A stretch of 64,000 bases of DNA, from NCBI RefSeq assembly GCF_031769215.1, contig NW_026782099.1, positions 186,001-250,000 on the forward strand, in the 5' to 3' direction. Position 1 is the first letter of the stretch. Each line of letters starts with the position of its first letter. This stretch comes from Ylistrum balloti (Eukaryota). Shown piece by piece: positions 1 through 64,000 of this stretch. The translations under genes were made by a program, and so were the position numbers. The notes below the pieces were generated by a model, which saw only the letters and a list, made by a program, of their open reading frames with translations, was not told the DNA's origin and searched no databases.

Positions 1-649
1 GTGTGATAACACTGAATCAAGACAGACATAAATAACAGTTTATCACAGTGAAAGGATAACAGTAATGGGTGCTCTGCAGTATTTTACCTGGTGGTGTGAT
101 AACACTGAATCAAGACAGACATAAATAAATAACAGTTTATCACAGTGAAAGGATAACAGTAATGGGTGCTCTGCAGTATTTTACCTGGTGGTGTGATAAC
201 ACTGAATCAAGACAGACATAAGTAACAGTTTATCACCGTGAAAGGATAACAGTAATGGGTGCTCTGCAGTATTTTACCTGGTGGTGTGATAACACTGAAT
301 CAAGACAGACATAAATAACAGTTTATCACAGTAAAAGGATAACAGTAATGGGTGCTCTGCAGTATTTTACCTGGTGGTGTGATAACACTGAATCAAGACA
401 GACGTAAATAACAGTTTATCACAGTAAAAGGATAACAGTAATGGGTGCTCTGCAGTATTTTACCTGGTGGTGTGATAACACTGAATCAAGACAGACATAA
501 GTAACAGTTTATCACCATGAAAGGATAACAGTAATGGGTGCTCTGCAGTATTTTACCTGGTGGAGTGATAACACTGAATCAAGACAGACATAAATAACAG
601 TTTATCACCGTGAAAGGATAACAGTAATGGGTGCTCTACAGTATTTTAC
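1..649. repeat. Tandem array, 93-bp unit, about 7 copies, contains TBCE donor copies
   Basis: Unit gtgtgataacactgaatcaagacagacataaataacagtttatcacagtgaaaggataacagtaatgggtgctctgcagtattttacctggtg. Confidence 0.97.
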
Positions 650-779
650 CTCTGCTATATTGTTGTGGTTTATACAGAGATACTTCAAGGCTTGGAAGTG
701 TTGTGTTGTTTCACCACAGCCTACATCAGGGAACGTAATGGTGTCAATTTGATTGTCGCTCACGATCAGGCTTTCTAGC
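650..779 (-). CDS. TBCE: TBCE coding exon 7 (LRR)
   Basis: [18 protein letters not shown]...[16 protein letters not shown], 130 nt, donor GAG|GTAAAA. Confidence 0.92.
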
Positions 780-3700
780 CTTAAACAGAAAAAACAATCC
801 ATGTATTTCAAACACAAGCAAAAAATGTCCTGAATATTTATAATTTCTAAAATTCATTTTCTTTTGATTGTAACCTCCATGTCCTCTTAATTAATGCCAC
901 ATTTACCTAAAAACATAAAAAATAGAAAATGCAAAAAAAAAAAAAAAAAATTCAAAATCAATCTTATCAAAACTATCCCAAACATTACTCCATTACCATA
1001 AAACAGATATTTAACAATATCAGAACAGTTTGCCTACAAGGCTGCACACTAAAACACTTAACACATGAAAAACCAAGAGGACAGACATACTGATGGTGTT
1101 ACTTACTTGGGTAAATGGCTGAGATGAAGTACTTGTGACCATGTTTGTACACTGTTAGATTCCAGGTTGATGAGGGTAAGATTCTGTAGGTGACCTTCAG
1201 GTTTGGATAAATTTGTGATGCCATTAAAACAAACATGTAATTGCTCTAGAAGAGGAAACATAAGACTACATTCCAGTATCTGTAACAAGAAAAAAATCCT
1301 TCATTAAATACACATTACAACAGCATGTATGATATACTATACATTTTACAGCAACTCAATTCAGACCATGAGTGGTGTAAGACAAAATATCTTCAATCCT
1401 GTCACTACAATATCAAAGTCCCCATCAGGGACATTTGTCCCCGTGTTACTGGTTATCAAAAGACTTTGTCTAAAATCCACAATGTAATTCTGTTGCTGTA
1501 GAACTTCATCAAAGTCATTTGTTAATCTTTAGCTACTTAAACATAATAGTGGCTCTGAAAGATCTTTGCTGGAAAAAAATAAATTTAGGACCCTCGCTTG
1601 TATATGATGTGGAGGCGATTCCTTACCCTTAGTAGTTAGTATTTCTTCCATACTTTATCATAAGGGATAACAAATTTTCATGTCAAGAGAACCAAGGCTG
1701 TAAATGTACCTTCAAATATACAATACTCAATTCTGCAGGCAATCCATTAATTCAAACGTTTATCTTACATGCTTGATAATGTTGTGTACCTGTTGCCAGC
1801 TGTAGGTAATCCTATTAAGAAACAGGACCTTCAAGCCTGGGAATGCTGATTCCAATTCTGTTGGATTAGATGGTAACACCAGATTGTTTTCACTGAAATA
1901 TGATTTCATTTGTATTAGAATAAGCAATATGTACTGATGAAACATCAAACCAACTTGATTACCTGCAGATAAACTCTAAGAATATACATTGCAATGATTT
2001 ACAGTCAATATCCATATGCAATTAATCAAATGACATCCACAAATATTGTGATTTTTCTGTCTTAAAGTGACTTTGTAACTGATCTTAGATCTATAGACTG
2101 GAAAAGATGATTCTAGCCTAATTACATAATTCTTCAGACATAAGTCTATTTTCATAATTTGATATTTGAAGCACAACTGTAATACTACATTTCATTAAAT
2201 GTAAGTCTATTTACATAGTTGGGAATCTATTTTCATAGTTTATTGGGAACATTTGTAGTGCAGTGGCACTATACCTGACATTGAGGCTTGTCAGTCCTGG
2301 TAGACACTCGGTGATGGCTGCCACTTTAGACCAAGATGGCAAAAGACTGTGGGCCATATCCAGCTCTGCTATACTACAGCCATGTGTCCTTAACTCAGAT
2401 GAATGTGGGCCGACACCATAAACAGACATGTCACGCACTACAACTTCTACAAGGCTGTTCAGTTGGCTACAAATAAAAGGGTATTGGTGAGTGGTAAAAT
2501 AACTAAAACATTCTAAAATACAAACTTAAGCAGTCTGTCACGACATCACATATGGATATATAAAACTTAACTAATGGCCTGACGGTCCCTAACAATAAGT
2601 TTTTCATATACTGACACACAGCAGTGTTCTCAAGAAATAGGTATGATAATTCAAATCCAATTCATGCATTGGATCTCAACAAACCTCAGTCATTTTACTT
2701 AACATATCAGCTCTTTGTAATATCTATATATCATTAATTGTAGAGTCCTATATAAAGAAGTGTTTTAGTTTATAGGAGTACTTCAATACCAAACTTTGAC
2801 ATTTTCCCATGGCCCATTAAGGTGAACAAGTAGCTGACTGGAACAAAGTTACCAATAACGAATTTGACCTCTTGGTGAGGCCTTTGTCTTGACATAAGGG
2901 CCTTTCTTGAATGAAATATTACTTCATTCTCTTTCAGCCAAGGATACATATTTCCACATATACATGGAAAAACAGCAGTATGGTTTGATAAAAAAAATTC
3001 AATCCAGTTATTTGATTTGATCTCAAAGGCAAATAAAATATGTAAACAAGAACAGATATTGCAGTCAAGAGAAAATTTGTTTCATAATGCTATCATAATA
3101 TACTCACTAATTAGAAGATTGAACACTTAGCCTGCTAAACCAATATCTAATTGTTTGTCGCCAGTAAGCTTTTCAACTTTGCTAAAAGAATTAGGAAATT
3201 TATTCCAGATCTCCTCATTTCAACTTTAGTTTATAATGAGGTAAACTTCACTTTACCGTGGTCTTTGATTCAGTGACCTTGACATTTTGCTAGGCAACTT
3301 TTCATCTTATTCTGATCATCTCTGATTTATCACATGATTAAAGATTCACCAGTAAGGAGATGAAAACTTGACCTTGACCTTTGATTCCCGTACTTTTGAG
3401 CTTTGATCTTGATCTTTGATATAGTGACCTCAATCAATGATTTTGCATGACTTCATTCCAACCATATCAACTTCACAAAAATATTTTCTAATTTCAAACC
3501 ACTTTATAGTGTAAATACAACCCTGCACAACCACTGTGTGTAGAAATGGTATCCTTACGCCATAAAAGGACCAAGAAGTACAAAATTTGACTAATAAACT
3601 TTCATTGAAACCTGCATCAAAAGTCCTAGTTTTACAGAGATGGATAGCCTTGTTATTGATAAAAGTATTCTTTTATATTTCCGACTGTTTAAGTAAACAA

Positions 3701-6082
3701 TTCTATAAGTTTAAAGTAAACACAATCTTATCTCTGACAAAAGCAAGCAAACTACCACTGATGTAGATATAAAATATACCTACATTAGATACCTTTATAC
3801 TTTACCTCTGTTTCTTATTTACAGACTTCGCACCAACCATTTCCACTACTGTCTTTTTCTTGTTGTTGTCAAGAACAAAGAGTTCAGAAGTAATTACTCC
3901 TGCTTCCTCTCCCTGCTCTTCTCCATAGCGATCCTGGAAGGCGGTGTAAAAACTCACTCCCATCTTTACCTTTTTTGGACGGACAAAAGATCCTCCAGTT
4001 GGGTGACTTTAAAAGAGATAATTCATTATAAGCTGACCAACTTTGGACTTTTGTGTTTTCCTTAACAACTAGTTATTGGACTTTCAGTAAGTAATACAAG
4101 ATTTTAACATCCATTTGTATATTTATTACAAAATATTTGGATGTAATCTTGTAATAGTGAAATTGAAGCTTTCTTCGATTTCCATATATCACCAAATCAT
4201 TTCTCTATTCTGTACTTAAAGTGATTCTGAAGTCATTGTTGTTTAAATATACATGTTCAAATTTTTAATTTACTGCTAGAGAAGTCAATGTAAAAAGTTA
4301 ACATTAAGTTGTTCAGGTTTATTACTTATTGCTCCAGACATGTTATTAGAAAATATCTCTTAAACCAAATTATTGTGCCATGAATTTTGTTCTGATATTG
4401 CATGTTGTCATTAATGTTTCAAGATTTAACATTAATAGAGATGCATGATGCAGTCTTGGCCATCATATTTTTTTACATGTGTACTTCTTCACTGCCATTC
4501 ATATTACTATAATATTAAATTTAGAAATCTAAAATGGTACACTCCTTTAATTAAAGATTAAGAGTGTAAAATATTATTGCACCCATGTATCTGAAATTAT
4601 CAGAAATATATGGGCTTCACTTGTTTTGCAACAATCAGTCAATAGTGGGCTAATATGACAGTCTGTCATAAATTCTCAAGAAAAAAATAGACCTGTGTGA
4701 GGAACGCTTCAGTACATAAAATCACAAAAGAGTATAATCATAGTGATACACAGGTACTTATCATTCAAATGAAAAATTCTTGATTCCTGACACTTTATAA
4801 ATCCCTTATCAAGCACTACATCAAACCAAAAAATAGTTACCTTTTTATTTTATAAGATAGGAACTATTGTATATGAAATCATAAAAAATAAATTCTGCTT
4901 TTAATCTTGGAAAGAATTTTACAACTATCATTGTATCATGGTCACTGATACCTTAATGAATTCTGTGATGTAGGGTGTTACATTATAATTTTATCTATCA
5001 TGAAATTTTCCAGATCCTACTACTGCTATACACTTGGCACAGTCAGGGATCTTCCTAGAAAATCTTCAGTACCAGCTGCAGCTGCTAAGCTCATGTTCCT
5101 GAGTATATATACACCTTAAATTCCACTCAGGCAGATTCCGTAGCAGTACATAATTAGCAACACTATCATTTTGTATACTGGTTACCGTGAGAAATGAAAC
5201 AGATAAATTGTGAAATCCTAATAGTTTTGATTTCATGATACAATGTCATTTGAAAGAAATCATTTTTGGTTTAAATGTGGCCCTTTAATCTGCATGTATC
5301 ATTGTGACTAATACATCAAATAGTGAAATGGATACAGTGCAAAAAATCTGGTTTGGTTTCATTTTTGTAAAATGACAGCTCTGGGCATTAGATGTTTAGA
5401 AATAGGTGCTGCACCTACAAGAATGAGCTTGGGGAGAAGTCTGGGTACTATATTATATCATGGTCACCTTGTGCTAGTTCTTTGTAAGTAGTCTAGTAGA
5501 GTGCCTGATAGGAGATGTATATATGTCTCTGGTACTCTACATTGACATGTTAAGTGTACACATAAAATCATGATCTCCTTGCGCTACTTCTATGTAAGCA
5601 GCCTAATAGAGCATTCAATTGAACGTAGATTAATTTCTTACTTAGTGCTGAAGTATTGTTTGCCTTCATGCGTTCCATTGTGCTTTCCTCTGGAGGAATC
5701 ATCCCATTCAACCCCAATCCAGGAATCTTCAATAAAAAAAATGAAATAACTGAAAATCATAATCGTCATTGATGATAATCAAGATATATATCAGGGCTCT
5801 CACACCCCATTTTGGGACAGGGGCCGGGGGGGCCCTTTGAACTGGGAAAAATAATGGTGTTTACCTTAGAATTGGGAAAATCATAATATTTTGCATTGGG
5901 AATCATTATATGATAACAAAAGATATATATTGTTAGTAATCCCATTCAGTCCATGCTTTAGTTCATTTCTAACCTTTTGTACTTGCGATTTCCCCAATGT
6001 AGCGGACAGTTCCATAGTGGTCATCAAAGATAATCCTGTCTCCTAGCTGTAGCAGACTACCATCGTTACGATTCACATCCAT
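650..6082 (-). CDS. TBCE: Tubulin-specific chaperone E (CAP-Gly + leucine-rich repeats); 3'-partial, continues beyond left edge
   Basis: Join (minus): 6082-5974, 5726-5642, 4006-3806, 2466-2275, 1892-1790, 1279-1107, 779-650. All introns GT-AG with consistent phases (993 nt, 331 aa). Translation [31 protein letters not shown]...[24 protein letters not shown]...[13 protein letters not shown] matches the TBCE CAP-Gly domain, followed by LRRs ([27 protein letters not shown]). Confidence 0.95.
1107..1279 (-). CDS. TBCE: TBCE coding exon 6 (LRR)
   Basis: [21 protein letters not shown]...[22 protein letters not shown], 173 nt. Confidence 0.92.
1790..1892 (-). CDS. TBCE: TBCE coding exon 5 (LRR)
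   Basis: [34 protein letters not shown], 103 nt. Confidence 0.92.
2275..2466 (-). CDS. TBCE: TBCE coding exon 4 (LRR)
   Basis: [15 protein letters not shown]...[32 protein letters not shown], 192 nt. Confidence 0.93.
3806..4006 (-). CDS. TBCE: TBCE coding exon 3
   Basis: [27 protein letters not shown]...[13 protein letters not shown], 201 nt, phase 2/2. Confidence 0.95.
5642..5726 (-). CDS. TBCE: TBCE coding exon 2 (CAP-Gly core)
   Basis: [35 protein letters not shown] borders, 85 nt. Confidence 0.95.
5974..6082 (-). CDS. TBCE: TBCE coding exon 1 (start ATG at 6082; acceptor AG at 6104-6103)
   Basis: [36 protein letters not shown], phase-1 donor GTTAG. Confidence 0.9.
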
Positions 6083-6803
6083 CCTTCTTTATCCAAGTCA
6101 ATCTGTAATACAAAGGATTAATGTAAAAATTACTCTCCATGCTGCAACTACTGTCTTCCATTAGACTGAAATCCAAAATTAAGGAAACATGCTACAGCAT
6201 CTACAACAGCAATCACTAGGAGCCAGAAGAAGGGATTACAGGCTCAATATGTTTTAGAAGATCAATAGAGAACTTATTGTAATTAAAAAAACCGAGAGAT
6301 TAGTAACATTTCTGCTAGATCTGACAGTCCCATAATCACCTGTTAACATCGTGCAAAACTGACTGAAGCATTCAAGGCTGGTGTGGCTGCACTTAAGTAA
6401 CCCCTTGCTTTTCAACCAATTTAAATCTGTTATTGTCCATACACTTTTTGATTCAAAAGTGTTTCTGTGACACTTGCACACATCTAACACTGCATAGTCT
6501 TCAAGAAGACAAAGGAGGAAGTTTAATGGCAGACATAGAAGACATAAATAAAAATAATAGGATTTGACAGACTTCACCTGCCATTCATTTACTTTAGGAT
6601 TATTACATGTGCCTTTTGATAACCCCCACAAGTTCTCTCAGCGCAAAAGTTTATGTCAATTTATATTTTCTTTAAAGATTACAATGGATATATGTATTCA
6701 TAAAAATATACCATATGTTCCAAAATTCCTGTCAGATTGGATTTTCCTTATGATTAGGGTATATTTAATATATTTCTTTCTCTAAAAGCAAACATTTATT
6801 TAC

Positions 6804-6960
6804 CTAAGAGAATGCACCGGTATATTAATGTTAAATTTCCATAACTCCCTAGCGATGTCTGTCACTCGATCCCCAGATGACCTGCCACACCTCCAGTTTC
6901 TTATGTCGTCGCGACAAAAAGCTTGCTAAGCTAGGACCTATTCAAAAATATCCTGACAAA
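6804..6960 (-). other. TBCE: Probable non-coding first exon of TBCE (5' boundary approximate)
   Basis: Donor TAG|GTAAAT at 6804/6803 fits the acceptor at 6104-6103 upstream of the ATG; lies in the CpG-containing promoter zone. Confidence 0.5.
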
Positions 6961-7150
6961 TGTACCGGTGAGCATGAACACCGCTATTTGGAATTTTTGC
7001 TGTGTGTTTTTATAGTCATCATAACGCTTAACGGTCATATATGGTTTGTGTATTAGAAGCGCTTGTCTGACTACGATTTAAAAGCGGAAGTACTCTGGAA
7101 AGGAAGTAAACAGAAACTGGAAGCTGAGATCATTTCTCAAAGGAGATGTC
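6850..7150. promoter_or_regulatory. Candidate bidirectional promoter between TBCE and AREL1
   Basis: Divergent genes. Local CpG cluster in otherwise CpG-poor DNA; ETS/GABP-type GCGGAAGT (7084-7091), AGGAAGT (7101-7107) and TGGAAG (7119); palindrome GTCGCGAC (6908-6915). Confidence 0.6.
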
Positions 7151-7355
7151 CGTGCTTTATCAAATTGTTTTTGAATGTATCTTTGTGTTGTTGAATCAGA
7201 CAAACTGAAAGAAGTCTGCTATCATGAACATGACACATATTTGTCGACAAACCGGATTTTGAAAGTTGTTCTGCTGCTGTCAAGGACTCTTCGGTTTAAC
7301 CTGTTAACCACAACAATAACACCTTTATATATAATAACTGCAAAATACATCCAAA

Positions 7356-7647
7356 ATGCCGCCCAGGCGTGGTGTTCCTGTTGGAAGAGGAACACCTTTT
7401 ATAATCATTATCGAAGTACTAATCACAATTGCCATTCTGTTCAAAGATATGATGATGTGGATACACGCAACACTGAGACGAATATCTGCTGATGCCCCAG
7501 TCATTGCACTGGGTGTATTCATTATTGGTACAGTATTACATATAAGCTTACAAACGGTGCCACCAGAATCATCCTCAAAGGTAGACATATGGAACTGGAT
7601 GGACAAGAATGGCCTCAAACAGTACAACAATGTGTTTACAGAGCAAG
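7356..7647 (+). CDS. AREL1: AREL1 exon 1: two hydrophobic segments + start of SAM-like domain
   Basis: CAAAATG context; ...DIWNWMDKNGLKQYNNVFTEQ; phase-1 donor AG|GTAATT. Confidence 0.75.
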
Positions 7648-10600
7648 GTAATTATCAAGCTGTAATGAAAATGGAAAATTGATTTTTTTGAAAAGGGATG
7701 ATGACTCATAATTAGCAATTATATCAAGGGATTACTTATATTGCTTCATACACAAAGTTTTTAAGATGTACTATTAGCAATAGCATTAATACCTTGTCTC
7801 CTCTGTCATGGACAGAATATTCTGATAGGAATAAAATACATCTCTCATCCTGGTGTAGGAAATGGGTTGGGTACAAGACCTGTGCAAATTAAGCAGTACA
7901 AGTTCAAAACAACTTTCAAACATGGATTGCTCTTATCAGCCATCTGGAAATGTCAAAGTTGAGAATATGAATATGCATTCATTGTAGTGTTCTCCAATAA
8001 ATCTGCATGTAAGACCTTTGTTTGGTAAAATACCTGGTCATTTGTGTGGAGAGACAGTCAATGTAATCTTTATGAATTAAATGTATATTGTATGTATCTC
8101 TCACCATTACCAATAGATAAGCCAGCATAAGTAAAATCTGCCAATTTTATATTGCTAGAACTAGTACTGGACTAGTTTATTTATTATTATGATGTATCAT
8201 ATCAGGATGAATCTAACAAAACTTTTTTTATCTGATCTGACTATTGTGATCATTACCAGTTACCAATTGTGCAAAGAATAATTTTTCTCTCTAAAACAAA
8301 ATAAAAATATGTGCAACAACATATAAACCATCTTGAAATTATTAGAAAACAGCTGTCTTTTTCTGCTGATAATCTAACGAATCAGAACACACATGGCACT
8401 TATTTTGACTGACTGATCACATGCTCACTATTGTGGCTGAATATAGCCAATTCTCATAAAATCTTGTGTGCAAAAGTTACCGCTTCCGTATAAAATATGA
8501 TGAAAAATTAATATGGGAGGTAAGTACAAAGTATGGAAAATACAGCTGCAAGAAAAAATTTTGGTTGAAAATATGGGATATATATATATCCCCCTGCCAA
8601 AAGATATTGCATGTAAAATGACCAGTTTACTGATTATTGCCATTATTCATATCTTGCCTCCTTAAGGATGTACTTCTCTGATGTTTTGACTGGAAGTAGT
8701 AAATAATTCAATACAAAATTAATTCCAAGATATCTTGGACTGTGGTAGTCTTATACTCTTTGTTATCTAAAGTTATACTTATAGACTTAAATTTTTAGGA
8801 TTTTTTTAAAGAATGTGGACTTCCTTTTTTGACAGCATTCCTGACAACTACATCAACAATTTCATTGGTTTCTTGTTGCTGATGTACTTTTCTTAAGTAT
8901 AACTCTAGGAATCTGAAGTAGATATCAACTAAGTTTTACATGAATTATTACCACAAATCACAGATTTCCAAATTTCTGAATTCCGACTTGAATGATCTTT
9001 TTCGCAGAATTTTAGGAGCCAAAAACAAATAATTTCTTAATCTGTTTCTTGATCTTGGAAAAACTGTCTTTATGGATGAAAGTTACAAAAAAAGGATCAC
9101 AGATAATTTCTCTATCCAAATTTAAAGTATTTAAAAAAGTTAGTACTAGAAGATATTCAGATGAAGGATTTGGGTTATGTTGGAAAAGTTTCAGTTTTTG
9201 GCTGCCATGCAGAATAAAACTTGTTAAAACTTAGCATTTTTCACATTCTTTTTTCTTAATATCCAAGTATCATACCCTTCTCTTGTAATTAAAGACAAAA
9301 ATTCATTTTATAAACGGTTGCAGTGAAAATAACGGGGAATGTCTGGGGAAAAAAAGAACAATATGTGAAAACGAATTATTTCCTGTTAAATATATTCTGA
9401 TGCCTGTACGGGAAAAAGTTGTGCAGTAACATATTGAAATTTGCAGTAAATTTACTTTCTGAAATCAAACCTTTCTAAAAATCATTATCATCCTTAAACA
9501 ACACAGCGGTCAGATCGTCATGCACTCTGACTCAATTAAAAAATCAAATCAACAACACAGTAGTCATTTACCACATTATAGATTAATAAACTTGGATTTT
9601 ATCTCTAAGTATATTTTTTAAATATCAGAAATCTGCTTCATTAAACTAATGTTTCAGGAAATTAAAAGAAGTTAACAGCATGTTAATGGTAGTTGATTTT
9701 GGATGTTATTTTGCTTAATATTTTCAGGTGTAGAAACAACTAAAGACATTTTGTCTATGGAACTTGAAAAGATACCAGAGTTTTCCTCACTGCCTCCTGA
9801 TCAACAGCATGAGCTCAGAAATGCTTTCAATGCATTAAAAGAAGAAACATACCTTCAGATATTACTAGAGAAAAACAAAATTCCTGCATCAATATTCGAC
9901 AGGTGAGCTGTGTATACAAAGTTGGTTAAGAAAAAATAGAAATGTTTGAAAAAAATGTAATAATTACTTCACTAAATAAACATTGGGTGCATTAAGTAAA
10001 TACGCACTATATATACTTATATATGATGTACATACAAACTTGTCTATCTTATATATAACTACTAATGCATGTAAAATGTATGAAGTTAATCCCTAATTTG
10101 CACTGCATCTCTTTAATTTCTCATTTGCTATCGAATTGAAAATGGCTTGAGAAATAGATACTTTGTTAAATTGGTGAAAATAATTAGCATAGTTTTTGAA
10201 AAATAAGTCTTCTGAAACATTTCAATAATTTCTGCAGGTTGAAAGCCAGAGGAGTAGTGTCTTTACAGACCCTATCACACTTGTCTGATCGTGTGATACA
10301 GACAATCACAGAGACCGACAACACCCTAACTGACTTCCAGAATCTTAAACATTGTGTGACACATGCCAGAGACTACATAGACAACCGGGATGAGCTGTAC
10401 CTCTACAGTCAAGTTGGGAGAGATTTTGACTCACCGGTCACTCCCTTTGTAATGAAAGCCTTCAAAATAGGTAAGCATATTGTCTTTGTATGTACATTCA
10501 GCCATGCAGTATCCGATTCTGACTTTCTTCACCATAAGTTTGCTTGAGGAATATTGAATTGACAAATGTTAATGGAGAAAGTATTACAGCTGTTATAATT

Positions 10601-13600
10601 ATGACATGGTTAAAAAATTGTATATTATATATAAAGTACAGACAACAAACTGAAGAAAGATCAGCAGGCAGGTATCTAGCCAGGCCAAACAGATCACAGT
10701 GAAATCTATTATTAATGATAGAATTAAAGACAATGAGATATGTCTTGAAGATTGACAATCAACAGAGAGTTATATACCATCATTAGTGATAATCGAATGG
10801 TATGTTAATGAAGGGAGATAACTTCCACGTGCTAAATTGGTATTTCTTTTGTGGCATGTTTGATTTTCTGTATGATAAGGGAGATCTTTCTATAAATGGA
10901 ACTTTCATTGTTTTGTTCTTAGACACATTTTAAAATAAGAATGTATGTTATTGACTAATACAGGAAAATGTATGTGTGTTTTCCTGTAATTCTTATCGTC
11001 TGTAACATCAAGAGGGTTTGGCAGTTCTGGTTCAAACCTCATCATCAGGTAGTTATAAGAGCATGTAGCGCTTTTAAGATTGGAGAATGGCAATTCCTAA
11101 ATGTGTTGCTTTTATTTTTTTCCAAAAACTGGAAGCAGTAATCCACGTAAGACCCAGGGTGAAATATAGTTTTGGTATATATAAATGTAAATTGATTAAC
11201 TGCTGTTTAGATAACAAACTTAGATGCAGAACTCTATATATATTGTTGTATCCTCATGAGAGTGAGAAAAGTACGGTACATTGTAAATTGCTCTTTCAGA
11301 ACCAAGATATTTGCAAAGCCAAAGCATTTAAATCCACATTAGCATACATATTGCAAAGTAAACTTGTTCAAACATGAATGAATTAGTCTATATATTAATA
11401 AAAAAGGATACATTTGTGTATCACTGAATGTAGTCATATTGTCATATAATCAGATAAAATTGAATACAGGATAATAGAAAATGATACTTAGTTACATGCC
11501 TTGTTTCACCCTGTTTAGTAATCATATACATGCGTTTTACTGTAGCAAATGCTATGCTCTTTTAAGGCCTTGTCTTTTTCATATTAGAATGAAAATTGAA
11601 ATAAAATAGTTGTGTTGGGAACGGATATTTTTAGGACCACATGTGAGCATTGTGTGTTAAATCACAATCAGTTATGTAATATTATTAGTTTTTACACAAA
11701 CTTAGAATAGATCCTATTCGAAGTCCATGGTTTTCACTTGAGGATATTATGTGCTTATTAAAAAACAGTTATATAATTACTGTACGCATTAAGGTATTGT
11801 TATGTATGTATAGTCACAGAGTAACATTGTAAATTTTTACCGTTCACAACATTATGACTAGCTGCAATGTGCCTGCTTTTATACCTCAACAATATAGTCA
11901 GTTCTCCTTGATTTAATTTGGAAATTGTTCAAATACTGAATACCAGGAATTATTCGTCCTCATTATTTTTTTTCATCATTTAACCAATTGACAGGGAGGT
12001 AAATTTAAGATGAGGGTAAAAATTTGTTACACACATATATAATCCTTTTATATAACCCTGATAGGGCAAAATGAACACGAGGCAAATTAGTGTGCAAGGG
12101 CAAAAATAACCTGGGATGAAAGTATCCCAGTATAGAGTATATTGATTTGAAAATAAGGTCACTGTAAAGCATGACAACAAGTAATGTAATATTGCAGGAA
12201 AATACCGAAAACTATGATGCTAAATACTTATCTGTTCCTGAAGAAGGACATCACATGCTATCATATTGTAACTTTATTTAAAGAATAGGTGGGGAGGGGA
12301 GTGTATTAGCTGAGTTCTGACCATCTTTATTACTAGCCCTTCTCCGCTGAGTTGTGGGTTCAAGGCTTATGTGCGACATTGCCAGGTAACGGTTGTTTTT
12401 CTCTAGGAGCTCAGCCTTTCCTCCACCATCCAAACCTAATAAATTCTTAAGTGACTCTAGCTGTTTACAGGACAAACAGCAACAGTAAACAAAACCAAAC
12501 ATCTTAACAAACACATTGTATAGACTTTGTCATTATCAAGAAATTAACAGCTTTATTGGTTAATTACTAAGATATTCATTGTATCAGAAAGGTAACTTAA
12601 CTCATAATTTTGTTTGCACTTCACATTATTTTGACTTTTACCACCATTTACAAGCAGGGTAATTGTTACAGGAAGACATGCTTGAAAACTAACAGGAATC
12701 TATCTAAATATGGTCATAGAAAATTGTCATGGTAATGTGTTCATGCGTTATAGGGAGTATATGATTCACCTAGTTACATAAATTACAACAGAAATGTCCT
12801 TTTAGTGAAATCATGCAACACAATGTGTTTATTGATTTCTGTGTGAGTGATACAACCAAATGTGAGAAGTTGTCGATGCCCATAACAGAAAGTTAAGGGA
12901 AACATTTAGCTGGATCAAATTAAATTACCAGAAACACAAAATTAATGAAATGGGGGTACTGTATTTGATTACACAGTCTTGTACAAACTACATGCATTGT
13001 CAACTTATTTTCAAGGTCACAGGGCTTAAATCAATTAAAATATGATAATTTTCAAACATTTTCTTCTTGCAAAATATAATGTCTTGAGTCATGCAATTTA
13101 GTTTGCAGTTTGCTGGTATGAAGAGATAACATGTTTGTGAAAAATGGGAACTTGGCCAGCTGACATGGCTGAAATATAATTTACTTACTTATAATTGATA
13201 CAGGGACATGTAGAATAATTATTGCAAACACAAGCATTAAGCATAAGTGTAATTATATTTTCTATATTTAAATCCAGAGAGTGAGAAATATACATGTTTT
13301 TTTCTCATATATACTTAAATTTATACACACAGGTGGAGGTATGTAGTCAGGTGTGGTGTAGCAGGAATGGATTTTGTCAAGTGTTATCATCAGTACATTC
13401 CATGTAGGGTTTATATCCTAGTATCTTATCTTACTGGTTAGCATACCTGTTTTTACAGTTAGCATAATCATAATCTTCAAAAGCCAATGTTTTGTCACAG
13501 CTGGTTGTATTTCTCATGTTACTAAGTGATCACAATTTCTAATGTTTTTGTTGGATGTAGACACGTTTTTGCTTCTACTCCAACTCTCTATTCATTGGCC

Positions 13601-16600
13601 AGAATTTTAAGGGCAAGGGTTTTGATTGGTTTAATTTTTCATAGTAATTCGGCCAGGATCAAGCATATTTTAAACTTAGGATAGCATGAGATATTTATGT
13701 TCTCTTGTACATGTGTATAAATTCAGGTGCCATAAACTGGTAGGGTCACTTTTCTCTCTCTCTCTCTCTCTCTTTCTCCCTCTCTCCCTCTCTGACTGAA
13801 TAAGTACTGGTAGGTAGGAGTTGGGCTGTGACTATGGCTAGGTAACAAACAATGCTGGGTGTAGTATTAGGCTAACTGTCAAGATATTTGAATTGTTAAC
13901 TACTTATTACGTAGTCATCATTAGGAGATGTGAGAAGTCTGTGTATGAAATTAGTTATTGATTGTTATGCCTTTGCCTATTGTTTTGTACAATAAATGTT
14001 AAATGTTTCCTCAAATCAATCATAGAACTAATAACTGCTATCTGATAAGGAAGCTCATTTGTAATCCTCAAACTCTGTTCTTGTTGTGATGTGTATACAA
14101 TGTGTTATTTAAACATTGTCTTTAAATGACCAATAAGAATACTCCAGGTATAGGCTGTGACCACTATGTTACTCTGAATGATGTAACCAATGTGACCTTC
14201 AATAAGCTGACTAACGGTCAGTTGTAAAGTTAAATATTGATTATACCTGATAGCTATCTAATCTACCTGGTAATGTTAGATCATCATGTTAAGGTGGATT
14301 ACCTAATATTTGATCAGAAAACTTCCACAGGAGAATTCATTAGTATACAAACCTTAACAAAGTGCTGGTCATTCTTTAAGACATGTAATTTTGTACTGGG
14401 TGATCACAACCTGTGTTGATACTAGAGGTAAACACTATACTTATGTACACACAGAGAAGTACATTAGTTTCCACAGCAGGTGTCCAGATTTACACCTGTG
14501 ATACAACATGCCATTACCTGAAAAGTGAACTTTATATGAATATATTGGCTGACACCATCAAATGTTACATTTTCAATAATGGGCTATTTTGTGTGCGTGA
14601 TATTGTAATGTGGAACATTATGTTGTATTTCACACCATAAACAGGATGTACTTATCTGGAAATGGTACACTCTATCACTTATATCCCTTTATAGGTTAAT
14701 CAATATGTTTAGTGAGGGACTGTCCAGAGAATAGACATGTAATAGGTTCTCTTCAGCCAATGTGTTCTGAATTGCATGTTGATACTGCAATGAATGTGCT
14801 CTATAGTGTGCCAGCATCGTTTATATCCGGTGACAGTGGTCTACAGGGATTTCGGGATGAAGGGCTAACCCCCAGTGCATGCCAGGGCGCAATATAGCAT
14901 GCTAGGTATTTTGTATCTAATTGCGGTGATTAGGGAGATCAAATTGTTGATCAGCAGTCTGTGAAATACACCAGTGATAACTGGATGTCAGGAAATCAAT
15001 AACAAATGTCTTCATCTCCCCTACATCAGGGAACTCTTCTATCCATTGTGTTGTACACAGTATAGCATTGTCATTACTCTGCTACATATTTGTTAATAGA
15101 GAAGCTGAGGACATGTTAGATACAGAGGTTGAAGAATGGCCCGGCCATCTGTACTTACTGTGTTGGATTAGGTCATGTAATAATGCAATGTTATTATGGA
15201 TTCATCAATTATATATGTAACTTAGGGTGTTGTGTCTATGTGTGAGACATGGCCACCTGTTTACTGTATATAAGGAAAACTTGTGTGTGACCCTGGCATT
15301 CTGGTAAGTAACATTGTGAGTAATATCTCCTTTGTTTCTTTGTGTTTAATGTGTTTATCTTTACAAACTAATCAATCATCTACTATAATGAGAACAGATA
15401 CATCAACATAACATGTAATGGTGCCTAAAAGAAAGAGATACATCAACATGGTGTGAAATTGATGTTAAGTTGGCAAATACAACAAAACAATACAGCTCTA
15501 GTGAAATCTAGTGGTACAACAGATATCAACATTGCATACTAAATGTGATAGAAAATTCATGTTGTACCGTGATATCAGGTGTCTGTATAAGTATGGTGTG
15601 TCCAGTGATATCAGGTGTCTGTATAAGTATGGTGTTCAGTGATATCAGGTGTCTGTATAAGTATGGTGTACAGTGATATCAGGTGTCTGTATAAGTATGG
15701 TGTTCAGTGATATCAGGTTTCTGTATAAGTATGATGTCCAGTGATATCAGGTGTCTGTATAAGTATGGTGTGTACAGTGATATCAGGTGTCTGTATAAGT
15801 ATGGTGTCCAGTGATATCAGGTGTCTGTATAAGTATGGTGTCCAGTGATATCAGGTGTCTGTATAAGTATGGTGTTCAGTGATATCAGGTGTCTGTATAA
15901 GTATGGTGTTCAGTGATATCAGGTGTCTGTATATGTATGGTGTGTACAGTGATATCAGGTGTCTGTATAAGTATGGTGTTCAGTGATATCAGGTGTCTGT
16001 ATAAGTATGGTGTTCAGTGATATCAGGTGTCTGTATAAGTATGGTGTACAGTGATATCAGGTGTCTGTATAAGTATGGTGTTCAGTGATATCAGGTGTCT
16101 GTATAAGTATGGTGTACAGTGATATCAAGTGTCTGTATTAGTATGATATCCAGTGATATCAGATGTCTGTTTAAGTATGATGTCCAGTGATATCGGGTGT
16201 CTGTATAAGTATGGTGTACAGTGATATCAGGTGTGTGTATAAGTATGGTGTAAAGTGATATCAGGTGTCTGTATAAGTATGGTGTTCAGTGATATCAGGT
16301 GTCTGTATAAGTATGGTGTACAGTGATATCAGGTGTGTGTTTAAGTATGGTGTCCAGTGATATCAGGTGTCTGTATAAGTATGGTGTACAGTGATATCAG
16401 GTGTGTGTATAAGTATGGTGTACAGTGATATCAGGTGTCTGTATAAGTATGGTGTCCAGTGATATCAGGTGTCTGTATAAGTATGATGTCCAGTGATATC
16501 AAGTGTCTGTATTAGTATGATATCCAGTGATATCAGATGTCTGTTTAAGTATGATGTCCAGTGATATCAGGTGTCTGTATAAGTATGGTGTCCAGTGATA

Positions 16601-19600
16601 TCAGGTGTCTGTATAAGTATGGTGTCCAGTGATATCAGGTGTCTGTATAAGTATGATGTCCAGTGATATCAGGTGTCTGTATAAGTATGGTGTCCAGTGA
16701 TATCAGGTGTCTGTATAAGTATGGTGTCCAGTGATATCAGGTGTCTGTGTGTATAGTGTCCAGTGATATCAGGTGTCTGTATAAGTATGGTGTACAGTGA
16801 TATCAGGTGTCTGTATAAGTATGATGTCCAGTGATATCAGGTGTCTGTATAAGTATGGTGTCCAGTGATATCAGGTGTCTGTATAAGTATGGTGTCCAGT
16901 GATATCAGGTGTCTGTATAAGTATGGTGTACAGTGATATCAGGTGTCTGTATAAGTATGGTGTCCAGTGATATCAGGTGTCTGTATAAGTATGGTGTTCA
17001 GTGATATCAGGTGTCTGTATAAGTATGGTGTACAGTGATATCAGGTGTCTGTATAAGTATGGTGTCCAGTGATATCAGGTGTCTGTGTAAGTATAGTGTC
17101 CAGTGATATCAGGTGTCTGTATAAGTATGGTGTCCAGTGATATCAGGTGTCTGTATAAGTATGATGTCCAGTGATATCAGGTGTCTGTATAAGTATGGTG
17201 TCCAGTGATATCAGGTGTCTGTATAAGTATGGTGTCCAGTGATATCAGGTGTCTGTGTAAGTATAGTGTCCAGTGATATCAGGTGTCTGTATAAGTATGG
17301 TGTCCAGTGATATCAGGTGTCTGTGTAAGTATGATGTCCAGTGATATCAGGTGTCTGTGTAAGTATAGTGTCCAGTGATATCAGGTGTCTGTATAAGTAT
17401 GGTGTGTACAGTGATATCAGGTGTCTGTATAAGTATGGTGTACAGTGATATCAGGTGTGTGTATAAGTATGGTGTACAGTGATATCAGGTGTCTGTATAA
17501 GTATGGTGTCCAGTGATATCAGGTGTCTGTATAAGTATGATGTCCAGTGATATCAGGTGTCTGTATAAGTATGGTGTCCAGTGATATCAGGTGTCTGTAT
17601 AAGTATGGTGTCCAGTGATATCAGGTGTCTGTGTAAGTATAGTGTCCAGTGATATCAGGTGTCTGTATAAGTATGGTGTACAGTGATATCAGGTGTCTGT
17701 AGAAGTATGATGTACAGTGATATCAGGTGTCTGTATAAGTATGATGTACAGTGATATCAGGTGTCTGTATAAGTATGGTGTCCAGTGATATCAGGTGTCT
17801 GTATAAGTATGATGTACAGTGATATCAGGTGTCTGTATAAGTATGGTGTCCAGTGATATCAGGTGTCTGTATAAGTATGGTGTCCAGTGATATCAGGTGT
17901 CTGTATAAGTATGATGTACAGTGATATCAGGTGTCTGTATAAGTATGATGTCCAGTGATATCAGGTGTCTGTGTAAGTATAGTGTCCAGTGATATCAGGT
18001 GTCTGTATAAGTATGGTGTCCAGTGATATCAGGTGTCTGTATAAGTATGATGTCCAGTGATATCAGGTGTCTGTATAAGTATGGTGTCCAGTGATATCAG
18101 GTGTCTGTATAAGTATGATGTCCAGTGATATCAGGTGTCTGTGTAAGTATAGTGTCCAGTGATATCAGGTGTCTGTATAAGTATGGTGTCCAGTGATATC
18201 AGGTGTCTGTGTAAGTATAGTGTCCAGTGATATCAGGTGTCTGTGTAAGTATAGTGTCCAGTGATATCAGGTGTCTGTATAAGTATGGTGTCCAGTGATA
18301 TCAGGTGTCTGTATAAGTATGGTGTCCAGTGATATCAGGTGTCTGTATAAGTATGGTGTGTACAGTGATATCAGGTGTCTGTATAAGTATGGTGTCCAGT
18401 GATATCAGGTGTCTGTATAAGTATGTGTGTACAGTGATATCAGGTGTGTGTAGTGTCCAGTGATATCAGGTGTCTGTATAAGTATGGTGTGTACAGTGAT
18501 ATCAGGTGTCTGTATAAGTATGATGTCCAGTGATATCAGGTGTCTGTATAAGTATGGTGTGTACAGTGATATCAGGTGTCTGTATAAGTATGATGTCCAG
18601 TGATATCAGGTGTCTGTATAAGTATGGTGTGTACAGTGATATCAGGTGTCTGTATAAGTATGGTGTGTACAGTGATATCAGGTGTCTGTATAAGTATGAT
18701 GTCCAGTGATATCAGGTGTCTGTATAAGTATGGTGTGTACAGTGATATCAGGTGTCTGTATAAGTATAGTGTCCAGTGATATCAGGTTTCTGTATAAGTA
18801 TGATGTCCAGTGATATCAGGTGTCTGTATAAGTATGGTGTGTACAGTGATATCAGGTGTCTGTATAAGTATGGTATCCAGTGATATCAGGTGTCTGTATA
18901 AGTATGGTGTGTACAGTGATATCAGGTGTCTGTATAAGTATGGTGTGTACAGTGATATCAGGTGTCTGTATAAGTATGATGTCCAGTGATATCAGGTGTC
19001 TGTATAAGTATGGTGTGTACAGTGATATCAGGTGTCTGTATAAGTATGGTGTCCAGTGATAAGTGTTAAGTGATATCAAGAGTATATGTTAGTACATGTT
19101 TGATAATGTTGTATACAAGATATCTCATGGACATATAGACAGATTTAGTTTATATTCACACCTTAGTATCACCCCACCAAGGTCTATATCATAATAGATT
19201 TTGGTGATAATCACTTAAGTTTTAAGGTCAAAGATCACCCTTGACTATAGATTTTGATCAGAAGAATAGAAATATGGGGACAGTGGTATATGTGAGTCCC
19301 TGCTCTGAATACATTCTGTATTCGGAATTCACATTTATTTGAGGGGTATATGAACTACTTACAATAATTAATCTCATCAGAGATAACTCATAAATGTCTA
19401 GTATTTTGTTACTGTTTTTATGTCTCATTTGATCAGATGATACTTTATAATACACAAAAGATACCATGTTTAGTAAAAGGAACATAATAATATAAAGCAA
19501 TTCATAGGGTTTCCTCCCGACAACTTATCACAGATATACTTCAATTATACCAGGAAGTGCAATGTACTTTTCAACTTGAACTGATGAATGATTTACGAAA

Positions 19601-22600
19601 GGAATTCTTCAGAACCTCCAGCCGCTTGATTCTATTTGATTTTTTTATTATTTTTTTTTTTTTATTGTATCTTTGAAATGTACTAGTTGTTGTTTCAAGC
19701 ATATGAGTAGCACCTTCCTTATATTACTGTGAGTTTTATTGCTAGAAGCATTCATGGTATTCCGTTGGGATTGGATGATATTTATTGGATAAGACACCTG
19801 TTTGGATTAAGAAAGTCACATGAATATTTGATCAGTGAGTTTGATATGGTAGGTACATCATACCAAGTGATTGTATAGGATGTATCTTTTGTGCTTTACA
19901 CAAACAAGGCTTCCATAAGCTTACCATATGTTTGGGAATATTAACACAGATTGTTGGCATATTCTGTGGTAATTTTGACTGAAGAATGTATCTTTATCCG
20001 CTAACCAAAATAAAGCCCATTTAGAATTAAAATCTAGGATGATATGTATCATGAAAATAAATCTTTATCTTTATCATCTATAATTTTGTTTGTTGCTCAT
20101 CTAATTGAAACACACTTAACTGCTTCTTATTGTTAACTAGAAGGCCTTGGATGCTGATATTTAGCCAGTATCTTTTTGGCATCAAGTGTAACAAAATTTG
20201 CAGACAAATAACTTTCACCTATATTCAAGGTAATGGTGATCAAATATGCTTAGATGCTCAAACCACTTCTTATTTATCAAAAGGTCTATGGTGATAATAT
20301 TTAGACAGGTATAGCTTGCTGGTGTTGAAGGTTACAGAGTTTGTGAAAAGCAGTGACCTTGGCCTGCAAATGTACAGTGTCATAGGGTTCATAATGGTCA
20401 AATTGATTAAAGTATTTAAATGGCTTCTTCTAATAAACCATAATTCCTAGAAGTGTTACAGGAATGAAGTGCAGTGTGGCACCCATGGCAGCCATTTGAT
20501 AACAGGATTGTGTGATAATGGTACTGCAAAACAATACCTATTTTCAAACTTCTTCTCAAGTCTTACCTCTGGAATTAAGTTAAACTTGCTTGAAATGATC
20601 ATGAGTTGGTCCAGACCAAGTGTTGTTATTTTTTGGGTCAGTGGAAAATCCAAAATGGCTACCATGGCTGCCATCTTAAAAAACACATTTCTGACATCTT
20701 CTCAAGTGCCAATGGTGCCATTTTGAAGAAAAGTGGTTAGCATATAAAGGAAAGGAATCTGTCAAAGTGTTGTTATTTTTCAGCCTCATCAAAAGTTCAG
20801 TATGGCAGCTATGTCAGCAATTTTGTAAAATGATATGCCCAATCATGGTTTCCCTGAACATCTTCATTTATAGACTTCTTCTCATGTTTCAAGTGGTATT
20901 CAGCTCACACTTGCCAGAAATTATCCAGAGATGTTCCCAGCCAAGTATTGTTATTTTTTGGGTCAATCTGAAATCCATCATTGCTGCCACCGATGCCATT
21001 TAAAAAACACATTTTTAATGTTTTTCCATGTTTCTGGCGCCATTAAGCTAGAGTAAAGGGTGTCATTTGTCTTAACTTGTAAAATATTCTGCACTGCTTT
21101 AATAATCTGATAACTTTTCCTATATCAGATTTTATAGTCAGGTGACCTTTAAGGCCCATGTGCCTCTTGTTGGACTAAAAAGTACTGATTTCTGGGCATT
21201 TTGTTTTACAGATATCTCTGGTTTTTCAGTTGTGTAATTCAAGTTACGTAGCTTCCTTGACTTCAAATCAGAAATGATTATCACAAATGTACACACTTTG
21301 ATTGGTCATTTGTCCTTTTATTATTTTAAAAGGCTACGTTTTTGTGATTTTTGACAGAGATAAGAAAGCTTAGACATGTTGCAGATCAGAAGTGATCAAT
21401 ACAACTTGAGAAGGATATTTGTCTGTAGCTCTGTTTGGCACTTTGCCATATTTAATCATCTAGACGGGTAAATCAGCTGCTATCTTCTGTGCACAGTTTT
21501 GCAAAATATCCTGAAACATAGAAAAGGATGATAATATTGATGGATATACTAGACTGACACTTTGACAGCTTGGTGGACAAGTGCTTGATTTTAGATGATA
21601 CAGCTCAAATCAGACAGCTATGAATGCCTTTCACTAAATGACAGGACGGCACGAAATTGTTCATTTGTAGTTGTCTGGATTAAATGCAGAACAGCTTCAA
21701 TATCACAAATCAGTATCACAGATCAATATCACAATTCAATATCACAAATCAGTATCACAGATCAATATCACAAATCAGTATCACAAATCAATATCACAAA
21801 TTAGTATCACAAATCAATATCACAGATTAATATCACAGATCAATATCATAGATCAATATAACAAATCAATATGACAGATCAATATGACAGATCAATATGA
21901 CAAATCAATATCACAGATCAATATCACAATAAATATTATAGATCAATATTGCAAATCTTTATCACTATCATTATCCACAAATCACCCTCACTGATCAATT
22001 TTACAGATCAATATTATTTTGTAATAGAAATTAGTAGACGATAAAAAAATTTACATTGTGTATTGACCATGGGCTGTTGAAGTTAAAGGACATATACTAG
22101 GGGAAAAAGAAATGATGCACCAATAAATTGTTAATGACAATGAAAATACAAAGACAATCAAGATTATTATCCTAGCCAAACATGTAATGATGAAGGAATC
22201 TAAGGGATCATGATCTAACTCACTTTACAAGGAGATACCTGGAATATGAGAGGGTTCCCTATGGATATAAATGTAAGTAAAGCATTAACGTCACATGGAC
22301 TTCACCAGATTACAGAGAAATATGTAAGGGATTGCAGATCCTTACCTTGTCTAAGTTCCTCCAGTGTCACCTGTGTTGATTTAACACATAGCACTGAGAC
22401 CATTCCATCTTGTCACACACATGCACTGTAGATGAAAAGCCAGTGAAAACAACAAAAGGATGTCGTAATTTTTGTCTTGAAGACTTACTGACAGCACTGG
22501 CTTATGTTGTGTTGTTGCACCATAATGTTGCTGGACATTTATAAAGGGCATATCATAAAACTGCATGACAATTTCCCTGTAACAAACACCAATTAAATTT

Positions 22601-25600
22601 CTGAAAATGATGGTTCTGACGAGCTGAAATCCATCCCACACCATGACACTTCAGCATCATAAAATCTATCTCACAACAGCAGACCTTTAGACAAGTGTCA
22701 CAACTATGTAGTGAAATCTGGATATGTCTGTGAACACCATTTCATTTAGGTATCTGTAAGTACCTTTGACAGAATTTTAACCCACTTTATGGTAACATCA
22801 TATTAAAATTAGATATTCTGACATTTAAACTTTTTCTCTCCATGTGTGTTGTTGACTACTAGTTTTCGATAAAGGGAATCTTTTGTTGCATTTTTGCTTT
22901 CTAAGTAATTTTCCGTTTTGCTAAGAAGACAAAACTAAAATCTAGACTAAAGTCTAATATCTAATCTGCTATACATCTTTATTTAAGAACAAATTTAACT
23001 CTTAACAAAAAGGTAAAGTTATGTGCATGTTTCCCATTTACAGTCCACTGAAGACTTTTGAAACAGTCATGATACCTATTTAAAATATCTTTCACATTTT
23101 GGCTGAAACTAGACAAAATCCATTATATCTGTGGAGTAGAATGTTTTCTTACATTGATGATAAAGAAGTGCCTCTTATTATTTAATTGCCAGCTCCTTTA
23201 CCATTACGGGAAAACCTCTTTGATTGATTTCACTGGGATAGTAGTATCACTTCTAAGAAATTTCCTGCTTCTGTACTGATACAGGAAAACAGCCTCATGT
23301 TATTTCTCTCCTACTGCGAAACACGTTTGCGGGGGATATTAATTTGGGCTCTGTGCAAATGTGTCTGTCCGAGGGCTTTTCCAGGCTGTAACTTCAAATC
23401 CATTCAACTCAACCATTCAAAACTTACTGTTAAATTAAGTTGGTGCCCTAGTCGTGCCTTTTGCTATTGATTACATTTCATTTTTTATATTTTTTTCTGT
23501 TTCCATGGAAACAGTCAAAAAACACAAAATTAGTGTTTACTTTCCTTTCCAGACTACAACCTCAAAACTATTCCACTCAACATTACAAAACATTCTGTAT
23601 ATATTAGGTTAGTGCCTTAGTTTAAAAAAAAACTTTCTGTTACCATGGAAACAGATAACCCTCATCACAAATTTCAGTTTTTCTGGTCCAGTGCTCTAAA
23701 ACCTTTGAACATAATTGCTCAAAACTTTTTACACATATTAAGCTAGTAATATCTTTTGCTGTTGGGAAGTTCTCTATTTAAATACTTTTTCTGTTACCAT
23801 GGAAACAGATAAGCTAATTTACAAAGTTAATTTTTTTTCAGACCAGTTCTCTTAAACTGTTCAAGGTAATTACCTGGTACTCAAAACTTTGTACAGTCAT
23901 CAAGCTAGTATTCTAGTAGAAGTTCTCCATTTCAACACTTTGTATGGAACAATTAAAAATAACAAATAGAAATTAAACTTTTTGTAATATTAACATATTC
24001 ATATGATTATGTACCTTTCTCTGAAACAGCGGGGTACGGGGGATAATGTTATGCTTTGTGTTATCATATTGTGATATCACACATGGCCATCTAGATGGCT
24101 GATCGCCCAGTGTGACCATTCTGTATCCATTCTGTGATCAAGACTGTATTAAGTTCAGATGAACACCTATTAGTGCTGTATAACATCATTCTGAGACATT
24201 TCTACTAGAATCTAGTCTGTAAGCTTTAGCATCACAATAAGAAAAAGCTTGTCAAACTACAGATGATTTTTTAGTAAAGGTCACACCTAAAGAAAACCCT
24301 TCTTGTATAAAAAATGTTCATATATCAACTACCTAAATGAAAGGTTTCAATATGTACAAAACAGAACTCTGTACAGACAACACACAGGACACAGGTGCCA
24401 TTCATACAAAATCTCTTGACGATGTGGTCTTGAGGGTTTCCATATGTACTACCTAAACTAAACTCAGTACAGACAACACACAGGTACAAAATCTCTTGAT
24501 GTGTAATGCTTATGAACATTGTCATTCGTGTCAAATTTAATATTATACATGTTGTAATATTTGACTTTTTATCACAGTTTTAGAGACATTTGTAGTTGTA
24601 TTCCTCCGTCAATATACCCATTGCATATGATGTGTTAACGGTTTGATAGTACATATCTCCTACACATAACCTGGAGCTCAGTGTAATTTATCCATATGAC
24701 TTTGTTGTTATACCTGAGCTGACATATACTTCTGGCCAACAATGATTAGCTTTAGCATTATGTATACTATGTGCCTCTGAAATAATTGAAATAAAGAAGT
24801 TTCACTGTACTGTCATTGAAGTTGATGTTACCTGTAGTTCATATTGGAAAAAAACATGTAACAAGATTAATATGTCAATGTTAAGAAAAAATTAGAACCA
24901 GATAGCCTGCAGGGTCAAAGTTCAATACATCCCTCTTAAGGTGAAGATTTGAAAAGATCTCTTTTTATCCAGTACCAGATAGTTTGCAGGGTCAAAGTTC
25001 AATACATCCCTCTTAAGGTGAAGATTTGAAAAGATCTCTTTTTATCCAGTACCAGATAGTTTGCAGGGTCAAAGTTCAATACATCCCTCTTAAGGTGCAG
25101 ATTTGAAAAGATCTCTTTTTATCCAGTACCAGATAGTCTGCAGGGTCAAAGTTCAATACATCCCTCTGTAAGTGCAAATGTCAATACATCTCTTTACATC
25201 CAGAACATGATAGAAAGCAGGGTCAAAGTTCAATACATCCCTCTAAGAGACAAATTTTAATAGATCCCTCTAAAGCCCATACTACCAGATAGTGAGTAGG
25301 GGAAATTTTTATACATTTCTCAAATGCCCATAAAACAACATATTCTGTAGGACAAATTTTAAAAGATTCCTCTAAACCCCATGGAACCCAATAGCCTACA
25401 GGAGACATTTTTTGATGCTTTAAAATGTATAGCCCCTGTGTAATACACATACATTTATAATATCAGTGATACAGTGAAATAGATCAGTAGCAGTGAGTAG
25501 TCTGGCTGTGTCACTAATACTATTATCTATTTAATCATATTTCTTCAAGTTTAGGATATTTGGTATTCATGCTATGAAAGCATTATCAGTCATGGACCTG

Positions 25601-28600
25601 TGTCAGTTTCTCCAGCTTTAGACTATTTCTATCGATCTTGTTTTACCATGATATGGGCAATGATTTATATTTACTTGTGGAACAAACCACATATCACTGC
25701 CGCAAACTAGGTTGGTAACCCTTGATGATTAGTGTCATCTTTGAAAGATTTATGAAACAAACTAAACTATACGTTGCTTTCTTGGATAGATCTATATTTT
25801 ACATGGTGTTAGGTGTTGTCAATGAAGCAAAAGACACTTACCTCTCTGGAGCACCTGGTCTTATTCTTCTTGTACTACTTCAGGAGTTTCCATATAATCT
25901 TTCATCAGTTTTGAGTTTGAATTAAAATTCTGTTGATATGTTTTCTTAGTTATTTTTATTGTGTTATTAATATTCAAACATTGCATATACATCGTACCAA
26001 CTCCAGTAATATGTTAATATACCTCATAATCTATTCAGAAAGTGCTTTGTTAATGGTACCGTAGTACATTTAATACAGAAATATGATCTCCACCACAGAC
26101 ATACTGGTATAAAACAGAATAAATGAATATAGGACCGTTTTCCATGGGGACCTAATGACCTACTTGGAGAAACTAGTACTTGTGTATTCTGTTCATTGAT
26201 ATACCTCTGTATTACTGACAAGTTTAAGTTCTCATTCTACCCTATGGTTAGTACCTGGTGATTATAAACATGAAATTTCCTGCATATAAGTTTTCTTACA
26301 ATGCTGTATTATTGCTCTTTTTTAAATAATAGAATCAAACACAGTAAATTTTAGTGCTTGAATAAATCATAAATAGTACCAATGATAGTGTTGGAGTGGT
26401 TAATAATAGTCACAAGCTTTGTGATTACCAGGATAGGATGACCATCTTCACTTTCCTTGTTATTAAGGCATTACTTCAGTTATTGAAAAAAGTTACGACA
26501 TATCATGGTTAAAGTTGACTTTTGTTGAGTGCAAATGTCAAAGTAAAACCTGGGAACCCTTGGATATTGACAGTAGGTCTGTTACAACATAAAAAGAAGC
26601 TAAGAGCTACAGGAACACCCAGTTGGGGATGGGAAAAGAGTATATCAACATGGCATCTCATTGCTTCCAAATATGATAACCTTAGCTTTAATGTCGGGTA
26701 TTTCAGAAAGAAATAAATGGTCGGATGTCGATGTGATATCTGTGATGTCTGAAGTAGAACGTGGTCTTGACATGGACGTGTGCACCATCAATCATCATCA
26801 GTGAAAAACTGATTTATACCATTTCATGTGAAATTGGAGTTTCATGACTACGGCAAAAATTTTTGATAAATTGATTAGGAGCTTGTTATTTTGACAGTAG
26901 AATGTGCACAGCAGCCCCATCTCTTGGATCAATTTACTCTCAATGTTGAAATGCTTGTCTGTCAATGGCTTTTGTCTGAAACATAAACTTTATTGCTGCA
27001 CATTTTACCAAACAATATGATATTAATTCACCATCATACCATAGTTTTGCTATATTGAATTTCTCGTTAATGTTATATGCAATTTTTAATTTCCTTAGAT
27101 ACTACGAAAAATTATTACCCCGAAGGAAATATCTGCAGTATTCTTACACAACAGGCATCCTGTGGGGTATCTATTGGAAGTTAGAATGAAAAAGTCTTTG
27201 TCTTTAGACCTGTTATACAAAGCTTGGAAATTACAAAAATATATAACTGATATTGATATTCAATTATTATTTACAAAAATTCATTCTGTAATAAAATTTT
27301 TCCCTGTTCAGAAGAATTATTAACAAAAGCTATTTCCACGGTTCTGTTATAAGCCCACCAAACCCCCTTATTAAGAGCCAGGTGTATTTTTTTTTCGGCC
27401 TCTGACTTATTATTTTGTAAAAAGTCAACCTATTAACTTTGAAACAGAAGTAATATTTTCGGCCTGTGGACTTGCTTTAGGATAATATGGTACAATTATA
27501 AACCTGTGTAATCATCTTCAATGAAAAAAATATATTGTAGAATAAAAAATCCAGGAGATTCTACAAAGGCTTCTGGTGAATTAGAAGATGGATGGGATCT
27601 GTATTATACTGGTTCATTTGTGACTAAGTGAAACCCAGTAGGCTGACAGTGACAATTAGTGTATTGATCTAGGATTTGATGCATAGAATACATATTTCTT
27701 AATTGTGGGTTGTTGGAGAAGACAGCACCAGATTGGCAGATTTTGTGGACAGATGGTCTCTTGCCTGCTGGGAGTTGAGGGATATTTTTGTGATGAGGAT
27801 TTCAGGCTGACAGTCATGTGTACTCAGAGGACATATTTGTTTATTAGAGTGTTTCATTATTGTGTACATTTGTTTGAGAACAGTTATGATAGAGAGGACC
27901 AATATAACATTGGCAGTGCAGATATATGGATGTGATGATAGAGATTCATAGGCAGACCCTCTTATCCTCACCTCATCGAAAACATGTCCTCTGGGACATT
28001 TCAGTGTGTTATAAAAACATAATCATTGGTTGATCTTTGACTCTGTTTCTGCGTGCATTACTGCCTAAGTGATCTGTTGGGTGTTGTATAGGTGTCTGGA
28101 TAGAAACCAATGGCTGGCCATACTTGGCTACATTGCAAAGTGATATTTATGCATTATAAATGTTTGGTAAAATTTCCTGTTACTCTTTACAGCATTGACC
28201 CTGCTCCTGGGATCTTTTCTATTGATTTTATTCATCATGTTTGAGTGTGTAAGAAGTGTATTCCATCGGCGACCTTATGTGCCATCTTCAGGATCTGTGT
28301 CCCCCTTCCATTGGAGACCCCGCTTACCATCCTCTAGATCAGTGGCCCCAATCACACCCTCACTGGCTGTACAGAACTCCGACAAAGGCTGGCTCTGGAA
28401 CATTATATGGGGCACAAATGTTTCTGCCCAGTACTGTGTGGTCCAATGGGGCTGGACAAGTCCCCATGGTGTCGGCAATACTATGTCTTTTACAGTACAG
28501 GTATGTCAATTTATTTTTTCTGTTCTAGATTCTTGAAGTTTTGAAAATATTTAACATTTTAATCTTTAATAATTAAATACTTCCCTGATATTGAATAATT

Positions 28601-31600
28601 AGTTTTCTCTATTCTTTATCTAAATCTATATCTGATATCGCCGTGATTATGTGTGTTAAGTTTTTATTTATTTTTTTTTTTTTAAATTATGTTGATTTGC
28701 TATAACTCTTTAATTTTGCAATTCAATGAGAGTTAAAAATTTAGATTTATATCCAGTGATAGTAAATATTTCAGATCTATTTTCACTGTATACCTACAGT
28801 TACATGTGGTGTCTAGTTACAGCAAAATAAATCCGAAAACTTGGGAAAAATATATTTGCATTGTTTAGACCAAGAACTTGTTGGCAAAATATGAACATTT
28901 ATTACAAATATACGGCATAATCGTTTTAATTTTTAATCTTTTTCATAAGCATATTATTGATATGCTTCACGTCTCACAAATATTTGTAAGACCCTTTATA
29001 TCAGGTATCTGAAATAGCTGATCTGCCAGAAAAAAAAATATATATTTGGAATCAGATTAGTTTCTTTCACATGTCAATAATGATGTAAAATCTGATGATT
29101 GATAAAGGCTAGTTTATGATACTTTGTCATTCTTACTTGTATGAACTTGTCACTGAACTTAATCTTGTGAGTACATTATTTTCCAGTTAATAGGCCTCAA
29201 CATTTTACCTCCTGTGACTTAAATATGTGGATAAACAAAACCACAAACAAAATTAGGCCAATGAAAAAAAATCTGTGTCTTCTACATCATATAAACTATC
29301 AACACTGATTTTAAATCTCTTTGAGGATTGTTCTATCAATATTATGTTATTAGTATAAAATAGACAATCCTTCAGTTCTTGTTAAGTTAGGTAGGGAGTA
29401 TAAACCCTGAAACCTGGAAACTATAAAAATTGTGAATCCTTGGTGTCTCTGGTAACCCTTGTTTGTACAGCTGGAATCAGTCCTGTGCCTTTATGTATCA
29501 TAATCATGATCTTCATCAACAGCCAATTAAACTTAATGGTTACAAGGTCAATATTTATCTTATGGCATGGTACAGTAATAGTGGTTCTATCTCATTTACA
29601 TGATTGGACTGTATTATAGTTGTAATTATTAAAGTTCATTACTGATTTTTCTTCACAGTGTGACAGTTTTCCATGTTAGAATAAGTCTGTCCCTATAGCT
29701 ATGTAACCTTGAACTGTCCAGAATAACATTGACCTTGGTGGTATTACATTAACCTTGGCAGATTAACCTTGTCAGTGTAGCATTAACCTTGGCAGTATAA
29801 CATTGTCCCCTGACAGTATAATATTGACCTTGGCACTATAGCATTGACTTTGTCAGTGTAACATTTTCCCTGGTAAAATATATTGACCTTGTCAGTATAA
29901 CATTGACCTTGCCAGTATAACATTTTCACTGGTAATATAATATTGACCTTGGCAATATAACATTGACCTTGCCAGTATAACATTTTCACTGGTAATATAA
30001 TATTGACCTTGTCAGTATAGCATTGACCTTGCCAGGATAACATTTTCCCTGGTAATATGATATTACCTTGTCGGTATAGCATTGACCCTGACAGTATAAT
30101 ATTGACCTTGGCAGTATAGCATTGACCTTGCCAGTATAACATTTTCACTGGTGATATAATATTGACCTTGTCAGTATAGCATTAACCTTGCCAGTATAAC
30201 ATTTTCCCTGGTAATATAATATTGACCTTGTCAGTATAGCATTGACCTTGCCAGGATAACATTTTCCCTGGTAATATAATATTGACCTTGTCAGTATAGC
30301 ATTAACCTGACAATATAATATTGACTTTGTCAGTATAGCATTAACCTTGCCAGGATAACATTTTCCCTGGTAATATAATATTGACCTTGTCAGTATAGCA
30401 TTGACCTTGCCAGGATAACATTTTCCCTGACAATATAATATTGACCTTGTCAGTATAGCATTAACCTGACAATATAATATTGACCTTGTCAGTATAGCAT
30501 TAACCTTGCCAGGATAACATTTTCCCTGACAATATAATATTGACCTTGTCAGTATAGCATTAACCTGACAATATAATATTGACTTTGTCAGTATAGCATT
30601 AACCTTGCCAGGATAACATTTTCCCTGGTAATATAATATTGACCTTGTCAGTATAGCATTGACCTTGCCAGGATAACATTTTCCCTGACAATATAATATT
30701 GACCTTGTCAGTATAGCATTAACCTGACAATATAATATTGACCTTGTCAGTATAGCATTAACCTTGCCAGGATAACATTTTCCCTGGTAATAAGTTTTGT
30801 AGAGGAAATTTTTCATGCTTCACTAGATCTTTAAGGATGGAGTTATAACATTTCATCTTTCATTTACAGAACTAATACTTATGTACAGTTATAAGTACTC
30901 ATTTTTATTGTAATTCTTTATTGACGATGTAATTCCATTACTTGTCTTAATTCTCACAAAATCCATGCCTTGAGAAGACTGGAGTGATCTTTTCTGTGTT
31001 GTGTTATTGATGTATAGAAATAGGAATATAAGGGAATGGAGATCAGAGGCATTCATCAACAGAGATAGAAAGAGATGGCCTTCTCCCTCTTCTGTATGCC
31101 ATGGATAGATTGATGATACTACCACCCTGCAGGCTAATCTGTCTGTATCACTCCATCAGTAATCTAACTGCCTATTGTAGTGGAGGCTGGCAAAGCTTCC
31201 CTTCATTTGGCCAGGCTCTGTTTGATGTATGGGTGTTTGTAAGGAAATTATGTCACAAAGCATGTGTCAAAAATAATCCATAACCATTCTGTGGTGTTCA
31301 ATTGCTCACAAAGGATGGATCTCAGTGTAGGATATATCAGGCCATTTGAGTTGGTTGGTGTTGATTGTGATACATCAGGAAAATGGCCTACTAAATTTTA
31401 ATAGGGAATGTATATGCAGTTTTACATAAATTCTATTGTAAATTGATATTAACTCCAGCTAATAGTTTTAATGATTCTGCCATTCGTGAGATTAAAGCCT
31501 ATGATTTAGATGTTGGTCTTTGTTAAAATGTTTCAAATGGATATAATTGTCGTGATTTAAGGCAATTTAGGACTGTTTTAGTCAGTTCTAACCAGAGGTC

Positions 31601-34600
31601 ATACTGTAAAAATAGTGGATTCCAGTAAAGATGAGCAAAAGTTGCTATGAAATTTATACATTTCCAGAGTTAACTGTTCTAACATTTGTCAATCTGAGTA
31701 GAAAAGAAGGAGGCAGTCTGATTACTTGGAATAGCCCAGGCAGAGGTAGTCTGGTGTTCTAGTAGTAGCCTAGACAGAGGTAGTCTGGTGTTCAAGGAAT
31801 AGCCTAGACAGAGGTAGTCTGGTGTTCAAGGAATAGCCTAGACAGAGGTAGTCTGGTGTTCAAGGAATAGCCCAGGCAGAGGTAGTCTGGTGTTCTAGTA
31901 GTAGCCTAGACAGAGATAGTCTGGTGTTCAAGGAATAGCCTAGACAGAGGTAGTCTGGTGTTCAAGGAATAGCCCAGGCAGAGGTAGTCTGGTGTTCTAG
32001 TAGTAGCCTAGACAGAGGTAGTCTGGTGTTCTTGTAGTAGCCTAGACAGAGGTAGTCTGGTGTTCAAGGAATAGCCTAGACAGAGGTAGTCTGGTGTTCA
32101 AGGAATAGCCTAGACAGAGGTAGTCAGGTTTTCTAGTAGTAGCCAAGAGGGAGGTAGTCTGGTGTTCTAGTAGTAACTTAGAGGGAGGTAGTCTGGTTAC
32201 TAGGAGTAGTGTAGAGGGAAGTAGTCTGGTTACTATGAGTAGTGTAGAGGGAAGTAGTCTGGTTACTAGGAGTAGTGTAGAGGGAAGTAGTCTGGTTACT
32301 AGGAGTAGTGTAGAGGGAGGTAGTCTGGTTACTAGGAGTAGTGTAGAGGGAGGTAGTCTGGTTACTAGGAGTAGGGTAGAGGGAGGTAGTCTGGTTACTA
32401 GGAGTAGTGTAGAGGGAAGTAGTCTGGTTACTAGGAGCAGTGTAGAGGAAGGCAGATTGGTTACTAGGAGTAGTGTAGAGGGAGGTAGTCTGGTTACTAG
32501 GAGTAGTGTAGAGGGAGGTAGTCTGGTTACTATGAGTAGTGTAGTGGGAAGTAGTCTGGTTACTAGGAGTAGTGTAGTGGGAAGTAGTCTGGTTACTAGG
32601 AGTAGTATAGAGGGAAGCAGACTGGTTACTAGGAGTAGTGTAGAGGGAGGTAGTATGGTTACTAGGAGTAGTGTAGAGGAAGGCAGATTGGTTACTAGGA
32701 GTAGTGTAGAGGCGGGTATTATTGCTACTAGGACAGACATGTTGTTGTATGGAGTCTAAAGGAAAGAAAATCAGCATTTGAAAATCAGTAGACTGAAATT
32801 CAAAGTAAACTCCTTAGTATAATTAACAGTTACTTACATTACAGATATTATATGTTTTTCAGCCACTTATTAGATAGGTATAATGACTATGTGGCATAGC
32901 ATAATACAACCATTAGGATATTGCTGTAAAGAGTGGATAAGTTCATCATGTAATCTCTGGCATTATTATTTTCACCAATCACTAACTCATATAACCAACT
33001 ATGTTGGAACTATGTTCTGACTGTCCTGTAAACAGACTGTATTTGGAGCCAAGGAAAACAGCTCTTCTCATGGATTGTGTTGATCCATTTATATTGAAGT
33101 ATCTATTGGCTCCATGCATGCAGACTTTGACAAGGTTGGCATTTACAAAACTCATTTCCAGGCTCGATTGCAGAGTCTGCATTATAAATTGGATGTATTT
33201 TGGTTGGCAGTGGTATATATCAACTTTGTAATAGGCTTCAACACAGTTGGCAATAATGTTGAGTGTGGTCAATACACCATTCCGTGATGAATCAGTCTTG
33301 TCGCAATGAACACATTTCAGATTTGAGCTATTTCTGAAAAAGATAACTTACTGTTAAAACAGCAAATATTGAGTGCTTTGGTGTATAAATCAGTAACCTT
33401 GGTTGGAGGAAAATTAAGGTGGAGTCCTCAGCTTTAACATTTGTGGTGTTAAGATACAGGATTGACAGGTAGACTTGCTATGAATTCATCTTTTTTGATT
33501 TTATATACTTATATTCTATCATGATCTACAGTACCACTGTCAATAGTTGATGTTGTTTGAGTAATGGAGTCCTCACTTTACCAGGATGTTTCAGTAACTT
33601 AAAAGTGCAAGCATACATGTTACATACAACTCTCAGAACAAGTTTATATAAAGATGCTTTTACACTGCCTCTTAAATACAGGCTTGTTTCACAGACTAAT
33701 CCTGCTTTAGTTTAATGATTCAGTGACATTCTGAATTCTTGAATTTAAATATGAATACATATTTAATATACATTTATCTACTGACAAATTATCATACAGG
33801 ATGTAGATTTGAATCGAATATCTGAGAAAAAAGAAAAAAAAAAGTTGATTGTCTTTGAAAATGATATTACTTCTATCTTCTATAGTCCTTTTTTTGTTTT
33901 GTTTCAGTTGTTCCGAAAAAATGGCAAACCATATGTGATTGTGAACGAGGACACAAGTAACATTATTGTGGAAATTTTACACCGTGGAATTAAAGTGGCT
34001 TGTACTAAACAGCAAGACAAGGAAGGAGGCAAATCCAACACAGTGCGTGTGTCCTTTACTGTCCACCGATCAGGCCCATACAAAATCTCTGTCATGGTTT
34101 CAGGGAAGCACATTAAAGATAGTCCCTTTACGAGGGAGTTTGATGCCGGTGAGTAAATTTACAGAATATACAGCACTTCTATCACCATCAAATTGATGGC
34201 TTAAATTCTTATTTTAAAGATTTTATACTGAATTATTAGTTAAACATATTTGATCATATAATTTTCTCCTTAGATTTCATTTTTCATGTCTTAAGACTTA
34301 AACTCATCAAAAACAGACATATATCTGTTTACATGTGATTTCAGATCTGTATTAAATGCTTTAGAAAACCTTACTTTTAATGAGCCACAGTCGACTATGT
34401 TGTAACCCTTTTGGTCCTGTTGTGATGATATCTACTGAGGAAATAGAAACAGGATCCATGTAACTCTGAATAGATTATTTCTATTACTTTTGCTTTACAA
34501 CACTAGACAGTGCAAGTGCACTGACTTGTATGTAGTCCTGAACTCTAGTTTTCTTTTTATCACTTACAAATTATTAGCAGAATTACACTAGCATTTTTAA

Positions 34601-37600
34601 TGTTAAATATGGTAGACAAACAATGAAATATCTGTCTATCCTAAAGAAATTCCTCAGCATAATTAATGACAGTAAAATATTCAAATATAGTCAGATTGCA
34701 GTAGCATACCTTAACACTGATTTTCTAAAAATACTTGTGAAAATAAAATTGTCCATGTCCTACATCTTATGGTGCTCTATCATAGCAGATTCTTAACCTG
34801 TAGGATCATTGTGCATGTTTGTCAGATTGATGAGAAGTTTTTAATAAATAATGCCTTGGTAGGTTGATAAAGGTTAAGGTCAATAATAGGCTTAAAGGTC
34901 AGACCAGTATACATTTGTGTGATAGGTCTCATTTGGTGGGTTTATTGCCCTGTGAATAGCCAGGATCTTTTTATGAGGTCTCCTTGTAGAAGCTGGTGGC
35001 TACCTCAGTGAACAACATACAGAAGGCCTGTTATATGTCATCCAGAGCAATTTAGGTTAAATGTATTGCCTTAGGACACAACCATGTCATCACAGACTGG
35101 TCTATTTCTAAACTTCCTGAGAAACGCAATCTGCCGATGGTGGGGAGGGTGGAACCATGCACCTCTTATCTTTACATGAAGTTTCCTAGGCAAATGCTCT
35201 AAATGACTGAACTATCATGGCCCCTTTGTATGATAGGAAATTTATAAAGCACTAGTTTATAAGGATCCATGATGTATATAACAATGTTCAACATTATAAA
35301 TCATTATCAATAACAGATGAGATTTGATAGTCTATATTTAATACCATGATAATGAGGATGCCAAGACATTAAATCTATATATTCTCCTCATATCAGACAT
35401 AAATGGGCTTCACTTTTACCTATTTCTATTTATGAGGAGGACAATGTAGGAAAAATGTGTTTTTCTTCAAACATTTCTTTTTTAAAGTAGAATTTTTTTT
35501 CTCAGCTTGAATGAGGACCTTGGTACAGTGGAAATTTGTTACGGTTTTATATTTTATTTGTTTTTTGTTTTTTTTAATGGCATTCTTGTACATCTTTAAG
35601 TAGTCTGTTTGTGTGCTGCATTGTGTCTCTAAATCAGTAATGGCGGGACTACTTACAGGTTGTATTACTTTTATTATTAATCATATTGCACTATCTGTTG
35701 AAACATACTAAATTTGGAACATATTACAATTACTTATTACATTCTTTATCTGATGTTGTTGTAGGTCCTATTGATGCTAGTAGGACAGGGTTTACCAACT
35801 ATTGTTCTACGATAGTATGTACTCCGGGCACTCCTTACCCCCTCACCATAGAAACACAGGACTCCTTCGGGAACCCAGCTGTCTACAAAGCAGACCAAAA
35901 CCATTACTTCAAAATCAAAGTTATAGAAGTAAGTCCTCCTGAAATGTTTTATTTTTGGATATTTTCTTTCTCTGTAGCGTGAAATAACAGTCTCACTTGC
36001 AGACAAATAATGTTTTACTGAGGGAAAATCTATATTTCAGTTCCTACACAATAAACTAATGTGAGGGAGCAGACTCAAAATTTATAAGATATGTCTTGGT
36101 GTATTGCTAACTTCTCAAGTTATGAAATTTATATGGTAACTCCTTTATTTAGCTGTATCTTAGATATTTGTCAATGTTTTATAGGAGAACAGAAATTTCT
36201 GTAGAAATGCAAGGAAGAGGTGAATTAAGCTTGGATGGTTGAAGGACGGATATGAATCAGAAGTGAAGTCAGACTCATATAAAATTCATGACTTTCTGTA
36301 TTGATGTTTATGTCAAATGATATCATAGTAATGTGATTGATACACCTAAAAAAGTTATCTGGCTGCCAAAAAATCAATGAAGAAGATTACTTTGTGGAAA
36401 GGAAGGAGTCCAGACTTGTGAGAGTTTACTAATTATTTCAGATTGTATAGAAACGTACAGCTTTCTGTATAACCATTCTATATGAGAAAGGGGAACATGA
36501 GGTAGAGTCAGGTCTCACTGTGGTAAAGTTAGGTCTCACCTCAGTAGTGTCAGGTGTCGCCTCAGTAATGTCAGGTCTCACCTCAGTAGTGTCAGGTCTC
36601 ACCTCAGTAGTGTCAGGCGTCGCCTCAGTAATGTCAGGTCTAACTTACGTAGAGTCAGGTCTCACTGTGGTAGTAGTCAAATCTCACTGAAGTAGAGTCA
36701 GGTCTCATTGTGGAGAGTCAGGTCTCATTGAAGTGAAGTCAGGTCTCATTGTAGTGTAGTCAGATCTCACTTTGGTAGAGTCAGGTGTCTCTTTATGTTA
36801 AAGTCAGGTCTTGTTCGATAAGACTCAGGTCTCACTGTGTTAGTAGTAAAATTTCTCTGTAGTAGAGGCAAGTCTTACCTTAGTAATGCCAGGTCTTACA
36901 CTGGCAGTCAGTTCTCACTGTGTTAGTAGTCAGATCTCACTGTAGTAGAGTCAGGTCTTACTGTAGTAGAGTCAGGTCTTACTGTAGTAGAGGCAAGTCT
37001 CACCTTAGTAATGCCAGGTCTTACACTGGCAGTCAGTTCTCACTGTGTTAGTAGTCAGATCTTACTGTAGTAGAGTCAGGTCTTACTGTAGTAGAGGCAA
37101 GTCTCACCTTAGTAATGCCAGGTCTTACACTGGCAGTCAGTTCTCACTTTGGTAGTAGTCAGATCTCACTGTAGTAGAGTCAGGTCTTACTGTAGTAGAG
37201 GCAAGTCTTACCTCAGTAATGCCAGGTCTTACACTGGCAGTCAGTTCTCACATTGGTAGTAGTCAGGTCTCACTGTAGTAGAGTCAGGTCTTACTGTAGT
37301 AGAGGCAAGTCTCACCTTAGTAATGCCAGGTCTTACACTGGCAGTCAGTTCTCACTTTGGTAGTAGTCAAATATCGCTGTAGTAGAGTCAGTCCTCCCTG
37401 TGGAGAGTCAGGTCTCATTGTAGAAGGCTCAGGTCTCACTGTAGTGCAGTCCGGTCTCACCTTAGTAATGTCAGGTCTCACTGTGGCAGCCAGGTCTCAC
37501 TTTGGTAGTAGTCAGGTCTCACTGTAGTAGAGTCAGGTCTCACTGTAGTAGAGTCAGGCCTCTCTGTGGTAAAATCTGGTCTTACTGTATAGGAGTCAGT

Positions 37601-40600
37601 CCTCACTGTTGAAGAGTGAAGTCTCACTGTGATAAAATCTGCTAGGCCTCCCTGTAAAAGAGTCCGGTCTCACAGGTAAAGTCTGCTAGGCCTCCCTGTA
37701 AAAGAGTCAGGTCTCACAGGTAAAGTCTGCTAGGCCTTCCTGTAAAAGAGTCCGGTCTGTGGTAAAATCTGGTATTATTGTAGAAGACTCAGGTCTCACT
37801 GTGGTAGAGTCTGGTTTTACTGTACAGGAGTCAGTCCTCACTGTTGAAGAGTGAAGTCTCACTGTGATAAAGTCTGCTAGGCCTCCCTGTAAAAGAGTCC
37901 GGTCTCACGGGTAAAGTCAAATTGAAGTGTGGTAGAGTCAGTTAGGTCTCACTGTAGTAGAGTTAGGTCCAACTATAGAAAGGCAGATAGGCCTCACTGC
38001 AGTAGAGTTAGGTCTAACTGTGGAAAGGCAGATAGGCCTCACTGCAGTAGAGTTAGGTCTAACTGTGGAAAGGCAGATAGGCCTCACTGCAGTAGAGTTA
38101 GGTCTAACTGTGGAAAGGCAGATAGGCCTCACTGCAGTAGAGTTAGGTCTAACTGTGGAAAGGCAGATAGGCCTCACTATGGTAGAGTCAGGTCTCACTG
38201 TGTAAGCTAGTCCATACTGCAGTAGAATCAGATCTCACTGTGTTAAAGTCAGCTAGGTCACTGCAGTAGAGTAAAGTTTCACTGTGGTGAAAGGCAGGTC
38301 TCTCTGCAGTAGAGTTAGGTCTCTCTGTGGAAAGGCATTAGGCCTCACTATATTAGTATTGAGGTCTAACTGTGGAAAGGCATGTAAGCCTCCCTTTATT
38401 AGAGTCAGGTCTCACTGTGTAAGCTAGTCCATACTGCAGTAGAGTCAGATCTCACTGTGTTAAAGTCAGCTAGGTCTTGCTGTTGTAGTAAAGTTTCACT
38501 GTGGTGGAGTCAGGTCTCTCTGTGATGCAGTCAGGTCTCTCTGTGGTGGTGACATTAGATTGGTATATTTAGAATTTGAAACTAAAAGCCGTGGACTTTA
38601 AGAGAATGTAAGCACAGAGATTCCCTTTATTAATGTTTGAAAAAGTAGACAAACTGTCAGAGATTGTTTGGCATGAAATTGCTTGAGACAGAAGACAGAC
38701 ACAGAGATTAGGAGAATTGTTAGAGAATTAGACAGATGCCCAGAGATTTACATGAAATTGTTTATTGTACAGAGATTGAAGGCATGGAATTGTTTTAACA
38801 CAGAGATTGTGTGAATTATTAGAGAAAGTAGACAAACTTCAGAGATTGTTTGGCATGAAATTTCTTGAGAAAGAAGACAGATGACAGAGATTGTAAGGCA
38901 TGGAATTGTTAGAGAATTAAGACAGACCACAGAGATTGGCGTTGAATTATTAGAAAAAGTAGACAAACTTCAGAGATTGTTTGGCATGAAATTTCTTGAG
39001 AAAGAAGACAGATGACAGAGATTGTTAGGCATGGAATTGTTAGAGAATTTAGACAGATGACAGAGATTGTTAGGCATGAAATTGCTTGAGAAAGAAGACA
39101 GATGACAGAGATTGTTTGGCATGAAATTGCTTGAGAAAGAAGACAGATGACAGAGATTGTTAGGCATTGGATTGTTAGAGAATTTAGACAGATTATGGAG
39201 ACTGTTTGGTGATAAAGGTCATATGCATTAACACTTTTCAGACAGAAAGCCAAACCAAGTATATGCCTGTCACTCAACTGGTCAACATGCCGGACAAGAA
39301 ACAGCTTAACATGCGGATCACTATGTGTAGAGAAGGCTGCTACCAAGCCTCCGTTTCCTACGGTGACATGAAGCTGAGAAACGGAGATTTTAATATTCTA
39401 GTCATTAACAGTATGTAACGCAAACAGAATATTTAATGATAAAATTCCTTTCAAATAAATCTGGAGAAATTAAATTAAATCAATTTTCATTTTACTCTAT
39501 AATGCTGTCAAATGGAAAGTGGACCATGGTTAAGTGGAAATGTGTTCAAGCTCACACAGTACAAAGTGCTAGTAAGATTTTGGACATGGTATGCTGAAAA
39601 ATTCCTCAATCAGCTTTTATCTTCTATATAAAACTGAGGACTGATATTCGAACAATAGGCATCTGGGTTGGAGTACACTATGTTTTCCTCATATGAATGA
39701 CCTTGACCCGTTTTCAAATCTCATGGGTCAGATTTGATGTTTTTGGCTGGAAAGTCTTTGAGAAGTACGAAGATTTCTCATATAAATGACCTGGGTCTAT
39801 TTTTAAAAGGCACAGGGATCAGATATGTACAGTAACATTTAAATATCTTGTTAAAAAGTTCAAGAAAACCAATATGCACTGGAATGGAGTGCTACAATGT
39901 TTTGGAATATCAATGAGCTTGATTTATGATCAAGCTCACAGGGGTTAAATTGGTGAAAAATTTCAGCTCCAAAAAAACCAAAAAGTGACCCTGAGCTGAG
40001 ACATCTGTTGACATGTAAACATCTATTTTCACATAGCTGTTGTGTGTTGTAGGTGAGGACATGGCTTGTGTCAAAAAGAACATGGCACGCAAGACTCACA
40101 GCATTTGGTACGAGGCCCGACTTCTACAAGGAAACCCATCTTCTGAAGAAAAGGCTAAGAAAGTGTATGTCTATATATCTCCTAAGGTAAATATCCATCA
40201 TATTAACTGAAGATAATGTTTATGTAAATTCTTTAATATCTTGAACTTTGCATATATATCTTAATAGTCAGTCTTATATTGAAATAACTACACTGAACTT
40301 CATACTTTCAATATGTACTTTATACAGGGAAATTTTTCACCTGCATTTTGTTTTTCACAATTTCATCCATGAACAGGGAGGGTGAATTTAAAATGGGGGC
40401 AAAAATTTGTTACACTTATGAGACCCTGTTGTATGAACACTGGGGGCAAAATAAACATGAGGCAGATTTGTTGTGTATTCCTCAAAGTTCAATTATTTAC
40501 ACAATACTTATCTCAGAAGGTCAAATCATTACAGATATCACAACACTGAATGTCAAACATATAACACTTCTGAAGGTATAAAGAATATTATCTCCAAAAG

Positions 40601-43600
40601 TACGACCACCATTTATCAAGGACAAGTGGTCAATAATACTTGCATACTATCAAAATGTCCTTAAAACAGAAATAATTCTGACATGAAGTTAGACATCTAG
40701 AGTGATCTCTTACGTAGATATTCTAAACAATAAATTTATATGGTTCTTATTGATTTGCCGAGCTTGCATAAGTGAAAAAGTCTAAATGATGATTTTTTCT
40801 TACTGTTTTTTAGATCTTAATGTACTAGGCTGATACCTGGTGATTTTGTTTCTGACTGTTTTTTAGATCTTAATGTACTAGGCTGATACCTGGTGATTTT
40901 ATTTCTGACTGTTTTTTAGACCTTAATGTACTAGGCTGATACCTGGTGATTTTATTTCTGAATGTTTTTTAGATCTTAATGTACTAGGCTGATACCTGGT
41001 GATTTTATTTCTGACTGTTTTTTAGATCTTAATGTACTAGACTGATACCTGGTGATTTTTTTTCCAGCAACTAACATTAAAAGAGTATTACCTGAAAATA
41101 ATTGGCAAGAAGCTGTTCACATGGCGAGTTTGTCCATCAACAAAGGTAAAACTTTATTACGAGATCTCAGATATGTTTTTATATACTGCTGAACTGTAAT
41201 ACTACCTATATCCAGGTTATGTACTGTTGTTATGGTAATCAAACATCGACTTGTTTGAATTTTTGGTGCGGCTTATAGATATACCTATTTGATAAAAATG
41301 CTATGGATATACATGTACCTTATGTGTTGGTTACTGTTACCTCAATAGGGATGCTTTGTTCTGTAATGTTTTTAGAAGGAATTTACAAAAGTTGGGGATG
41401 AATTGTGATTTGATTATTAATAAATATGTGTTTGTAGTTTTACTTCAGTGGCCACAATACTCGATATGACCTCCCAGTGATGACAATCTATGACTGCTGC
41501 CAGCCTCCAGTCATTCTAGCGACCAAAGAACGCAGTGTCATAGCAGCTACATTCACCAACTTCTTACTCAGGAATATTGGTAAATAGTTGTCTCCTTTCC
41601 CTTCTTCATTTGTTAGTGGAGTAACTACAGTGTCATATATGTTGATGAGGTCATTGGATCACTCTCTCCTAAAGAATATTTCAGCTGTTAAATTGCTATT
41701 TCTGATAATTGATGTATTTTGTAAGAATTTCTTGTCAAGAGCTGAAAAGCCAGATGAGCTAATTGTCCTGTAATTATAACTCACTTCTTCATTCAAGTGA
41801 CTGTAACTCCTAACCTCTGTTTGACATTTTCATCCCTGCAGGTGGTTCTGAAACATTCCAAGATAAACATGCATATTTTGTCCAGGAAGTAAGAAAACTT
41901 CAGAAAAGAGGAAATGTCACGCTTAAGATAGACCGTTCCAACTTCTTGTATAGTGTAAGTATGGTGAGAACTGAACTTCCAGTTGAGAATGTTATGTTGT
42001 GAGGACAACTACCTGTATTCTGTAATGGTGTGAGAGGATAACATTTTGTATAATCATTTTGTGTAAATATAGGGAGAGAAGATGAGTTTAAGCCTTGATT
42101 ATCTCCCTTTATATACACAGTACTATAGATGAGTTTAAGCCTTGAATATCTCCCTTTATATACAAAGTACTATAGATGAGTTTAAGCCTTGATTATCTCC
42201 CTTTATATACACAGTACTATAGATGAGTTTAAGCCTTGATTATCTCCCTTTATATACACAGTACTATAGATGAGTTTAAGCCTTGATTATCTCCCTTTAT
42301 ATAGATGAGTTTAAGCCTTGATTATCTCCCTTTATATACACAGTACTATATGAGTTTTAACATTATTTTGACCTGGTATATATTGTGTAACATTAATTTC
42401 AAATGTTATTTGATTGATAGATGTGTGTTTTTCAAATAATTAAGATTGTTTTTATAATTTTCTGTCTTCAGTCGTACAAAGCAACAAAAAACTTTGACAC
42501 ATCTGACTGGTACAAGACTTTTCACATTGTCTTTGTTGGGGAGCCAGGTAAGTGGATGTTCTGACACAAGAAAATAACATAAACATTATCAACACTACTT
42601 TTTATTGGTAATGTCGCAGTGTTGACACAGACTGTATCTTAATGTACTTGCTTTTTTATGTCACTAGGGTTAGACTGGGGTGGACTGAGGAGGGAGTGGT
42701 TTGAGATGCTTTGTACAGAGCTGTTTGATCCATCTCGATCAGGACTGTACACACGATTTACAGAAGATTCACAAGGTTTGGTTAGTATCACTCTTGTTTG
42801 ATGTGATTGTCAGTCGACGGACTCAAAAGTCCTAGATGTTATATTTCATCTATTTTTATTCGCAATATGTCATGCCTGAATTTCAACTTTTTCGATGTCT
42901 TCTTCTGATGGAGATGTAGAGTTTCATTAACTGAGGCCTTTCTCTCTTTCTCTTTGCATGTTATTTCAGTAATAAGTTTGGTATTTCTATTGTGATAAGA
43001 ACCTAATTGCTGGTAATATTAGCCTGTCACAATTTTTTGAGATATCCTTTAAAATGATTGTATTACAATTTAACAAATAAAAAATTCATGCTCTCTACCT
43101 GAGAAAGGCCTCTTATACACATGTGTTTGGTTATTTCACAGATTAAATTTTCAGAATCATTTAAATGAACTGCAAATTTTTCAATCAAATTATGCTGTAA
43201 TCAAAATGTATCTTTCAAAAACCTCTGAATGAGAATATTTTAATTTTTACAATTGTAACCTGATCACTATTATTGTTTAAAGGGTTGTGAGTCATTATCC
43301 TTTTTGATTTTGTATTACTTGATAGAAGTGAAACATAGATCTGTTTGATTACCTTCTATGTTCATATCCCGGGTAGGTACAGTGTAGCTTGAAAAAGTGC
43401 GCTCTATATGCGAAAATTTACGGTATTTTGTTGATTCTCACTTTAGTCAATAGCCTTGGAGTCAAGGAAGGAGATAATTAAACTTGAATCACATTGGTTC
43501 AAAAATCCTGCAATGTTAGAGATATATGTAGTGATCTGAAACCTGCTCTCAGTTCTAGGTACAATCCAGTGTAATATTAACTTTGTAAATTACTTTAATG

Positions 43601-46600
43601 TTTTATTATCTCCCTTAGGTACATCCGACTCCTACCTGTCGCAGGAAACAGGAACTGAAGTTGAAGTACTATGAGTTCGCAGGGAAGGTAGTGGGCAAGT
43701 GTTTGTATGACTCAGCCCTGGGCAGTGCCTATAGACAATTAGTTAAGGCCAGATTCTCAAGGTCATTCCTCGCACAACTCATTGGCCTCCAGGTCAACTA
43801 CAAGGTCAGTACATATGTAGAAGGATTTCTGTTATACAAAGTAGTGGTCAGCAATCTCATTTTCAAACAAGTAAAAGCATAGAGGTCATCAAATGGTTAA
43901 TTTTTTTTTAAGAAAAACTAGATCTCAAATATATACTTGTGCTGTTTAGCTTGATGATCTGACTGAGGATGACATGTAATGTATTATCTGGTAATCATGA
44001 ATATGGCTAGTACTTTTATGTTGATGAAGTAGTTTGTTCTTTTTGTTTTAGTACTTTGAGACAGATGATCCTGAGTTGTATAAAACGAAGGTTCAATTTA
44101 TAGACGAGAATGATATAGATGACATGGAGCTGTCATTTTCTGAAGAGGAGTACTCTGATGGACAGCTCCAACGAGTAAGTCTTCTCTAAACCTTATTACA
44201 GTGGTTCTATGATGGACAGCTACAACGGGTAAGTCTTCACTAAATCTCATTAAAGGGGTTCTCTGATGGACAGCTACAATGGGTAAGTCTTCACTAAACC
44301 TCATAAAAGGGGTTCTTTGATGGACAGTTACAACCAGTAAGTCTTCTCTAAACCTCAGTTGAGGTGTTCTGTGATGGACAGTTACAACCAGTAAGTCTTC
44401 TCTAAACCTCAGTTAAGGTGTTCTGTGATGGACAGTTACAAGGGGTAAGTCTTCTCTAAACCTCAGTTAAGGTGTTCTGTGATGGACAGTTACAACGAGT
44501 AAGTCTTCTCTAAACCTCAGTTAAGGTGTTCTTTGATGGACAGTTACAACCAGTAAGTCTTCTCTAAACCTCAGTTGAGGTGTTCTGTGATGGACAGTTA
44601 CAACCAGTAAGTCTTCTCTAAACCTCAGTTGAGGTGTTCTGTGATGGACAGTTACAACCAGTTAGTCTTCTCTAAACCTCAGTTGAGGTGTTCTGTGATG
44701 GACAGTTACAACCAGTACGTCTTCTCTAAACCTCAGTTGAGGTGTTCTGTGATGGACAGTTACAACCAGTAAGTCTTCTCTAAACCTCAGTTGAGGTGTT
44801 CTGTGATGGACAGTTACAACCAGTAAGTCTTCTCTAAACCTCAGTTAAGGTGTTCTGTGATGGACAGCTACAACAGGTAAGTCTTCACTAAATCTCATTA
44901 AAGGGGTTCTGTGATGGACAGTTACAATGGGTAAGTCTTCTCTAAACCTCACTTAAGGTGTTCTGTGATGGACAGTTACAACGAGTAAGTCTTCTCTAAA
45001 CCTCAGTTGAGGTGTTCTGTGATGGACAGTTACAACCAGTAAGTCTTCTCTAAACCTCAGTTAAGGTGTTCTGTGATGGACAGCTACAACGGGTAAGTCT
45101 TCACTAAATCTCATTAAAGGGGTTCTGTGATGGACAGCTACAACGGGTAAGTCTTCACTAAACCTCATTAAAGGGGTTCTATGATGGGCAGCTATAACAG
45201 GTAAGTCTTAACAAAACCTCATTGAAGGGGTTCTCTGATGAACAGCTACAACAGCTAGTAAGTCTTCACGATAGAAATATTGTTATAATAGAGGTATTTC
45301 TGTGACAGGTGGTAGACCTTGTTCCTGGTGGCAGCAGTAAACCGGTGACCAATGAAAACAAGCAGCATTACCTGAACTGTCTGGCTCAGTATAAATTGTC
45401 CAGTAGCATGAAGGATGAGGCTGACCATTTCCTCAAAGGTCTTAACGTCCTCATCCCTGACACACTCCTCAGTATATTTGATGAGAATGAACTAGAGGTA
45501 AGTGATCAGTAACCCCTGTAATATAAAGTTGTAGGAGAATAGCTTAGCCTAGTCAGACATTTTGTTTTCCTAAACCTTATGAGATTATAATGAATAATGT
45601 CATTGACTGTGTCTGATGCGTACAATGTACATATTACTGTCAGTATGATTTATTGAAGGGTTTGTGTTTTGTTCAAGATTATTAAGAAATAATTTCACTA
45701 TCAAACTCAGGTAAATTTAATAACTGCGAAGCTGTTTAATATGTAAAATTAGTCCAAGATTAATTAATAAATAAATTTCATTTCACAATGTGTGTTACAT
45801 AACATTATGGGGAATCATGCATTCATGAACAATATCTTTCCTCATGCAATAGAGACAAATATTATCAATATTTTATGATAGAGGGATGTTATATAGAGTC
45901 CAATATAACAATCACTGAAGATATGTTACTTTGACTGTTACTATCCATATGTTGTATGTTACTATCAATGTTGATATTAGTGTAGCCATTGTTACTATCA
46001 ATGTTACCATAAGTGTAGCCAATGTTACTATCAATGTTACCATTAATGAAGTCAATGTTACTATCAATGATATCATTAGAGTAGCCAATGTTACTATCAA
46101 TGTTACCATTAGTGAAGCCAGTGTTACTATCAATGTTACCATTAGTGTAGCCAATGTTACTATCAGTGTTACCATTAGTGTAGCCAATGTTACTATCAGT
46201 GTTACCATGAGTGAAGCCAGTGTTACTATCAATGTTACCATTAGTGTAGCTAATGTTACTATCAGTGTTACCATTAGTGAAGCCATTGTTACTATCAGTG
46301 TTAAATAAATGTGGCCAATGTAACATTCAATGTTGCTATCAATGTGACTATCAGTGTAGCCAATGTTGCTATCAATTTTAGTATCAGTGTAGCCAATGTT
46401 ACTATCTATTTTACTATCAATTTGATCAGTGTTACTATCAGTGTTTACGTCAATGTGGCCAATGTAACATTCAATGTTGTTATCAATGTGACTATCAGTG
46501 TAGCCAATGTTGCTATCAATGTGACTATCAGTGTAGCCAATGTTGCTATCAATGTGACTATTAGTGTAGCCAATGTTGCTATCAATGTGACTATCAGTGT

Positions 46601-49032
46601 AGCCAATGTTGCTATCAATTTTACTATCAGTGTTGCTATCAGTGTTTAGATTGTCCTTTTTACTTTGGCAGCTGCTGATGTGTGGTACAGGTAACTACAG
46701 TATAACAGACTTCAAAGCTCATGCTGTGATAGAGGGCTCATCCTACCATTTCTTCAAGGTAATTCAGTATGATGTCACTTTAAATAATAGGAGTAATAGA
46801 AAGATATACACAATAACTATGTAATGATACATGTGCTTTATGTTAAAGGGTTAATGCAAGAAGAGAATTGATAAGAAAATATAGAATTTAATTACACTGT
46901 GACCTACTTATAGTGGAATTGATTAACACATTAAAAAGATAGTTGACGTATATGATGTACCTGTTTGTAGATGGCATAAAGTGTTTTATATGTGTGTGGT
47001 TTTCAGGTTCTAGACTGGTTCTGGACTGTGATTGCAAGCTTTACAGAAGAACAAATGGCACGTCTGCTGCAGTTTACCACTGGCTGTTCTCAGCTTCCTC
47101 CTCAGGGCTTTGCTGAGCTTAATCCAAAATTTCAAATATCATTTTCACCTACCTACAACACCTTACCTACAGCACACACCTGGTAAGTATAGTAGACCTG
47201 TCAGTTATGTACCTGAAGTAATCTGTCAGGGAGATACATCTCAGATACACTAATTAGCATGATACACTTGTTTGCATGATACACCTTTCTGTTATGGGGA
47301 AACACCAGTCAGGACAATATACTTATCACAGAGACACACCTGTCAGGGAGATACGCCTTCATGCATGATTTACCTGTCAGCAAGATACATTAATCATTGT
47401 GTCACACCTGTGAGGTATACATGTGTCAGGAATACACATTTGTCAGGGACATACACCTGTCAGTGAGATACACCTGTCAGTGAGATACACCTATCAATGT
47501 GAAACACCTGTCCATGTGATACACCTGTCAGTGAGATACACCTATCAATGTGAAACACCTGTCAGTTAGATACACCTATCAATGTGACACACCTGTCAGT
47601 GAGATACACCTATCAATGTGAAACACCTGTCAGTGAGATACACCTATCAATGTGAAACACCTGTCCATGTGATACACCTGTCAGTGTGATACACCTGTCA
47701 GTGAGATACACCTATCAATGTGAAACACCTGTCAGTGAGATACACCTATCAATGTGAAACACCTGTCAGTGAGATACACCTATCAATGTGAAACACCTGT
47801 CCATGAGATACACCTATCAATGTGATACACCTGTCAGTGAGATACACCTATCAATGTTAAACACCTGTTAGTGAGATACACCTATCAATGTGATACACCT
47901 GTCAGTGAGATACACCTATCAATGTTAAACACCTGTTAATGAGATACACCTATCAATGTGAAACACCTGTCCATGTGATACACCTGTCAGTGAGATACAC
48001 CTATCAATGTGAAACACCTGTCAGTGAGATACACCTATCAATGTTAAACACCTGTTAGTGAGATACACCTATCAATGTGATACACCTGTCAGTGAGATAC
48101 ACCTATCAATGTTAAACACCTGTTAGTGAGATACACCTATCAATGTGATACACCTGTCAGTGAGATACACCTATCAATGTGAAACACCTGTCAGTGAGAT
48201 ACACCTATCAATGTGAAACACCTGTCAGTGAGATACACCTATCAATGTGAAACACCAGTTAGTGAGATACACCTATCAATGTGAAACACCTGTCAGTGAG
48301 ATACACCTATCAATGTGAAACACCTGTCGGTGAGATACACCTATCAATGTGAAACACCTGTCAGTGAGATACACCTATCAATGTGAAACACCTGTTAGTG
48401 TGATACACCTGTGATACATTTCTCACTAAAATTCACCTAACGATATTAATGTGATACACCTGTTGTATCTTATATCCTTTTTCATGTCACATACAGATAA
48501 TTTTGGAATTGTGGAAATTTCTCCACCACCATACACATGTATGGTTATGGTTGTATGGTCAGATGTTTGTCCGTCAAGATATATTCAGTTAATACCTCAG
48601 AGGGTATGTCTTAAATACTGACAAAATGTTTTTCATCTCCTCGCAGGATTTGATGTATACTGTCTATCATTCAATTGATATATCTTTTAATAGATTGCCA
48701 ATATTTGCACTGATGCTGTAATTAATGAATGCAGGATTTAAGTCATAGACACAAATATCAGAGTCTTTGTAATGCTATTGTAAAGGATAATATCATTATA
48801 AGCTTGATAAAGAGGTTAGATGATATTGTACAGTACCAAACATACTAATAAACACAATTTTTGAAATGTCTTAAGGCTGTCCTAGAATGTTTAAGTGAAA
48901 ATCTTTAATTGAAATAACTTTTTTTGTAGCTTTAACCAGCTGTGTTTGCCAGACTATGATTCTATAGACAGTTTCCACAGATCTCTGTTAATAGCCATCA
49001 ATGAGGGGGCCCAGGGCTTCGGACTTGTGTGA
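7356..49032 (+). CDS. AREL1: Apoptosis-resistant E3 ubiquitin protein ligase 1 (filamin repeat + HECT) with N-terminal TM/SAM-like extension; 1033 aa predicted
   Basis: Join: 7356-7647, 9728-9902, 10238-10470, 28193-28500, 33908-34148, 35765-35928, 39242-39410, 40053-40186, 41068-41145, 41438-41579, 41842-41954, 42472-42547, 42668-42780, 43619-43804, 44052-44174, 45309-45497, 46672-46758, 47007-47182, 48930-49032. Total 3102 nt, all GT-AG, phases consistent. AREL1 hallmarks: KKVYVYISPKQLTLKEYYLKII, GGSETFQDK, LDWGGLRREWFE, YEFAGKVVGKCLYDSALG, YFETDDPE, LPTAHTCFNQLCLP, EGAQGFGLV*. Confidence 0.93.
9728..9902 (+). CDS. AREL1: AREL1 exon 2 (SAM-like)
   Basis: GVETTKDILSMELEKIPEFSSLPPDQQHELRNAFNALKEETYLQILLEKNKIPASIFD; TTTTCAG acceptor, AG|GTGAG donor. 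Confidence 0.8.
10238..10470 (+). CDS. AREL1: AREL1 exon 3 (second SAM-like repeat)
   Basis: LKARGVVSLQTLSHLSDRVIQ...PFVMKAFKI; TTTCTGCAG acceptor, AG|GTAAGC phase-1 donor. Confidence 0.8.
12288..12440 (+). mobile_element. Decayed tRNA-derived SINE with V-SINE-like central domain
   Basis: A-box-like TAGCTGAGTT, B-box-like GGGTTCAAGG, and TTTTCTCTAGGAGCTCAGCCTTTCCTCCACCA resembling the TTTTCTCCGGGTACTCCGGTTTCCTCC core (recalled consensus). Confidence 0.55.
13753..13792. repeat. (CT)n microsatellite
   Basis: Direct reading. Confidence 0.9.
15564..19060. repeat. Minisatellite, 34-bp unit (36-bp variant), about 100 copies
   Basis: cagtgatatcaggtgtctgtataagtatggtgtc. Confidence 0.98.
20440..21172 (+). 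mobile_element. Fragment of non-autonomous Helentron/DINE-like element (3' end preserved)
   Basis: Ends in tcaggtgacctttaaggcccatgtgcctcttgtt, the same terminal module as 52360-52394; internal direct repeat ccaagt.ttgttattttttgggtca at about 20616 and 20941; 5' end not identified. Confidence 0.5.
21697..21930. repeat. Tandem array, 13-bp unit
   Basis: atcacaaatcagt / atcacagatcaat. Confidence 0.9.
23300..24055 (+). mobile_element. Non-autonomous DINE/HINE (pearl-like) element with internal about 150-bp repeats
   Basis: 5' hairpin tgcgaaacacgtttgcgggggata, short gtctgtcc tract, ccatggaaacag repeated at 23503/23643/23797, 3' cagcggggtacgggggata. Confidence 0.55.
24899..25240. repeat. Tandem array, 77-bp unit, about 4 copies
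   Basis: cagatagtttgcagggtcaaagttcaatacatccctcttaaggtgaagatttgaaaagatctctttttatccagtac. Confidence 0.93.
28193..28500 (+). CDS. AREL1: AREL1 exon 4 (TM segment + start of filamin-like region)
   Basis: ALTLLLGSFLLILFIMF...CVVQWGWTSPHGVGNTMSFTVQ; phase-1 acceptor matches exon 3. Confidence 0.88.
29715..30790. repeat. Minisatellite, 20-bp monomers in 60-bp and 39-bp higher-order units
   Basis: attttccctggtaatataat / attgaccttgtcagtatagc / attgaccttgccaggataac. Confidence 0.96.
31730..32715. repeat. Compound minisatellite: 34-bp unit grading into a related 33-bp unit
   Basis: tagcctagacagaggtagtctggtgttcaaggaa then gtagagggaggtagtctggttactaggagtagt. Confidence 0.96.
33908..34148 (+). CDS. AREL1: AREL1 exon 5 (filamin repeat)
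   Basis: LFRKNGKPY...VRVSFTVHRSGPYKISVMVSGKHIKDSPF. Confidence 0.93.
34930..35223 (-). mobile_element. Decayed tRNA-derived SINE with CORE/Deu-like domain
   Basis: Minus strand begins GGGCCATGATAGTTCAGTCATTTAGAGCA (A box), has a degenerate B box GGTTCCACCCTCC, then GTGTCCTAAGGCAATACATTTAACCT resembling GTGTCCTTGGGCAAGNCACTTAACC. Confidence 0.6.
35765..35928 (+). CDS. AREL1: AREL1 exon 6
   Basis: GPIDASRT...YPLTIETQDSFGNP...KIKVIE. Confidence 0.92.
36500..38540. repeat. Degenerate about 21-bp minisatellite with nested higher-order repeats
   Basis: gtagtagagtcaggtctcact monomers; about 105-bp, 45-bp and about 215-bp multimers. Confidence 0.93.
38640..39200. repeat. Minisatellite, about 45-bp unit
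   Basis: gacagatgacagagattgttaggcatgaaattgcttgagaaagaa. Confidence 0.9.
39242..39410 (+). CDS. AREL1: AREL1 exon 7
   Basis: TESQTKY...EGCYQASVSYGDMKLRNGDFNILVIN. Confidence 0.92.
40053..40186 (+). CDS. AREL1: AREL1 exon 8
   Basis: SEDMACVKKN...IWYEARLL...KKVYVYISPK. Confidence 0.92.
40785..41067. repeat. Tandem array, 53-bp unit, about 5 copies, abutting the exon 9 acceptor
   Basis: ttttttagatcttaatgtactaggctgatacctggtgattttatttctgactg. Confidence 0.95.
41068..41145 (+). CDS. AREL1: AREL1 exon 9
   Basis: QLTLKEYYLKIIGKKLFTWRVCPSTK. Confidence 0.93.
41438..41579 (+). CDS. AREL1: AREL1 exon 10
   Basis: FYFSG...QPPVILATKERSVIAATFTNFLLRNI. Confidence 0.93.
41842..41954 (+). CDS. AREL1: AREL1 exon 11
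   Basis: GGSETFQDKHAYFVQEVRK...LKIDRSNFLYS. Confidence 0.93.
42081..42360. repeat. Tandem array, 47-bp unit, about 6 copies
   Basis: gatgagtttaagccttgattatctccctttatatacacagtactata. Confidence 0.94.
42472..42547 (+). CDS. AREL1: AREL1 exon 12 (HECT start)
   Basis: SYKATKNFDTSDWYKTFHIVFVGEP. Confidence 0.93.
42668..42780 (+). CDS. AREL1: AREL1 exon 13 (HECT)
   Basis: GLDWGGLRREWFEMLCTELFDP. Confidence 0.95.
43619..43804 (+). CDS. AREL1: AREL1 exon 14 (HECT)
   Basis: VHPTP...YEFAGKVVGKCLYDSALGSAYRQLVKARFSRSFLAQLIGL. Confidence 0.95.
44052..44174 (+). CDS. AREL1: AREL1 exon 15 (HECT)
   Basis: YFETDDPELYKTKV...ELSFSEEEYSDGQLQR; donor CGA|GTAAGT. Confidence 0.94.
44145..45265. repeat. Tandem array, 54-bp unit, about 21 copies of exon-15 tail + donor
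   Basis: gatggacagttacaaccagtaagtcttctctaaacctcagttgaggtgttctgt. Confidence 0.97.
45309..45497 (+). CDS. AREL1: AREL1 exon 16 (HECT)
   Basis: VVDLVPGGSSKPVTNENKQHYL...LLSIFDENELE. Confidence 0.95.
45930..46650. repeat. Minisatellite, 33-bp unit (two subtypes)
   Basis: gtagccaatgttactatcaatgttaccattagt / gtagccaatgttgctatcaatgtgactatcagt. Confidence 0.93.
46672..46758 (+). CDS. AREL1: AREL1 exon 17 (HECT)
   Basis: LLMCGTGNYSITDFKAHAVIEG. Confidence 0.94.
47007..47182 (+). CDS. AREL1: AREL1 exon 18 (HECT C-lobe)
   Basis: VLDWFWTV...ARLLQFTTGCSQLPPQGF...LPTAHT; catalytic Cys codon split TG|C across the intron. Confidence 0.95.
47440..48420. repeat. Minisatellite, 34-bp unit (dimer of 17-mers)
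   Basis: acacctgtcagtgagatacacctatcaatgtgaa. Confidence 0.96.
48930..49032 (+). CDS. AREL1: AREL1 exon 19 (terminal)
   Basis: CFNQLCLPDYDS...AINEGAQGFGLV TGA. Confidence 0.95.
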
Positions 49033-49289
49033 TAATATGTTCTTTAATGACTGGGGTCTACAGTACAGTAGACACAACATCACAGCTACTTAAGGACAGG
49101 AGCAAAGAAACTTGGAGTAACCACAACAAAGTATAGATACTTTGTAAGCACAACAATGCAAGATTGAGGATTATTGATCCTTTAGAAAGTTTGATTCAAC
49201 AAAATTCCTTTTTACTTTGTTATTAAGTTATTATAGAATTAAGTTATATAACAGTGTTTCCTTCTGAGAAGATGTTCTGTTACTCCACC

Positions 49290-51005
49290 CAAGTTTGTTA
49301 ACTATTACAGCAGAAGGTGGCAGTAACAAGTGTGGTAACTGTTACAGCAGGAGATTGCTGTAACAAGTGTGGTAACTGTTACAGCAGGAGATTGCTGTAA
49401 CAAGTGTGGTAACTGTTACAGCAGGAGGTGGCAGTAACAAGTGTGGTAACTGTTACAGCAGGAGATTGCTGTAACAAGTGTGGTAACTGTTACAGCAGGA
49501 GATTGCTGTAACAAGTGTGGTAACTGTTACAGCAGGAGGTGGCAGTAACAAGTGTGGTAACTGTTACAGCAGGAGGTGGTAGTAACAAGTGTGGTAACTG
49601 TTACAGCGGGAGATTGCTGTAACAAGTTTGGTAACTGTTACAGCAGGAGGTGGCAGTAACAAGTGTGGTAACTGTTACAGCAGGAGATTGCTGTAACAAG
49701 TGTGGTAACTGTTACAGCAGGAGGTGGCAGTAACAAGTGTGGTAACTGTTACAGCAGGAGGTGGTAGTAACAAGTGTGGTAACTGTTACAGCAGGAGGTG
49801 GCAGTAACAAGTGTGGTAACTGTTACAGCAGGAGATTGCTGTAACAAGTGTGGTAACTGTTACAGCAGGAGATTGCTGTAACAAGTGTGGTAACTGTTAC
49901 AGCAGGAGGTGGCAGTAACAAGTGTGGTAACCTTTATAGCTAGAGATGGCTGTTACAAATGTACACTGGTACAGCAGGGAGTGGCTGTAACAAATGTTCA
50001 CTGCTACAGCAGGAAGTGGCTGTAACAAATGTGGGAACTATAACATCAGGAAGTGGCAATTACAATTGTGTTAACTGTTACAGCAGGTTGTGGCAGTAAC
50101 AAATGTTCACTGTTACAGCAGGAGGTAGTAGTAACAATTGAGGTAACTGATACAGCAGGAGGTGGTAGTAACAAATGTGGTAACTGTTACAGCAGGAGTT
50201 GGTAGTAACATGTGTGGTAACTGTTACAACAGGAGGAGGTAGTAACAAGTGTGGTAACTGTTACAGCAGGTTGTGGCAGTAACAAGTGTGGTAACTGTTA
50301 CAGCAGGAGGTGGCAGTAACAAGTGTGGTAACTGTTACAGCAGGTTGTGGCAGTAACAAGTGTGATAACTGTTACAGCAGGAGGTGGCAGTAACGAATGT
50401 TCACTGTAACAGCAGGAAGTGGCTGTAACAAATGTGGGAACTATAACATCAGGAAGTGGCAATTACAATTGTGTTAACTGTTACAGCAGGAGGTGGTAGT
50501 AACAAGTGTGGTAACTGTTACAGCAGTAGGTGGCATTAACGAGTGTGGTAACTGTTACAGCAGGAGATGGTAGTAACAAGTGTGATAACTGTTACAGCAG
50601 GTTGTGGCAGTAACAAGTGTGGTAACTGTTACAGCAGGAGGTGGTAGTAACAAATGTGGTAACTGTTACAGCAGGTTGTGGCAGTAACAAGTGTGGTAAC
50701 TGTTACAGCAGGAGGTGGTAGTAACAAATGTGGTAACTGTTACAGCAGGTTGTAGCAGTAACAAGTGTGGTAACTGTTACAGCAGGAGGTGGTAGTAACA
50801 AATGTGGTAACTGTTACAGCAGGAGGTGTTAGTAACAAGTGTGGTAACTGTTACAGCAGGTTGTGGCAGTTACAAGTGTGGTAACTAGTGTGGTCACTGT
50901 TACAGCAGGTTGTGGCAGTTACAAGTGTGGTAACTAGTGTGGTCACTGTTACAGCAGGTTGTGGCTGTAACAAGTGTGCTAACTGTTACAGCAGGTGAAG
51001 GCCTT
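49290..51005. repeat. Minisatellite, 37-bp unit, about 45 copies
   Basis: gtaacaagtgtggtaactgttacagcaggaggtggca. Confidence 0.97.
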
Positions 51006-51972
51006 TACGTATGTGGTAACTGTAGTAACCTGATATACAATAGATTTGTATGATTGGCTGTGATGTGGTTATATTTTGTCTTGTTGATTGAAGCAAGAAG
51101 GATAACTCTGGTAGCAGGTTGCTTTTATGTTCGAGAAAGGGATGGTTGATTAAGAGCATAGTTCTGAGTTTCATATCCTATATGAAATACTGTTTTAGAG
51201 GAAGGAAACTATGGTTTATATATTGTCACATTGGTCTACAGATCAGAAATCAGAAAAGTTCATGGTGACCTCAATTCATTTAAAGCTACATGATGTTTTC
51301 AAATAAATGGCCTTGTAGACATTCAAGATTACAGCTGTCTATATATAATTGCATAGGACTCGTGCTAAAGGACCACAGTGCAATTTAATTTGATGTTATC
51401 TTACTTGTTTTGGTCAATTTGTATTAAAGAAATATTAACAGGATTTAATGCTTTCATCCTGATTATTGATTTTGAAGTATTTGGATGAATATTTCATGAG
51501 CTAAACAGGCTGATGGGTCTTGTGTTATTATCATTGTGATGCTCTTCCTTTGTAGATATATAAACACAAGTATCACTCGGGTAAGCAGGGATATGGTAAC
51601 GGGGAGAAATGGCAGGCTGCTGTCTCACAGAGTTTTATTTTCCTTTGAAAGTCATACTTCAGTTGCAGAGAGATTCTTACTTATATGCATTAATTTAGAG
51701 TGCTTACTAGACATGTTGATAATGGACCAGTTATGATACATCGAGTGGTTTTCCTCTACCGGTCATCTCCTGTATCATGTGTCCATTATTGATCATTGAC
51801 ACATTCCTCACTCCAGGGAAATCAATGTCTGTGGTAGTATTATTGACATACATATATTTATGACTTATTTTGCACAACTGTGATATTGCTGTTTGTGATT
51901 AAGTTCAAATCAAAATGTAAACTTTGGTATATGTGTGAATTGCACTTTTCATTGAACTTGACTTTTCTGAAA

Positions 51973-52394
51973 TTTTTAGCTCATCTGACCCTAAGGGCCA
52001 AGTGAATTTATGTTATGGCATAGAGTCCGCCTGGCATTAACTTTTTTCTAATGAAAAGACTTAAAATAATTACATTCACCCACAAAAATCCTTAGATGGA
52101 GCTAGAAAGTTGGCAAAGAAACTACTTTGTCCCTTATCCAAGGTCACAGGGGTCAAACTTGTTATAGCTTTCATTAATTTCTTCTGATTACCTGAAATGT
52201 CTAAAGTCATATTTTGCTGGTAGGTTTCTGAAATGAAGCCCAACAAATTTTGCAAAAGGAAATGACCTTGATCATATTGAAGACAACAAGGGTCAATTTT
52301 ATTTTATGTGAATACAATTAACATTAAATGTTGAGATATTTGTGAAATGCTTTGAATACCAGGTGAGGGATGCTGGCCCATTTGGCCTCTTGTT
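51973..52394 (+). mobile_element. Near-complete non-autonomous Helentron-associated (HINE/DINE-like) element
   Basis: T-rich target; 5' agctcatctg + hairpin ccct-a-aggg; 3' caggtgag (subterminal inverted repeat) + hairpin ggcc-cattt-ggcc + tcttgtttt. Confidence 0.65.
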
Positions 52395-52617
52395 TTTTGT
52401 ACTTAAAACAGGTTTTAATAACTGTCCAACTGGAGAATACTATTATGATAACTATTAATTGTGCATTGTAACTGATTTTTTACTGCCCATTAGCAGTGCA
52501 CCATTTAAGTGACTTTTTAATCCCACCAGTGTTGTCTGTGTCTCTGTGTTTATCGATTAATGTACTTAATTTGCTTTGTACTTTTTTTTACATGTAATGC
52601 TAACAAGCTTTGTGCTT

Positions 52618-54300
52618 AGGTAGGACAGACAGATGTATAGTATATGTAGGACATACAGATGTGCAGTATAGGTAGGACAGACAGATGTACAGTATAGGTA
52701 GGACAGACAGATGTACAATATATGTAGGACAGACTGGTGTACAGTATAGGTAGGACAGACAGATGTACTGTAAAGGTAGGACAGACAGATGTACAGTATA
52801 GGTAGGACAGACAGATGTACAGTATATGTTGGACAGACAGATGTACAGTATATGTAGGACAGACAGATGTACAGTATAGGAAGGACAGACAGATGTACTG
52901 TAAAGGTAGGACAGATAGATGTGCAGTATATGTAGGACAGACAGATGTACTGTAAAGGTAGGACAGACAGATGTAAAGTATAGGTAGGGCAGACAGATGT
53001 ACAGTATAGGTAGGGCAGACACATGTACATTATAGGTAGGATAAACGGATGTACAGTACATATTGGACAGACAGATGTGCAGTATAGGTAGGACAGACAA
53101 ATGTGCAGTATAGGTAGGACAGACAGATGTACAGTATAGGTAGGACAGACAGATGTACAGTATATGTAGGACAGACAAGTACAATGTCTAGGAAGAGCAG
53201 ACAGCTATATTGTATATGTAGAACAGACAAATGTTCTCTATAGGTAGGACAGACAAACATACCATTTAGGTAGGACAAACAGATATGCTGTATAGGTAGG
53301 ATAGACACAGCTACAGTAGACATAGGATAAACTGTTGTAATGTACAGGTAGGACAGACAGACATATTGTTTTTGTAGAGCAGACAGCTGTATTGTATATG
53401 TAGGACAGACAGATGTACTGTTTTGGTGGAGCAGAGAGGTGTACAGTATAGGTAGGACAGACAGATGTACAGTATATGTAGAACAGTCAGATGTACAGTA
53501 TATGTAGGACAAACAGATGTACAGTATAGGTAGGACAGACAGATGTACAGTATATGTTGGACAGACAGATGTATAGTATATGTAGGACAGACAGATGTGC
53601 AGTATAGGTAGGACAGACATATGTACAGTATAGATAGGACAGACAGATGTACATTATAGGTAGGATAAACAGATGTACAGTATATGTTGGACAGACAGAT
53701 GTATAGTACATGTAGGACAGACATATGTACAGTATAGGTAAGACAGACAGATGTACAGTAAAGGTAGGACAGACAGATGTACAGTATATGTAGGACAGAC
53801 AGATGTACTGTTTAGGTAGAAGAGACAGATATACTATGTTGGTACAATAGACATATGCACTTATTTTGGTAGGACAGACAGATGTATTGTATAGGTAGGA
53901 CAGACAGGTATACAGTATATGTAGGACAGACAGATGTACTGTTTAGGTAGAAGAGACAGATATACTATGTTGGTACAATAGACATATGCACTTATTTTGG
54001 TAGGACAGACAGATGTATTGTATAGGTAGGACAGACAGATGTATTGTATAGGTAGGACAGACAGATGTATTGTATAGGTAGGACAGACAGGTATACTGTA
54101 TAGGGAGGACAGAGAGATGTATTGTATAGGTAGGACAGACAGATGTATTGTATAGGTAGGACAGACAGATGTATTGTATAGGTAGGACAGACAGATGTAT
54201 TGTATAGGTAGGACAGACAGGTATACTGTATAGGGAGGACAGAGAGATGTAATGTATTGGTACATTATGTAGGACACACAGATGTGTAGGTAGGACAGAC
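52618..54300. repeat. Minisatellite, 26-bp unit, about 60 copies
   Basis: gtaggacagacagatgtacagtatag. Confidence 0.96.
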
Positions 54301-55398
54301 AGGTTAAGTTAAGCCTGATGTACTATGTAGGTAAGCTTCTATAGCATTGAAACAGTGCAATAACATTCTCAAATCATATCTTTTGTCTCATATCTGATGT
54401 AAGGCTTGATTTTGTTATCTTTGGTTATCTCCCCTTGTTGGTTATAGACAAATCCTGAATATTATTGATTGTCTGCTTCTTATCAATGACACCATGAGTG
54501 TATGTATTATATTCCTGTCTCATGGAAATGCTGGCAATAACAGTTAGCAAAGTGGGAAACATAGGTAGTACTTATCGAGAAATGATATTATTAATATCAA
54601 ACTTAAATTGTCTCTGTTTTAGTGTTTTATATGTAATTTAGCAAAGAAGGTTTTGATATTGAAGTTTTGTTTTTAATCAAACCGACTTTTATAGTGTGAT
54701 ATTTTTGTTATAATTTAATAGTATTTTGTGCTTTTATCGTAAAAGAAATATTTTGTATTTTTGTTTATCATTACTGGATTAGTTCTTCAACAGTTGTTTT
54801 GGAGTGAATGAAGCTGTGATCTCTAAGACTAGACACAAGACTTTTATTCTCTCCTATTCTTATCCCCCTGTCCACTGCTTTCTATTTTTTTTCAGTATCC
54901 TCCCCTTTCCTCCAATCGCCAATGTCAACATTATACTCAAGTCAGTTTCAGTTTTACAATGATCAATTCTGTTGTTTTATCTAAAATTACAGGTTTCCTA
55001 GTATTTGTTGAAATAATTATGATTTGATCTCAGTTCATCAGGAGTATGGTGGGAGACCTTGTGGTAAAACGCTATTCAGTTTAAAAATAGTTCCATTTTC
55101 TTATGTTACCTACAATTCCGGCCCCTCCCCCCTCTCCTGTCTACCCTCTTTTTCTTTGTTTTCTAAACTGCTGCTGTTTTAAGATGAATGCTTCTTATCA
55201 TTTGCGTATCACATGGTCTCCCACTGTGAGTATGTATGTGAGGTAAAGTGTGATATGTAATTGTACTCCTTGTTGTAACTTATAGTTTTATAGTTTGTAA
55301 TGACATATTGGATGTGACTGAGAGAATATGGCCTTTGTTTACATCTCTAGGTTACTTCTTGACCTACATGAATGTGTACAGGAAAGTCACACTATTAA

Positions 55399-55404
55399 AA
55401 TAAA
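55399..55404 (+). terminator. Candidate distal polyadenylation signal of AREL1 (proximal candidate at 51302-51307)
   Basis: AATAAA followed by CA-containing then T-rich sequence, at the end of a U-rich UTR-like tract; no transcript evidence. Confidence 0.35.
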
Positions 55405-55514
55405 CACATTTACAAAAACATCAGTGTCATTTTCTTATGTTACCAACACTACTGCCAGTTCCACTAACATGACTACTAAATGAAATCCTTGAGGACCTAG
55501 GTTTTACAGTTCCC

Positions 55515-56310
55515 TAAACAAACCAGCTGTTACTTATAATATCAGTCACACTGTTTCTTAAACAAACCAGCTGTTACTTTAATATCTGTCTCACTGTTTC
55601 TTAAACAAACCAGCTGTTACTTATAATATCAGTCACACTGTTTCTTAAACAAACCAGCTGTTACTTTAATATCTGTCTCACTGTTTCTTAAACAAACCAG
55701 CTGTTACTTTAATATCAGTCTCACTGTTTCTTAAACAAACCAGCTGTTACTTATAATATCAGTCTCACTGTTTCTTAAACCATCCAGCTGTTACTTTAAT
55801 ATCAGTCTCACTGTTTCTTAAACCATCCAGCTGTTACTTTAATATCAGTCTCACTGTTTCTTAAACAAACCAGCTGTTACTTTAATATCAGTCTCACTGT
55901 TTCTTAAACAAACCAGCTGTTACTTATAATATCAGTCTCACTGTTTCTTAAACAAACCAGCTGTTACTTTAATATCAGTCTCACTGTTTCTTAAACAAAC
56001 CAGCTGTTACTTTAATATCTGTCTCACTGTTTCTTAAACAAACCAGCTGTTACTTATAATATCAGTCTCACTGTTTCTTAAACCATCCAGCTGTTACTTT
56101 AATATCAGTCTCACTGTTTCTTAAACCATCCAGCTGTTACTTTAATATCAGTCTCACTGTTTCTTAAACAAACCAGCTGTTACTTTAATATCAGTCTCAC
56201 TGTTTCTTAAACCATCCAGTTGTTACTTTTAATATCAATCTCACAGCTCCTTAAACAAACCAGCTTTTACTTATAATATCTATCTCACTGTTCCTTAAAC
56301 AAACTAGCTG
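55515..56310. repeat. Minisatellite, 43/44-bp unit, about 18 copies
   Basis: aaacaaaccagctgttactttaatatcagtctcactgtttctt. Confidence 0.96.
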
Positions 56311-57924
56311 TTAATTAAATTGGTTAAAGAAAAATAAAAGTTGTCTTACAAAACAGATAATGACTCACTGCATGAACATTAACAAGTCCACATCATTATA
56401 AAGAGGTTTTTTAATGGTTAAGAATGGTATTCACGGAAACACAATTTAGGCTTGCACGACTGTGTAGCAAATTGTGCAAACTGTAACCCAAGTAATGATT
56501 ATAAAACCTTTTTATTTTTTTTCCGGATTCAGAATTCTTATTCATATTTGATACCGATCGTTTAAAACTTGAAACATTATTAAACCTCAGACGTGTGAAT
56601 GGTTAGCAATTCTAGCATCACATACGATACTTATCAAATCCTTGAGAGCTTTTCTGTTCCTTAAATAACAATTTGTTCCCATTGTTTCAATTAGTGTGAT
56701 ATTATTTTGAACTCGGGAATGTCTTTTGTAGTCAAACAAGAATACTGCAGTATGGAACACGCATACAGTATATACATCGGTCCTGTATCAAAGAGAAATA
56801 CGATTGATGATGTAGAAATCAGTGTAAATATGGTTACAGAAGTACTGGAGTAACATTCCACGTCAAAAAATAGTTTAGCCCATCATCATTAGATGTTGAT
56901 GGAAACATCATCCCAGGTTTTGGTTATACAAGCTTTAAGTTTTAAAACAATTGGTTAAAAGTAGTGGAGACGTTTTCCAGTTTACAATGCTGAAAAAAAC
57001 CCAAAAACTAATAACTCCTGAAAACACGTGCCCTGGTTACAAAGCCTACCATGTTTGAAAGAGATTGGATAAAAACCGTGCGAGGAGAAAGCGACAAATA
57101 AATCAACTTTGAAATTTTACAGTGCGTATAAAAGTAAAGAGAAATTGTAAGATATATGATCTCGGTCTGCTGATGAGGCGTGCTTTGTAAGGTTTTAGTG
57201 CTCTCTGAAGAATTGTTGTGAATTATTGTAATTTGTTATTTGAATCAATACACTGCCACGATCACCAATAAAACAAAGTAAAAAAAATAACTGCTGATTT
57301 AAATCTTCAATTTATCAAGATACATTGGTATAAACCAAATATTATAATCATATTATCAAATAAGGTAATTAAAAAACTGTTTTTAAATATCGCTCACTAC
57401 TTTTATTCAATGACATCTATATACACGTAGACTAGTTTCACAGCACCCCATTCTCGACCCCAATCGGCTGTCAGAATGCAAGCTAACATAATGAAACGAA
57501 GGGCAGTAACTCTGGGTGATCAGAATGAATATCTAAACCACTCCTTTCCCTGGCTAGCCTTGTAGATTATAATAATTACTTCTAACTAGTGAACACGATA
57601 AATATTGGAGAATTTATAACAAAGCAACGATACGTCAGTTTCTGTCGATGTCCATGTTCAGACATCCTACTTGTATTTCTTTGTACGATATGAAGTTAGA
57701 CGGTTTTTTAAGTGCATTCGTTAGCGTACGTGGTCATTTCATTGTCCATCCTGTTTAAGAACCTGGGAGTACTAACTCAGGTTGTGTCTCAGGAAGCACA
57801 AGATGCTTACAACTGGAACACCTCGTTTTTATCTCATTGTGCTTTTACAAGTGTCTCTGTGTAAATAAATATTTCAATTGATAATGATTTGCCCCTGATT
57901 TTGAGTTTAAGTAAGATTCTGTTG

Positions 57925-58400
57925 ACATGTTTGCATTGTCACCGTCTTTTGTCCGATGGCATCCCTCATGCATCGTGCCCAGAGTGCTGATATTTGGCCT
58001 GTAGTATGCTGAAATGAAGGGCTATCAAGTTTGTTAAAATGAATTACCTTGACCCGCTTTCAAGGTCACAGGGGCCTAATGTGTTAAAATTCTTTCAACA
58101 ACTTCCTTCTCAATAATTAAATAGACCAAGGATGCTATTTGGCTTGTAGCATGCTGGGATGTAAGACTACCAAACATGTTGAAATTAATTACTTTGGTTC
58201 ACTTTCAAGGTCACAGGAGCAAAATGTGTTGAAATTTTGAAACAACTTCTCTATAATCTAAAAAGCCCAGAGTGCTTAGATCGGGCCAGTAGTATGCTGA
58301 GATAAATTGCTACCAAGTCTGTTAAAATGAATTACCTTGACCTTCTTTCAAGGTCAGAGGGGTCAAATATGGTATCAGTTCCGTTCTGTCTGCCCCAATG
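57925..58400 (+). mobile_element. Fragment of dispersed repeat with about 145-bp internal repeats (same core as the 52-kb element)
   Basis: caaggtca(c/g)ag at 58061, 58206, 58349 (spacing 145/143); related to 13012, 39931, 52139. Confidence 0.55.
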
Positions 58401-59039
58401 CTTGGACTGATCGACAGATTCTAAAACTGTTCAAAGACCTGAAGACCTCAGGTGACTGTAAAGGGGCATTGGTCTCTTGTTTTTGTATTGAGAACGAATC
58501 CAGTGAAAGTTTAACAGTAAACAAATTTGGTCTATCTGTCTGTAGGTCCGAGTCAAGGCAAACAGATTGATTGTGTTTTTTGTTTTCCTATATACCGCAA
58601 GCAACTCCTCTATCAGTGTGGAATTTATTTAGTTCTTCTAGTATCTGACTCAAACCATGATAATGACATTGGAATGGTTGTTTAGTTTGTTGGTTCTTTA
58701 AAAAAACCCGCGAATCGTATGACACTTACCAGTTGTAGTGTATCGAAGCCGCATTCGTCATGATTTGCCGAGCAGCCATAGTAGCATGATTATCTGCATC
58801 AGACTTAAATCAAGGAAACACTGTTGGAGAAAGGTTGTGATTTGAAGGGGACTACAAACTACACTATATAAATGTGTATGAAGATGGTATCAAAATAAAC
58901 TTTTGTTTAAGGTGAATACAATGTATAGTACACGTCTAGTGCAATGGCTGCCTTCGATAGATCGTGGTGAAGAAAAAACGATAATGACAGATAGTGACGT
59001 CATTGCCTATGATAATATGTCATTGCCTTTAGTAATGTG

Positions 59040-60970
59040 TACTGACGTCATTGCTTCAATAAAATATAATGACGTTATTGCCTTCTATAACATGGGTGGA
59101 CGACCATGTCTTCTATAACATGTACTGACGACCTTGCCTTCTATAGCATGTACTGACGACTCGCCTTCTATAACATGGGTGGACGACCTTGCCTTCTATA
59201 ACATGGGTGGACGACATGTACTGACGTGCCTTCTATAACATCGCCTTCTATAACATGGGTGGACGACCTTGCCTTCTATAACATGTACTGACGACCTTGC
59301 CTTCTATAACATGTGCTGACGACCTTGCCTTCTATAACATGTACTGACGACTCGCCTTCTATAACATGGGTGGACGACCATGCCTTCTATAACATGTACT
59401 GACGACTCGCCTTCTATAACATGTACTGACGACTCGCCTTCTATAACATGTACTGACGACTCGCCTTCTATAACATGTACTGACGACTCGCCTTCTATAA
59501 CTGGACGACCATGTCTTCTATAACATGACCCTGCCTTCTATAACATGACGACCATGTGTACTGACGACTCGCCTTCTATAACATGTACTGACGACCTTGT
59601 CTTCTATAGCATGTAATGACGACCCTGCCTTCTATAACATGGGTGGACGACCATGTCTTCTATAACATGTACTGACGACTCGCCTTCTATAACATGGGTG
59701 GACGACCATGTCTTCTATAACATGTAATGACGACCATGTCTTCTATAACATGGGTGGACGACCATGCCTTCTATAACATGTACTGACGACTCGCCTTCTA
59801 TAACATGTACTGACGACTCGCCTTCTATAACATGTACTGACGACTCGCCTTCTATAACATGGGTGGACGACCATGTCTTCTATAACATGTACTGACGACT
59901 CGCCTTCTATAACGACGACCTGCCTTCTATAACTTCTATAACATGGGCCTGACGACCCTGCCTTCTATAACATGGACCATGTAACATGACGACCTATAAT
60001 GCCTTCTATAACATGTACTGACGACTCGCCTTCTATAACGTGGGTGGACGGCCTTCTATAACATGTACTGACGACCTTGCCTTCTATAACATGTACTGAC
60101 GACTCGCCTTCTATAACATGGGTGGACGACCTTGCCTTCTATAACATGTACTGACGACCCTGCCTTCTATAACATGTACTGACGACTCGCCTTCTATAAC
60201 ATGGGTGGACGACCTTGCCTTCTATAACATGTACTGACGACCTAACGTTCTATAACATGTACTGACGACCCTGCCTTCTATTACATGTACATGGGTGGAC
60301 GACCATGTCTTCTATAACATGTAATGACGACCCTGCCTTCTATAACATGGGTGGACGACCATGTCTTCTATAACATGTAATGACGACCCTGCCTTCTATA
60401 ACATGGGTGGACGACCATGTCTTCTATAACATGTAATGACGACCTGCCTTCTATAACATGGGTGGACGACCATGTCTTCTATAACATGTACTGACGACTC
60501 GCCTTCTATAACATGGGTGGACGACCATGCCTTCTATAACATGTACTGACGACCTTGCCTTCTATAACATGTACTGACGACCTTGCCTTCTATAACATGT
60601 ACTGACGACTCGCCTTCTATAACATGTACTGACGACCTTGCCTTCTATAACATGTGCTGACGACCCTGCATTCTATAACATGTAATGACGACCCTGCCTT
60701 CTATGACATGTACTGACGACCCTGCCTTCTATAACATGTGCTGACGACCTTGCCTTCTATACATGTACTGACGACCGAGCCCTCTATGACATGTGCTGAC
60801 GACCTTGCCTTCTATACATGTACTGACGACCGAGCCCTCTATGACATGTGCTGACGACCTTGCCTTCTATAACATGTACTGACGACCCTGCCCTCTATGA
60901 CATGTGCTGACGACCTTGCCTTCTATACATGTACTGACGACCGAGCCCACTATGACATGTTCTGACGAGT
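59040..60970. repeat. Minisatellite, 28-bp unit, about 65 copies, CpG-containing
   Basis: gccttctataacatgtactgacgacctt with gggtgg variants. Confidence 0.96.
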
Positions 60971-61984
60971 TTCCCTTCAATCACTGGTGCTGACGACTTG
61001 CCAGGAGTTAACGACCTGTTTTTAAGGAATGAAAGAGAAATGAACGATGGTGTCTGTCTGTCATTAATCCAGCGTTAAGTAGGTACATGTAAATTGTCAA
61101 CGGACACACACGTGTAAGTGCATGCAATATATAACGCATGACATACATATATATATGTTAGGATGGTCAGACACATTTGTGATAAATAAAGTCACCATCG
61201 GCGTATTTAACATATATTGCACATATTTCAAAAACTCTTTCTTTCAAAACCTATCGATCAAAATGAATAATCTGTTTAAATTGTTACAATTGTTACCGAG
61301 TGTTACAGCAGATATATCCATGTCTAGGTGTGGCCTTTACTGCATATTTTTGTTATATATGACGAACACGACATGTTCCCTAGGGATATGTTATGCACGA
61401 TACGTCTTATAAAACAAAAAAACACGTAGAAAGTTCTAGTTATTATAAGTACAGTATCAAATAGGTAAGGATGTCATCCTATATTTATTTCTACCTTCAG
61501 AAAACGTTTCAATACTACTGATAAAAAGGAAGTCTTGAGTAACACTGTATTGTCTTTATTGAGTACTTCAATAATGTTGACGTCCGAGATATCCGAACGG
61601 AATACTGTCCGAAAATTATCCGTAACTTATGTGTGCTGATATCAAAACAGAATAAGAAGAAACAAATGAACAGATGAAAATGTCTCTGGATACAAAGCTG
61701 ACCTGCAAAGGTTTAACTGGCATTTTAAGGGAAAATTGCATTTTGTATTCCCAAATACAGGTAAATAATCATTTTTAATGTTCATACCTATTAAAACTAC
61801 AACTGATCTCACTTGAAAACGTTAATTTTCGGTTCAGACAATCTTTATGATTTTGCAATCCACATTATGAAACACCGAATTAAGTCTATGTGTAATAGTA
61901 ACGCTATGAAATGTCGTAACCAGAAGTATGCTGCATGGGATCTGATCTATAGAACCATACATTCCATACATGACGAGGCCAGAT

Positions 61985-62290
61985 TTAAGAAGCGACCATT
62001 TGTACAAGGGATTCAGTTCGACTGAAAGATGTCCTTCCCCCAATGGCAGTTTTAGGTCGTCTGCCGCTGAGCGAGGGAGGGCTGATGCTGCGAGTAGGCC
62101 GTGCAGATTTAGGTCGTCTTGACAACATAGAGGAAATATCTTGTGTCTCATCTCGTGTTACAACAAACCGTCGAACGTGCTGATGCCCGTCAGAGTGAAT
62201 ATTTGCCTTTTGAGGAAGATGGCATGGCTTTGATTTTATAAATACCGTTCCTCCAGGTTTAGGAACCTTAACCTCAAACGAAGACTCATC
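61985..62290 (-). CDS. Terminal exon of minus-strand uncharacterized gene
   Basis: DESSFEVKVPKPGGTVFIKSKPC...RPKSARP...RPKTAIG...*; AATAAA candidates on the minus strand at 61555-61560 and 61484-61489. Confidence 0.7.
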   Translation of the reverse strand, partial: DESSFEVKVPKPGGTVFIKSKPCHLPQKANIHSDGHQHVRRFVVTRDETQDISSMLSRRPKSARPTRSISPPSLSGRRPKTAIGGRTSFSRTESLVQMVAS

Positions 62291-63648
62291 CTGTAAAACG
62301 TCACACAATTAGAAATTAATGTTTATTTCAGAAAGAAAAGTGACATGGTTCCCTTACTCGTGTTAGAATGGTTTCAAGGAAAGAGATTTACGACTGCTTT
62401 TCCTTCTTATTAAAAAACGATTCAATAGAATCGGGATATATATGAAGTAATGAAGGATTTACAAGGAAGAAGCTTTCGATTTTAAGAATGTTTGCAAAAA
62501 GTGTTGTTTGGAGACTTAAATTTAGAGTACGTTGACGTTCAAAAATGAAATATTGTGCGAAAAATGGAGCTCTTTGAATATGAAATGACTAACCTCTTTC
62601 TCGTCCCGGATGCTGAATCTCCTAAGAGCAGCTACCTGTGGTGCCACTTTGCTTGGCCTGCTGTCACCGTCAGAGCAAAACTGTTTGATCCTGTCTTCCA
62701 AGTTACATAGGTTCCTCTCGCTCGTTTCCCAGTCAAAGTAATCTTCGTCGAAAGGTTCCATGGCTGTTAGTGCACTCGATGAACTTCCTCCATTCCTCAT
62801 GCTCGTTTTGTTAATTTCACTGACGGCCATTGCTGAACAAATCACTTTAGATCTGACTTCTGTTTTCTCTTTCTGTACGAGATCAATCTGTTCTAATATA
62901 TCTGACATTGCAACACTTGGTTCATCCCTGGTAGGTGAAACAACTGATTCCTCGTCTGCGTTGTTGCATTCGGTAAGGTGGAATATTCCAGCGGTATGTG
63001 GTCTAGAAGAGGGAGAATGACTGATTTCCCTGTGTATGCCTAGTGCGGTGCGAGGCCGTAAACTGGTGCGAGAAGATTGTGGATAGTCCCACGCCGATTG
63101 GCTGGTCCGTAAGAGATCATTCTCTGCTCTCATGCTTTTCAACTGTTTCATACTTCGTGCCACCTTCCTACGGGACCGATAGTCATATAACCTATTTTCC
63201 ACTTTATTCCCTTGTCCCTTCAATTTCATTTCGTTAATTTCTATCATTTTTGCACGTTTTTCGGATTTCATTCGATAATACAAGGCATTTGGTACACACG
63301 GCTCAATGAGAGGAGCTTTGTCCTTCAGGAAGAACTGAATCAGCTGCTCCATCACTACTGACTTAGATCGATCAGTTTTAGGTTTTAGGTTGTTGTCCTT
63401 TGGTGGCAGTTTTTCCTGTAACTTTTTTTGGAGTATATCTAGCAGTGGTACTTGAGATCCTTTTCCTGAATTAGCTCTACAAAGAACCTTCTGGAGAGCA
63501 GACTTGCACAGTTTTCTAATGGTGTGCATGTTTTTCTTGGCTATCAACCTGTCATAGTTCTTTGTGTCTAGCACCATCGCTGTTGTGTTCTCAGTACAAT
63601 GTACAGTACATGTACTTCTCTCTAGCTCCATCACCATCTCGATATCTC
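61985..63648 (-). CDS. Uncharacterized protein, last two exons; begins with the C-terminal part of a cyclic-nucleotide-binding-like domain, then a basic/Ser-rich tail; 5'-partial
   Basis: Exon 63648-62594 (acceptor TTTTAG|GA, phase 1; 1055 nt open; donor GAG|GTTAGT) spliced in phase 0 to exon 62290-61985 (TTTTACAG|GAT...TAA). GDIEMVMELERSTCTVHCTENTTAMVLDTKNYDRLI resembles the GE..L....R.ATV.A......L....F..L pattern of CNB domains. Confidence 0.75.
62594..63648 (-). CDS. Penultimate exon of minus-strand uncharacterized gene
   Basis: 351 stop-free codons between a canonical acceptor and a GTTAGT donor. Confidence 0.8.
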
Positions 63649-64000
63649 CTAAAAGTTCAAAGACATCAATAATGAACTTTCATGTTAATAAAACCTATAG
63701 GTATGGGGGACCATTCTTGGAGGACTCATACGCCAGTTAAGAACATTATGTTTTAGATGTTTGTAAAGTTCTTTAAAAACCTTTTCCCCAAATCATTATC
63801 TTTCTAACGGATGTGAAAATCCGCATGCATTGTTAATAGATGTTCACTCCGATGTTTCTTTATATTACGTTATTAAAATAAAGCCATATGGTTTGATTCG
63901 TATTGTTACATGACTTAAGTACCGTGAACAATGGACTTTTTTCATTATTTACTACGTAGTGACCTATCATATAAGGGCCTGCTTACAAAAGGACAAATTT

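What the first reader, a model, noticed from the sequence alone, without database searches (positions are those of the whole stretch)
7356..28500. AREL1 carries an about 233-aa N-terminal module with tandem SAM-like domains, spliced across a 17.7-kb intron
Seen: three exons (7356-7647, 9728-9902, 10238-10470) join in frame to each other and, via a phase-1 intron, to the exon with the AREL1 N-terminal hydrophobic segment (…KAFKI|ALTLLLGSFLLILFIMF). Knowledge: DIWNWMDKNGLKQYNNVFTEQGVETTKDILSM...HELRNAFNALK fits the SAM pattern (W..WL...GL.QY...F...g+.....Ll). It is followed by a second, more degenerate copy (YLQILLEKNKIPASIFDRLKARGVVSLQTLSHLSD). Human AREL1 (823 aa, from memory) starts at the TM segment and has no SAM. 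Inference: a membrane-anchored HECT ligase with an oligomerisation/sensor module, a different architecture from vertebrate AREL1. I cannot tell from here whether it is already annotated in invertebrates.
Basis: partly seen in the sequence, partly recalled or inferred. Interest (0 to 1): 0.72.

Follow-up and report, generated by a model that had tools for sequence, protein, structure and literature searches.

The report
Possible N-terminal extension of AREL1 ligase
Three real-looking coding exons lie in frame 17.7 kb upstream of an invertebrate AREL1 ubiquitin-ligase gene and begin a SAM-like motif, but neither their splicing onto AREL1 nor a complete, let alone tandem, SAM fold could be shown here.

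Summary
Exons 7356-7647, 9728-9902 and 10238-10470 are open, have canonical GT/AG sites and join in frame. They end in phase 1, which fits the acceptor at 28193 of the exon that carries the AREL1-type hydrophobic segment.

The downstream gene is AREL1-like. It has a Filamin repeat, a HECT domain whose only solved-structure match is AREL1, and the catalytic Cys.

For one gene:
- Exon 4 has no in-frame ATG before its membrane segment.
- Codon usage of exons 1-3 is exon-like.
- No credible alternative exon was found in the 17.7-kb gap.
- The only CpG cluster in 1-56 kb sits just upstream of the ATG.

Against, or open:
- No transcript or orthologue evidence could be reached.
- Three hydrophobic segments with the N terminus in the cytosol would put HECT on the wrong side of the membrane.

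SAM claim:
- The last 22 residues of exon 1 match Pfam SAM_1 positions 4-25 (E 0.016).
- They are the best SAM-like stretch in the window.
- The continuation in exon 2 scores no better than shuffles.
- The "second copy" is not significant.

The joined protein was not searched or folded, by operator rule.

Verdict: a plausible but unproven architecture variant of modest interest.

The parts
6501..7355 (+). Promoter-like CpG cluster and putative 5' UTR. It holds 23 CpG in 6501-7500 (o/e 0.6-0.8) and a CGGAAGT (ETS-type) motif near 7085. It may be shared with a divergent minus-strand LRR gene.
   Evidence: It is the only such CpG cluster between 1 and 56 kb.
7356..7647 (+). Coding exon 1. It holds the ATG, two hydrophobic segments (residues 15-33 and 47-65) and a 22-residue SAM-type helix 1-2 motif (VDIWNWMDKNGLKQYNNVFTEQ) that ends at the donor.
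   Evidence: Pfam SAM_1 E 0.016 on 7560-7646. A local SAM HMM gives 16.8 bits, with 0 of 2000 shuffles at 10 or more.
9728..9902 (+). Coding exon 2 (57 whole codons). It is the presumed rest of the first helical domain and the start of the next one. No detectable SAM similarity.
10238..10470 (+). Coding exon 3 (77 whole codons). It has two predicted helices, a probably disordered linker and a K-rich juxtamembrane end (PFVMKAFKI). The donor is in phase 1.
   Evidence: AF2 mean pLDDT 55.8. There is no true homologue among 1.84 billion representatives.
10471..28192 (+). Proposed 17,722-nt phase-1 intron. It holds a 3.5-kb 34-bp minisatellite (15569-19061), other tandem arrays and a dispersed repeat (22818-24080). 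No convincing extra exon was found.
28193..28500 (+). Exon 4, holding the AREL1-type membrane segment (A)LTLLLGSFLLILFIMF and the following conserved region. There is no in-frame ATG upstream of the segment. A stop lies at 28168-28170.
33848..34150 (+). Filamin-repeat exon of the AREL1-like gene.
   Evidence: PF00630, E 2.4e-09.
42664..49032 (+). HECT-domain exons. These include 43619-43807, 45306-45500, 46980-47182 and the last exon 48930-49032. The catalytic Cys codon is split (TG at 47181-47182 plus C at 48930).
   Evidence: AREL1, PDB 6jx5, E 1.5e-21; PF00632.

Best explanation
Exons 1-3 are genuine coding exons. Most likely they form the 5' end of the AREL1-like gene, at least in one isoform, spliced over a 17.7-kb repeat-filled intron onto the exon that carries the conserved AREL1 membrane anchor.

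The product would be an ER-type membrane-anchored Filamin-HECT ligase. Its anchor would be preceded by about 233 extra residues: two further hydrophobic segments, then a roughly 165-residue, mostly helical region. That region opens with a SAM-type helix 1-2 motif.

Inferred, not shown: the extension adds a self-association or partner-binding module next to the membrane. If the anchor keeps the human orientation (HECT in the cytosol), that module faces the lumen.

A complete SAM fold is possible for the first unit only. "Tandem SAM" is not established.
For: - Frames, split codons and all six splice sites are canonical.
- Codon usage of exons 1-3 is exon-like in the proposed frame only.
- Exon 4 opens after an acceptor, with a stop 8 codons upstream and no in-frame ATG before the membrane segment. 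It therefore needs an upstream coding exon ending in phase 1, which exon 3 does.
- A scan of the 17.7-kb gap found no internal, terminal or first-exon candidate with both good splice sites and coding score.
- The only CpG cluster in 1-56 kb, with an ETS-type motif, lies 0-850 bp upstream of the ATG at 7356. None lies upstream of exon 4.
- The exon-1 tail has Pfam SAM_1 as its best family (E 0.016). It is also the best SAM-HMM hit of the whole six-frame window.
- AREL1 identity of the downstream exons rests.
Against: - There is no direct evidence for the junction. The window's own genome and its near kin are withheld from the protein collections.
- More distant molluscs are in the collection: a control ORF found relatives at 72-38% identity, including Aplysia. 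Yet they gave no homologue of exon 3, exon 1 or exon 4.
- Surveys describe the KIAA0317/AREL1 family as Filamin plus HECT only (PMC3673628).
- Human AREL1 has its membrane segment at the very N terminus (PMC12864862).
- Three hydrophobic segments, with three Arg in the 12-residue N-tail (positive-inside rule), predict HECT on the non-cytosolic side. That is avoided only if the N-tail is translocated or just one of the first two segments spans the membrane (inference).
- The CpG cluster may belong to the divergent LRR gene.
- A minimal ATG-G first exon for AREL1 cannot be excluded from sequence alone.
- The exon-2 head scores -3.3 bits against the C-terminal half of SAM, and 69% of shuffles do as well.
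Confidence: 0.5

Rival explanations
1. Two genes. Exons 1-3 belong to a separate small, lineage-restricted membrane protein: a two-segment hydrophobic hairpin with a cytosolic helical tail that opens with a SAM-like motif. It would be driven by the bidirectional CpG promoter shared with the LRR gene. It would end either by read-through of the exon-3 donor (25 more codons, stop at 10545-10547) or in an unrecognised exon. AREL1 would start from its own small first exon, as little as ATG plus one base, inside the 17.7-kb gap, as in vertebrates where Met directly precedes the membrane segment.
For: - Topology is simpler: N terminus in the cytosol, a hairpin, then a cytosolic tail.
- The vertebrate protein starts at the membrane segment (PMC12864862).
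- No relative with the fused architecture was found, and none is described (PMC3673628).
- The read-through ORF closes after 25 codons.
- The gap holds 769 ATG-to-GT phase-1 combinations.
- 17.7 kb is 3-10 times longer than the other introns of the gene.
Against: - The exon-3 donor TAG|GTAAGC is strong and sits in exactly the phase exon 4 needs.
- No candidate first, internal or terminal exon in the gap combines good splice signals with coding score.
- No second CpG or promoter-like cluster lies upstream of exon 4.
Confidence: 0.35
2. Exons 1-3 are not protein-coding now. They are chance open frames or a decayed relic, and the SAM-like motif is fortuitous.
For: - There is no homologue anywhere.
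- About 5-6 stop-free frames of 100 or more codons are expected by chance in a 64-kb window of this composition (my calculation).
- Pfam SAM_1 stays below its 23-bit cut-off.
Against: - Three consecutive same-strand open frames have six canonical splice sites and consistent phases.
- Codon log-odds for exons 1 and 3 are about 2.7-3.3 sd above chance ORFs, in the right frame only.
- The SAM-HMM score was reached by 0 of 2000 shuffles.
- The ATG is the first in-frame ATG after a stop, and A at -3 is read.
Confidence: 0.08

Closest known systems
Vertebrate AREL1 (KIAA0317), an ER-resident single-pass HECT E3 ligase
   Same: A hydrophobic anchor is followed by the conserved W-x-W region, a Filamin repeat and a C-terminal HECT domain with the catalytic Cys. 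The HECT exon matches PDB 6jx5 at E 1.5e-21.
   Different: In human the anchor is at the very N terminus (PMC12864862). Here the anchor exon has no start codon and may be preceded by 233 residues with two more hydrophobic segments and a SAM-like start.
SAM_1 (PF00536) sterile alpha motif domains
   Same: VDIWNWMDKNGLKQYNNVFTEQ matches profile positions 4-25 (helices 1-2). SAM_1 is the top Pfam family for this stretch. It scores 16.8 bits against an HMM built from 17 SAM exons of the same genome.
   Different: The remaining about 38 positions (helices 3-5) show no similarity. The total stays under the family cut-off. The domain would be split by a 2-kb intron after profile position 25.
STIM1/2 EF-SAM (a luminal SAM next to a single membrane pass) - analogy only, from general knowledge
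   Same: If the anchor keeps the human orientation, a SAM-like unit would sit on the luminal side just before a membrane pass, with the effector in the cytosol.
   Different: No EF-hands, no sequence similarity was detected, and the topology is untested.

Membership tests
AREL1 / KIAA0317 HECT ligase family | C-terminal HECT domain closest to AREL1 | tested here: met
   Pfam HECT matches three exons (E 2.4e-05 to 6.4e-18). The only PDB hits of exon 43619-43807 are human AREL1 (6jx5 and 6loh, E 1.5e-21).
AREL1 / KIAA0317 HECT ligase family | Catalytic cysteine in the T-C-F-N motif near the C terminus | tested here: met
   PTAHT-(TG|C = Cys)-FNQLCLPDY runs across intron 47183-48929.
AREL1 / KIAA0317 HECT ligase family | Filamin/ABP280 repeat N-terminal to HECT | tested here: met
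   PF00630, E 2.4e-09, 38.3 bits against a cut-off of 26.9, on 33848-34150.
AREL1 / KIAA0317 HECT ligase family | Membrane segment at the very N terminus (human architecture, PMC12864862) | tested here: inconclusive
   The segment is present (KD 2.48). Its exon lacks a start codon. What precedes it in the mRNA is not known.
SAM_1 (PF00536) | Whole-domain profile score at or above the gathering cut-off (23 bits) | tested here: not met
   Searched exon by exon only. The exon-1 tail gives 16 bits (E 0.016). Exon 2 gives no SAM hit. The joined domain was not searched.
SAM_1 (PF00536) | Helices 3-5 (C-terminal half) recognisable | tested here: not met
   The exon-2 head scores -3.3 bits against the C-half HMM, and 69% of shuffles score as high.
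SAM_1 (PF00536) | Five-helix bundle fold | not testable with these tools
   The domain spans two exons and has no single reference. Folding the joined sequence was left out by operator rule. The exon-3-only model has pLDDT 55.8.
Tandem SAM (second copy) | A second unit with SAM profile similarity | tested here: not met
   The exon-2 tail against the N-half HMM gives 0.4 bits (shuffle p 0.15). The exon-3 head against the C-half HMM gives 2.0 bits (p 0.04). There is no Pfam, PDB or Atlas support.

The most novel reading that the evidence does not exclude
An ER-anchored AREL1 ligase in this invertebrate lineage has gained a luminal, SAM-like self-association or sensing module, bracketed by extra membrane segments. 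The layout is STIM-like and would couple a luminal state to cytosolic HECT activity at ER-lysosome contacts.
Probability: 0.12. Interest if true: 0.6.

Novelty: new variant of a known kind. Interest (0 to 1): 0.33.

Why it matters
AREL1 was recently shown to be an ER-resident, single-pass ligase that builds ER-lysosome contacts (PMC12864862). No HECT ligase of this family is described with a SAM or any domain N-terminal to the anchor (PMC3673628).

If the join is real, it would be a natural example of an extra, possibly luminal, module bolted onto a membrane HECT ligase. It would give a handle on how such ligases are regulated or clustered.

If the exons are a separate gene, the finding reduces to an orphan two-segment membrane protein next to AREL1. 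That is of local annotation interest only.

Tried and rejected
- **Pfam on whole exons 1-4 at E up to 10:** no SAM.
- **PDB phmmer on the exon-1 tail, exon 2, exon 3 and exon 4:** nothing meaningful.
- **HMMER of exon 3 against 1.84 billion representatives:** three hits, all repetitive proteins whose scores are summed over 5-7 weak repeats. I judged them spurious.
- **Word search with exon 4 and exon 1:** none.
- **JGI metagenome scans with exon 4 and exon 3, hoping for host transcripts:** none.
- **ESM Atlas on exons 3 and 2:** chance-level scores of 0.80-0.82.
- **Exact look-ups of two window ORFs:** not on record, because the window's own genome is withheld.
- **Synteny route through the neighbouring 371-aa ORF to Aplysia:** no AREL1 within 10 kb.
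- **Searching the Aplysia genome by locus handle:** not possible.
- **SAM_1 scan of the own genome:** 42 matches, none in this contig.
- **AT/GC skew of the introns as a mark of one transcription unit:** too noisy to use.
- **AF2 of exon 3 alone:** low confidence, so not taken to a fold search.
- **Papers:** none links AREL1 with SAM. The one bivalve HECT survey has a truncated AREL1 model.
- **Left out by operator rule:** any search or fold of the joined (spliced) protein.
- **Human sequence:** nothing in the window looked human.
Full report
**1. Observation**

The three exons are exactly as described.
- Exon 1 (7356-7647) begins at the first in-frame ATG after a stop at 7335-7337 and ends CAAG|GTAATT.
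- Exon 2 (9728-9902) lies between ...attttcag and GACAG|GTGAGC.
- Exon 3 (10238-10470) lies between ...ttctgcag and AATAG|GTAAGC.
- The split codons read Gly, Arg and, across to 28193, Ala.
- That makes 233 whole codons, then a phase-1 donor.
- Exon 4 (28193-28500) follows ...ctctttacag and opens with (A)LTLLLGSFLLILFIMF.
- The gap is 17,722 nt.

**2. Are exons 1-3 coding?**

I trained a codon log-odds model on eight AREL1 exons against AREL1 introns.
- Exons 1-3 score 0.21, 0.07 and 0.27 bits per codon in the proposed frame.
- The other two frames score between -0.23 and +0.06, negative in five of six cases.
- The trained exons score 0.00-0.20 when each is left out in turn.
- 54 chance ORFs of 57 or more codons from the gap average -0.02 (sd 0.08).

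Hydropathy peaks (19-residue window) are 2.26 and 2.17 in exon 1 and 2.48 in exon 4. All four exons are single copy in the 648.5-Mb assembly, so there is no paralogue or retrocopy to compare. I take the exons as real, at about 0.9.

**3. The downstream gene**

- Pfam finds Filamin on 33848-34150 and HECT on three later exons.
- The only solved-structure matches of exon 43619-43807 are human AREL1 (E 1.5e-21).
- The catalytic Cys is present, with its codon split by the last intron. The gene ends at 49032.
- This is an AREL1/KIAA0317-family ligase.
- A eukaryote-wide HECT survey describes the family as Filamin plus HECT, with no SAM (PMC3673628).

**4. Does exon 3 splice to exon 4?**

No transcript data can be reached with these tools. 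The window's genome and its near kin are withheld from the protein collections.

Indirect evidence for the join:
- Exon 4 has a stop 8 codons upstream of its acceptor-side frame and no in-frame ATG before the membrane segment. It must receive a coding exon that ends in phase 1.
- Exon 3 ends at a strong donor in exactly that phase.
- Scans of the gap for first exons, phase-compatible internal exons and terminal exons gave only weak candidates. Most lie inside a minisatellite.
- Positions 1-56 kb are strongly CpG-depleted (o/e 0.02-0.3). The one exception is a cluster at 6501-7500 (23 CpG, o/e 0.6-0.8) with a CGGAAGT motif, just upstream of the ATG. Nothing comparable precedes exon 4.

Evidence against, or neutral:
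- That CpG cluster also faces a divergent minus-strand LRR gene. It may not be specific to this transcript.
- A minimal "ATG-G" first exon cannot be excluded.
- The gap is several times longer than the other introns.
- Skew analysis was uninformative.
- With three Arg in the 12-residue N-tail, the positive-inside rule predicts the N terminus in the cytosol. Three spans would then put HECT outside the cytosol. The join therefore requires a translocated N-tail, or only one of the first two segments spanning (inference).

I put the join at about 0.5-0.6.

**5. Relatives**

- HMMER of exon 3 against 1.84 billion cluster representatives gave three hits. All are long repetitive proteins whose scores are sums of 5-7 weak repeats, not homologues.
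- Word searches with exons 4 and 1 found nothing.
- Two metagenome scans found nothing.
- A control with the neighbouring 371-aa ORF found seven relatives, from 72% identity down to Aplysia at 38%. Molluscan proteins are therefore in the collection.
- The module is thus either restricted to a narrow lineage, fast-evolving, or unannotated elsewhere.
- The word search only sees proteins of similar length, so its blanks say little.

**6. SAM**

The putative first domain is split by intron 1, so I tested it exon by exon.
- **Exon-1 tail, Pfam.** The last 29 residues of exon 1 have SAM_1 as their best Pfam family. E is 0.016 and the score 16 bits against a cut-off of 23. The match covers profile positions 4-25 of 64 and stops at the exon edge.
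- **Exon-1 tail, local HMM.** I built an HMM from 17 SAM_1 exons of the same genome. It gives the tail 16.8 bits. None of 2000 shuffles reached 10. It is the top hit among all 2114 six-frame segments of the window.
- **Exon-2 head.** The next 40 residues score -3.3 bits against the C-terminal half of that HMM, and 69% of shuffles score as high. They give no SAM hit in Pfam or PDB.
- **Second copy.** Its pieces are not significant (shuffle p 0.15 and 0.04).
- **Exon 3 alone.** AF2 folds it as two helices, a disordered stretch and a short juxtamembrane helix, at mean pLDDT 55.8. That is too low for a fold search.

So a SAM-type start is real. A complete SAM fold is possible but unproven (about 0.4). 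"Tandem SAM" is unsupported (about 0.15).

The joined protein was not searched or folded. That is the missing decisive computation.

**7. Mechanism (inferred)**

If the exons are joined and the anchor keeps the human orientation, the helical module lies on the luminal side next to the anchor. There it could mediate self-association or sensing, a STIM-like layout. If the exons are a separate gene, they encode a small hairpin-anchored protein with a cytosolic SAM-like tail.

**8. Verdict**

If true, this is a new architectural variant of a known ligase family. Interest is modest until a junction read and a fold of the joined module exist.

Noticed in passing
window 15569-19061: A 3.5-kb minisatellite of about 102 copies of a 34-bp unit (93% matches). 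It has a very strong GC skew (+0.47) and almost no CpG, and lies inside the proposed intron.
   Followed up: partly
window 22818-24080: A dispersed repeat of about 750 bp with dozens of copies at 75-84% identity across the genome. The first look gave 2972 candidates, of which 39 were scored.
   Followed up: partly
window 1-56000 versus 56001-64000: A sharp CpG boundary. CpG o/e is 0.02-0.3 across the AREL1 locus and its flanks, then 0.67-0.94 from 56 kb on. This looks like a switch from historically methylated to unmethylated DNA.
   Followed up: partly
window 608-2525, minus strand: Exons of a leucine-rich-repeat protein (LRR_4, E 3e-05 and 2e-04), transcribed away from exon 1. It may share the CpG cluster at 6.5-7.5 kb as a bidirectional promoter.
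   Followed up: partly
window 62525-63637, minus strand: A 371-aa open exon with no Pfam domain. It has molluscan relatives at 72-38% identity, the named one being an uncharacterized Aplysia californica protein. In Aplysia it sits beside a gene with a faint cNMP_binding Pfam hit.
   Followed up: partly
window 52079-52303, minus strand: The second-best hit of the local SAM HMM in the window (10.8 bits, C-terminal half of the profile). Pfam gives nothing, so it is probably chance.
   Followed up: partly
window 52569-54322 and several other introns (30145-30816, 32042-32777, 36450-38210, 45889-46650): Many long tandem arrays give spurious repetitive ORFs of 130-230 codons on both strands. The locus is unusually rich in minisatellites.
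   Followed up: no
window 47181-48930: The catalytic Cys codon of the HECT domain is split by the last intron (TG|gtaagt ... ctgcag|C).
   Followed up: yes
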